Source: Zygnema circumcarinatum SAG 698-1b (Eukaryota; Plantae; Zygnematophyceae). From it: a DNA stretch of 64,000 nt. Position 1 is the stretch's first letter, and each line of letters opens with the position of its first letter. The notes under the pieces are model-generated. The model ran no database searches and was not told the origin of the DNA. It saw only the letters and a program-made list of their open reading frames with translations. Both the position numbers and the translations under genes were made by a program. Location of the stretch: contig CM074808.1 of the NCBI GenBank assembly GCA_037447605.1, forward strand, positions 4,154,001 through 4,218,000, given 5' to 3'. This document shows positions 1 to 64,000 of this stretch, piece after piece.

Positions 1-406
1 CGCCAGCGTGGTCGCCGTACCCCCGTGGCATCTCGAACGGATCTTCAACGCCACGCGGCGGCGCACGATTGGAAAACTCAGGCATAGTTCTAGGGAATTT
101 TTTTCAGGGGGTATGTTTTGGGGAACTACGCCTGTACCTCCACGTCGGTCCTAGTCGGCGCCACGACGGCGCCACATCATCCTCCAAAACAACGCCTGTA
201 CCTCCACGTCGGCGAAAAATCGCTGATGGACCCCCACCCTCAGTCACTCCCTCCTGCACTCTTTGACTGCGACACGTGTGACGGCCCATTCCACGCGACA
301 AGCATGCGGAGACAATTCGTTGCATGTTTCAACATAGTGACAGATTCCAGCCGAGCGATTTCAAAATTCCCAATTCGACAAATTTCGAATATTGAATTCG
401 AAAGAG

Positions 407-605
407 CGTAAAATCAATCAGGTTGAACAATTGAGACGAATTTACTTAATTTCTCAACGTTCAAACGTATTCAACAGGGTTGAACATTGAACACTCGGTG
501 TCGGAATTTTTTTCGATTTGAGAAAGCAAAACAAAAAGTTCAAACTCTCAATCTATTCGGTCACACGTATGGATTCCAGGTTTTGCCCCCTAAATTCGGG
601 CAGCC
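407..605 (+). mobile_element. Truncated left end of a Tc1/mariner-like MITE (same family as 23277-23744)
   Basis: CGTAAAATCAATCAGGTTGAACAATTGAG...CTTAATTTCTCAA...GAACATTGAAC..CGGAATTTTTTCGATTTGAGAAA aligns by eye with 23285-23470. Similarity stops near 605 and no right TIR was found. Confidence 0.7.
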
Positions 606-742
606 ACTTTCCAGCCCGTTCGCCCCGCCCCGCCCCGCAGAGGTGGCAGGAGCTGGTCTCTCTCCCTCTCTCCCTCTCTTTCCCTCGCTCTCCTCCGCGT
701 GCCGGCCCGGCCCGGCCCGGGCCCACCCTCCTCGCCGCGCGG

Positions 743-3700
743 CTACAAGCGCGATAGCGCGGCGGCGGCAACGAGCGGCCTCGCCTCGAACAGCGCCAGA
801 CTGTACGCCTGCAGACCGTACGACTGCAGACCGTACGCCTGCAGACCGTACGCCTGCGCGCCGCCGCCCTCCCCCCTGCAAGCAGAGCACCCAGCCAGAG
901 AGCTCTGCTTTGTTGTCCCAAAAGTAAAGTACACACAACCACTTTCACGAAGTCTCCCAGCAGTCTCTCTTGTCTGAAGCCGATCGCATGCACCGCTTAT
1001 GAGGTTCTCAGACTCGTCGAACCCTCACTTCCATTTAGGGTTATAGGGTTTTCACGGTACTGTTTGAAGTCTGGCACTTTAATGGAACGCAGACACCATA
1101 GCTGTCACTTCGCAATTTGACCATGGGAGAAACTCTGACGTAGGAAGCCTCTTTCAAGTCAAACCGTGAGATGGCAGCGCAATTCGGAGCCCTGCAATTA
1201 TTCTATTGCTTTGATTCAATCTGAGAGACCAGAAAAGTGCCGAAACAAAAGAGACCAGAATTCTTACCCGTCACCTGTTTGCGAGTCGTCCAGTTCCGAA
1301 GGGAGGCGGACTTCGGGTCCTTCCAGTTGGAAATCCTCCGGAGGAGATAGATTTGTGTCGACGACTCTATGCCTGCCGCCCATTCACCCCTCCTTAACAA
1401 GACGTGCTCAGAAACTTGGTACGGTCACTCCTCAACGTCCACAGCCAAGCCAAGAATTTAAAAAAAGCACAGCGCACATCTCAATGGATGAAGGCAAGGA
1501 TATCGATATCAGAGTTGGGAACAAACAATCCCCAGTATCACACATCCGCAGCGTGACTTTAACACAATAAACAAACCATAAAGAGAGCGCAAAAATGCAG
1601 ATAGTGGTCGAAACGGAAAACGCGCAAAACAAGTCGACGCACGCTGAGGCGAGCGCACCAAGTCATGGCGGGGGGGGGCGGAGGCAGATGCGCAGTGATC
1701 GCATAATGGTGCGAATTGAGGGCCACATAGAGATCCCCCCAAGGACTCTCCTCTTCTCCACTGCCCATTGTCAACGATTTCACTTCTCGAATAGTCACAG
1801 CCAAAAAGTTGCTGTCCACCAAAAGAAACGATGTCAGCAGTGAAAACGACAGATTGCATTCGAGCCCCTCGCCCCAAGTTGCTTCATGTAATGCCCTTAT
1901 CCGCATTCACTTCACAGCAGCAGTCCGTACCTGTCCGCGCTGTCCCACTGCGGTTGGTCGGGGAGGGGCCCGTGCCAGGTCAGCGCCTCCGCCTCCAGGA
2001 AGGACCGCCGCTGCAGCATGAGCAAATCGCCAGAGTAAATGTTCCTCAGCTCGTTATTGAAATATGAAGGATCCACTCATCATTTATTCTGTCACAAGAT
2101 ACACATGTGCAGCAGATGCACAGGAAAGGAAAGAATGTACACCGTGGCAGACACATGGAAAGCATGACTGCCAAGTGAGGTCGTTGCAAAGTTATAGTTG
2201 GCAACCAGAAGATCGTTCAAGTTTCAGGAGGTAAAATGGGGGGCATTAAGAGGGGAGGAGTGCGCCAATCGAATCTTAGATGTGTACGAAACCGGCAGTC
2301 CAGAAATATCTCATGGGATTGGTGATAACATCGGGGACATACTTTTCGTTATTTTCCGATAGTTGGCAGAAAGGCGAGGGGACAACTAATGTTCTGTATC
2401 TAGTTACATGCCTTGAAGTCAAGTAATGTACAATTCACTCCAAGGTTGTTAAAGAAATGCTAGAAGCGCCATGTAGGACACGCGTCTGAAGGAATCAGAC
2501 CAAAGCTGACAATACCTGGAAGAGAGTTCTCCGGCGATTGCGGAACATGACAAGCGAGGAGATGAAGCGGCACAGCTGCTGCGAGACCTCCGTCTCCAGA
2601 GCAGCCCACTGGAAGGGCCTGCGACCCGCCCCAACGCACAGCTCAATCTGCTCGCCCTCAGCGTGCTTTTGACAAACAACTCGACTTGGAACCATTCTGA
2701 AGAAGAAGGTCTCTGGGAAGGGCTTTTAGGATGCTTGCAAACCCTTACGAAGTCTCGAGCTCGGTGCTGCCCCCCTTGGAGTGGCCGTACTCGTCGCCCA
2801 TAGTGAGCGCGGGCACTCCTTGGAACAGCAGCAACTGCGCCAAGAAGTTGCGGACCTGCACAGGGCCACGGCGACCGCTCTCACCTCAGTCATGCGCTCT
2901 CGCTGGGAGCCGTTGGACTCTCCAGATTCTTGCTCTTCATTGACGTTTGTACTATAGGTTTGAAATTAATGATTAACAAGCCCATTATGGCAAGTAGCGC
3001 CAATTTGTCAGTTTTTCTAATGGCTCCTGTAATTTCGCTCGCCAGTTCCCTTTGGTCACCCTAGCTTTTGCGGCGAAAGGTACTCTTTTTCACCACCAGT
3101 TCAGAGTCTGATGATCAGATTCCCGTCAACAACAAGCACTTGACACTATTATTATAGGACAAGTGAACACAAGAAGACCTGACCTCCCTTCTGAACAATC
3201 GGAGGGTAGCTATACCTGCCGCATCCTGCAGTCCGTTACCAGCACATCCTCAGATGGCCCCTCTTCTCCACAGTTCCAGCTGCGCGCCAAACAGCCCTCC
3301 TCCCTTCGACTGATTACTTCATCACTACATCACACCCACTCTTGCCTTGGCTTCACATCGTGTAGGGAACGCTGGATGAGTGAATGACACAACAAGAATC
3401 TAACGTAGCTCCTTGTGAAATGCACAAATTCTTGAATGTGCTACTCGGAAGTAGAGGTGCATGGCCATGCCTGAGTTGGCCGTCATTGCTGAGCGAAGAA
3501 GCGGCCCCCGTCCCGTGCGCATGGAGGCCCCACCCGCAGCGCGTCAGTAGCGGCCCCGTTCAGAGGCGGGCAGAGCCATTGCAGCGGCGCCTCCTGTTCA
3601 GCCGAAACCACAACTTTCTTCGCGCATGCCAGCTGCTAGGTGCAATTGGACTTTTACTTTCAAGTGAAGGCTCATTCCTCGATGCAAGAAATCATAAAGG

Positions 3701-4275
3701 TATACGAGTCAAAGCGAACCAAACGACAAGGGATTCTGTACCAGCAGATTTGACATGGATGTTGCAAAGGAGGCATACAATGAATCACATTTTCTGAGTA
3801 ACAAGTCGTTTTCGAAGATCAGAAAGAACTTAACCGAACTCGGTGCAGTAAGTACACACGTTACATGATGCGGTATATCACTACCAGTTAAAATGTTTCT
3901 TTCACCAAGTCAGATTCGATTTTGGCATGAATCTAAAATCCATCTTTCCATTATGAAGACTCCACACAGGTTTTCATACCCCTTGCATAAGGATACCGAA
4001 GAGGAAAGATTCCAAGGAGGCAGCCAAAAGCGTCACCAGCCTTGCTCACCTGTAACTGACGAGGTCTGCAAGGGTGAAGCCGTAGGGGGCGCTGATGAAG
4101 TTGAGCCCAAAGCAAGGCGCACGGCCGGAGGCGAAAAGGTCGCCGCTGTTGACTCAAGCCCAGCCCGGCCGGGCCCGGCAGCGTCAGTCAGTCAGTCAGT
4201 CAGTCAGGCGCGGGCGGGGCGGGGCCGCGTGCGGAGGAGGAGGAGGAGGAGAAGGAGGAGGAAGAGGAGGAGGAG

Positions 4276-4325
<50 letters not shown>

Positions 4326-4413
4326 GGAGGAAGTGGAGGAGGAGGAGGAGGAAAAGGAGGAGGAGGAGGAGGAAAAGGAGGAGGAGGAGGAGGAGGAGGA
4401 GGAAGAGGAGGAG

Positions 4414-4448
<35 letters not shown>

Positions 4449-7400
4449 GTGCACCTCCCGCAGAGGCGCGTGGCGATGCGGCTGAGCTGCCCGGGCTCCC
4501 CTCGCACGAAGCGCCGCACGTCCCTCGAAAAGAGGTCGTTCATCTCCTGCCAGCGGCCCCAGTGCGGGAACGGCGTCGCCTGCAGCAGCCAAAAACGCCG
4601 CCAATGCCCCGCAAGGTGTCTGTCTGCCAATCACTGCCTGCCAACTGGCTGCACTACCGGAGGACCCCGCTCAGCAAATTTGCTTCGCAAAACAACAAAC
4701 ACAACTTGGGCACACCAGAAGGCACAGACACACAGGTCGAAGGAATGACATCTACTAACGTAGGCGCACTACTCTGCAGGAAAGTCAGCCCGTGAGCGGG
4801 GCAGGCGGAGAGCGCACCGGGAAGGCCCTCTCCCCGGTGAGCGGCGAGGCGGAGTCTGCGATGAGTTTGAGCCCCGCGAGGACGGGGTCGAATGCGAGCG
4901 CCTCCGCCAGCAGCGGGCGGCTGAGCGCCTGCCCGTGCGGGCCCGTCACCAGGGCGCCCGCGCCCGCGAAGCAGAACCCGTCCACGTGGTACTGCTGCGT
5001 CCACTGCCGCAGACTGTCCACCACCTGCCGCAGTCCGCCATGGCCCCACTCACAAGAAAGGAAGTTAACAGCGGGACGATGGTAGTGCATCGCAGCATGC
5101 AGCGGGCGTGGAGGAAGGTGATGCTCACCATCTGCTGCACCACAGGATGATTGCAGTTGAACGAATTGCCAGCACCAGAACTCGGAGCAATCTGCCTGTG
5201 CGTACAACAACATGGTGCGGTACGTGAGGGAAAACCAACGTAGATACCGCCTACGAAGAGAGCTAGGCATTAAGAAATGCAACCCATGCTTTCTTATTCT
5301 TCTCAGCATTTAGTGCCACTATCCATTACTGGCATACATACTTGACAGAAAACAAATAAAAAGCCTCTCCACACCGACTTGAGCTTCTCGACTAAACGTC
5401 GCACATGCACTGAGTGAGTTGCCTGTGACAGCGTCGACGTGACACTCACTGGCCGAACTCGTCAGTGACGTAGTACGTGGCATTGTCAATGCCCCGAAAG
5501 GAGATGGCTTTAGGGTCGCTGTCGCTCTGCTCCGCAGTGTGGCTGTACACGACTTCCAGAATCACCTGCCCAGGGCGAAGCCCCAAAAGAAGCAGACAGC
5601 GGAAGTGGAATTCAAACACAGGAATTCAACAGCCATCATCCCGTACAAACCTTGTCGTCACCTGTTGCGTGGGTTTCATAGCTTGAGAATAAAAAATGAG
5701 ATGCGTGAGAAAATTGAGCGCATTGACGTCAGCAAACAAAAGGAAAGAAAGGTTAGAGGAAAAGGACAAGGTCACCCCATGTTACCCTCCGGACAAATAT
5801 CGGAAGGGATAAGGCTAGGGGAACAAGAGACTGCGAAAGCAGACTTCGAATTCCTGCTAAAATCGACTCTGACGGCTCAGCATATCAATATATTAGCCAT
5901 GAGGTCAACTTCATGAGCTGAACATGGCTCTATGGAAACGCGGGCCGACAGATCACCTCAATGCCCCGCTTGTGAAGCTCCTTCACCATGAGCTTCAGAG
6001 CCGAGCTCGCAGAGAGGCCGTCCCCCCCCGGGCCGTACGACGGCATTGGTGCGAAGAAGCTGCGCGCACCCACGACCGGAACATCTTCGCGTGAGCCGAC
6101 AGCACCCTCTGCTTGCTGACGGACCCGCGCATCCCGTGCATTCTGCTGCTACGAGTACAACCCATTGCACGCGAGTCCGTACCTGATGGGGAAGTAGCAG
6201 CCTTGAGTTTCGTCGAAGGCCGCAATCGGCTGTAGAATGATTGTGTTCACACCTGCAGCAGGCAGCACTCACATTACTTCTCCAGCTTCTAAATCTGGGG
6301 AATTCCAGCGAGGAGCAGCGGCATAAAAGTGGTGATACGAGTCGAGGGAGGCAACGGAGGAATGAATACCGAGAGAGAGCAGGTGGTCCGCCTTCTCCAG
6401 CACGCCGAGGAAGGTCCCCCGGAACACCTCCGCGACGCCGCTGCCCTCGTCCGCCGTGAAGCGCGCGACGTCAAGGCGGTAGGCCACCGCTGCCTCCATC
6501 GGAATGCTGCCAGCCGGGAAATCACCGTTTCTCTTACCCGTCTTCACGAATATGACAAAAGCAACATGCACGGAAAAAAAATCGTGCAGCTAATAAGCAA
6601 AAGAAATTGACTGCCATGTCGTAAAGCCTGAACATAGAACATGGAAACAAGCTCCTGCGCCTGAAATGATCCAAGTAGGGCTTGTGCAATAGCGACGACG
6701 ATTGAACTCCTACTGTTCTCTGACCTGTCCCTCCATCTAATGGGCAAAGAAAAAGTACAACAGCTTTTCGAGGAGCTGCTTCGCCTTTCTCAGAATCAGT
6801 GCATCCCTGATTTCCTCATAAAGAGCAACATCCACAGTCTGTTTAAATTGCCTTTATTTGCTAGTCAATACTAGCTTCGATCTATACTTTGCTTGGCCTC
6901 AACAGATAACTCTTGGTCACAGTGGACATGAGTAGCCTGCTGATCAACCTTTATGGTCTGAGGTGAGTTGCTACAAGTTAGGCAAGTGAAGGCGTAGCTC
7001 CTCCGGTGACGGGACAAGGGCCAAAGGGCTGCTCACCTGGGGGGGCAGTCGTCCTCCCAATCGAAGGGCAGGTCCTCGCGTTGCAAAAGCCCCAGGGCGG
7101 CTGCCGGGGAGGGCCAGTCCTCTGCCAGCAGTCACGTGACGGCTGGTGAGAGCATGGCAAAGAAAAGCAGAGCAGAGCAGAGCAGAGCAGAGCATGTGGC
7201 GGAGGTTGGCCATCGCGGCCCCACCTTGGCCCTGCACGGGCGGCGCGATGTGTGCGGCGTAGGGGTCCAACAGCACGTGCCGCGCGTGGAAGCGCGCGCC
7301 GCCCTCCCACGTCACGGCGCCCTGCCGCCCGCACAGAGAGGGAGGGGGCGTCAGCCGCTCGCCTCGCAATGGTACAACACACGACTCCCCAACAGCCATA

Positions 7401-10400
7401 CAGACGTTGCTCTCAAACCGGAGGGCGGATGATAGAGATGAAGATCTCTATCATTCGGATGGAGTCTGGGATGCAAACTCCCAACATTCGCATAGATACG
7501 ACCACGCTTTTCAAGACAAACAACATAGGTTGCCCCGAATCTGCTGATGGCCGTACTCATAGAGGAATATATAGCCACCAAGAAGGTAGTGATCTTTTTT
7601 CACTATAGTGGCTAAATTAACAATGGAAAAGCGTCATTTAGATTTTTTAAGACTGGAGTGACTTTAAGAGACACAGAAATGGATCACAATTAACTTGTTA
7701 TAATTTTACAGAATCAACGATTGAGCAGTTCAAGAATCTTGTGCTCAATGAGACATAATGCCATGGCGACAATGTTCACAAGCTTGGCCATCCAAAGTCC
7801 TCCAAAAAAGTCCACCACATGTGAAAAATTCACATGCCTAACTTCAGAAAAGGACTAACGCAAGGCGGGATATACTGAGTTAGTAAATGCCAAGGGCTAT
7901 GAAAGCAGTAGTTGCGCCTGAAAGGAGCGAAAGACAGCATGTCGCCTACCTTGCAACGATAGCCATAGCGGGTGAACCCCCTCACGGAATCTAAACAAAC
8001 ATGCCAGGTATCCCCGGTACGGTGGAAGGAGGGCTCCAGGTCGATTTCTATCTGGACACGCATTTGAACTAATCATTGTTAATTCACCTGCCGCATAGGC
8101 CATCCAACAATATCCACGTACTGTCCCGGCACATCATGACAATCGTCCATGTGAATTTCTCGACTACTTATTCGTCTTTCAGAAGGAATGCTTGTGAACG
8201 ATAAGGTACAAACCCAATATGCGCACTGCCATTAAGCCACAACACTTACCTGTCCTTTGAAAACATGGTGATCACAACGCATGTGATGGAAGCTGCAGTC
8301 CTGGACTGTGCCCAGCATCTGCAGGGAATGCATCGATCAGGGTACCCACCGAAGGGTCCGGTTCCTCCCCTTGGTAAAGGCACAACACAACGCCCTCCGC
8401 GGCCCGAGAATAGAGCGCGAAGTTGACCGTCCCATCTCTCCCCCACGTCACCCCCAGAGGCTCCGGCCGACCCTTCTGCATTCCGATCGGAATACAAAAA
8501 TTGGAGTCCTTCACGCTCCTGCATCCGAACGGAGTTCAAAGGAAGCGCTTAGCCATAGGAGCCTCGTAGCCTCAAGCTTATCTTCCAAGAGGACCTAATC
8601 GATGCCGCACCAGCATTCCACGTGTTGTTACTCTCACGAACAGTTCTCAACATACCATGCTAACAATCATAACCGAGCAATCCAGCGAGCAGAGAAAGAG
8701 ATCAGGTTCACTTGGACATGGAAAGTCCAACTTGACGTCAAAAAAACTCCCCACAGCACATTGTCCACATAGTACACATTTCTGAATATGTGCTTATGCG
8801 CCTGTCAGCAACAACCTATCCCCTCTCCATTTGGATACATAGTTTATTCCCCAGGCAGCCTCCAACTGCGCACTGGAGGTCCCTGACAGTGCTGGATACT
8901 CCTGGGACTGAACGACACGCTGGTGTGTACACAAACAAAGTCCAAAGTCGGATCAACAATTTTCCTGGAAGGAGAGACTTGTCGCTTACCGCAGCCACCT
9001 GCCCTCCTCGGCGTCACTACCGCTCGGCTGGTAGAGGACGAAGCTGATGGCGAAGGGAGCCTGCGCGGCGCTGAACTCGAGGTCGAGGAGCAACCGCCCG
9101 TTGAGGCCGCGGCGCCACGGCGTCTGCATCGCCTCGACTCTGTCCAAACCACGCGGGACCGAGCTGCGTGCGGTCACTCACTATGTGATTCGCACAAGAA
9201 ACGTTCACCACAATCCATGCATAACTGACGGAAAGTATCAACATTTAACGAACCGGAAGAAGCAAACAGCAGCAAATCGCAAGACTACGAGATAAGTTGG
9301 GACGACCTTCGTGCACGCGAGTTCCACAAATAAATCCTGTCAATTTGCATCTCAGGTTTGTGGACAACAAAGCTTACTCGTCTGTAAGATACTTTGTTCC
9401 TAGAGGGGCATCACTGGGATCAACCATCACCCATGATGAATGATCTGAACGAAACAGTCCCTGCAATCCTCAACATGAACGTCTCCGATGGTTACTGAAG
9501 CACTTACGACATTGTCTACAGCATCCATCACTAGACTTGTCACACGATTCACGAAAATCATGCTTCATTCGGCAGACCGTGCTCCAAATGGCCCCACGAC
9601 GAATGCACGGCAAGCTCAGAAACCCAAACACAAGTGCCATATAGAAATCCATGTGTACTCGCCAGAAACTGCTCCTCCATGGACTGAGAAGAGACCTAAT
9701 GAACAGATATAGAAGAGAGATAATGATCGTACGGTCCAAGTAAACAGAGCTGCAAACCAACTCCAGCCTTTAACATCCGGTCACATTAGCCTGGACTGCG
9801 TTTGACATATAAGCAGAAAATAATTTACCTTCAACAAGTTGCAAACTCTTCAACTTAATTTCCGAAAGGAAACGCATAGACTCTACCAATTGTTCACAAC
9901 TGCTTCTCCAAAATTTTAGCCTTTAGCTACCACCGTAATATAAAAGGCACTCAGGACAACTCAACGCCCTTGTAAGAGGTGTCAAAAGTCTAGCCTAAAA
10001 TTTGTACACTACCCAGTGCGTCATCAATCTCTCTCTGCTGTCTGGTGTCTGGTGTCTGTCTGTATCTCTCTACATGCTGGTGCAGAGGAACTCTCGAGAC
10101 TACTTTCCTTAGTTTCTTAATGGATAAAGCAACGATAGTGGAATGCAATTGGAGCATAAGCCGTCATCCAAGCTCCCACCTCCCTGAAGTTTCAGTTGGT
10201 ATCCAGTTAATCTCTCTAATCATTAAAGCACAACTTAGGCAACTCAGCAACAGCAAAAATTATCTGGGAGCAATTTGTATCACGCCAATAGAAACTGCTG
10301 ACTTAAAACCAACGGAGCAAAACATGGACAAGGCTGCTCACAAGCCACATAATACATAAAAACAATTTCGGGCGTATAATAGTCATGAAAACTATGCTCA

Positions 10401-11918
10401 AAATGGAAATCCGCCAGATACGCCGACACTATGGACAGCTCACCCAATGGAGGAGCGTTGGTTTATCCTTTGAATGCTGCACTGATTCTATGTTGGCTTC
10501 CAAGTGAACCTTGAATTTTCCTCCCTCCTCCGTTACCCAAGCCCAAATCTGTATGTACCGAACCTCGCCCGCACAATAAATCAGTTTCAGACAGTTGACG
10601 GATAAACTTCAAACAGGGGGAACATCAATTTGAGCAAATCGTAAAAAGGGGATAATTGATATGCTTTAATGTCAGGGAGTAACTAAAGATAGACTCCGTG
10701 TAGAGACACAACAATCAAATTTTACTTGAAAACTTACTAGCGTGTTTAGGAATTAAACCAGTTTGCAGATGATGCTAAAGTCGAATATTAATAAAGTTCA
10801 GCTTCATTGCACAGTTTGAATGACCTTGAGTAAATTTCAAAAAGATGTAAAGCTGTCCTTTATTCATTTCCTGCATCTGGAATGGGGTTCATCAATGAGC
10901 CTCCATGATTGTGGAGCTCTCCACCGACGACAAATTTTTTATCGTTCGCAGTAGCTAAAATTCAATATAGCGATAAAAAAATAAGACAGTACAGGACCAA
11001 AGGACTTCCTGGACTCGGATTCTTGAGCGAACAAGCCAGCAATAGCATCTGTACTTGAACGTACGCACAACGTCTGATTTATTAACTCATATATAAATGT
11101 TATCATACTCGTGTCAGCTTTATTAATTCATATATATACTTATATAAATAGGAATCTATTATTTATACACCTTTTGGCTAGATACACACCTTTTTGGTTT
11201 AAAAAACCTAAAATATTGCCGGCGAAAAAATATGTGTATCTAGCCAAAAAAGGTGTGTAAATAGCTTCCCAGTAAATACATTTTATATATCTCTTATCAT
11301 ACTCGTGTCTATCAATACATTACGACAGCTCGAGTAGCTCCAAATGTAGCCTTTAATTCTGAGCCAGATTCTGTTGAGCTCAAGGATCAAATAAGAACTC
11401 GCCTGTCCTCCATCGTTGACATAATAAATGAATTTCTGGTCTCTCCTATTGCTGCTTTCTCGAAAGGGAATTGGAAGCGCAATCTCTCCACCAGCGGAGC
11501 CATTCTCTCCGCCAAATTTGCCGTCGCCAGCCACTCGAAGTGCACTGAAGAACGAGACCGCAGCCTTGGCAGGCGGACGGGCGCTCTTGCCGCTTTCACC
11601 CGAGGTCGCCCTACCCTCTTCGGCGTAGCTGTTGTTCCCAAGCATCGCACGGAGGCTTTTTGGCCTAAGGCCCCGCATGGCGATGTCTGGAGGAAAGCAA
11701 AGAGAGGCAAAACTGATTCTGCTGGCAATTGCCAGCTGGTGGGATCGGTGCTCCAGTTTGTATCTTGAGCAAGGGCACAAATGATTATAGGAGGTTGCCT
11801 GTGCCCCCCCAATGCAAGGTTTGGAAAGCGACATTAGGAGCATTGGAGGAGGGGTGGTGTATGAACTGTTTTGTGGGATCGCTAAAACGAGGGAAAGTAA
11901 GGCACTCGTTCTGTGCAT
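743..11918 (-). CDS. ISA2: Isoamylase 2 (GH13 starch-debranching enzyme, non-catalytic subunit), about 20 exons; start codon uncertain (5' end somewhere in 11.6-12.0 kb)
   Basis: Exon peptides appear in ISA2 order: KFIYYVNDGGQ|IWAWVTEEGGKFKVHL..LLHW (11403, 10444-10548), LDLEFSAAQAPFAISF (~9050), PLGVTWGRDGTVNFALYS (~8420), HRTGDTWHV..RYGYRC (~8000), HVLLDPYA (~7260), PFDWEDD (~7060), KLMVKELHKRGIE (~5970), VVYSHTAE (~5540), NCNHPVVQQM (~5140), DSLRQWTQQYHVDGFCF (~4990), PHWGRWQEMND..ATRLCG (~4500), SWNCGEEGP (~3270), GVPALTMGDEYGHSKGG (~2800), GDLYVALN (~1730), WHRVVDT (~1350), YSLALFEA then stop at 743. GFCFAGA replaces the catalytic GFRFD, which is typical of ISA2. Confidence 0.9.
4214..4448. 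repeat. Imperfect (GGA)n/(GGAAGA) polypurine microsatellite in an ISA2 intron
   Basis: About 235 bp of GGA units, preceded by (CAGT)n at ~4183-4205. It generates the spurious poly-R/G/P/S ORFs in the track. Confidence 0.95.
11158..11270. repeat. Short inverted-repeat (hairpin) element, family R3, in an ISA2 intron
   Basis: TATTTATACACCTTTTGGCTAGATACAC is inverted relative to GTGTATCTAGCCAAAAAAGGTGTGTAAATA. The same motif recurs at ~34910 and ~35070. Confidence 0.7.
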
Positions 11919-12295
11919 GTTCAAAAAGCAGAAGAGAGAGGCGCAGAGCGCTCGCCTGCGGCAGTGCGGCCATCCTGTCGACTGCAGTCAGTCTCGCAGC
12001 CGCCCGCCTCCCTCCGCCCGCGCAGCGTGACGGCGTGTGGCAGCGAAGGCAGCTCTGCCCCTTGCGCCTGCGCGGGGCAGGCGGGCGGACGTGTGCGCGA
12101 GTCGGAGCCCGAGGAGAGGAGAAAGGAGAGAGAAGAGAGGGAAGGGGAGAGAAGAGAGGAGCCGAGAGCCGTGCACGGGCCGGCGGGCGCTGTGCGTTCC
12201 GACAGACACAGGCCTTTCACTCGGTGAGAGAGGGAGACGGGGAGGGCGGTCTCGCCTTCCGCCGCTCGTTATTGCATTGAATCGTTCTGATATTA

Positions 12296-12488
12296 GGGGG
12301 AGTCAGACCTTAACCATCGCCAAATCAATTTCGTAAGCCTGTCAGGTGAATTAAGCATTGGCTAGGTACGCATTTCGGTACGGCTGGGCCCGGCGGAGCC
12401 GCGGATCCCGACCCGGAATTCGTACACGTGACTTTTCGTATATGGAATTCGGCAATTTCGTAAGCGATGGTCAAGGTCTGACTCCCCC
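12296..12488. mobile_element. 193-bp non-autonomous DNA element, GGGGG-TIR family, flanked by TA
   Basis: ta|GGGGGAGTCAGACCTTAACCATCGC ... GCGATGGTCAAGGTCTGACTCCCCC|ta. The same TIR occurs at 53560, 54785 and 58203/58227. Confidence 0.85.
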
Positions 12489-13669
12489 TACTCTGAGGTT
12501 GCCAAGCCTGGGTTCCGCCGGGCACTGTGCACACGAAGCACGCAAGTTTGCGGATGTGAGTTTGAGTTGTTGGAGGGCGGGATAACGTCCGAATTCGTTT
12601 GGTTAGGGAAGCGTGTCGAAACACGTGGTCTGTCCTCCCACTCGCTGGAGCGGCTGACGGACGAAGGAGGCGCCACACTGCGACTGCCCTGTCCTGTCCT
12701 GCACTGCGCTGCGCTGCGCAACAACAACAAGGACAGCGAGCGAGACAACAACACGCAGGAGGCCAACAGGTGCAGATTCACTCATGAGTAAGACAGTGTG
12801 CATTGCATTGCATTGCATTGCATTGCTGTCAGAAGCCGCTTTGCGTGAACACGGCCAAGTGTCATACGCACAATATACAAGGTTCTAAGGGTGAAGCTCT
12901 TGCACTCTCGTGTGCTGCACCTAATGAACAGAGGCCCAACTGGGAGACTTAAATTGAGCAGAAAGGCCACATAGTGCCTTCCCAGACTGGGCCCCGCTAA
13001 AGACCAGGAGCCGCACACCGCAGTTCCATGCCCGCATGCCCGCCGACACAGAGGACGCGGACGCTGCCGCCGACCCTCAGCCTCGCGGCCGTCGGCGCTT
13101 TCGGGCCTGACCGGGAGAGCGTACGGGACAGGCCCAGGCGTGGCTTGGCTTTGCTTCGCTGCAGCCCCCCTCGCCGCGGAAAGAGCACGCTTCCCAATCG
13201 CTCGCTTCTCTGCCTCCCTCTCTTTACTGCGAATCAAATACAGAACGGCAGTCGAGACTGCGTTTGAACTGCCCGCGTGTCTTCACGAGGCAGCCTCTCG
13301 CACTTATCAAATTCGACCCGAGCACATTTCCTTGAAAATATTGTCGCAAGAAAATGGGATAAGATTCTCCTCCATTGACGGGTAAACACACAGAAAAGAG
13401 TGAGATCCCTGAGCTCCACTCTCCAAATCTAGTTCCCGTAGATCTTGCAAGCCTCGTTATGTACTTGTCTTCTCTTCCACATCATTGCTTTTCTGACTGC
13501 TGTTTCTGGAATAATTAGATATGGACACAGAAAACCCTTCACTTGATCAGCTTTTCATCGGACAACTTTATCATGAAACCGACACAAGCGCGCAATGCTG
13601 ACGTACGACAACCTGTCGGAGGCACGTACGACAACCTTCCTGTTGCGACTGGACAAGGAAAGCATGATG

Positions 13670-16600
13670 TTAATGACGGAAACTCGAACTCTCACCTCGC
13701 AGTACCCACATAAATCGAATACTGATTGGAAAGGAAAGACTGTGAAAGCACGGACAACAAGAAGGGGACAGGCGTCTGCAAAAGCACCTTTGCAAACGCA
13801 ACTCCTGGTTAGATATTCGATACGACCCCTGCTGCTCGCCCGGCTCCATCACAAACAGCTCCTTGAACGTGCCCATTTGGCTCCCTTGCGGTTCGCAGGT
13901 GCCATTCCCGTGATGCCCCTCCACCTGCATGCTCTCGCCCGGCGGCACGAACCCTCGTCCGACCACGAGCGAGCCGGCCACGCGGATCATGACGCCGCGC
14001 CGCCCGAACGCGCAGCACTCCATGTTGTCCACGGCGTGCACCAACCTCTCCCCGCGCTGCTCCCCGGCCAACATGTTGCGGATTCGCGTCAAGGTTGAAA
14101 AAATGCTCGCTGGACCCTTATACCGTTGGTCCCCAAACCTGCACAGAGAACAAATCACCAGTGAATAGAACCACGGGGTTGCAGAAAACTCGCAGAGCTG
14201 TAAACAAACCATGGAGTTAGCAAAAGCCGCTGGTGCGCTATCTCAGAGGTTCTGATCACGTCTAATGTTTTCCAACAGAATGGTACAAATGGTCACCCCA
14301 CAAACAGACCATGCCAGAAATACGCTAAAACGACTACATCTTGTGAGGTTGCCATCTGTATCGGAAATACGAACTAGATGCAAAAGTCTACATACTACGT
14401 ACGTGAGAGTAGATTTCTCTGTGTAAAAGGCCTCCATATGCTCCCAACGTTTGTCCGAACCATCAAACAGCATGTAATAATGCACCGTTAGCATCTGCAC
14501 ATTTGCACAACAACAACTTATGAGGCATGCAAACCATCCCTACGCAGACACAGTTGCGAAAACCGGTGAAGTATACGAGCCCTAAGTGCAAAGAAGCCCC
14601 CCCAAGCTCTCCCCTTCACAGAGGTGGCCCAGGGACTGGGCGAGCACCATAAGCCTCATTTGCGCTCTACCCTACACAATCATCAATAGCCAGGACAAAA
14701 CGTCACACCTTCACCTACACGAGACCCCCAACCCCCTCCACATGCAGATAACTGGGTACACAAGTGAGCGAATTCGATTCATCATTAGACGGGTGAATCC
14801 TACAACCTCATCTAAACTCAGGACACGGCAAGACCAAGGAGAAGGACGTAACAACAGTCACGAAACGGTAAACAAGGGAACATTGATTCAGTCAGCTCTA
14901 ACGACACAGTGTTTGGGCGAAGCTGACATCAGAAAGGTCCTTCAGACGTTCTGTTGGGTCGAACACACTGTGCACAAAACTGGGAAGGTCCACACTGGCG
15001 TTCTCGTACTCGCGCACAAAAGGATGAGACAGCAGCTGCAGCACCCACAACACCAGCCGAATGTAAGAAAAAGTTATCCCGCAACAAAATAGCACCCACC
15101 GATACAAACATCAGAAAGATACAGAAGGCGTCCTCTTGTCCTTGCATCTACAATCTTCAATGTCATCGAACGCGAATCTCCACAGTGTCAGACAGGGCTG
15201 CTCTATGCAGCTCTGAAGTGCCATCGCGGCACCTCCATTTCATGCCTGTTCAGACCAACGCCATCGGAGCCCTAATGACTTGACTGCCGGGCACAGCTAT
15301 TTGAAACTGGTCTAAGGTTCAGGGTCGCCTTGCGTTCAGAGTAAAAAAACTCCGAGCATATACCCAAATCCTGAAGCATATATAAACTACACACAATAAA
15401 CTTAGATCAAATGCGCCTCGGCGCCTTGAACGATCCAGGAATTGGATGTGAACTCCACGCATCAGACGGGTGCAAACTCCCAGACATGCAGTCTGTAGAT
15501 AACACGATGCAAGTCCCAGTTTGCAACAAAGGTCACCGAACGAAGACTTTTTGATGGATCGCTAAACCAGTTTGAATGAGCCCAATGCCACTGACAGGCT
15601 TGGGAAATAACAGTTTACGGGATTGCACACCCTCGCGCAAAGAGGGACCCATCTCCAGCGCGCGGTAGTTGGTTGATCTAGGGTCGACAGCAGGCTGGTC
15701 CATAGCAAGAATTGGCATGGTCCGCAAAGGCAAGTGAAGACATAAAAGCTTTGCGACGCTCTCACACTCACCTGTTCTGCGGTGGGTCTCTGAAGGGAAT
15801 CTTTGAGAAGACAGGAATCCACAAAGTCACGGAATTCAGGCGAAAATTTGTCTGCTGGTGGTGAGGGTGACGGATCCTCCATCACCTGCATCACGTGCAG
15901 TGGGACAACTCAGACAACACCAACATCTTCCAATTTCCAGCAACGTTTTGCAAAGGATGAGGTTCATTATGATAGCTCAGAAAGTAGCATACATGAATGA
16001 AGGGGAAGTTGTGCAGGCAACATTACCCATCTACTGAATTTTTCTAATCCTTACAATTGCTCATTGTTCCGTTTTCCAACTGCAAGAACTTTCAGTCTTG
16101 TAGTGAACGAGCGGAATGGATTTGTCCAAGCGAAGGGCTTGATCAAAATAAGGCACAACAACAATCATCCGAAAGTGCAAACCATTATCTTTGTTCAAGA
16201 ACGCTGTTCCAACATGCGCCCATCCGTGTCAAAGACCATGTTCCCAAAGGCCTCCCTTACCGACAGACTACGTGGGACTCGATCCCGCTTTAACATCAAA
16301 CTTTTTCGTACACCATTACGATCAATTGCAAGCATCCGAAAACGCCATCAAGCAAAAAAAAAAAAAAAAAAACATTTCGTATGGCGTCACCTTCTTGACT
16401 TCATACATTCTGAAGAAACAACATAGACATAACTTCCAGAACACTTTCGACTTCCAAAAACCCTGAAGCTCATAGGCAGAGCAGCCATTTCCCAAACACA
16501 AGAGACCACCACGCCACCTTCCGACCTCAATTTCCAATGGAATATATGAAGCTGTGGAGCCACGATAGCGAAGAATTTCAGCGTAAACAAGCTGCCTAAG

Positions 16601-19600
16601 TAGCCCAAAACCTCGAAAGGTTTAGCAAACTCTAATGTACGCAGGCCCATCGATTACTTCTCACTGCGAACGAGAGAAAGAAAAATGAGTCCAGAAGAAG
16701 TTTCCAAGAAGTTGAATGAGAGGTGATTGCGGAATTGTCTCTCTTAGTTGTCCGTCACACACGAATCGCCACGCGTGCATTGCGGCACAGCAGAATTGTT
16801 GCCCAACAGGCCCACAAGATGACAGCGCTTGCATTGTGGAGCATGTCGGAACGGGCCCGCTCACCTGAAGCATAAGGTTCACAGGGCCTTTGCTGGCATT
16901 GTATGGGAAAACACCTGTGGCGCACTCAAGTAGGGTGAGGCCCAAACTCCAAATATCCGCCGGGTATGAATAGTATTGATTATTAATGCGCTCTGGCGAC
17001 ATGTAAGTCACAGTTCCGACAAATGTTGCACACTGGACATGCACACGGAGCTAGATCAACATCAATGGAAAGCTCTAGGTCTCATTACGATCGGCAAGAG
17101 CTGATTTTCTATTTCTATGGCAGTTCTTCCAGGGATGTAAGTTCACTGCATACAGGGGAGAAAAAACATACTCGTTGAACTAAGATGAAAGCAAACTCCT
17201 GCCCACTAGAGAGATGCAAGAACTCACCATGGCGATGGAGTTATCCAGGCCAGCACTGATACCAAAATCTGTGATTTTCGGTTCCCCGTTGAGGTTCAAC
17301 AAAAGGTTTGCAGGTTTTATATCCCGGTGGACCATATGCCGCTCAGCATGCAGGAAATAAAGTCCCTGTATTCACAACAACCACGAGAAACCCACTAGCT
17401 GTTTTTCTGAATCACCATGGTTGAGGAGGGTAGGCAGGCTACATAATTGAAAGACTCACTATTGCTTGACGGGATTGATTAGCCCATCTGCGCTTGAGAT
17501 CTACTGGTTCAAGGATCGCTCGGCCATAGCTTCTCAACGACATCCTTGACCTAAAGTCAACATTAAACGACAAGCAACATTGACAAAGAGGACGATTTGC
17601 AACAGCTCTGTATGTATTGAATGTTAAGCTAACGCATGGACCAGCACCCACATCAAGCAATTGTTCTGGGCAAGCAGAACACCAACTAGTCCAGGCTTTC
17701 CCATATTTGTTTCAATGGATGAAATTGCTGAATAGAATTGCAGTATACCTGAAGGACTTTGCGGGTGATAACCGACAGTATTGGCTCTGGAATTGACTTC
17801 TTCGTGCGTACAATATCAGCCAATGATCCTCCATCCATGTATTCCAGCGCGATGCTAATCTGCCCACTGTCCGGAGAGTAGAAAGCGCCATAGAATTCCA
17901 CTAATCCATGCGCACGTCGAGCTTCACATAAAGTGCGAATCTCGTTTAGCAATTGCTGCCGTTTATCCTGAAGCAAACACCCGACTTGCAAAGCCCAAAA
18001 TCAGGACGGGGCGGACTTACCTAACTGCTGCGCCCAGCAGCGCTACCCGCTGCGCTGCCTGCCACGTCAGCTTGAACGCGTACGACATCATCACCACGTC
18101 ACACATGGAACATTGTCACAAAGTCACGTCCTCTTACGCCCTGCCCGGCAGTACGGCATTGCTAGGTTGAAAAGATTCCATCCTTCCAACTCATTAGCCC
18201 TGGGTGCTTTCAGAGGACAGGAAACACAGTGCTAATGGTTGGCGTGCTAGAAAATCTCAGGACAAATGTTTAGCTTAAGCTTGAATCACAACAAGTGCTA
18301 GACATCACCTCACCCTGCAGAAGGACTGCAGGGTGCACTGCCGGTCTTAATCGCCAACACGGAGGGGTAAGGAGGACTGACTAACTCTTCTTAAGTCATG
18401 CAAAAAACTATACTTCCTAGAATCGTCCGGTAAAATCCCGTAACCCGGGCCAAAGCCTGCATGTGTACTGGATGCAAGGCCTGAGGCATCCCATGTACAC
18501 AGTCGATCCCAACTCTCACCAGACTGATGGCACAAACCGTGAAGTCAGGAAGCTCATAAACTCATTATGCTGGCAAAATAGTTGAATTAAAGCAAACCTT
18601 CTCAAAGACGTTGATTTTCTTGAGCGCCAATATACGGTGAGTCGGGATATGAATCGCCTTGCGTACGACACTGCTTGCTCCAAAACCGATAGCATTGAAT
18701 ACACACATTTCGTATGAGGCGCAACGATAGTTCCGCTCTCGACTCTCCGCAAGATCTTTCGCCTCATTATGAGGAAGCTTTCGAAACTGTAAACCTTCTG
18801 CATTAATGTCATATTCTCCGCAGGATCGACTCAACAAGTTCAAAGTACCTTCGTCGCTGACCTGTAAAAGCAGAATACAAAGACTTAGTGCAACCATTAT
18901 CAGGAGTGCATTCCACTACTTCATTCACAAGGAAAAAAATGAATCGTGTCAAGGAGTCTCCATAACGATTAATGCAAGAGTATTGCATTAAGCAGCAGAT
19001 GCTACTACAGCATCTCCGTCGTCTTTTTCTATTCTTCAAGGTCAGCCCATGAACTAAATAGCAACAACAGCCTGGTCGGCAAATATGCACTCATCATAAC
19101 AGTAAAAAGTGGAGCTGTCAAATGAGCGCAACTCAGATAAAACTTGGTAGCCTTACTGCTCTGCAAGGACTCCATAGTTATTGAAGTGAGCGATTGTTGC
19201 AAAAAAAACAAGCAATATAGTGAAGTATCGATAGGGCATATCTTTCTGTCAAATTGGTACATAGAGGAATCGAAGCCAAGGGAATTGATTTTTTCATTGC
19301 ATGGCATAACACCCATGCTTATATTGTGCCATTACAAAGGCCGGGCCAGAGCAAAGTCGTGAAATGTTTGCATTGCATCTGATGAACGACTTTTCCCAAC
19401 TCGTCAGCTTGCCTTCACTTTGTCAATGAAAATGCAGTTTGACGAGAATGACTGATCTCACGTGCGGAAGGCAAAAAGTCAACCCAATTGACCATTGACG
19501 AACACGATTCAGATAGAGCACAGTTTTTAAGTGACAGGTTCGAAACACCTTTCAAGTTCCAATGCAGTCCCGGTTTGTGTTTTCAAGCTCCAAGCTCCAG

Positions 19601-20037
19601 AAATAAACCTCCTGAGTGGATCCATGTGTTGTAAACTTCGTTCATCCGTTTCTATCAAAACCAGCATCAAGAAGGACACGCTACTCCATAGCCTTCAAAA
19701 CAGGTTTTCTATGCGATTCAGAAGCTAGCTACATTCTTCTTTATCTGCCCAACAACTGGTCGCCCTATTGTCCTAGCAGCCCTCTTCGAAGACCTGCACA
19801 ATCGCTGACGCTGCTGCTGATTTTCCTCTGCTGGAGCATCCAAGGAGCATGGAAGTGCTGTGGTGAGGCAGGTAACAGCCCACGCTACATGCTGCATGGA
19901 GGAAGGGAGAACAGGCGCTTGCCAGTCACCTTGTAAGAGGCCGTGCCGTCCAATGACATGTCCACCATGTCAGGAGCTCGCAATTGATCACCGGTCACCA
20001 ACGTCAGCCTCTTCCGCAAGTTCTCGATGCCAGCCAT
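13670..20037 (-). CDS. MKK3: MAP kinase kinase 3 (kinase plus C-terminal NTF2-like domain)
   Basis: ATG at 20037 ([11 protein letters not shown]). Exons encode [25 protein letters not shown] (18599-18862), [23 protein letters not shown] (~17750-17968), [34 protein letters not shown] (~17229-17367), [16 protein letters not shown] (~16865-17036), [15 protein letters not shown] (~15771-15888) and the NTF2 part [38 protein letters not shown]. Similarity ends near 13800; the first in-frame stop is at 13670. Confidence 0.93.
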
Positions 20038-20723
20038 AGTTAGCTAATTATCGAACAGATGCCGGCTAATACCAATCCTGCAATTCCTAGTCAAAAAACA
20101 AACCCAAGAGGTATGATGATGACCTCACAGTCAACTTTTCGAGCAGGTGCTTCGAAGGCAGCAACCTGCCACGGCGGCCTCATGACCGCCCGCCGCGGCG
20201 CAAGCCAGGGACAGCACAAATTGCGACCCGCGGCGAAGAGAAGGTCATGCCGGCGAGGGAGACAGACAGACAGGGTCGGCGAGGAGTGATGATGACGGGA
20301 AGGAGGGAGGACGAGGAGAAAGGGGAGGCGGAGGAGGACGAGGCGGGGCGAGGCGGGGCGGGGCGGGCGGCAGGCGCATGTTCGCAAGGGGGGGGCGGGC
20401 GGGCGGGCGAGCCGCACGTGCGGGGGGGGGGGGAAGGGAAGGGGGGAGGGGGGGCTGCTCGCGCTCGCCCTCAGTCCGTCAGGGGGAGGGGGAGCTGCTC
20501 CGTCCCGCGGGGGCGCCGTATCGTATCGTATCGCCACGTATTGTATCGCAGCGGCGAGTGCACGCGGGGCGGGGCAGGCTCTGGGACTCAGGGTGGGAAA
20601 GAGAGCGAGGGAAGGACCGGAAGGTGGAAGGGGAGGGGACGGGGAAAGGTCGCTCTCTCTGGCGGAGCAGCGGGCCTTTCCCTCGCGTCGCCGCGCTGCC
20701 AAGTTCATTTCCAAGGGCTAGCC
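20038..20723. promoter_or_regulatory. GC-rich interval between the divergent MKK3 and PRA1 start codons (candidate bidirectional promoter/5' UTRs)
   Basis: The two ATGs are 686 bp apart and divergent. The interval is CpG-rich with G-runs and a (TATCG)n tract at ~20518-20548. Promoter function is inferred. Confidence 0.5.
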
Positions 20724-21329
20724 ATGGCGGGGCCGCCCTCTTCGGCCGATTTGAGCTCCGGCGTTCCGTCCAGTGCAGTGGCTCTGGCGCTCCTTGGCAG
20801 GCTGCAGGAGTTTGCAAAGCAGGCTCTTGCGCAGCAACGGCCGTGGCAGGAGCTGCTGGATCGCAATGCGTTCGCTAAGCCTGAAAGCCTTGCAGATGCC
20901 ACCAGTCGCGTCAGGAAAAATGCTGCATACTTTAGGGTCAACTACGTACTTCTCGTTCTCATGACGGTGCTCCTTAGCATGATCTGGAACCCCATATCCA
21001 TTCTCTGTTTGATTTGTCCACTTGCGCTTTGGTTTTATGTATACATTTATCGTACGGAGCCGCTTGTCATATCGGGCAGAGTGATCAATGACCGGGAGAA
21101 GTTCGTGGCTCTCTCGCTCATCACCATCCTGGTGTTCTTCCTCACGCCGGTGGCTTCCATCCTGCTCTCGGGGCTGACCGTAGGGTTGATAGCGGTGACG
21201 GTGCACGCGGCCTTCAGGGTGCCGGACGACCTCTTCCTGGACGACCAGGACGCGGGAGGCTTCGTGTCGTGGCTAAGCGCCGGCCATCCCGGCTCGTCGC
21301 AGCTGCCGACGGCCCTCGGGCACGTGTGA
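20724..21329 (+). CDS. PRA1: Prenylated Rab acceptor 1 (PRA1.B-like), intronless, 201 aa
   Basis: QQRPWQELLDRNAFAKPESLADATSRVRKNAAYFRVNY..P.S, then hydrophobic segments, and HAAFRVPDDLFLDDQ. Confidence 0.95.
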   Translation: MAGPPSSADLSSGVPSSAVALALLGRLQEFAKQALAQQRPWQELLDRNAFAKPESLADATSRVRKNAAYFRVNYVLLVLMTVLLSMIWNPISILCLICPLALWFYVYIYRTEPLVISGRVINDREKFVALSLITILVFFLTPVASILLSGLTVGLIAVTVHAAFRVPDDLFLDDQDAGGFVSWLSAGHPGSSQLPTALGHV

Positions 21330-23276
21330 TACCTCCATGGACATCCGATGCGGAGCGCGGAAAGGTATGCCCTGAATCTTCGCTGCGGGCAGCCTGGATC
21401 ATGCAGCATCCTGGCATTTGGTGCTGTGGCAGCCGTGACATATGATCGCACTCTGCTCGCTTATGCCTGGTCCCGTTTTGGCAGATGGTTTACGGAGAGC
21501 AATGCCGCATTGCAGGTTCTGTCTGCTAAGGTATTTTGAGTGAGAGTAACACACAAAGGAGCACATTGTAGTTCTATTGGTTTTCCAGTTCAAGAGAGGT
21601 CATCATGTCCAGAACTGCTGTTGTCGTTTCACTTGTTGTTAAAACGACGTGAGGTGTATTACAGAAAAGTTCTGTCTGATTTCCTTAGTCTTGTCTTGAC
21701 ACCTGGCCACCTGCATTCTGGGGTATCAATGTTGACATTTTAATGTTACAATTCAATCGCCATGTGGCACGCAGTGAGTCGATTCTAGATTTGTTGCTTG
21801 GCATAAGCTGATCATTATGACTTTTTTGAAGTGGCCCCTGGAAGCCATTTACGTTGGTCCTTCTAAAGCAGCACATTTATTGATTGGCATCGAAAAGAAA
21901 ACAGAGCATCGGAACGGGCCAAGTGTAAATGGTTCTCCTTTGTTTAAATGTGTGGTGAATTCGACCTCCCTAAATGCTGAAGCAGTTTGAAAGGCTGGCG
22001 CGGTCCTGACTGTTCAATGTAAGAATGGGGCTTGTGCAGATCGTTTGATGCTGAAGTCTCTGACGTCAAGCATGCTCTTCGCTTGTGACCCCCCGCTTGT
22101 TTGCAGATGGCGTCTATTGCCGTGTGTAATTCTATCTAAAATTGCAGTACGTCTGTTCAATTCCACACGTTTAATTTTCTCGGCAGTCACTCATCTGTGA
22201 CAGCTTGCATACGGCATAAATTCGTTCAGGCTATGGTGTCTTGTCTAGCAAAATTGGATTCAGTATGTACTCGCCTATTTTTTTTTTTTTTCGACGAAGA
22301 GCACATTTGACGTTAGGGCTTACGGGCTTAGCGCTAGGTATTTTGCTTTGGTTGCCTGCATCCTTGCAGTCTCCACAGCGTTTTAATCGTCTTATCACAT
22401 AGACCTCTGTGCGCGCTTCTGTATACTTCAAAAATGAAATGACAGGCATTGTGATGGCAGGCTACTTGTAGAATTGCATATACACTCTTCACAATGCACT
22501 ACTGGTCACAAGGTGCCCAGTCGTAGTGTTTATTAGCCAGCTGCCCTGCAACTATTCCACCAGTTGAATGTTGTGTCGATTGTGAGCCTGATGTCTCCAG
22601 TTGTTGTGACTGCGGTGGGTTCCTGCTGGAAGGTGAGGAATGTGCATTGCAGCTGAATCGACGGTTTTTTTGGAAGATCTGCGGGTTCAAAAAGGATTTA
22701 AACATTGGACTAGAGTTTGCAGCTTTTGGGGCGAAATGGGAGTGTGTGGGACACTTGCTGACATTGTTGTTACTGTTTCTTTAGCCTCACAAGTGAGGGC
22801 CGCGCATGCGGGCACAGTGTGGAAGCCGTATTCGACTGCTGAATGCCGAGTGCCATGGTTTGCGTATTCCATTCTACTAGTCTACATTTGAATGCTCTCA
22901 CCTGGATGCTCGCAGGTTTAAAAAAGAGAAGGTCTAGGGACATAGCAGCAGGATAGGCGCGGTAGCTTTTCCGTTGCTGTTGAAATTTGTCGCTCGATGA
23001 TTTATAGGTGCGTCCAATATTAGGGCGCAAGCTGCTCAAAGTGCTGGAATTTTCAAAGGGTTTTTGGTCTCCCGGTCTAACTGCGGGTTGAATTTCAGTG
23101 CGGGCAATGTTGACACGGTGAGGCAGAGAGGCGGCAGGGGCAGAGGCAGAGGCACAGTCATTCCCGGGTGGGTGCTGCCGAGGGCATTGCAACTCTATCC
23201 GTCGTGGCTCCTCCGCTGTGTCCGTCCTCGTGACCCGCCCTGCAGTGCAGTCTTGGGTCGGCCCTCGTGGCTCGTA

Positions 23277-23744
23277 CCGTAAAACCGTAAAATCAAACAG
23301 GTTGAGAAATTGAGCAATTTTTTACTTAATTTCTCAATGTGCAAAGGTATTCAATAGGGCTGAACATTGAACTCTAGAGGTCGGAATTTTTTCGATTTGA
23401 GAAAATATGACAAATCAATTTCTCAATATGCTCGGCCACACATGCGGATTCTACTTTTGCCATGTAAGCCGCGGCCAATCGTGGCAGAATTGAGATATTC
23501 CATGGCAGCAAAATTTGAACGCGCTTGGATCCACGAGCGATTAAACACGAGCGGTAATTAATTGTTCTATGCTCAATCGATCTCGAAAAGAATTTTGATT
23601 TCAGTGGCCTTAAATTCTCATTCTCAGAAGTGAACGTATCGAATTGTGTACAGTTACTGATTGAGAAACTGGGTTTGAGAGTAAATTTTTTTTTTCGACG
23701 CGAATCATTAATTGTTCAATTTCTTAACCTGTTTGGTTTTACGG
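23277..23744. mobile_element. 468-bp Tc1/mariner-like MITE with TA target duplication
   Basis: ta|CCGTAAAA(CCGTAAAA)TCAAACAGGTTGAGAAATTGAGCAA ... TTGTTCAATTTCTTAACCTGTTTGGTTTTACGG|ta. TIRs are about 35 bp and the interior is AT-rich with no ORF. Confidence 0.85.
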
Positions 23745-24468
23745 TATCTGTGACAGTGACAACGGGGTTGATAAGTTGAGGCATTGAACAACGCAGAAGT
23801 GTTGACATCATGTGAATTGTTATCGTCAACCCATTGCCAAGCAATAAATTGAGCATTCAAAAATCTAAGGCGTCATGTGTAGCACTATGAAGGAGCATAG
23901 GGAGGCATTCTGCGACTAAAAAACCTAGGCGAGAAAAAGCAGCCGCTTGCAGACTGCAAGCATGTCAGAGAAGGTGCAAGCTGCTGGCACACGCAAGCAC
24001 GCAGAGGAAGCACGATGGATGAAGGCGGGGCCACAAGACATCTGAGTTTGCAACTTGACGCATCTCTCGCACACTCCTAAGGGCGACCCTTTAACGACTT
24101 CACAGGAGGCAGCGTAGCTTCACTTGAAAACATTTATGCCACTATACATGCGTTAACCACACGGCCTCCAGGTTCATACACTTCATGAAATGGGAAGAAT
24201 GGCTCCTACTTCTTCAGTAGGGTTGGGGTGGAACTACTCTAAACACTTGCAAAAACAGGACCGCTTCAGTACGTTTGTGAAAAGCACATAATAATATGCC
24301 ATAAGCCATTTGGCCGATTCAGAAGAGTGCAGCCGCGTGGGCGCGGAGATGCAGCACCGCACTCTCTAAGGACATGCACAAACCTTGCTCTCTGTTGTAC
24401 TAGTCAGCTCCGTATCCATAAGTAAGGAATCTCGACCAATCATGTGTCGCCATGCTGGAGCCACCGCC

Positions 24469-27400
24469 TCACGTCCCCGACGATAGAACCAGCGACTGGC
24501 GAGGAAAACACACGATCTCTATCACCGTGGGCTCTCGCGGATCATCGAGCGGCTGCTGCCAAGGCTCTCCGTCAAGCTGCATGTACGCTTTGTTCCTGCC
24601 ATTACCTCTCAGCTCAATCTTGATCGCGTATGCCTGCCATCCGCAAAGAATAAGTGTTTAACACCATAGTCAACAATTCACCAACAAGCACACGCATTGT
24701 TGACAAGCGATGATAAATTCATATCTGAAGTGTCATCGCAACATGAAAAACACATAGACAAACACATAAACAAGGTATAGTTTGAAACGGAGCAGCACCT
24801 GTGCCAGGCGGATGGCAGAAGAAAGGCCTCCCATAAGCAGCGCTGTGTGCCAGCCATCCTTGAGGCCTACAACCTCCAGACGGCCGTCATCTGGCCGAGG
24901 TTCTACCCAGCCTTTCTGAACCCCATCCCCCCATTCGCACAACGTGTCAGCTGCGGCAAGGAAGCACGCTTTTCGCGCTGCGCTGCTGCAGAGTGGAGCG
25001 TGCCATCCACACCTCTTGCACTTCCTTCTCTGACGGGCGTCCCCACGGATTACGGCCTCCGGCATAACTCTGCAAGTTGAGCACGATGATGGAACGAAGT
25101 CTGCCATCCACAACACCATCCAAATGCAAGCGACGAATCGTCGGCCCCGAGCCGGGTTTGCATGGTGCTCCTACAGATCTTATAGGAAGAGGCATGCCCA
25201 AGGCATGATGAACAAAACTGCCGAGGGTCGTTTCACTACACGCTGAATTTTCCACTACACGGCCAAGTGAGGAATCTATAACCATTCCTATCTAAACATA
25301 TGCGGTATACTGGTTGCCCAACCTCCGCTGTCCGCAAAGCTACTTCATAAGGAGGTCGTGCATCACTTGATTCCCAATTAGCTAGCAAAGTCATGTACTC
25401 CGCACTGTCCTCACGACAAGGATCTGATGCTTACGTCCAAGGCAGAAAGAGCTCCTCATAGGGGCTGTCAGGCTGCTTCATGATGTGCACAGTGGCCACT
25501 TGATGAATTGATCTGCAGCCAATCATGATGAAAACACCAAGTGCATTAAAAAACAAATATGCGGAATATCCGCAGCGCACCACAAGGGCCTTGTTCAGCA
25601 CTTTGGTTCAGCAAGGCGGACGCCAAAGAGCGTTAGCCGAGATGGCTAAGGGGTGATGAAACCCACCTTCTGCGAGGATTGGGGGAGCAGCCGGCACAGA
25701 ACCAACCTTGACCGCAGCCAAAGCCCGAATAGATCATCTGCGCAGACATCACATCGCCTCGTCAGTGCTCTGCCTTCACAGTCTGCAAGCAGGCTCAAGC
25801 AGGAGTTTGTCGGCACATGCCTGGTTCGCTGCCCGGCCTCTTGCCAGCCACGGACGCACTTCACGAAGGTGGTGGAAGCCATACGCGATCTGTGCATCCA
25901 TACCTGCACAACCTCGCTTTGATTACCACACTGCCGAGATTCCACCACAAAGCAGGCCGATGCAATGGCCGTACTAAAGACGAACCTGCACGGTATTGAG
26001 CAGGAGCAGACACTCCACAACTACTTCATGCGGAAGTTAGCAAACGGTGGCGCACCAATGCTGAAGTAGTTGTAAAATGCTCCTGCAAATGCGTTAGGAA
26101 CTTGAGCCGCTCCGTCTGCAATCACTTCGTCCTGATCGTCTGTGCTCTGACAGGTCAGCCTCCCCACTCCCAGGCCGGCCATTGAGACCCGCTTGGAAAC
26201 AGAGCGTCGCCCAAGCTCCTATGTCACCTATTGATGCCATCACTCACCTCATGCTATTAATTCTAGGACCGAATATCTTTGACAAAATCATCCTTTTAAC
26301 CCAATTGGTTGCGTTCAAATTCGCAAGCCATCAAGGAATCATGCAAGGAACTTAATTCGAAAAGCGTAAGAAGTGTAAAAAGTTTGACAGGAACAATCAT
26401 CGGTAGCCTACCAAAGATGGCTCGAGAGGAATATGGTGCTGCGGGTGCATGGCATGCGGCAGCACTAAGGCTGCCTTATCGCTCCCGGCAGGTGGCAGCA
26501 CTATAATATTCCAACTGCAAGACAAGTCCAGAAGCATCAAGTTTAAACTGGTATTCATTATTGATTAGCATAAGAAATCACCCCATTCCCACTACCCACT
26601 AGAATGATGGCATCATCGGGCAAAAGTACTAGCAGTTTCTGATCCCTACTGAACCTGTACATCACCTGTCAAGATTGGCCTTGGCAGCAGACGTAGCTGC
26701 CAGTAAGCGAGCTTTGACTGTTGCTGCTGTTGCTGACTGGAAAGCTGCCCCCTGCCAGACCATAACACCGCGAGTATTCTTGCTTAATAGAACCAAAAGA
26801 TGATGACCGCAAATGTGCCACGTTTGGAATACAGTACATACCCAGCCAAAGCTCCGTGAGAGGTCATTGCCGGTCCCGAGGGGAATAACACCGACAGGTG
26901 GCACAGTCCGACCGTCGAGCTGTGCTACGCTTGACAACATCCAGCCAACCGTTCCATCTCCGCCGGCCACCTGCATTTGTAACCAGAACACGTTCCATTT
27001 GTCAAACAATTCAGCGGGTTCCATTTCCTTGCTCACTGCATTATTCTGAAGTATCCGCATATAAGAACGAACATCCTCGACTCATCCAGGAATATGTTCA
27101 AATAAGCAGTAATGACGCATGTTCTGGCCTTACCAACACACGAAGGCGCTGCAGCACCTCTGCTGCTGCCTTGTCCCCGCTGTCTGCTCGCTCTTGCAGA
27201 CACTTCAGAGCCGCCTCAAGTGCTTTACCTGGTGCGATCTTTGACAGATCAAAGACCTACAGTCACACGAGAAGTGTAACAAAGCCTAGATAAGAATCTT
27301 ATCTACAAATGACGCCTACACGTTTTCCAGCTGGCAATGTTATAGTGAATATACTCCAATGCAAATAGCCTCCTGTAGCAGCACTTACCGCAGTGCAAGC

Positions 27401-28336
27401 ACTAAAATCCACAAAGAAGTTGAATTATACTGTTCAATAATCTTTGAATAAAAGAAGGTCACCCTGAACAGCGTAGGCAATCTCTAGGCTCAAAAAACGT
27501 CGCCAAATGCTGGTCACTGTCAGGCACAAGGCTATGGAACTGAGATAAAATAACAGTATGGGCAGTAATGATATAATTGCGACATGAACTCCACGTGGGT
27601 CGTTACGTGTAGGACCATCATGTTTAGGTCTAGTCGGATAGAGGTCGACTAACTTGTGGAGGTCAGCTTCCACTTTAGTGGTAACGGCACAAAGTCAACA
27701 TATAAAGGAAGGTTCGTGTCAAAATATGTCCAGCGACAAGACTAACGAAGCGAGTGCACGAGCCTTACGATCCTTACAAGAAGACACCGGCCCGAAAAGA
27801 AAAATGCAAACTTTGCAAAAGTTTGAACGAGTTGTTGCATTGAAAAGAGGAACGTCCACTGCGGACTGGCTCCGACCGAAGTAGGACAAGTAAATACAGA
27901 CGATTAGACGGTAGGGGGACACGGCAAATCCCCATTTGCTCTTCCCCGGTTCGCCATCCAGGGAGCGTCAAGAGGTCGCGAGGCGGAGCAAGCAGCATTG
28001 AGCAGGGCGGGCGGCGGGCACCTGCGCGGGCCCGATGAGGTCCGCCAGCAGGCGGATGAGCGCGGCCCCCATGCGCCCGCCACTGCGCGAGTTCACGAAC
28101 GCGAGCAGCGGGGCGCGCGGCACCGCCTCCGCCTCCGCCTCCCCGCCCACCGCCATGGCCAGGGCCAGGGCCGCGTCGTCGGCCGCCTCCCCCGCGGGAG
28201 GACCGCCCACCGCCGCGACGGCCGCGCTGACGGCCGCCGCCAGGCGCGGGGGGAGGACCGCGCCGGCCGCCACCTCCGCGTCGCGCCGCGCCCCCCCGCC
28301 CCCGCCCCCGCCCTCCCCCTCCGCAGCCATGGCCAT
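24469..28336 (-). CDS. DGK: Diacylglycerol kinase, plant cluster II (DGK3/4/7-like, no C1 domains)
   Basis: PLLAFVNSRSGGRMG (exon 1), VFDLSK..LRVL, VAGGDGTVGWML..PPVGVIPLGTGNDLSRSFGW, FYNYFSIG|MDAQIAYGFHHLR, RSIIVLNLQSYAGGRNPWG, DDGRLEVVGLKDGWH, AYMQLDGEPWQQP, stop at 24469. Confidence 0.95.
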
Positions 28337-28731
28337 GGCCGCCCTCGCCCTCGCCCTCCCACCCGCCCGTCGCGCGTCAGACGCCGACTCGACCCGCCCC
28401 GAGCCGAGAGCAGCGAGGCGGAGGCGGGAGCGGGGGCGGGGCCGTACGGTGCCGCTGGGCCGTACGGCCCCGCCTGGCCTCTCATTGAGGACCGTACGGG
28501 TGGTCACTGACTGACTGACTGACCTCTCGAGGGCCGCTCCAAATGTTCGGGACAGCGAGGCAGGCAGGCAGGCAGACAGGCAGGCAGGCAGGCAAGCAGG
28601 CTGCGGCCATGGCTCCGCCCCCCTCCTCCCCGCGGCGCGCACGCCCGTGTAGTAGTAGGACTCGCGCTGCTGCTGCTGGCGCTGCGGCCCTGCGGAGATG
28701 ACGCCACTCCTGCTCATTGCTGCGCCGCTCC
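28337..28731. promoter_or_regulatory. About 395-bp GC-rich interval between divergent DGK and LptF/G-like start codons
   Basis: Divergent ATGs at 28336 and 28732, with (ACTG)n and (GCAG)n tracts between them. Shared promoter is inferred. Confidence 0.5.
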
Positions 28732-31700
28732 ATGGCCGCCCTTCCCGCCCTGCACGTGCTTCGCTCACCGCGCCCTGCACCTCTTGTCTGCCTTCCCCCC
28801 ACCGCTTGTCGTGCCACTTTAGGGCGCGTGCAGAACGAGGGACGCTGGTCTCAGATATTCTCGAGAGGCTCCATTGTTCCCCTAGCACTTACGCATGAGC
28901 TGCTGATGAAGTGCCACGGCGACTTGCTTTACGGGCGAAAGCAGAGAATACGGCCGAGGGAACTTGGTTCGAATTGCACTTCAGCTAGTAGCAGGGGCTC
29001 AACTGCATCTGCATCAGCAGTAAGCAGTGGGAATCCGGGCGAGGCCCCAGACAGCCCTCGGACAGCCTTCCCGCGACAGAAATGGGTTGCGGCAGCAATT
29101 TCGGGCGAAGCGTTCGGAGCATGGCGGAGATCCATGCTGCAGCGGCTGGACGCTGTGCTGAGTTCCGTGAGGATCGTTGCAGACCTTGATGCGATAAAGG
29201 AGCAATGCAAGTTAGGAGTTTTGGAGGTTTATCTGGCAGGAGAGATGCTTCCTATATTCCTTTTGGGCGTTGCCACCTGCGCTATGCTTGGCATGTCACT
29301 GGGCGCGCTTGCACAGCTCATCAGAGAAGTTGCTGTTTCAGGTCGGTACTTTCGCTGCCATGTGCTCAACTTGCCGAGTGCACTAAAGCAGCCAAGGTGC
29401 TGCGGTTCCGCACGGTCTGAAAGCCTCTTCTGCATGTGAGCTGGTTTCCAAAGGACGTGATGGGACACTGGCCTCCCAGGTGGACAATGTGTGGGGGAGA
29501 TCGTTGCATAGAGAAAGCTGCGCATGAGCAGAAACACGACCTCGCTGAAGATCAGATGATTCAGCCATCCACGTTTCGCCAGTTGCCGCCCTGTCTTTCT
29601 CGCGTCATAAATGTGTGATGCGTATCCTTCTAAAATAAATAAAACTGATGTTTTCACTTTCTTGCGATTCTGTTCTACGTATTCAAGGAATATAAGAGGG
29701 AGTTTGAAAATTTAAACAGAGAAAGACTTGTGCAAACACCTGACGGCATTAGCATCACAATGCAGGAATCCGTCAATCTTTCTTCTCGTCGCTCTTTGTT
29801 CATGGTTTGGTTGCATGTAACGTGCGTGGTATATCAAGCGGAAATGGTCATCTTTTGCCAGGCTGCGGACCAAATCACTTAGCGACACCCAACGGCGAGT
29901 GAATTTGTGGAGTGGATGCTGAAATTTCTGAAGAGAAAATGCACCTACAGTGGGGAGTATAGGATTTGTGAACATGCAGACTTGCAGAGCAGAACATGAA
30001 CATGCAGATCACTTGCAGGCGTTCAATAGGTGTTATTCAAAAGCATGTTGACAGCAACTGAAGGCTAAACAATGTGCTTTGCGCTCTTCCATGCCTACAT
30101 AAAGTGAATCAATTACATAAAATGGATTGTGTAGGTGAAAACATTCGAAGATGTCAAGTGCGCACTGGTGAGGCTGCTTGCGAATTCTGACCATATTAGC
30201 GGAATACTGTCATTTAGGCATTTAGGATTGGCTTAGGTTAAACGATGTTTCCAAAGTTAGAGATGTATAAGCTTTTAGTCCTCTGCTTACGATACCGTGA
30301 AGTTAGAAGAAAGCCAAGTGGGGAAAGCCTTGTTGTTGTGATTGTTTGGTGTTTGTACAACCCCTCTTCCCCCCACTCTGACCGTCTTTCTCGTTTCTTT
30401 TTTCCTTTTGCATCTTCCAATCAGTGGTAGGTAATGACGCCACTTGACAGTTTGAATACGGCATTTTCATTCTGTCCTTCCGCTCTGTGCAGGCCTACCC
30501 CTACGAGTGGCGTTTAGTGCAGCCATATTACAATTGCCGCGCTTCGGAGCTCTTGCAGCACCTATGGCTTGTCTTGGCGCGACATTGCTTGTTTTCAACC
30601 GGCTAAGAGTGAGTACCGTCAAAGTCCCAAAAAGATGCGCTTGGTCGAATAAGCAGTTGATCAATAGGACCCGTTTTTGTTAATGTTGGACAAGGTTGAG
30701 GTTCGGGGTGCGCACATGCATTCAGGCGCCGTTTTTCTGAGAAGCTGACTGATTTGATCTGCTCTCATATTCTCCATTATCCTCAGTTGACGCAATGACT
30801 TTTTCGGGTAGCACAACACAGAGCATTGTTAGATGTTAACTGGACCCCTTAAAACTGGTCTTTTTGCGACGTTTGAATTTTAGACTGCCCTCTCTAGAGC
30901 AGGTTATCTGATCCCAGGCTCTGCTATATACATAGTTTTGCGCATGAGTCATCCATACACCATCGCCCGCTAGCCGTTACTATTTCCCGAGCACTCTCTG
31001 ATCTGTCATTCCCTTTGACAGAGTTCTCATGCGCTTCTGTGAACTCTCCTTACCTTATCAAGTTTGGTGCTAGGTTGTTGCTCATAGTTTAAACACTATA
31101 AATGAAGTTACGTTCCTATAAAGGGCACTTATTCCCAGAGAAAATTCACAGATTTTAACGTGTAAGCCTTATTTCCATTTTCTTTTGTGGAGGTCTTTCT
31201 CTTTCTCATTTCCTCTCTTCTCTTCATTTGTCCAGAAATCTGCCGTTCTGTGTGGGGTCGTGTGTTCGGTGATTCTCACTGTTAGAAGTTTCTGCTTGAC
31301 AGTCTGATGCGGAGCTTGTGGCGCTGGCAGCGGCAGGCGTGTCAAGCTGGCGGGTCCTCGCTGCGCCGCTCGGCCTTGCAGTGGCAGCGGCGCTCCTCAC
31401 GCTCGCATGCAATGAAAAGGTGGTCCCGGCAACAACGGCACTGTAAGGCCGGCTCGTTTCTTCCAGCCCCTATGGGTAGCTGGTCATGCTTCCGTCATTT
31501 TTTGAAAGCCAAATGAATGATTCGTTCAGTTTGCATGCAGGATTGTGGGGCTATGGAGAGAAGTTCTGGGCTGCTGAAAGAGTGCAGGTGGTCCCGGCGG
31601 GTGACTGTGGAGTTCAGTACATCTATATATTTTGCAGAAGCATTGGTACTTTGGAGTTTGGTCTGTGTAGTCACATAAAATGATATATGTTGTGTGGTAC

Positions 31701-34393
31701 GAAGCTTGATCAAAGTGGGCAATGGTGAGTCCTTTTTGCGAAACCGGGATTGTTGGGATAAATCTTAGACACGAAGGGAATTGGGGAGCCAAGCAGGGCT
31801 CGACGCATGGTGGAGACAGCTGTCACGACAGAGCTGCGAGGCATGCGTCCACAAGACAACATGCTTTACAAGGAGTACAGCACAAAGGTGGGAGTTCTTT
31901 TGATCTTTTTTCTCATAGTAGTAAGTATAGGTTTGCACTGTTGGTTGTTCACTTCTTATTTTTTGTGCAAAACCTGCATGATGTGGTAGCTTTTCCGATA
32001 TAGATTCTGCTGATGTACAATTAAGGAACTGCAGAAGTTGAAGTGTGCTGGATGGGCGTTGCAGCAATGTTGGTCTTCTCATAGCCTGTGTTTAGGGGGG
32101 TCATCTCTGTTCAGGGTGAAATTTTTGGGGGACTTCTTTCTGGTGAGTCGTTTAGCAGGTCATCAGCACCGCCGTCTCTATTGAGGGCCCGAAAAACCCT
32201 TCGGAGAGTGTGGTATGCTGACCGGATGGAAGGTGGGACCATGCATGGCCTCACTATGCTTGAGATTGCGCCGAGTGGAGACCTGAAGACGGTGGGTGGG
32301 TAACTACCAGTTTTCCTTTTTTTCAATCGTAGTAAAGTCTGTATGCACTCTGTCAAAAAATCTATGGGCGGTGTGCAGGAATGTTTGACATATGTACATG
32401 AACTAATCCTACTTTAGTTTGAGGGGAATATCTTTATCAGAGATGAACGGTGCGTGTGGTTGCAAGATATTCTGAAATTTCCGTGACTGATAGTGGTGCA
32501 TGGAGACGCTAGCGAAGTGTCCAGCCTGCCAATAACATCCCCACAGTTATTTTGTCAGTCTGCTGTTGTTCTCTATTCTAAAGGGGTTGGAATTTTTTTT
32601 TAATGTTTTGATCTGCAGGTGGTGACCGCTGACAGCTGCACTTGGAATTGGTCTGACCATGTTTGGGAGCTCAGCGGGTGCACCGCCCTTCAGTTGGCGG
32701 ACGACCACTCTCCATGCCGCATCCTTGAGGTGGGTCATTGGGTTTTTTTTTTTTTTTTCTTTTTTTTTTTAGTTTTTGGCCAATATCGCTTAGTCGGGGT
32801 AAAGATAGTTTTACGAGTTTTTGCACAGCAGGAGGATTGAGTTCAACCTGCCAGTGATCTTTTCTATGTTTTGTAATCATTTCTTTGGGTGACTTATTGT
32901 CTTCCCAGATGTGGTTGTGTTTGCTTAATGTTCCTTGAGGGGAATGAATTTGGTGGAAAGCATTTATCCGGAGATGACAAATTCATTTTTAGCTCATGCC
33001 TTTCTTTTGCTCAGAGCTCTACACAACAAAAAACAAGGTGTCCTGAAATGGGAAGCTTTCGACACGGGAGTGCATGGCTATCAAGAAATGCCCAGCGTGC
33101 AGGCCAAGTATTGAATGAAAGACTGAGTGCTTAATTGAAAATCATTGGTGGCAATTTGTATCCAACTTCATAGCAAAACTGTTGTTTGTGTGTGTGCGGT
33201 TCTGCTCCTATCATGTGTCTGTACTAACGTATGACCAAAAGACTAACCTAGGCACCTTGTCCTTCCTTCACATTGATCGGAAGTTAAATTATGGCCGGAG
33301 AAGGGAGGTCGAGGTGGTGCAGTTTGGATGCAGAGATTGTGCGAAGAGTGGCTCAGGAGCAGTTTCTACCCCTTTGATAAATGCCACTCTTTACCGCATT
33401 CTATGTGTTTGGAGTAGTGGGCTTGTTCCTGTCGGATTTCTCACAGGACTGTCTTTTTCTTCGGTTCTCAAGTGACTTGCGTATGTCAAGGGAAGATGTC
33501 TGCGTCTTATGGCGTGACTCTGTTTGTTTTTTCCCTGCTGCATGTGCAGGCGGAAAGGCTAGAGCTCCCAATGCCGGAGCAGCCGCTTGCTGCCAACTGG
33601 GAGGCTCTGGACGTGCAGTTCCCGTCGCGGCAGGACGTGTGGGCGCGCGTGGCGCGGCTGGCGGAGGACGTCCGCCGAGGCGGCGGCCCCGCGGCCAGGC
33701 AGAGGCCGGACGTGTGGGTCACCCCGGACGGGCGCCTCCGGTGGGGGGGGCGGGGCTGGCTGCGGGCGGGCCTCCTCGGGCCGGGGAAGCTTTCGGGCAG
33801 AGTGGCGGAGATCCTGGAGGCGGAATGCAGCTTGAGACAGCGCGATGCGGCTGCGTTTTCGTGTCTCGTGTATGCGCTGGTCAGTGCGTCGCTCCTTTTG
33901 GATGAATGGTCCCTTTGGGAATCAACATGTATGTTCATCATGGCAGTAGAGAGCGGGCTGCTGTTCGGCCGTCGTAGGCGTCAGCCACAACTTTGCTTTG
34001 CTGTGGATTTGATGTGTTGAAAGTGTGGCTTAGCCTGTCACACCCAATGTGGGCAAACTGCATAGTGCAGGGGGCATGCATGCAAAGTAAATGCAACATA
34101 AAGCTCGAGTGAAGCTCATTGCTAACAGAGCTGCGTAGCGCTGCTGGCAGGTGGGCACCGCTGCCACCATGGCGTGTTCGCGGCAGGAAGGAAAGACCTT
34201 CCGCGGCGGGCGGGCGGGGCCCTTCGTCGCGGCGCTCGCGTGCGTGGCGGCGCACAGCGTGCTGAGCGCCGTGGCGGCGACAGCTGGCGCGCAGGGGCTG
34301 CTCTCGCCGGCCGCCAGCGCGTGGCTGCCCTGCGCCGCGGGGCTCGGCATGGCTCCAGCAATGCTGCTCGCGTCATCGCGTACGAAGAGTTGA
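28732..34393 (+). CDS. lptF/lptG: LptF/LptG (YjgP/YjgQ) family lipid/LPS-export permease of cyanobacterial type, with N-terminal transit-peptide-like extension; 8 exons, about 605 aa
   Basis: Exons 28732-29341, 30493-30608, 31303-31442, 31797-31887, 32115-32291, 32619-32729, 33550-33879 and 34151-34393 join in frame (1818 nt) at GT-AG sites. Peptides: VYLAGEMLPIFLLGV..LIREVAVSG|LPL..QLPRFGALAAPMACLGATLLVFNRLR|SDAELVALAAAGVSSWRV..NEKVVP, NMLYKEY, RVWYADRMEGGTMHGLTML, VVTADSCTWNWSDHVWEL, GLLSPAASAWLP. These follow the LptF/G pattern P..L+T...RL..DSE+.AL...G.S and ..LSP..+AWLP. Confidence 0.85.
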
Positions 34394-34904
34394 AAACTTG
34401 TATCTCTTGTTTTCTTCCTGTTTTGTCTGGAATAGATGGATCTTGGCTTTGCAACTTCTCCGAATGTGCTCCACACCTGTTGCAGATTTAGACGCCAGAT
34501 ATGTATTTTTACGGGAGGTTTTTGTTCAAAACAGCTGAGAGACAAACGTGCAGAAGGGTGCGAGATATCAGACCAAAGATTCAAGATAAGCACCATCAGA
34601 AACAAGTCTCACTTCAAATACGTGGAAGGACAGCAAGTGTAGGGTCTGCGGTTAATCAAGGCACAATTGAAGAACTCTCGCAGAAGGCGATCATCATCGG
34701 CGACCTTTGCGGCTGCTTCGAGCGTAGTTGAGCCTAGGTGTAGCTTTTTGTTCCTAGCTGTTTTCTTTAGGTCCTTTGCGACCAATTTCTCGTGGTTCCC
34801 TATGACGATTTTGTCTATGTACATTTGATGGCCTCTTCATTGTGAGATCAATGTCACTTCCTTTTCTACTTGCTTGCAAAAGTAATTGAGCTGATAAAAA
34901 TGCA

Positions 34905-35115
34905 TATTAGCGTATCTAGCTAAAAAAGGTGTGTAAATAGCATTTTCCTTACTGTAAATGTTTATTCTGAATAAAATTTGGGTGGTGGGTAGAGCAGTCA
35001 AATGTAATGAGCATAAAATGGGTTTTTAGCGTGTTTAAACTCTCTTTTTTCTAAATAAAATTTGCCTGGCAAAAAAAGGTGTGTATCTAGACAAAAAAGA
35101 TGTGAAAATAGCAGT
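34905..35115. repeat. Two direct copies of the R3 motif (GTATCTAGC.AAAAAAGGTGTG.AAATAGC)
   Basis: Copies at ~34911-34940 and ~35070-35112 match the right arm at 11233-11265. Confidence 0.65.
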
Positions 35116-35146
35116 TTCCAAAAATTAATGCAAAATTATAAAATAA

Positions 35147-35503
35147 CTATATTTGGCAAAAATCGGGCGAAAATATTGTATTTGGCAAATATAAGGTCCG
35201 TGTTACCAATAGACGAGCGGAATTATGTTAGAGTTCATGTATGTCTTTTCGTATCGTATCGTATCGTATCGTATCGTGTCGTGGCAAACCGCATACAGTA
35301 CATGAAGCACGCCTTAGCGTTCACTGAGGCAGCAAACCAAAAAGCTTCGAGCCCGTAACGAAAACTACAGCTCGTACGGCTAGTACGGATAGTACCGTAT
35401 CGGGGCGTATCGTATCGTATCGAAGCCAAGAAGAAGTGGAGAAGAGCGAGCGCCTCTTACGGCGGCACGTGCGGGGAGAATAGGTGAGTTTTGCGTAAGC
35501 CCG
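35147..35503 (+). repeat. Dispersed repeat family R1 with internal (TATCG)n microsatellite
   Basis: It is the reverse complement of the two units at 52665-53419 (e.g. GTGTTACCAATAGACGAGCGGAATTATGTTAGAGTTCATG; CCTCTTACGGCGGCACGTGCGGGGAG..GGTGAGTTTT.CGTAAGCCCG). Confidence 0.85.
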
Positions 35504-36719
35504 TGTAGCACAAAGATAAGTGGGGTTAAAAGGAGACTGCTGAGCTAGTTGCAGGTGCTGTACGGCCACTCGCGCGTCCGTGCTGAAACTGATGAAGGGT
35601 TGGGTTGGTTCTGTGGGTCTGCCTGCAGCATAGAGCCAGGATCCGGGAGATTCAGAGGTACGCGCAGCGGAAGACGTAGGGATCCTGAAGATGTTCCCAC
35701 CGGCGGCTGGACCCGATGCGCAATGAGCCCTTCCTTGGGGGCTCTCCTCCCCTGTCCTCCCCTCGGCTAGTCTCTTAGCTAGGCTTCTAGTTATCATTGG
35801 TCATTGGGAGGAATGTAAGGCAGGATAGAATAAGATGGTAGCTTGGCATAGTGACAGCAAAGGGAAAACAGGACTCAACTTAGATAAAGGTTGTATTTTG
35901 GAAAGTCACCCCAGCCAGCGGTTGGCTGGGGATTGTCATTACAATGAAAGTATCTTCTCACTGAAATCTTTGTCTGGCTGGGCTGAATGGGACGTCTAAA
36001 TGCTATTGTTAGTGTAAAGTAGTTAGGGACTTGTTGTACACTAAGTTGTTGGTACTAAGTTCTAAGGAGGGGTGTGCTCATGTTGTCCACATTGTACGGA
36101 GGGGCGTCTAGGCGACCGTACAAGTCTTTAAGGGGTGTGCATGTAGCGCGCAGAGTCTGATTTGGCAAGGCATCAGAATGTCGGTGCGGCCAATCAGTGG
36201 TACGATTTGGAAGGCCAAGACCATGGGTGTACGGACATTGGTCGGTGGCGCGGCGCGGCGTGGCGGAGTCAGATGTGACGTGGCGCGACACGACAAATCG
36301 AGAAGTGACGAGGCGCGAATCAGCGCGCGGAGCAGAACTGACAAGGTACGGAGTCAGCAATGATTCATTTGGAGGACAGTGNNNNNNNNNNCGTGACATG
36401 ACAATGTCACTAATGGCGCCATATAGTATTTAAGGGTTAGATTGTTTGGTAGAAGTTAACCTTCTCGTGACTCACATCAGGGTGAGGTTATCTTGCTTAG
36501 GGCCTAGGAGATAGTGGGAAGAGTTCAGCTTGTAGTGGGTGGTTTATTCACGTAGCTTGAGAAGAGGTGCTTGAAGCTTGGCTCTAGTGTTGTCAAGTTG
36601 TATTTCATCTTTATCTTAAGGAGTTTTAGGCTGGTGGCTTTCTCCTTACATTTTCATATTTCCGCTGAGTTGTTCTCTTGCATTTAGTGTGCTTTGTGTG
36701 ATTGAGCAATTCATTGAAA

Positions 36720-37358
36720 ATGTCGAGTTCTACAAGTGCTAGAGGAGAAGTGGCAGCCCCACGCATGGAGGGCGCTGCAACAACAAGTGGTATCAGAGCC
36801 GAAGGCGAAGAAGACGTGAAGTTTACCATTCCAACTTTCGATGGGAAGAACTACAAGCTGTGGAAGTTTCGCATGCTCACGGTGCTGGAGAACAAGCGGC
36901 TGTTGGGGTATGTGAATGGCTCCATTGTGGCCCCCGATTCAGTGATTAATCCTCTTGAGTTTGAGAAGTGGAGGGTTAAGGATTGCAAGGTTAGGACCCT
37001 GCTTTGTGCTGGCGTTAGTGAGGAACCTACAGACCTGATTTCAGAGTTAAAGACAGCTCGGGAGATGTGGGATACTCTAGAGAAGATTTATGATGTGGTA
37101 GATAATGCCACTGTAGTTTATCTCTACACGGAGCTTGGAAAACTCAGTTTGGATTCAGGGGAGGAGCTGAAAGACTATGTGATCAAGTTTGATAATCTGA
37201 TGCAAAAGTTTGATGGGATGAAGCAGCCCCTTCACTTGGATCACAAGATTAGTCTATTCCTTGGAGGCTTGCCGGATAGATTTGACCCTGCTTGCACTGC
37301 TCTACGAACTCAGCTTTCTACGACTAAGATGACCTTTGGCTTGGTCCAGAGGAAGTGA
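36720..37358 (+). CDS. Copia Gag (UBN2-type), ATG inside the 5' LTR; terminated early by an apparent frameshift
   Basis: VKFTIPTFDGKNYKLWKFRM..LLGYVNG..KDCKVRTLL..TAREMWDTLEKIY..KISLFLGGLP..F. Confidence 0.85.
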   Translation: MSSSTSARGEVAAPRMEGAATTSGIRAEGEEDVKFTIPTFDGKNYKLWKFRMLTVLENKRLLGYVNGSIVAPDSVINPLEFEKWRVKDCKVRTLLCAGVSEEPTDLISELKTAREMWDTLEKIYDVVDNATVVYLYTELGKLSLDSGEELKDYVIKFDNLMQKFDGMKQPLHLDHKISLFLGGLPDRFDPACTALRTQLSTTKMTFGLVQRK

Positions 37359-37418
37359 GGAAGTTGATTAAACAAATGCCAAGAGAGATGAAGCGCCAAA
37401 GGATTCACGAAGGCGAAC

Positions 37419-38438
37419 TTGATGTTCTCGGATTGGGGACCTAATGATGAGTTTGTCGGATGTCTTAGAGTTGAAAATTCAGCTAAACCTTGGGTGATTG
37501 ATTCCGGTGCTTCAAGGCACATGTGCGTGGACGACTCACTCTTTGCAGAGAAGGAGACTTTGGAGGGAACCCGCTCGGTCTACTCGGCAACTGGAGATGG
37601 AGTCTCGGTGACGCAAGGCGGAACAGTCAAGTTGGAGGTGCTCGGGGAGGGAAGCACGCAGAGGGTTGTCCATGTTGGTAACGTACTGCATACTCCCGGA
37701 CTACAGATTAATTTCCTCTCTGTTAGTCAGCTGTGTGAGAAGGACTATGGAGTATGGTTTGAGAAGGGTAGTTGTGAGGTCATTCACAAGGAGACAGGGC
37801 AAGTCTTGTGCAAGGGAATCCAGCAAGGTGGGCTTTACTTCCTAGAGAAGAAGGAGGCTCAAGGGCTGAGCTATCCCGCCAAGGACCCTGTGGAGGAACC
37901 CATTCACCATAAGATAGATCCAGACCAGCTTGGAGGAGGAAAGGGGATGCTAGAGCAAGCATTGAGGCTCAGGGGAGCAGGGGATTATTTCGCCAACGAC
38001 ATTTCAGATAGCCAGGCTAAGGGGGTTGAAAGACCCATCACCGAAAGGGTGGACATTAGTGGTGGTGAGAATGTGTGCGAATTCCAGGATCACTCAGAGT
38101 TAGTGAGCTCCAAGGAGGCCGGAAACACGGGCTTGTTGCATCCAAACAAGGATGGAGTTGAAGTGGAGGGGTCCTTTCAACCCAGGGTAGTTGAGCAGCC
38201 TGAGCACAAGGTTGCGGCTACAAAGGAATACCCGGTTGCTGGACCTATGAGGAGTTCAGCGGAAGCGCCCAGGATCGAATGTGGAAGGCGACCAAGTGAG
38301 GATCAAGAGGGGGATGATGATCTCTCGGGCCTTTGGATCAAGAGGGGGCAGCTTGTTCAGACAAGGGAGCATACATTTAGTTGTGGGACACTAGGGGATT
38401 GTAGTGGTCTCATGGAACTAGGGCCCATGGGGAACTAA
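37419..38438 (+). pseudogene. Copia protease plus start of the pre-integrase region, fused to an unrecognisable tail; no integrase core, RT or RNase H
   Basis: WVIDSGASRHMC, VLHTPGLQINFLSVSQL, G..QGGLYFL; then no HHCC, D,D-35-E or YVDD motifs before the PPT. Confidence 0.8.
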
Positions 38439-41400
38439 GTACCAAGAGGGGGATTGTTAGTGTAAAGTAGTTAGCGACTTGTTGTACACTAAGTTGTTGG
38501 TACTAAGTTCTAAGGAGGGGTGTGCTCATGTTGTCCACATTGTACGGAGGGGCGTCTAGGCGACCGTACAAGTCTTTAAGGGGTGTGCATGTAGCGCGCA
38601 GAGTCTGATTTGGCAAGGCATCAGAATGTCGGTGCGGCCAATCAGTGGTACGATTTGGAAGGCCAAGACCATGGGTGTACGGACATTGGTCGGTGGCGCG
38701 GCGCGGCGTGGCGGAGTCAGATGTGACGTGGCGCGACACGACAAATCGAGAAGTGACGAGGCGCGAATCAGCGCGCGGAGCAGAACTGACAAGGTACGGA
38801 GTCAGCAATGATTCATTTGGAGGACAGTGGCGAATCGGAAGGCGCCACGTGTCGGGTGAAAGGGAAGGCCTGTACGGCCTAGGTCGGTGGCGCTCGTAGG
38901 CTTACGGGGTCCCACATGGCGCCAAGTAATGAAGAGTCAGATCCTACGGTGGAGGACTCGGATGGAGATAAGGCTGAGGCGGATCTGACGGCAATGATGT
39001 GCTGGATCCGTGCAAGCCTACGAGGATCCGACGGCGCGAGATTAGGATCGGGATAAGGGTCTTGCAAGGCGTTGCATGTGCGGCCGTGACATGACAATGT
39101 CACTAATGGCGCCATATAGTATTTAAGGGTTAGATTGTTTGGTAGAAGTTAACCTTCTCGTGACTCACATCAGGGTGAGGTTATCTTGCTTAGGGCCTAG
39201 GAGATAGTGGGAAGAGTTCAGCTTGTAGTGGGTGGTTTATTCACGTAGCTTGAGAAGAGGTGCTTGAAGCTTGGCTCTAGTGTTGTCAAGTTGTATTTCA
39301 TCTTTATCTTAAGGAGTTTTAGGCTGGTGGCTTTCTCCTTACATTTTCATATTTCCGCTGAGTTGTTCTCTTGCATTTAGTGTGCTTTGTGTGATTGAGC
39401 AATTCATTGAAAATGTCGAGTTCTACAAGTACTAGAGGAGAAGTGGCAGCCCCACGCATGGAGGGCGCTGCAACAACAGCTATCAACAAGAAGACTCTTT
39501 CTCTCTCTCTCTCTCTCTCTATCTATGGCATGGAACTCTCTCTCTCTCTCACACTTAGCATCTGTTGCTAGAACTGAAGAGGAAGAAGAGAAGAACAAGA
39601 CAACAAACCACACAGCAAATACAAATACTAAGCCCAGCACTAAAAGACAAACTAGCATCACTGACATCCCATCTACTTATCACTGACAGTAGATCCTGAG
39701 TCTTAGCAGTGACAGTCTCTGATTGGCCAACTGCCCACTGAGAGGCCTGACTGACTACTTGGAGCCTTATGATAGGTCAACAAATGACAATCGGCGGCAT
39801 TTTGCGGCGCTTCCAAGTGCGCCTAGCTNNNNNNNNNNGAGGGAGTAAGACAAATTCAAAATCGAAAGATACGGCAGACTGGCGAAATGGTGGCGAAGCG
39901 GCAAAAAGTGGCGGGAATGAGAAATGGACCAATGAGGAGTCGTCATGACAGGGGGGGTACGAGGAGACCGCGCTGTCGGTCGCAAACGCTCAGCCATCGC
40001 GCGGGGGAGGAACCACGGACGTGGCGGCACGAATGTCGATCCAGTGTGAACGCCAGCGCCGGGCGTTTCCACTAGAGTCAGGGCCCTCCGAAATGATGGC
40101 CCAACCTGGGATCTCCGACGGACCGACACAAATGAAGGGGCCCAACCACGGAAAAGCCCGTTGAGTCGGTTTGGCGAGATTCCTGAGCCAAATGAGCTGA
40201 CGTGGCGCGACCTGATTGGGCGGGAGAGCAGCGCGTCGGCGCCTCCCAAAGTCGGTGAGTTGTCGTCTGTGCGCGCGTTCGAGGTGGTGGGAGGCCATGG
40301 AATCTAGGGTTTGGAAGCGGAGGGCCAGGAGCTGAAGCTGGGCGACCCGATCCGGGGGAGGCGCGTCATCGTGGAAGAGGGGCTCAGCAGAGAGGAGGTC
40401 AAGGGGAATGCGGGGCTTACGGCCATAGAGGAGCTCGTAGGGAGAGAAGCCCGTGGAGGAGTGAACAGAGGTGTTGTACGTGAAGACCAAGGAGGGGATG
40501 ACCTCGCGCCAGTCCGCCTCCAGCTCTGCGCAGCCGCGAACGCACGCATCCTTGACCGTCTGGATGGTATTGTTAGTGTATAGTAGTTAGTCACTAGACA
40601 AGTTGTTGTTGGGACATTAGTTTTGTGTGCGTGTGTTGTGTGTGGCCCTTGGCGGCGATATGCGCCTAGACCGACGGGCGGTGGTACGGACTTTGGTCGG
40701 TGGAGAGGCGCGGCGTGGCGGAGTCAGAAGTGACGAGGCGCGACGCGACGAATCGAAAAGTGACGTGGAGCGGACGCGGACGCGGAGCGAATTGAAGATG
40801 TGACGTGACGCGCAAAACTGCGCGCGAATCGAAACTGACGCGGCGCGGCGTCAGCCTTTGGATTGGCCGATTCGGACTTGACGCGATGCGGCGTCAAATT
40901 GTCAACGCGCGATTCAGAATTGTGCGGAGCTGCGTCGAATTGTCGGTGGCGTGAGACGACGCGAGGATTGACGCGTCATCTATCTTGGAGGCAAGGTCAG
41001 ATCCTACGGCGCAAGACGTGGATTGAACGGAAGGCTGAGTCGGATCCGACGGAAGCAAAGGGCTGGATCCGTGTGAGTCTACGAGGATCCGACGGCGCAG
41101 GATTAGGATCGGGATAGGGCCCTTGCAGGCCGCTAGTCGATGTTGTTAGCTCTGTTGCATGTTGTTGTCACGTGTGTAGTGACATAGTATTTAAGGGTTG
41201 GCTTTTGTTATGTAGGGTAACAATTCATTCAGGCTGTTGTAGTCTCTATTATGCTGTTCGCTCGTGTTGCGACACTACACTTACTCGTGCTGTGAGGTAG
41301 TAAGCTGTGAGATTGCTGAGNNNNNNNNNNTGTTATTCCGCTGTGCATTATTGCTGTGATTCACTCTGTGAGTAAAATGGGCTATGAGTGAATGTGAGGG

Positions 41401-41735
41401 ATTTGGAAATGTCATGCGTCGATTGGAGCGCGAACTCCAGGCGGAGGGTGACCGAATGGAGAGCGGACGGCAGCGGTGGAGAGTCACCAACAAGTGGTAT
41501 CGAGGAGCTCATGGAGCTTCGGAGGACCACGTCAAGTTCAACGTCCCGGCCTTTGATGAGCGGGATTACAAGAAGCGTGGAGATGGAGGTTGGTTCCCAC
41601 AGCATGCGGCAAGGGGGTTGCTTGGAGCCATGTTGATGGCATCAAGGCGGAGTTGCAGTTGGAGCCTCGGTGGAGCAGCATTCGAACGGCGTGCGCTCAC
41701 GATGAAAGCCAAGGACAACAAGGCCCGACGCAGAT

Positions 41736-44624
41736 TGTAATGAGCGTAAGAGGAAGTCCGTCCTCTATGCTTTATGATCTGAAAACCTCTCATGCCATGT
41801 AGCGAAACGCTACAGTCACCCACGGGAGGTGTACTTAGGGCGCGCTCCGTCCTAGTACTCTCACCCGAGCGCGGGCAGTGGCCAAAGGCGTGAGGACCAC
41901 CTAGAAGACGAGGAAGAGTCACAGGATCCGAGCTGCCTGAGAAGGTTGCCCAGGGTTCGATCTTGTGTGATATGCTTGAGACATATATGTATGGCGTGCG
42001 ATGTGGTGAGGATCACGGAATCCCGACCACATCTTCCTTACGTTTTGGAACGTAACCGTCGTCCGTACAATTACGGGTCACCGTTGAATACCGGACGAGC
42101 GGCACTGTCGAACCCAGCGGCGGGATTCGGCCGTTACGCTGACGTCTTGACGGCGCGCGTCAGCGGCGGCGCCCGTGATGCGGTGCGCGTTGCATCGTGT
42201 ACACCTCGACCCATTGGTCCCCGAGAGGAACTGCCGATGGCAGTCTGCCATTGGACAGCCCTTCTTCCAATCCTACATGCTGGTGGGAGGTTCGTCGGGG
42301 GAAGCGTAAAGGGGCGTGGGTGACTATCGTCACCCAACCAACGTACCGGCATTCGGTTGCACCCCTGACCAGGGCTGCGCCACTCTGAAGCTCTCTCTCT
42401 CTCGCTCTTGCTCTCGCCCTCTCGCTGAACTCTGAGTGCTGGTGTGTTATTCCGCGCAGGCTGAAGGAGTTAGATTTCAGCCGTGACATTTGGTATCAGA
42501 GCCAGGTTTCTTTTCTTTTTGGGAAGGAACCTGTTGGTCATGGTGACCACTCGCCGGGCCGGAGGGGACCCGGGGCCCTCGGGGCCGCCACCTCCACCAC
42601 CTGTCCCCCGGGACGAGGTGATGGAGGAGAACTCGGAGACTGCGGCCGTCCCCATGGAGGGGCCCAGTCCCGAACCCACGGATGGCCCAGGCCATCCGGC
42701 GCATCCTGCCCCTTCCCCCACGCCGCCGATGCAAGCAGCGGCGGAAGTTCCCGCGTCTTTCCCCACGCCGGACAGAGGCGGCACCATCGCCTGTGGGGCT
42801 GGCGATCTAAGGAAAAGTCAGCAGATTTGGGGAAGGAGAGTGACTCGAATTAAGTCACGGACACCCGGGGTTACCCTGGGAGGATGGGTGACATGGAGCT
42901 CCTTGATCCGCCGCTTAGTGGACACGCTCCAAATAAGGTTCCGGGGCCTTCGGACAGGCTCGGAGGATCCGAGGAAGGTATGCCCGAACCCCGGTAGGGC
43001 GGTAGATGCGGCAGGTCACAGGAAGAGGTTAGGCATACCACTCGTGCGTCGTCTGTCCTAAAACCCCAGCTCTTTGAAGCTTGCTTGACGAAAATCACAC
43101 CCACAGCAGCGGTTTTCACGAAGTCACCTGAGGTGGCGAACCACACCAGCGTGGGGACGTCGAGGCAGGCTGGCTGAGGCGGGAGGGGAGATCAGGTCCT
43201 CGAGCTGCTCCTCCGCGCTTACTTGAAAGGATGTCAAGCGAGGTCGGGCCAAGTGGCCCAGCTTTCGCCCCCAGAGGCGAACATCTAACCGCGAGGCCAT
43301 TTATTTGATTGAGCAGTGGTTTGAGCCCAAAAGCGAAGGGGTTACCTTACGGCGACCAAGCTGTCCCCCTCCGGTGGGTAAGCTTTGCTTACGGCACTCG
43401 AAGGAGCCGCATGCAGAATTGTATAGGGGCCTCTCCCCGATGAATTAGGGGCGGTGGGATAAGTTCAGAGATGAACTTATCAAACACTTTAGAGACGCGG
43501 ATCACCGGCTTGGAGGCGGGGATAGGATTCGAACATGGTCCCGAGCAGCGGTGTCAAGCGGGTTTTACCTGCCGAGACTGCGACAAGAATGGTACCTCAA
43601 ATCACCACTCCACCGAGCACCGGGCAGTGAGTTCTTCCGCCGAAGGGAATGGCGAAGCCACACACGAGGAAGCGGTAGGACTAACCCGGCCGGACTGGCA
43701 GGTGGGACACGACTCACGGCGGCCGCGCGATGCGGCCATTAGGTTGGACTACCGCCCTGCGGGCGTGCAGGAGCCCTTCAGGCCCAGTGAGGGAGGTGGG
43801 CGGCGTGGCTGAGGTGGGCGGGACCACCGACTCCTGCCAGGATGGCGGGGAAAGGAGCATAGCCGAGGAGGAGCGGTGGGAAGTGGCGCCCGTCCCGCCT
43901 TTACCCGCTGACGCCCGAGAGTTGACTCGAGGAGGAGGAAATGGAGAGATCTGTGGCGGGGAGGGAACAAGTGTTTGCATGGGGAGGGCATAAGGCGAGT
44001 TGCCCTCTCAACACCAAGGACAAGAAGGGCAAGGGGCCGGAAAACCCCAACCCACCAGCAGTTTAGGGGTCGTTGCTAGTGGACATGCTAGGCTAGGGGG
44101 AGGGAATGGGGCTGCCATCAAGGATACAAGACTCTTGTTTCTTAGAACCCTGGACATTCTTAACTTGGTGGGCAGGCCTTTGGGAGTGCAAGATCTCTTT
44201 GTGTTTGATGTACTCCCTTTTTCCATTTCCCTTTCCCCTGCCACTGTAGTGACTCCTCCTGGGTTTATGGATGTAGTGATGAATGGTGATTGGCATGTCT
44301 TTATCCTCAATGTCATGGGCGATGATGTTCTCATGCAATGTGCCATGGATGCTTTGCATGTCATGGGAAACACCTCCCATGTCCTTGGGCTGCATGTGCT
44401 GGTTCCTCAGCACATGGCAGTTCGCACCTTTCCCAACGCCACTTGGCGGTTGGTGAAACAGTTGAGGAAAGGGCACAAGTTGGTGCAAGAGATGGAAGGA
44501 TCCACCAGCTTGCTAGTTGGATCACCCTACACATTGGTGTATAGGACGGCTCGTCCTCAACCTTCGCATATAGTGCGATCTATGTTCCACCTTGCCCATC
44601 GTGCCATGACCTTCATCGGGTCAG
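41736..44624 (+). mobile_element. Gypsy-B: probable 5' LTR (41736-42488), tRNA-iMet PBS and degenerate proline-rich gag; truncated at a gap
   Basis: TGTAATG...CCGTGACA followed by TT and TGGTATCAGAGCCAGGTTTC (20-nt complement of the plant iMet tRNA 3' end). It starts where the Copia-2 gag remnant (KAKDNKARRRL) stops. The Gypsy assignment is tentative because no pol is visible. Confidence 0.6.
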
Positions 44625-44639
44625 NNNNNNNNNNAGGTA

Positions 44640-47633
44640 GAGGATCCGAAGCGGCCATGGCTGATTGATTCCGGCGCTTCTACGCATATGTGCGGAGACA
44701 CATCGATGTTCTCCAAGCTCGACAACTTGGAGAAGACACGCTCAGTCCATTCAGCAACCGGTGAAGGAGTCACCGTGACGAGAGGTGGAGCCGTGAGGAT
44801 GATACTCGGAGACGGCTCGGTCATCAATGAAGAAGACATACAAGAGAAGTTGTCAATTGGTGACGTTCTTCACACCCCTGAGCTAAAGCAGAATTTCATG
44901 TCTGTTAGCCAAGTGTGTAAGAAAGGATACAGTGTTCTGTTTGAGGAGAAGTCATGCGTGGCCATCCATACAGAAACTGGGAGACAGCTGTTCAGGGGTT
45001 ATGAGAGAGGAGGGCTGTATTTTCTTGATTACAAGAGGGAGAATTATGAGCATGTCAATGCAATCTCAGAGAATGCCGTAGATGTATGGCATAGAAGACT
45101 TGGTCACTTACACCATAGAGGAATGCAGCAGTTGGCTGAGAAGGGGTTAGTCCGTGGGCTAGACCCGGGTGTAGTGGAGAAGGAGCTTGGGTTGTGCCAG
45201 GAGTGTGTGGAGGGCAAGGCGCACAGGAGACCATTCGTGAGGAGTGGAGACGAGTCCTATCGAGCGCGAGAGAAGTTGGAATTGGTACATTCTGACTTGT
45301 GTGGCCCAGTTACACCGGCGACCAGTGGCGGAGCGAGGTACTTCGTCACCTTCCTTGACGATTACTCGAGGAAGATTTGGATTACGCTCCTCAAGAACAA
45401 GTCAGAGGCTTTCGGAGCCTTTCGAGATTGGCTGAACCAGGCGGAGACAGAATCAGGACAGAAGCTGAAGGCTTTGCGCTCAGACAATGGCGGCGAATTC
45501 AAATCCAAGGAGTTCGCAGGGTTCCTGAAGAACCGCGGTATAAGGCATGAATTCTCTGCCCCCTATTCCCCTCAAAGTAATGGAGCAGCTGAGCGAGTGA
45601 ATCGGACATTGGGGGACATGGCTCGGACCATGTTGATTGATTCCCCCTTTCCAGCTTCTTTTTGGGGAGAAGCGGTTTCTACTGCTGCGTACATTAGAAA
45701 CAGATGTCCGTCTTCTGTTTTGAAAGACCAGGTCCCCGAGCAGATGTGGAGTGGGAGGAAGCCCACAGTTTCCCACCTGAGGACCTTTGGTGCGCGATGC
45801 TGGGCTGCACTGCCCAAGGCGCGACAGAAGAAGAAATTTGACCCTCGAGCGGTAGAGGGTTATGTTCTCGGCTATAACACCAACAGCCACACGTATAGGG
45901 TGTGGAACCCTCGACTGCAAGAGGTCCTGAGCACGAGGGACATTACAGTTGATGAGGGGAGTGCTGTTGAACGTGTTGCAGACTCTCAGATCTTTCCTCC
46001 AGCGAAAGTGGATTTCGAGATCGTGTATGAGGAGGGAGAGACGAGTGGAGAGCGTGATGTCACTGTGCAGGATGCCAGCACATCACAGAGTGAAGGAGCC
46101 GAGCCAGCAGCTGCGTCAAGCGAGCCTGCTGATGTTGAAGAGTCGCCAGAAGAGGCGCATGCGGAGGAGCCGCAGAATTCGACGGAGACGATTCCACTGC
46201 ACACTCAGTCCAGTGGAGAAGAAGAGAACTCCGTGGAGACGGTGCCACTGCACACGCAAGAGTCTGAGGACCTTGAAGCGGCCGAGAGAGAGGCTATGTT
46301 AGCGAACATGCCCCTAGGTTTTGTACCCGGACTCTACTTCTATCCGAAAGGACAAAGCGCGAAGGAGGTTCGGAAGAGCAGTCGGGACAGGAGGCGACCA
46401 GATCGGTATTCGCCTGAGAACAACCTTATCCAAGAAAGAGTGCCTTCAGATTCAGCTGACCTTGTGGGAGTTGCCCATTGCTTTATGATCACGGAACCAC
46501 AGACCTTTGAGGAAGCACACGACGGAGTCGATGGCGACAAATGGCGAGTGGCGATCGATAGCGAGTGGGACAGCTTGATAGAAAACGGCACGTGGAGGTT
46601 GGAGAAGCTGCCTCAAGGGAGGCGAGCTATTGGCTGCAAATGGGTCTTCAAAGTCAAGAGAAAGGCAGACGGAAGCGTGGACAGATACAAGGCGCGGCTA
46701 GTGGCGAAGGGATACGCCCAAAAGTATGGAGTTGACTACGTGGAGACTTTCGCTCCAGTGGTAAAGTTCAACTCCTTGAGAGCCTTGATTTCCATCGCAG
46801 CGGCTGAAGGAATGCATGTCCATCAGCTGGACATCAAGACGGCATTCCTGTACGGAGATCTAACGGAAGAGATCTACATGGAGCAGCCGGAGGGGAAGGT
46901 GGTCCCAGGAAAGGAACACCTAGTCTGTCGACTAGTGAAGAGCCTATATGGTTTGAAGCAGGCGCCCAGAGTGTGGTACGAGAAGATAGATGATCTTCTG
47001 AGGAGGAATGGTTTCGACCGATTCGAAACAGATCATTCCGTGTACCGTCAAGGAGAGGGGGCGGACATCATGTTCGTCGGGATCTACGTTGATGATCTCA
47101 TAATGGTGAGCCTCTCGCTTGAAAGAATCAGTTCCTTGAAAGAGTTGCTTCAAGCGAATTTCAAGATGTCAGATTTGGGGGAGGCGCAGTATCTGCTTGG
47201 GATGCAGCTGAAGAGGGGGCAGGATGGCAGCTTATTCTTGTGTCAGAAGAAGTATGCATCGGATGTCCTTGCCCGGTTCCACATGGAAGATTCTAGGCCA
47301 TGCTCCAGCCCGATGGAGATAGGCGCTAGATTGTCGAAGGAGATGTCACCTTCGAGTGCAGCAGAGGCGCAGAAGATGTTCGGAGTGCCTTACAGGTCTG
47401 CGATTGGGAGTCTGATGTACCTGATGATTGGAACGCGTCCGGACCTGGCGAAAGCAGTGAGCTCGGCCAGCCGATTCATGGAGAATCCGGGCCTCGAGCA
47501 TTGGGAGGCCGTGAAGAGGATATTCAGATATGTGAGAGGGACGCTTGATTATGGGATCAGGTATGAGAGGGGGCCAACCAGAGTGATTGGCTATAGAGAT
47601 CAGACTTGGGGCGGTATGCACACATCGCGTTGA
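44640..47633 (+). CDS. Copia-2 pol: protease, integrase and reverse transcriptase in one open frame; RNase H (47600-48074) broken by frameshifts
   Basis: WLIDSGASTHMC; VWHRRLGH..CQEC; LELVHSDLCGP; LRSDNGGEF; PYSPQSNGAAERVNRTL; RYKARLVAKGYAQKYGVDYVETFAPV; LVKSLYGLKQAPRVW; GIYVDD. The downstream remnant reads FHKRTKHIRVQYHYVRE..Q.ADMLTK. Confidence 0.95.
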   Translation, partial: EDPKRPWLIDSGASTHMCGDTSMFSKLDNLEKTRSVHSATGEGVTVTRGGAVRMILGDGSVINEEDIQEKLSIGDVLHTPELKQNFMSVSQVCKKGYSVLFEEKSCVAIHTETGRQLFRGYERGGLYFLDYKRENYEHVNAISENAVDVWHRRLGHLHHRGMQQLAEKGLVRGLDPGVVEKELGLCQECVEGKAHRRPFVRSGDESYRAREKLELVHSDLCGPVTPATSGGARYFVTFLDDYSRKIWITLLKNKSEAFGAFRDWLNQAETESGQKLKALRSDNGGEFKSKEFAGFLKNRGIRHEFSAPYSPQSNGAAERVNRTLGDMARTMLIDSPFPASFWGEAVSTAAYIRNRCPSSVLKDQVPEQMWSGRKPTVSHLRTFGARCWAALPKARQKKKFDPRAVEGYVLGYNTNSHTYRVWNPRLQEVLSTRDITVDEGSAVERVADSQIFPPAKVDFEIVYEEGETSGERDVTVQDASTSQSEGAEPAAASSEPADVEESPEEAHAEEPQNSTETIPLHTQSSGEEENSVETVPLHTQESEDLEAAEREAMLANMPLGFVPGLYFYPKGQSAKEVRKSSRDRRRPDRYSPENNLIQERVPSDSADLVGVAHCFMITEPQTFEEAHDGVDGDKWRVAIDSEWDSLIENGTWRLEKLPQGRRAIGCKWVFKVKRKADGSVDRYKARLVAKGYAQKYGVDYVETFAPVVKFNSLRALISIAAAEGMHVHQLDIKTAFLYGDLTEEIYMEQPEGKVVPGKEHLVCRLVKSLYGLKQAPRVWYEKIDDLLRRNGFDRFETDHSVYRQGEGADIMFVGIYVDDLIMVSLSLERISSLKELLQANFKMSDLGEAQYLLGMQLKRGQDGSLFLCQKKYASDVLARFHMEDSRPCSSPMEIGARLSKEMSPSSAAEAQKMFGVPYRSAIGSLMYLMIGTRPDLAKAVSSASRFMENPGLEHWEAVKRIFRYVRGTLDYGIRYERGPTRVIGYRDQTWGGMHTSR

Positions 47634-50600
47634 TCTTCAGGTTTCCATTTACCTGTAATTATGGAGGTGGAGCACTTTTGTGGAGCTTCAAGTTGCAGGG
47701 TTGAGAGTTATCCAGTACACAGGGCCAGTACATGGGTGCTTGTCATGCTGCAAGCAGGGCGTGTGGTTTCAGGACTCTTCGATGAATGCAAGAGAGAACA
47801 ACGCCCGATTACCTTGTTCACCGATAATCAATCACCGATTGCCCTGGTGGGAAACCCGGTGTTTCACAAGCGGACCAAGCACATCAGAGTGCAGTACCAT
47901 TATGTACGGGAGTTGGTCGAGGAGGGTTTGATCGATGTGAAGTTCGTAGGCACGAAGGAGCAAGCCGCCGATATGCTGACGAAAGGAGTTAGCGGAGAAA
48001 CCCTGCTAGTGAATGGCAGGTTGGTTGGGCTGGCCCATGAAAACTGGGGAGTCCCAAAGAGGGGGGATTGTTAGTGCATAGGAGTGAGTCACTAGAGAAT
48101 TTGTTGTTGGGACATCAGTTTTGTGTGCGTGTGTTGTGCTGCGCTGGCGCGATATGCGCCTAGACCGACGGGCGGCGGTACGGACTTTGGTCGGTGGAGA
48201 GGCGCGGCGCGGCGGAGTCAGAAGTGACGAGGTGCGACGCGACAAATCGAAAACTGACATGGCGCGGACGCGGAGCGAATTGAAGATGTGACGTGACGCG
48301 CGAAACTGCGCGCGAATCGAAACTGACGCGGCGCGGCGTCAGCCTTTGGATTGGCCGATTCGGACTTGACGCGATGCGGCGTCAAATTGTCGGCGCGCGA
48401 TTCAGAATTGTACGGAGCTGCGTCGAATTGTCGGTGGCGTGAGACGACGCGAGGATTGACGCGTCATCTATCTTGGAGGCAAGGTCAGATCCTACGGCGC
48501 AAGACGTGGACTGAACCCAGAAGGCCGAGTCGGATCCACGGAGCAAAGGGCCGGATCCGTGCCAGTCACGAGCATCCGACGCGCAGTGATTAGGATCGGG
48601 GATAGGGCCTTGCAGGCCGCTGTTTGATGTTGTTAGCTCTGTTGCATGTTGTTGTCACGTGTGTTAGTATTGAAGGGTTGGCTTTTGTTATGTAGGGTAA
48701 CAATTCATTCAGCTGTAGTCTCGGGTATGTCGCTCGCCGTTAAGCGCATTAATTACACCTCTACTGCACAGTGGGAGGTGCAGTGGAGCTGCGAGATTGC
48801 TCTAGCCGCTTCATTTGAGAGGGGGTCTCAATGTATGAGTGAATCTCACTATTAAGGAGTTTTAGAGTCAGAGCTTTCTCCTATTCATTTCTCTCTCTCA
48901 TATTGGCCAGTATTATTGCTGTGATTCACTCTGTGAGTAAAATGGGCTATGAGTGAATGTGAGGGATTTGGAAATGTCATCGTCGATTGGAACGCGAACT
49001 CCGATGGAGGGTGACCCGAATGGAGGAACGGACGGCAGCAGTGGAGGAGTCCCTGCACCAACAGGTACGTTCTGCAAGCCCATTCTGCCAGGGGGAGTAA
49101 GGGCTAGAGGTGCGGTGAATGATGCGGAAGTCCTGCATGAGCTTGGCAAACGCCCCTCTTGTATTCGTGCCATTGTCGAGTGGACAAGAGTAGTGGGGAG
49201 AGAGTGGCGTGAATTATGGCCGCCGAGGCGAAGCGCAGGGATGGAATGCTTAGATCACAAGCAAGTGAACTTCCCACCCATCTCTTGGTGTATTCAGCTC
49301 CACGCTAGAAGACCCGAATGTAGGCCGCAGGGGGTGCTGAGCTGGGGATAAAAGGTGCCGGCTGTTCCACGCTTGCCGCTGGCAAATGGGTGTGTTTGAT
49401 GTAGCGCTCACCGCTACCTGGGCGGTGGAGGCCGGGCTAATAATAGCGCTCCCCGGGCAGCAGTGGCGACTATATCTTCTCGCCAAGGTGGGAATCCGGG
49501 CCAGGCTGGAATCGTGGGTGACATCTAGAATCTCCATGCTCGTTGGGGGAAAGGAACAGAAGGCTGCAGGAGGTAATAGAATTGGCCCTTTCATCATCAA
49601 ATGAGAAGTTCCGAAGCGCCAGCGGAGCAGCCGGTGCCCCTCTCAGTTGTCCCAGAGCAAAAGGGGGCAATGTGGGCGGGCGTCAGCGACGAAGCAGGCG
49701 AGTGAGTCCAATGGACGCCATTGGCTGAAATGGGGAGGAAGAAAGGGATTTTCACCATCGTCGTCCATGAGGAGTTCCCACGGATCCGCATGGGGGTGGC
49801 CGTGGGTGAAGTCAGGGTCCCGCCAAATATGGAGGGGTGGTGGCCGGGTCGGAATATCGACAAACGCCCCATCTCATGAATATGACATTATGCGTCTTGA
49901 TCTAAGAATAAAAATCTCACGGGAAGATGCCTGGGTGGTTCAAGAGGGTGGGTGGAGGGATGGGTTCGTGAAACGGCCGGATCGTGATGGGCAGGAGGGG
50001 AGCCGGCGATTGCGGATCGCAGGCCGCCAAGATTGCCGCGACTACTACTGACGGTGGAGTAAAATCTTGAGCACATTATACTCCTCCAATCACCCATCGC
50101 GGCAAACTTAGGTCGTAGGTAGCCATGATGTGCGTTTCAAGTGAGTGGCATGTGGTCGGGCCCTAATGATAATGGGCTGGTAGGTCGTGAAGAGCTTGAA
50201 CTTCCAGTGCCTGAGAATGGCCACTACCTCAGGGCTGCATTTCTGGTCTCGCTTCCTAACAAACTCTGCTAGCATAATCCGACCGGTGTTCCCCATCCGA
50301 AGGCTTGACTGGCCACGCTACGAAGCCCGCCCTCCGACTCCAGTCACAATGATGGTGGGCAGGTGGGGTCGAATCTTCGAAGCGAATCGAATTGATGCGC
50401 ATAAGCGAGCCTCAAGGAGGGCACTCTTGAGCGCCTGGAAGGCCAGATCTTGCGCTCGGCTCCATTCGTAGTGGACTCCGTGCTTCTCCAAGGCATGTAG
50501 GGGACGCGCGATAAGGGAATAGCCCTTGATGAACCGGCGATAGAATGAGGTGAGTCCCAAGAAAGACTTGAGCTGAGTGAGGTTCTGTGGAATCGGCATA

Positions 50601-52664
50601 AGGTCAATCGCTTCAATCTTGTCGAGTGATGGTTTTAGGCCATTGATGCCGAGGCGGTGCCCGAGATGAGTGATCTCCTGATGGCCCCATTTGCACTTCT
50701 TGGGTGCAATCTTCAAACGCGCACTGATGAGCTGTTGAAGTACTTGGTCAATGTGTTGCAGGTGGGAGGACCAGTCCTTGCTGTGGAGGGAAGCATCATC
50801 CACGAAGGCTCGCAGCGACAGGCCGAATACCTGCTGGCCGTGCGCCGTGAGTCTGGCTGGAATTCTGAGCCCAAAGGGAAGACCGGCCCACGCGACGTAA
50901 GCGCAGGGTCAGACAAAGCCCCTCGGCCTTGCAAAATATCAAATTGCCGCAGGGGGATTCGCCAAGGACTTCGCGATGTCTGTGGCCGAACCATCGGTCC
51001 TCAAAGAGACGCCGCGGAGAATCAGTCCACATCCGTAACGTGAGGCGATCCCACTTCGCTATGGCATTCGCCCGGAGTAGTCTCCACAAGCGATCAGGCT
51101 ATCCGGCTTTGGGGCAGAACGGCCGGTTGGCCCAAGGCCCTTCTCCGGGTTCCATCAATCCGGCAGCCACGTTCTCATCGATCTGTCGCTCGACATCGGC
51201 CTGCTGAGCGGCGGAAAAGCGGTAGGGAGTCATGGTCATCACGGGAGGGGCATCCCCCGTATCGATGTGATGCTCAATCAGGTGAGTCTTGCCGATGTCG
51301 AGTGAATGGCGTGCAAAAACCAGGTGATTTCGGCGCAGCACTTGGCGTAATTGAGAATGCTTGATCGGGTCTGAGAGGACTGCTGGCCCCAATCGCATCT
51401 GACCCTCTATCTCCAGCCACTCTTCATCACTGATGGTCTCGTGGGCTGGAAAGCTGGGTGCAGCTATCACCGGCGGCAAAAGTTCCTCCGTCGGCGCACA
51501 GAGGGCTGGATTCGGGGGAGCAGGAGGGGAAGTCTCGTCATCGGTATCAGAATTGGCCGATCCATAGGAAGAATGGGGGCTGCCGACAGCATGGTACATG
51601 GTGATCTCTGGGTAGGAGACCTGCGCCGTGGCGTGGCGTTTGGGGAAGGCGGAGGTGGCAAGGGACTCGAGGATGATGGGGAAGGAGCAGTCTGTCCCGC
51701 CAGCAGATAAGTGCAGCTGACACGTAGCAAAGTCGATTTGTGCTCCCATCGCAATGAGCCAATCTGAGCCCAGCAGGATAGAATAGTGCTCAACGGCCGT
51801 GATGACCGCATTCACCGTGGCTCCCATCTCGCCAAGGCTGATGATCACTTGGGCACTGCCCAATCCTTCATGTAGGCTCCCCTCACCCCATATCGGGAAT
51901 GGGCTCAGCCGCCTTGTCCAACTTAACACTTGCAGCCTTCATCACTGGTTTAGACAGAACTGTGCGCATAGCTCCAGTGTCGATCATGGCCTTGCTGGGA
52001 TGACCGTTCAGCCATACATTGACAATGATTCGCACGTTGGGTGTGGGGATCAGAGGGAGGATCTGAATCTGGCGAGGAGGATGGCGGGGAGAGCGAACTG
52101 GGTCCGGAGGAGGCGCCGTCGCCATGTGGTGGATATCGCCGGGCGAGGGATGTCCGAGGAGGTGCCATGGGAACTGCGTGTGTCGCAGGTGGACTCCGCG
52201 ACCGCCGTGGCCAGCTTACTTAATCCACACGGGCCGTTACCCGGTACCAGCTTTGCATCAATCAGGACAAGGTACGCTCGATCTTAGCCTTGTCTCCCAT
52301 GAGCTGATGAACCATGCGTTCAATCAGGGATAGGCCGTCTGTGGGGGGGGGTGGTCGACGATCGGCTGCTTGGGGGTAGAAACGGGCTGCCCGAGGGCGA
52401 TGGGGCGGGTTGACATGCATTTCTTCTGTCGCCGGTGCTGTCGGCTCTGGCTGCGCCTCTGTCGGCTCCTCCTCATTGAGATCGTCAGTTTCCTCCTCAG
52501 GCATGGATCCCAAGGGATGACCTGTGGAAGGAGGGAGGACTGAAGTTCTCCGGACAGGGGTGGCGACCGGTGGAGCCGTGCCGGAGGAGCTGGCGCCGTT
52601 GACATTGGCAGGGAGGAATGGCAGGGGATGTGAATGCGGATCACTTTGGTTGACNNNNNNNNNN

Positions 52665-53419
52665 CGGGCTTCAGCAAAACTCACCGAATCTTCCCGCACG
52701 TGCCGCCGTAAGCGGCGCTCGCTCGTCTTTCCTCCTTTTTGGTTCCGATACGACACGATACGATACGATACTGAACGACACGGTACGATACAGTACGATA
52801 TGGTACGGTACGATACGTACGGTCCAACACGAACTCTAACAATACCGCCCGTCTATTGGCAACACGAACCTTCTATTTGCAAAAATCAATATTTTTGCCT
52901 CATATTTGCCAAAACCATGGCGAAAATATGGACTGTTGACTGTAGTACGAATAGTACGGCTAACACTAGTTACCGTACAAAAAGGTGGTTTCTTCAAAAT
53001 CGGGGCGAATTTCTTGGGCACGCACTTTTGATGGTGGAAAATATGACGGGGTCCTACTGTACTAGCCGTCACGGGCTTACGGAAAACTCACCTAATCTCC
53101 CCGCACGTGCTGCCGTAAGAGGCGCTCACTCTTCTCCCCTTGTTCTTGGCTTCGATACGATACGACACGATACGAAACGCCCCGATATGGTACTATCCGT
53201 ACTAGCCGTACGAGCTGTAGTAGCCGTTACGCGCTCGAATTTAAACGATACGGTACGATATACCTGAAAACAATACGATACGATACGTACGAACTTACAT
53301 GAACTCTAACATAATTCCGCTCGCCTATTGGTAACACAGACCTGATATTTGCCAAAAACAATATTTTCACCGGATATTCGCTAAAACCAGGTGGAAAATA
53401 TGATGGGGTCCTACTGTAC
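52665..53419 (-). repeat. Two diverged head-to-tail copies of R1 (about 400 and 355 bp)
   Basis: Both units contain CGGGCTT..AAAACTCACC..CCCGCACGTG and (GATAC)n, and both end in GGTGGAAAATATGA.GGGGTCCTACTGTAC. Confidence 0.85.
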
Positions 53420-53431
53420 GCATTTCGGTAC

Positions 53432-54913
53432 GGCTGTGTACGGCGGAGCCGCGGATCCCGACCCGGAATTCGTACACGAAACTTTGACTTTTAGTATAAG
53501 GAATCCGGGAATTTCGTAAGCGAGCCACTTTGAGCAAACATATTAGTGTAGCGCAAGTAGGGGGAGTCAGACCTTGACCATCGCCAAATCAATTTCGCCA
53601 GCCCTTCGCGCCAATTCTGCTCTGTACGGCAGGCCTTTTTCGCCAAAAGTGGACGTTCGACAGGCTCGGGCGTCACGAATTCAAGAAAGCAATTATTTTA
53701 GGGTAGTGATATTTCCACCCCTTTTTTGGATCCAAACACCCCTTCCCGGCCGGGCAGATTTCAAAAGGGATTAAAAACGGAAAATGCTTTTTTCACACCT
53801 TTTCGGAATCGATACCCACCTTTCGTCGGCTGATTTTATTTTTGCTAACCAAGGAAAATGATACCCCGTCACCGCATTTTGAATACTGTATCCCGCCTCC
53901 CTGAATTTTTTTTTTGAGGGAAAGAAATATCTGCCTGCCCGAATCCGCTCGGAGCGGAAGATCCGTCCGCCACGAGATCGTTCGCGGGTGTCCGTCCTTC
54001 ACACGTGCGTGTCAATCGCATCTGTCGATTTCCCTCGCAGATCGCACCACTGCAGATCACCGTTCGATCTGCAGCCGGGCTCGATCTTAGCGAATGGAAA
54101 GCGCCCACGAGTCCCGCCAAAGCCGGATCGCAAGTGCGAGTGCGCGCGTCCCCCGGCCCGATATCTCGTGCATTGTCAGCTATCAGCCAATCAACATCTG
54201 CCACGTGTTAAATTTATGAGGTGGAAAACTTTGATTGGTCCAAGCTCTCAATGTACGAATTATTGGGTTCCTCAAAAGTTTCGACCGTACGACATTTGTA
54301 CGGACAAACCTTTGAGACGAGTTTGGCGGGATACGTGGGCACGTGCCATTCGCTGTGACCGAGCCCGGCTGCAGATCAAATACTGATCTGCCGTGTTGCG
54401 ATCTGCGAGGGAATCGACGGCTGCGATTGACCGCAAGCGTGAAAAAAATTCAGGTAGGCGGGATATTCAAAATGGGGTGACGGGTTATTTCCTTGTTTCG
54501 CAAAAATAAAATCTGCCGATGGAGGGTGGGTATCGATTCCAAAAAGGTGTGAAAAAAGCATTTTCCGTTTTTAATCCTTTTTGAAATCTGCCCGGCCGGG
54601 AAGGGGTGTTTGGATCCAAAAAAGGGGTGGAAATATCACTACCCTAAAATAATTGCTTTCTTGAATTCGTGACGCCCGAGCCTGTCGAACGTCCACTTTT
54701 GGCGAAAAAGGCCTGCCGTACAGAGCAGAATTGGCGCGAAGGGCTGGCGAAATTGATTTGGCGATGGTCAAGGTCTGACTCCCCCTACTTGCGCTACACT
54801 AATATGTTTGCTCAAAGTGGCTCGCTTACGAAATTCCCGGATTCCTTATACTAAAAGTCAAAGTTTCGTGTACGAATTCCGGGTCGGGATCCGCGGCTCC
54901 GCCGTACACAGCC
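53432..54913. mobile_element. About 1.5-kb foldback: GGGGG-TIR element (53560-54785) with about 530-bp inverted arms, plus 128-bp flanks that are also inverted
   Basis: 53432-53815 is nearly identical to the reverse complement of 54545-54913. Arms continue at lower identity to ~54090/54350 around a ~260-bp spacer. The right end abuts a gap. Confidence 0.85.
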
Positions 54914-54923
54914 NNNNNNNNNN

Positions 54924-55450
54924 CATATGCCAAGCATATGTTGTTATTTTTTCTAGTTGTTTTTATTCTATCTATCCATTCTTTATTCTATATATTATTC
55001 TATCTGCTTTTGCTACTGCTATTGCTATTGCGGCATGCTTTTTCTTTTGCTGCTACATTTTGCATTCCGCATTCCCTAGTCGGCATTCCGCATTCCGCAT
55101 TCTGCATTCCGCATTCTGCATTTTGCAGTCTGCCTCCCTTGCCCTTGCCCTGCCTCCCTTGCCTTTGCCCCTTACTATGTTGCCCTTGCCTCTGTCTACC
55201 GCCTCCAGTTCCTTTGCCTATGCTTGTGTTGTGTGTATGAATGTACGTTATTCCTCCCCTTCCAATTAAGTCGAAGTGGCAAATTGGTTACGCAACTATT
55301 GCAAAACAGTAATAGAAGGGTTCAAATTCCCTCTTCAACTTGTAGTGTTTATTCTATTTTTATTCATTTATAGTTTTGGTGTTTTTGCGTCATATGTCAA
55401 ATATTTGTTGTTATTTTTTTGTTGTCTTTTTTGCTTTTTGCCTTTATTTG
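54924..55450 (+). repeat. STR-rich unit of about 470 bp [(GCATTCC)n, (CCTTGC)n, tRNA-like, AT-rich] plus the start of a second unit
   Basis: CATATG..TTGTTGTTATTTTTT recurs at 54924 and ~55391. The unit is homologous, inverted, to 56130-56810. Confidence 0.85.
55270..55340 (+). tRNA. tRNA-Cys(GCA)-like sequence, degenerate copy (pseudo-tRNA)
   Basis: GTCGAAG TG GCAAATTGGTTACGC A ACTAT TGCAAA ACAGT AATAG AAGGG TTCAAAT TCCCT CTTCAAC T. Several stem mismatches relative to the 56494-56564 copy. Confidence 0.6.
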
Positions 55451-56129
55451 TTTCAATTGATAAAGATTGTATAAATGTTACTGAATCTTCCTTTTAGCAT
55501 ACACAACTACTACTCTTTCTTTGTTCTTATAAAAACACATTAACGCAAATAATTCATACACATGTATACATACACACAAACATATATAAAAATACTTCTT
55601 GTATACAAAATAAAAACCATGTCTCATTATAAAAACTTGTGCCATTCATTCTCAATTTAGTAAATACTGGCATCACTAAGACACCCCCCCCCTGCCCTCC
55701 CTCCCTCCCTCTCTCTATGCACACACTTTTTTGAGTTCTCCTATATTCTACTTTAAGCGATTGTAAATGCAAATAATATCATGTTTTAACATTGATGGGT
55801 TTTTACGCTGCTCCAATAATGCGTAATCTGTGTTCTTCTTAAGAATCTTAGATTTGTAATTTCTGTTCTTCCTAAAAATCTTGGATTCGCCTTGCCTCAG
55901 TAAACTCTCATTGTTGTTTCTCCCACTCCAATTCGTTGAATCTTTACTTGAGATTCCACTTCTTGATCTTGGATTTGCCTTGCCTCAGTAAAACTCTCAT
56001 TGTTGTTTCTCCCACTCCAGTCTTTGTCGTTGCATCTTTACTTGAGATTCCACACAAGCCATTACTTTGTGTTTCATTTGTACATTCATGGGAGAAGCGT
56101 ATTCAATGTTCTAAATTGCGCTAAAACAA

Positions 56130-56810
56130 CAACTCAATTCAAAGTTCAATGACATACAAATCATACACACAACAGAAGCATAAGCAAAGGAAGAGGGGCA
56201 CAAGCAAAGGCAAGGAAGACAGGCAAGGGCAACACAGCAAAGGGCAAAGGCAAGGGAGGCTGGGACAGGAGCGAGGGAGGCAAAATGCGTATTGCAGAAA
56301 ACAGCATCAAAAACAAAAAAAAAAGAATGTTGCAACAGCAGCAGAGCAACAGCAGATAGGATAAAATATAGAATAAAGAGTAGATAGATAGAATAAAAAC
56401 AACTAAAAAAAAATAACAACAAATATTTGGCATATGAAGCAAAAACACAAAAAGTTTAAATAAATAAAAATAGAAAAGTGAATAAACACTATAAGTTGAA
56501 GAGGGGATTTGAACCCCTTTATTACTGTTTTGCAACAGTTGCGTAACCAATCTGCCACTTCAACTTAATAGGGAGAGGAAAGAATGACATACAATCATAC
56601 ACACAACAGAAGCATAAGCAAAGAAACGAGGGGCAAAAGCAAAGGCAAGGAAGACAGAGGCAAGGGCAACACAGCAAGGGGCAAAGGCAAGAGAGGCTGG
56701 AGCAAGTGCAAGGGAGGCAGAATGCGGAATGCGGAATGCGGAATGTCGAATGCGGAATGCCGAATGCCGAATGCGGAATGGGAAATGCAGCAGCAAAAAA
56801 AAAAAAATGA
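56130..56810 (-). repeat. Tandem copies (about 1.7) of the same STR-rich unit, opposite orientation
   Basis: ATGACATACAA(A)TCATACACACAACAGAAGCATAAGCAAAG and the GGCAAAGG/GGCAAGG runs repeat at ~56148 and ~56584. (GGAATGC)n lies at ~56720-56785. Confidence 0.85.
56494..56564 (-). tRNA. tRNA-Cys(GCA)-like cloverleaf with a 6-nt anticodon loop
   Basis: GTTGAAG TG GCAGATTGGTTACGC A ACTGT TGCAAA ACAGT AATAA AGGGG TTCAAAT CCCCT CTTCAAC T. Perfect 7-bp acceptor, 5-bp anticodon and 5-bp T stems, box B GGTTCAAATCC and U73, but the loop is one base short. Confidence 0.7.
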
Positions 56811-57670
56811 ATGCTGTTGTCCAGCAAAAAAACAAAATGAATGCTGTAGCAGCAGCAGCAAGAGCAGCAAGGACAGCAACCGCAACAGCAGCAGCAGCAG
56901 CAGGAGGAGGAGCAGGAGTGGGAGCAGGAGCAGCAGCACAACAACAGTAGCAGCAGCAGAAAAAGAAGCAGAAGCAATAGGCGCAACAGCAGTAGAAAAA
57001 GCAGCAGCAAAAAAACCAGAAGCAATAAGAGCAACAACAGAAGCAGAAGCAACAGCAGCAGCAGCACCAACAGCAACAACAACAGCAGCAGTAGCAGCAG
57101 CAGCAGAAAAAGAAGCAGCAGCAATAGCAACAGCAGACGCAGAAGCAGCAGCAATAGCAACAGCAGACGCAGAAGCAGCAGCCAGCACCAGCAGCAAGAG
57201 CAGCAGCAGCAATAGCAGCAGCAGCCATAGCAGCAGCAGCAGCAGCACCAATAGCAACAACAACAGCAGTAGTAGCAGCAGCAGCAGAAAAAGAAGCAGC
57301 AGCAGTAGCAACAGCAGAAGCAGCAAAAAACCAGCAGCAGCAGCACAGCAATAGCAACAACAGCAGAAAAAGAAGCAGCAAAAAAAAACTGGACAAAACA
57401 GCAACAGTAAAAAAACACAGCAGCAGCAGCAAGAGGAACAGCAGCAACAACAGCAGCAGCAAGCAGTGTAACAACAGAAGCACGAGCAGCAGCAGCACAG
57501 AAATAGCAGCAGCAGCAAAAAAAAGCACCAGCAAGAAAAGCAGCAGCAACAGCAGCACAGCAATAGCAACAGCAGCAGAAAAAGAAGCAGCAAAAAAAAA
57601 CCAGCAGCAGCAGCAGAAACAGCAGCAGCAAAAAAACCAGCAGCAGCAGCAGCAGCAGAAAGAGCAGCAA
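56786..57670. repeat. Complex (GCA)n/A-run minisatellite (about 40-bp higher-order units such as AACAGCAGAAAAAGAAGCAGCA)
   Basis: Seen directly. It accounts for the long poly-L/C/A ORFs at 56522-57760. Confidence 0.9.
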
Positions 57671-57994
57671 GGGAGACAAGGGAGGCATGGGCCAGGGCGA
57701 GGGAGGCAGGGGCAGGTGCAAGGGCAAGGACTCACCGCTGCTCAACTCCGCCGTCGTCACTTCGCGTCCTCGCTGACCACTCTCCCGTGGTGCTTAGAGG
57801 TCCGTGAGGACGCGGTTGCCGCAAGGTGGGTGTTGTTGGTGGGAGAAAGAGAAACCCTATAACTGTGCCAGCACTGAAACGCTGCTCTGCGCGGCGGCGG
57901 GTCGCGGCGTCCGGGCGGCGGCGGTGAGGCGCTCGCACGTGCGTGACGCGCATGGCGACAAGGCGGGCACGATCTCCTCATCGGNNNNNNNNNN

Positions 57995-58227
57995 GAAACG
58001 CAGGGCCTCCGGAGGCCCTGCGTTTCGGCGAGCAGAATTCAGAAATTTGGGGGCATTTTTGTAACCTATTCCGTCGTACGGACGTGACACACAGGTTCGG
58101 GGGGAGCCGCGGTTTCCGACCCGAATTCGGCATTCGAAATCAATACCTTTTCGCCGGCGAAATCTTTCAATTCCACCGGCGATGGTCAAGGTCTGACTCC
58201 CCCTGATGGTCAAGGTCTGACTCCCCC
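57995..58227. mobile_element. Right end of a GGGGG-TIR family element with a tandemly duplicated terminus
   Basis: GCGATGGTCAAGGTCTGACTCCCCC-T-GATGGTCAAGGTCTGACTCCCCC|ta, with subterminal GGAGCCGCGG..CCGACCCG.AATTC as in the 12296 element. The left part is lost in the gap. Confidence 0.8.
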
Positions 58228-58471
58228 TATTGCAGAACCTTGGCCAAGCTCAACTAGACTCGCTGGCTTTTCTTGCACCGCGGAGGAGATTGTGAAAGTT
58301 CATTGAACTTACGATGGCGAGGCGAGATGAAGATGGAGTGTATGAGTGGATGGAGTGTTTCATTTGGTATCAGAGCCATGTCAACAGCCAAGAGGTACGG
58401 CAGCGCAGCTGGGGGCGGGGGAGGGGACGGGAGGGAAGCGGAGCCGAGTGGAGCACGGGCCCGGGCGCGCC

Positions 58472-61400
58472 ATGGCGACGCCCAGTAACTGGTACAAGCG
58501 GCCCGCCTACGGCTACGCCAAGCAGTTCAAACTCGCCTCCGTCCTGCAGAACCTGCAAGGTCAGTCAGTCCAAGTCATGCAACGGCAGCAAAGACTGGCA
58601 TTCTGGCGGCGGCAGGCATGCACCCTGCTCCGAGGGAGGATTGGAGAGCCCGGGAGTTTCCGTGCAGGAGGTCTCATGGTTGGCTGTACAAGGTCTTTCC
58701 CCTCGAAATGATCGATTTTCATTAGTTAGTATATGGCTTGCAGCATATCGAGCTGCCAGCGGAGAGGCTATCGAGGGGGATGCGCTCGGCTCTACTGATA
58801 GCGTGCACTATCAGCAATCAGCAGGTCAGACCTTTTGATACTCCTTATTGAATCTCCCTTTTCAAAGTCGGAAACGCATATATGTTCTTATGTGTTTGTT
58901 TTTTTAATCAAACATGTCATCCTTCACTTTAGCAATTTTTTGCGCTGCTGAGCGATTTTTCGAAAGGAATTGTGTTATTGATCTGTTATTCTCAATTCCA
59001 GATGGTCCACTTTATTTTCAGTAGTTCTAGAATAATTGTGATTGATCATGGAGCAGCCATGCAACTAGACAGTCCCAAGAAGAATACATGAACATCATTT
59101 TGGGAAGCGTCACGTTTTTTTTTGCGGCGCGCGTCAGTGCGCACGTCTTCCAAACACATTCATACGAGAAGAAAAACGCAAAAGTGACTGTGTGACATAT
59201 TGCCTTGCCCTGAAGACACCATGCTTGTTCAACCGCAGCCAGAGTTGTTCGCTGTTACTTTGATGCAACCACTGCATGTCGCAACATCAGTCGGTCGTTA
59301 GCCAACCCCTAAAGTGGTGCAATAGTGACATCTCCATGCCGCAGTTCCTGATGTGGCCAGCGGAAGTAGGAGGCGCCTTCCAGGTGCCCTGGAAGGGGGA
59401 CCCTTGAAGAAACTGCAGAAGAGGTAAGTGAGATTTCACTTGGCTGTTTTAGCTCGGCTCCGTGATGTTAAGGCTTGCGAAACTAGGGCCTGCATTGGCA
59501 GTTATAATTCCTATCGAGTCAATTGTGCATCAGAGAGTGAACGCACAGCGTTCTTGAGTGTGGGCTAACTGCCGCCTTCACATGCCATACACTTGGACAT
59601 TCTAGTGTTCTCTTTCATGGCCAAAGAGTGAAACCATGTTCTTGGTATAGATTGAAAGTGTGAAATTGTCTCTGTTTGTGACTGGACTTGGCGTTGCAAA
59701 TTATAAATTGGGCATCAATCTGACTTGAAAAACTCGGGGATGTGCCTTTACATGGGCTGTCACAGGCAGAACCATATCTTTACGCAAAGAAGGAGGGAGG
59801 GAAAGAGTGCTTCCGTGGACGTACCAAATCTGTCGTCAGCACAACCGTTGGTATGCTTTGTCTGTTCTCAAAGGACATAATGGCCATCTGTGAAGGGACA
59901 GAGAGGAGTTTAAGGCAGCGATTCAGGAATCGGCGCAGGTTTTGTTCACGACTGCTACGAGGCTTATTTGGCAGACATTTGACACTTATGTGCAGTAACT
60001 CTTGTTCAAGGTGCATATGCGCATTCCTTACTCTTCGTTGCGAAGTCGCTCACTTTCAATGCATCGTACAGGTGGCCAGTGTGATCGGTTTCAAACCCTA
60101 TGAAGAAGATGCAAGCGTGCGGCAGCCCCATGTTTTAGGCCTGCCGTACGGTGACGACAGCGATTCATCTGTGGAAGACAAAGCCATCAACTCTGGTGTG
60201 GAGGGTTCAGATAGCGCAGCTGAACCAGCCAAAGAAGGGGAGCTGCCAGCATTGCAGAAAGGCAGGTGGGATCATTTTTGGGATCAACTAATCTCGCAAC
60301 TTTAGGGCTCTCACGTCTTTTTCAAAGAAGCACGAGATGTTCATTATGAGGTGGATCGATGGATGCTGGCACCGGAAGCAGTGCTGTTGCTGAGAGTGGA
60401 CAATGTGGAGATGCGGGTGGCAATCGCGCGTATGCGGCATGCAAGGTTGCAGCTGCTCACTCATTCCCTCTCTCTGTGTGTACCATACTAGCTTTTAGAC
60501 AGTCGTCGCTTTGTGTCTGGTTCCTTACCATCCCTCCCTCGTTAGTCTTAGCCTAGAATGTCAATGGCATTGAGCTTCATTTCATCATGTGATTATCTTG
60601 GAAATCGGGTTTCTCCTTTCTAATATCATCCGGAGCGATGAAATAACTTTACTTGACTTTTGATGAAGAGCACACTACATGGCCTGTTATCTGTCTTGGG
60701 GCGTCTGTGGAGACCCTATCTCTGTCTCAGTGCTTTTCCGTGACCTGGGTGATGTGGTTGTTTTATCAGACTGCTGAAGTATTGAAGTGGCGAAAGGATC
60801 AACGTTTCCCTGCACCAGATGAACCTGCTTGTGTTATATGTGGACGGTATGGGGAGTACATCTGTGATAAGGTAGAGCTCTTCACGCGATTGTGAAGCAA
60901 TCGTGTATGATTAATTTTAAAGCTGATAGCTTTTTTTTTGAATCCCTCCAATAGAACCACATCTTTGGTGTACTTACTAGAGCATAGCACAATATCTTGG
61001 GCTCCTATGTGTAGTTAGGAAGTACCCGTTTGGTGTTGTCTGCGTGGCATCCAGACATGGAATGGAATCCATTGGAAACAAGAGCAATTAGTGTTTACGT
61101 AGAGCATGGTGGAGTCAGTGAGCCTGCTCTCAGTTCTTGGAAAGTGGATAATGATGCGTGGGTAAGCGTATGGATGCAAGCAGACAGACGCGGACGTGTG
61201 CAGTTTGGAGTGCAAAGCAGCGCACCTGCAGGAGCAAGAGAAGTGGAAGGCACGAAGGCTCCACTCTTAACTATAGCTTCTAGAGTGGCTTTCTTCGTAG
61301 GCATCCAGACTAGCTTGCTGATAGTGCCGTCTGATAAAGCTGGAATGTTCCGCAGGTTTCAAACAAATCCACGCACTCTTTCGTGTTGCCGACTCCCGAC

Positions 61401-63065
61401 AAAGGAGCCCTTAACCTTCCAGAAGCAGAGCCAGAACAATGGGACATGGAGAAAGCAGTCTGGTGCAGCAGGAGCAGCAGTCTTTCAACTTATCGATGGT
61501 ATGTAACCGCTTGAATATCACATAGCTCCCTGCAAGGCGCTGCTCCATTCAGCAACAACTGGCTGCAAGCTATGGAAGCAGCTCCTGCACGGGTACAGCG
61601 GCACCTCGGGCCTTGTTAGACTCAACATTTTGCAGCTGCTGAGGATGGCGGTCTGCACTGCGGGGCAGCTGGAAGTGCGGGCTGGCGGGCCATTCGGCAG
61701 TCGACTGCACGCGGGCCTATGGCGCTGCTGCGGCCTCTCCCGCAGAGCCAGGACGCTATCAGGTGCTGCTCTGCTGCTGCTGGCAATTCACCCGTGTAGC
61801 TACTGCGAAAGTAGTTTAAACACAAGAAATCGTGAACCCGATTAAGTGCAACCATGTCGTGATTAATTCCAGTTGCGTTGACATTTTTTTTGTCCATTTT
61901 TACTTCTTCACTCTTCTCCTCCTTCGCCAAATCAACGATGCTTTGGTTACTTGGCGGGCACCAGAGTTGAGAAAATTGTATTTTCTGTAGCTTGCAGACA
62001 ATTCTGTACTTAGACAGGTGCATAACCTGGTGGCCTTTTGCCATGTTAGTGTGCTGCACGAAAATTGAGAAACGTTCCGTTGTAATTTGCTTGAAATGCA
62101 AAACCAACATATAGCATTCATGTGTGCAAAATGCCAAGTCTGCGTCAGCGTGTGTATGGACACACTCACAGTTGTATGCCTGGACATACTATCATGAATG
62201 GTTTGGGGCTCTTGAAGTTTTAGGTCGAGGAATGTTGTAGAATGAGAGCAATGAGTAGAATACGTGAAATTCCTGCATGGATGCACGCCTGTAGCTACAG
62301 GAGTTACGAAAGTCAGTCAATCGACAGTCAGTATTCAAGCACATCCGTCTGCCGGCTTGAGTACTTAGCTCCTGACTCGTTTCATACATCAGCATGGAAC
62401 TGCTTTGTTTGGTCGACTTTCTCTTCATGTATATTTTAGTCCAAAATCGTAACCACTGTCCTCTCGCTTGCTGCTTTATTAGCACCTGACATCCTTCCTG
62501 ACCCAATATCTTTCCTTTTGTGCAGGTGTCTCTTCCTGGATCAGAGGATGGCAGAGGGGGACTCAGCATGTATACAGCGGAAATGCGCGCGATGTATCAC
62601 AGGTTGATCTCTGGAATTGTCCGTGAAGCGTGTTGATCCATAACCATCTTGTTTAGTGTTGGATTAGCTATTTGTTTTGTTTTATTTTATTTTATTTTCC
62701 ATTTGTTGTCTTCTCGTCTCCATTCATATCAAAAAATTGCATTTACTATTTCAATGACAGAAAGGGATTTGAAATTTATATTACGATGCATAATTCCAAT
62801 TCATCCTTGCTAAACTCCTAAGTTTGAGAGCTGATTGGTACCTTCACCAAAAAGTTATGGCGACTCATGAGATAGTACAGACAAACCAGCGATGCGTGGT
62901 TGTCATGAGAAAGAGACAGTTGGTCAAGCCTGACTTGTCATCAACCTGTATGGTGAGCAGGTGCCAGAAACTTCAGGCTGCTGCCGCCTCTGCCAGATGT
63001 GTGGTTTGCCAGAAGCGCTCCAACCTGGCGCACTGCATTGACTGTGATAGAGCATTTTGCGACGG
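58472..63065 (+). CDS. Conserved plant multi-zinc-finger protein of unknown function (zf-HIT-like plus further Cys/His fingers); 3' part lost in gap
   Basis: Exon 1 [29 protein letters not shown]; [15 protein letters not shown] (~60070-60260); [25 protein letters not shown] (~60770-60870); MRAMYHR|[34 protein letters not shown] (62961-63065). This recalls land-plant proteins beginning MGTRTNFYKNPS..SVLQNL (from memory). Confidence 0.75.
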
Positions 63066-63275
63066 GTGAGCTTTTCGTGACTCTTCTGCCTTGAGCACGT
63101 CTACGAGATCAAACCGACAGTATCGTCTCCTCCTCCTCACGNNNNNNNNNNCATGGTAGTTTAATGTTGTTAATGATAATGTATAATGTTAGTTCATTAT
63201 TAAAGTGAGGTGCTTACACTATCATGGCGTGTAAACAGGACGCCCCTATTCTGGAAGATTGCAGAGCAAGCTGAC

Positions 63276-63693
63276 CTTATTCAGGTCCACCCATTCCCAG
63301 CTCTCCAAGGGAGTGCCCATGTCATAGAGAAGTCCGTGCTCGCCCTGCAACGAAGATGGATATGTGTTCTAAGGTCAGCTATCGTTCTAGGTGTCCATAG
63401 ACCCACTGACTTACGGAACCATCATCTTGATTAGTAACAGCTAAGTCATCTGAAGGAAAAGCGCAAACTGAGTTTTATTGACTACATAGCAAAGGTAAGC
63501 TCAGAAAACGGAAGAAGCTCTGGAACTACAGTACCGTGTCAGGTCTATAGTCACTGATAACGGACTCATAAAACTGAAAGGTGCCATCTTCCTCCGCCCA
63601 GCGTGTCTTTATCCTCTTCCCTATCCATGGATGTACGGGTTCGTCCACCACTTCATCCGATAATGGTTGCGTGGCTGCACCTGTGGACCGGCC
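63276..63693 (-). CDS. EML: EMSY-like (ENT/Tudor-Agenet) protein, two internal exons; gene continues past the window end
   Basis: 63535-63693 HPWIGKRIKTRWAEEDGTFQFYESVISDYRPDT and 63276-63344 GEHGLLYDMGTPLESWEWVDLNK match the EML Tudor signature IG.+V.TRW.+D..FYE.+I.DY....G.H.L.YD......WEWV.L. Confidence 0.8.
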
Positions 63694-64000
63694 CTGCACA
63701 GCCAACAGGGCTATATACACACTGTTGGAACAAGGAACAGCATCTGAACTCGTGAAATCTAAGCATTTGAAAGCCTCAAATTCTCATTTCAATTCACAAA
63801 ACAATAGTGAATATGTCTAATGACACTCTGCCATCCATCTTCTGATCCCAAAACAGGCTGCGAGTATTCTCCAAACAGTCCTGAATCAAAGCCCTCGAAA
63901 ATTCGTGTGCCAATGAAAAAAACAACTGTACGGCGCCACCTCACTGTCCACGGAAGATCAAAAGCTTTACTTAATTTATATGCGACGAAACGTGCAAATC

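Follow-up and report, generated by a model that had tools for sequence, protein, structure and literature searches.

A spliced nuclear gene, conserved across several plant lineages, for a divergent LptF/LptG-family permease that is probably organelle-targeted

Introduction

LptF/LptG-family proteins are the part of type VI ABC lipid extractors that spans the membrane; in bacteria they pull lipopolysaccharide from the inner membrane. Current accounts of how lipids cross the plastid envelope rely mainly on the Mla-like TGD importer and the LptD-like barrels TGD4 and LPTD1, and to our knowledge an inner-membrane extractor of the Lpt type forms no part of this picture. TGD4 and LPTD1 are described as the two Arabidopsis LptD orthologues (PMC12096540). 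Arabidopsis also carries homologues of lpxA, B, C, D, K and kdtA, and AtLpxA complements E. coli lpxA(ts), according to PMC3355754, which further cites Li et al. 2011, who placed the Arabidopsis lipid-A-type pathway in mitochondria, and Armstrong et al. 2006, who gave histochemical evidence for chloroplast lipid A. In the literature that we found, no transporter for the plant Lpx products is reported. The original prediction knew of no characterised LptF/G in green plants, and our search of the literature returned no paper that links plants or plastids to LptF/LptG, YjgP or PF03739; a search for ycf84, named there as a YjgP/Q gene of cyanobacteria and some red-algal plastids, likewise gave no match.

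Results

Gene structure and genomic surroundings

On the plus strand of the window (the whole 64-kb stretch of DNA analysed here), a frame and splice-site test defines an intact gene of eight exons at 28732-34393, with a CDS of 1818 nt that runs from the ATG at 28732 to the TGA at 34391-34393 and encodes 605 aa (Table 1). All seven introns are GT-AG, and the CDS contains neither a stop nor a frameshift. A more obvious acceptor for exon 4, at 31769, breaks the frame, and the exon must therefore start at 31797, which keeps the frame and reproduces the junction of the orthologous mRNA P0002/L001 (VVP..TA before it,.ARRMVET after it). Each motif quoted in the original prediction (RVWYADRM, GLTML, VVTADSCTWN, VWEL, SP..SAWLP and MAALPALHVLRSPRP) was found in the product. 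The intergenic region upstream, presumably a bidirectional promoter with the 5' UTRs of both genes, contains an (AGGC)11 microsatellite identified by tandem-repeat search and two ATGs, the one at 28609 opening a short uORF and the one at 28698 lying out of frame, 34 nt upstream of the predicted start; Met59 is also a possible start. The neighbouring minus-strand gene, whose start position is an estimate from its ORF, has an exon that matches the DAGK_cat profile. Neighbours in the window are of plant type (DAGK_cat, PRA1, a protein kinase and copia elements), and the presence of such genes on both sides, together with the seven introns, bears out the assignment of an intact, spliced gene to the nucleus. 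Nothing else Lpt-like was found within the 64-kb window.

Table 1. Features of the gene and its upstream region (window positions)
Feature	Position	Strand	Observation
GC-rich intergenic region, about 357 bp	28376..28731	.	Head-to-head with minus-strand diacylglycerol-kinase-like gene
Exon 1	28732..29341	+	Residues 1-~160, N-terminal extension, basic and not conserved (putative targeting peptide and linker), then TM1
TM1, residues 163-202	29218-29337	+	Invariant plant motif LGMSLGAL..L(I/V)REV; conserved in all plant orthologues
Exon 2, TM2 (LPLRVAFSAAILQLPRFGALAAPMACLGATLLVFNRL)	30493..30608	+	PF03739 profile positions 39-75, 20.7 bits; 87% identical to P0002
Exon 3, coupling helix SDAELVALAAAGVS (31303-31344), then TM3	31303..31442	+	PF03739 profile positions 78-121, 38.7 bits
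Glu246 of coupling helix (exon 3)	31312-31314	+	Aligns with E. coli LptF E84 / LptG E88; invariant in 8/8 plant rows
Exon 4, end of long TM3 helix and start of soluble domain (ARRMVETAVTTELRGMRPQDNMLYKEYSTK)	31797..31887	+	Frame test; junction as in orthologous mRNA
Exon 5, ~28-aa insertion at jellyroll start (32115-32198), then beta strands (LRRVWYADRMEGG...)	32115..32291	+	Bacterial alignment; strands in orthologue AlphaFold2 model, pLDDT ~80
Exon 6, beta-jellyroll strands (VVTADSCTWNWSDHVWEL...)	32619..32729	+	W..W motif shared with bacterial relatives
Exon 7, jellyroll end, Gly/Arg-rich ~50-aa insertion (33655-33801) and TM4 start (LRQRDAAAFSCLVYAL)	33550..33879	+	Alignment
Exon 8, remaining TM4, TM5, TM6, C-terminal SP..SAWLP	34151..34393	+	PF03739 profile positions 296-350, 22.5 bits

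Family membership and fold

The product was predicted to belong to the LptF/LptG family, and an HMM search against PF03739 (LptF_LptG) was positive: exons 2, 3 and 8 match the profile collinearly, exon 3 alone exceeding the cut-off of 27.9 bits. For P0002, a 600-aa orthologue assembled from RNA-seq data of a related plant, the profile score is 139.8 bits (E = 1.5e-40). Collinear matches on three separate exons, together with orthologues elsewhere, are not a product of chance. PF03739 was the sole family found in a Pfam search of the exons and P0002, which returned no MlaE domain (PF02405, the Mla/TGD-type permease) on either, and the PDB sequence matches of the plant protein are to LptG and LptF only. 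By hydropathy, the window product has a beta-rich middle flanked on each side by three hydrophobic segments, and the AlphaFold2 model of P0002 (the 71%-identical orthologue, not the window protein) has helices at 147-288 and 492-594 and strands at 295-422, with a pLDDT of ~90 in the TM domain, ~80 in the jellyroll and low values in the exon-7-type insertion; both agree with the predicted succession of three TM segments, a beta-rich domain and three TM segments. In a Foldseek search of the PDB with this model, the top 22 matches were all LptF/LptG chains (best E = 1.6e-14), at target-normalised TM-scores of 0.49-0.67, in further support of the family assignment. The locus thus encodes a divergent LptF/LptG-family protein with 3+3 TM helices and a beta-jellyroll between TM3 and TM4. 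Its orthologue shows no preference for either subunit, scoring 89.5 bits on the NCBIfam model for LptF (TIGR04407) and 91.4 bits on that for LptG (TIGR04408), far below the equivalog cut-offs of 230 and 240 bits, respectively, and assignment as an LptF or LptG equivalog was rejected.

Conservation, selection and expression in plants

The window product and P0002 are 71% identical over residues 160-604, and these 446 codons yield a dN/dS of ~0.05, from a pN of 0.169 and a pS of 0.745 that is at saturation; the gene is under strong purifying selection. The P0002 mRNA is an intron-less contig of ~2.6 kb assembled in at least seven sequencing runs, and expression is thereby shown for the orthologue in the related plant. 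Orthologues that share the exon layout were found on at least six more genomic contigs from plants (L002-L008), in one case next to an NPH3 gene; the gene is conserved across several plant lineages, with intron positions in common. All eight plant rows group in a single clade (100% support), whose three subclades could be paralogues instead of lineages, in which case a heterodimer is possible. The insertions at residues 320-347 and 451-499 are absent from the aligned bacterial relatives; the first, the ~28-aa insertion of exon 5, is present in the window product and P0002, and the other plant rows have a shorter version or lack it.

Conservation among the plant proteins is highest in the TM core, and the exon 7 motif QRDAA.FSC is conserved in plants. 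The equivalent of Glu246 is invariant in all bacterial rows of the alignment as well as in the plant rows. We take the Glu at this position (E. coli LptF E84 / LptG E88) to be the coupling-helix contact to the LptB ATPase, and we know of no other role for it. A TM1 Arg in the LptF R33 column is likewise invariant in the plant rows. In plants, the columns of E. coli LptG K34, K40 and K41 hold residues that are not basic, and a phosphorylated lipid A cargo is therefore not implied.

Bacterial relatives and origin

Among the bacteria sampled, the best matches to the plant protein come from uncultured high-GC (0.63-0.72) bacteria, at 84-93 bits; fused LptFG proteins of the Rokubacteria type score 45-64 bits and the proteobacterial LptG in the PDB ~29 bits. 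In the nearest of these loci an ABC_tran gene is followed by a single permease (lptB plus one permease). These scores, the single permease, as in plants, and a tree that places the plants next to L009/L010 would suit horizontal transfer from such a bacterial lineage into an early streptophyte or plant ancestor, in place of the cyanobacterial, endosymbiotic origin proposed in the original prediction. We hold this origin only tentatively, at less than even confidence: the grouping has an SH-aLRT of 72 (weak), the plant stem is long (1.54), and the tree contains no cyanobacterial sequence because the homologue scans matched only peptide patterns drawn from the query rows. In the same tree, again one without cyanobacteria, the plant clade lies outside both the unit-1 and the unit-2 clades of the fused LptFG proteins.

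Leader and predicted location

Proteins imported into organelles have non-conserved, basic N-terminal extensions. The extension seen here is roughly 110-185 residues long across the orthologues, non-conserved, and in nearly all cases both basic and poor in acidic residues; between the window product and P0002 it cannot be aligned (pN 0.65). The original prediction described the ~160-aa leader of the window product as rich in Ala, Ser, Arg and Pro and poor in acidic residues. The first part stands (42% A+S+R+P, and basic, with 22 R+K against 11 D+E); the poverty in acids is only moderate over the whole leader, the first 40 residues having a single acidic residue. From the results above the gene is read as a real, selected LptF/G-family permease, neither LptF nor LptG equivalog, that is probably organelle-targeted.

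Leader composition does not separate plastid from mitochondrion, and the same machine could sit in the mitochondrial inner membrane and export lipid-A-like Lpx products (lipid X and later intermediates). The Arg-rich, basic leaders would fit mitochondrial presequences too, and the Arabidopsis Lpx pathway is reported to be mitochondrial (PMC3355754, citing Li et al. 2011). Against this, the leaders are long and Pro- and Ser-rich (RSPRPAPLVCLPPTAC in the window product; Ser runs in P0005, P0009 and P0011), which is more typical of transit peptides, although 160 aa is long for one. Moreover, Arabidopsis has the Lpx genes but is not known to have a PF03739 gene, which gives no clear sign that the two occur together. 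We regard mitochondrial Lpx export as unlikely and, on leader character, think the plastid inner envelope somewhat more probable than the inner membrane of the mitochondrion. The plant Lpx pathway and the chloroplast lipid A histochemistry nevertheless keep both a lipid-A-like cargo and a mitochondrial location alive as alternatives.

Discussion

On balance we lean towards a functional nuclear gene of the LptF/G family that encodes a subunit of an organelle lipid extractor. In the mechanism that we propose, the ~160-aa leader would direct the protein to an organelle inner membrane, with the jellyroll then facing the intermembrane space. Two copies would form a homodimer around a laterally gated cavity, as in the nearest sampled bacteria with lptB and a single permease gene, and an LptB-like ATPase, docked on the coupling helices, would use the binding and hydrolysis of ATP to push an amphipathic lipid or glycolipid from the outer leaflet up to the jellyroll, from which it would be passed on in the direction of the outer membrane; the cargo could be a glycolipid of the plastid or a lipid-A-like compound from the plant Lpx pathway. 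TGD4/LPTD1 are conceivable downstream partners of the permease. A bolder version, which we consider speculative and rather improbable, is that some non-seed plants retain a complete ATP-driven Lpt-style bridge across the plastid envelope, in which the permease homodimer and an LptB-like ATPase would pass a glycolipid (lipid-A-like, galactolipid or sulfolipid) via the jellyroll to outer-envelope barrels of the LPTD1/TGD4 type, an export route that would then have been lost or replaced in model angiosperms.

The two insertions, the long N-terminal extension and the large divergence from the LptF and LptG equivalogs would also suit a permease fold that was kept and repurposed as an ATPase-free scaffold or flippase-like part of a TGD/LPTD1-type plastid lipid system. 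Such repurposing sits poorly with a coupling-helix Glu that is invariant in all plant copies and with a TM core that is their most conserved part, and we give it little credence. An artefact or a relic, be it contaminating bacterial DNA, a pseudogene in decay or ORFs that line up by chance, for which nothing speaks beyond the fact that expression support comes from a relative's transcript, is refuted by the canonical introns, the flanking plant genes, the intact frame, the low dN/dS, the relative's spliced mRNA contigs and the orthologues on at least six other plant contigs.

The extractor reading suggests, from sequence and models, that an organelle of some plants may still contain a bacterial-style lipid exporter that has so far escaped study. 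A conserved, leader-bearing plant LptF/G would offer the LptD-like barrels a possible inner-membrane counterpart and the orphan Lpx (lipid-A-like) pathway a candidate transporter, and the question is testable in transformable bryophytes. If the origin is not cyanobacterial, the gene would add to the evidence for mixed bacterial ancestry of plant envelope-biogenesis genes.

Comparison with known systems

With bacterial LptF/LptG, the transmembrane subunits of the lipopolysaccharide extractor LptB2FG(C) (PF03739; PDB 6mit, 6mjp, 5x5y, 8frl, 6mhu), the plant protein shares the PF03739 domain, the 3+3 TM arrangement with a periplasmic-type jellyroll between TM3 and TM4, the conserved Glu of the coupling helix and, at the C-terminus, a P..(A/S)AW.P motif; it differs in being encoded by a eukaryotic, nuclear, intron-bearing gene and in its ~160-aa extension and two internal insertions. 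Whereas E. coli has an F/G pair with basic LptG K34/K40/K41, one plant gene is seen, and those columns are not basic. The single-permease loci of the uncultured high-GC bacteria (L009, L010, L038-L057) are 38% identical to it over TM1-3 and 32% over TM4-6, have the motifs LHQR..FaC..fAL and SP..AAWLPNV in common with it, and carry one permease gene each, not two; their permeases lack the leader and the plant insertions and share an operon with an ABC ATPase.

The plant TGD1-3 system, an Mla-like ABC lipid importer, with TGD4/LPTD1 resembles the permease in being a bacterial heritage for lipid trafficking at the plastid envelope; TGD1, however, is an MlaE-type permease and not a PF03739 protein, whereas the plant protein described here matches PF03739 only. 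The plant Lpx pathway consists of biosynthetic enzymes, reported to be mitochondrial in Arabidopsis; it represents another retained piece of Gram-negative envelope biogenesis and a possible source of cargo (PMC3355754).

Gene structure, expression and conservation

Eight coding blocks on the plus strand (window 28732-34393) join as a single open frame, yielding a CDS of 1818 nt that ends in TGA and encodes a 605-aa product. An acceptor at 31769 looks plausible at first for exon 4 but throws the remainder of the gene out of frame, and we therefore set the acceptor at 31797, which restores the frame and gives the same junction as in the orthologous mRNA. The window consists of nuclear DNA from a eukaryote, a green plant: a gene with a diacylglycerol-kinase catalytic domain faces the permease gene head-to-head across a GC-rich spacer of ~357 bp in total, and close by are a PRA1 gene, copia-type retrotransposons and a protein-kinase gene that we take, from its motif, to be MKK3-like. 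The original prediction of an intact, nuclear, spliced gene is upheld by the open frame, by introns that are all GT-AG, by these plant-type neighbours and by constraint relative to P0002, a 600-aa plant orthologue, with pN = 0.169, pS = 0.745 (synonymous sites saturated) and dN/dS ~0.05 over 446 aligned core codons.

Features of the permease gene and of the rest of the window
Feature	Window position	Strand	Remark
Simple repeat	4100-4750		Long, purine/pyrimidine-biased; poly-Arg/Lys, poly-Gly, poly-Pro and poly-Ser ORFs by frame
Diacylglycerol-kinase catalytic domain gene	within 26600-28730	minus	PF00781; head-to-head with permease gene
Kinase-permease spacer repeats	28439-28601		(AGGC)11 microsatellite; 18-bp direct repeat GGGCCGTACGGCCCCGC
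Permease exon 1	28732-29341	+	
Permease exon 2	30493-30608	+	PF03739 match
Permease exon 3	31303-31442	+	PF03739 match
Permease exon 4	31797-31887	+	Acceptor by frame and orthologous mRNA
Permease exon 5	32115-32291	+	
Permease exon 6	32619-32729	+	
Permease exon 7	33550-33879	+	
Permease exon 8	34151-34393	+	PF03739 match
Eight runs of exactly 10 N	36382, 39829, 41321, 44625, 52655, 54914, 57985, 63142		Transposon-rich right half; look like assembly gaps or masking (36382-63151)
Copia-type LTR retrotransposon pieces	36702-38438; 44688-47633		Include gag ORF and uninterrupted 981-aa pol ORF (integrase, RVT_2)
ORFs, seemingly retroelement-derived	50.3-51.9 kb	minus	51102-51929 scanned, no Pfam match
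tRNA gene	56494-56564	minus	Adjoins ~1.2 kb of low-complexity sequence (region 56494-57760) with long Leu/Cys/Ala-rich ORFs in several frames

A 12-nt string, GGTGGTCCCGGC, found near the end of exon 3 (31408-31442), occurs again in intron 3 (~31575-31600) directly after a CAG, and this repeat could have arisen by a small local duplication or represent a cryptic splice site.

P0002 was recovered with exon 1 among 1.8 billion cluster representatives and derives from a Logan contig of 2561 nt (run SRR8128905). It shares 71% identity with the window model across residues 160-604 and runs collinear with it up to the stop codon. Together with a near-identical allele, P0013, it is found on contigs of ~2.6 kb in at least seven sequencing runs; since these contigs are intron-less we read them as transcripts, and as such they are evidence, for that relative, of expression and of the splice junctions. 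Orthologues are also present on six more plant-derived genomic contigs (L002, L003, L004, L005/L006, L007 and L008), which share the exon layout of the window gene, some introns having been lost in L004 and L007; an NPH3 gene adjoins the orthologue on L005. In a maximum-likelihood tree the eight plant sequences group in a single clade (SH-aLRT 100%) that divides into three subclades. On L007, a short fragment from the start of exon 2, ISGLPLRVAFGAA, is duplicated at 12402-12443, some 200 bp ahead of the genuine exon (12624-12890).

Assignment to the LptF/LptG family

Membership of the LptF/LptG family had been proposed with a PF03739 search as the check, and this assignment is borne out at the level of both profile and fold. 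In searches with the individual exons, PF03739 (LptF_LptG) is matched in the correct order by exon 2 (profile positions 39-75), exon 3 (78-121) and exon 8 (296-350), in agreement with an NCBIfam search, and P0002 scores 139.8 bits (E = 1.5e-40) on the same profile. Against PDB sequences the only matches of P0002 are LptG and LptF chains. An AlphaFold2 model of P0002 made from a 55-row alignment has a transmembrane core with pLDDT ~90 and a beta-sandwich at ~80, with low confidence in an internal insertion and in the first 145 residues; the best 22 Foldseek matches of this model in the PDB are in every case the LptF or LptG chain of an LptB2FG(C) complex, the best at E = 1.6e-14. P0002 is an equivalog of neither subunit, as its scores for LptG (91.4 bits, cut-off 240) and LptF (89.5 bits, cut-off 230) fall well under both cut-offs.

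The companion claim that plants have no characterised LptF/G agrees with a full-text literature search, which found no paper tying LptF, LptG, YjgP or PF03739 to plants, plastids or plant mitochondria. The same search gave no match for 'ycf84', and the supplements of two plastid-proteome papers contained neither Lpt nor YjgP. An 'LptG' in one chloroplast paper proved to be LTPG20, a plant protein, misspelt, and was discarded. Automatic PF03739 annotations may well exist in plant genome databases.

Leader and translation start

Bacterial LptF/G proteins start at a (I/L)(L/I)DRYL motif, and the window protein carries 162 residues ahead of the equivalent VLEVYL. This leader, described from the sequence as Ala/Ser/Arg/Pro-rich and acid-poor, has 22 R+K against 11 D+E, one acidic residue among the first 40 and A+S+R+P at 42%; it does not align with the N-terminus of its orthologue (pN 0.65). 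The extensions of the orthologues are alike in length and composition, being Ser-, Pro- and Arg-rich with the first acidic residue late in most, and on L001, the P0002 contig, the true start is an ATG 14 codons before the GTG chosen by the gene-caller. These features are consistent with an organelle presequence plus a short additional N-terminal segment, and are compatible with plastid or mitochondrion.

Both the transcription and the translation start of the permease gene are uncertain because two ATGs precede the annotated start. The ATG at 28609 opens a short uORF in frame with the annotated start that ends at a TGA near 28699, and the ATG at 28698 is out of frame and opens a 66-codon ORF overlapping the annotated start. 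Met59 (28906) is an alternative translation start.

Leader residues 45-74 (28864-28953) are 47% identical over 30 aa to a 53-aa unit of P0001, a 1246-aa tandem-repeat protein that was the top cluster-representative match; the leader aligns to all 19 units at ~31 bits each. The summed score of P0001 is swollen by repetition, and we treated the match as unexplained rather than as homology. The likeness could be chance inflated by that repetition, or the leader could derive partly from repeat DNA; the window holds no second copy of residues 45-74.

Bacterial relatives and origin

Relatives were sought in sequence collections by scanning for exact peptide patterns, so that the bacteria recovered all share motifs with the query rows, in a sample that holds no cyanobacteria. 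Contig scans with single-protein patterns, which sat in non-conserved parts, found no relatives, and a contig scan with a two-row alignment returned mostly Rokubacteria-type loci, its patterns being tied to the fused bacterial LptFG P0012. A metagenome scan gave further high-GC relatives that have a single permease (25-44% identity); among those recovered, none is closer to plants than L009 and L010, two loci of uncultured bacteria. Searching plasmids by tblastn gave no match at E <= 1e-3 and only an Azospirillum chromid lptF at E <= 10, and a word-index protein search with P0002 whole, its TM1-3 or its jellyroll returned only the query and P0012, the index being weak on Ala/Leu-rich transmembrane sequence.

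Scored against the plant protein, uncultured high-GC bacteria (L009, L010, L038, L049, L053 and others) reach 84-93 bits, Rokubacteria-type fused LptFG 45-64 bits and proteobacterial LptG in the PDB ~29 bits. In the best-scoring group a lone permease gene comes after an ABC ATPase gene (L009 1092-3577; L010 37-1735; L040-L047). Because only one LptF/G-type permease stands beside the ATPase, this arrangement suggests that an uncultured high-GC lineage of sediment metagenomes has a homodimeric Lpt-type transporter. A tree without cyanobacteria places the plants beside L009/L010 on a long stem with weak support (72), and either an endosymbiotic or a horizontal origin of the plant permease is possible.

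Proposed transporter and comparison with LptF/G

By homology, the protein would be the membrane component of an ABC extractor, in which a pair of permease subunits would surround a cavity opening sideways to the outer leaflet, with their coupling helices gripped by an LptB-type ATPase dimer, and ATP-driven closure would push an amphipathic lipid onto the jellyroll facing the intermembrane space. The permease probably works as a homodimer, since one gene was found here and the bacterial relatives described above likewise have a single permease; plants may have a second paralogue.

We favour the plastid inner envelope as the predicted location because of the composition of the leader. The outer envelope of plastids already contains the LptD-like barrels TGD4 and LPTD1 (PMC12096540). 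Residence in mitochondria is a serious rival, PMC3355754 (citing Li et al. 2011) reporting a plant lipid-A-type pathway in that organelle.

In an alignment of the plant sequences, the bacterial relatives and E. coli LptF and LptG, the coupling-helix glutamate (LptF E84/LptG E88 column; Glu246 in the window, 31312-31314) is invariant in every plant copy, as is the TM1 arginine (LptF R33 column), and the LptG K34, K40 and K41 columns are non-basic in plants. Two insertions relative to all bacterial rows are present in the window protein and P0002. The first, where the jellyroll begins (window residues 320-347), is shorter or absent in the remaining plant rows; the other, variable and Gly/Arg-rich, precedes TM4 (residues 451-499), where L005 likewise has a long variable stretch. 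Set beside the bacterial proteins, the permease is a eukaryotic LptF/G that bears a leader and insertions and probably acts as a homodimer.
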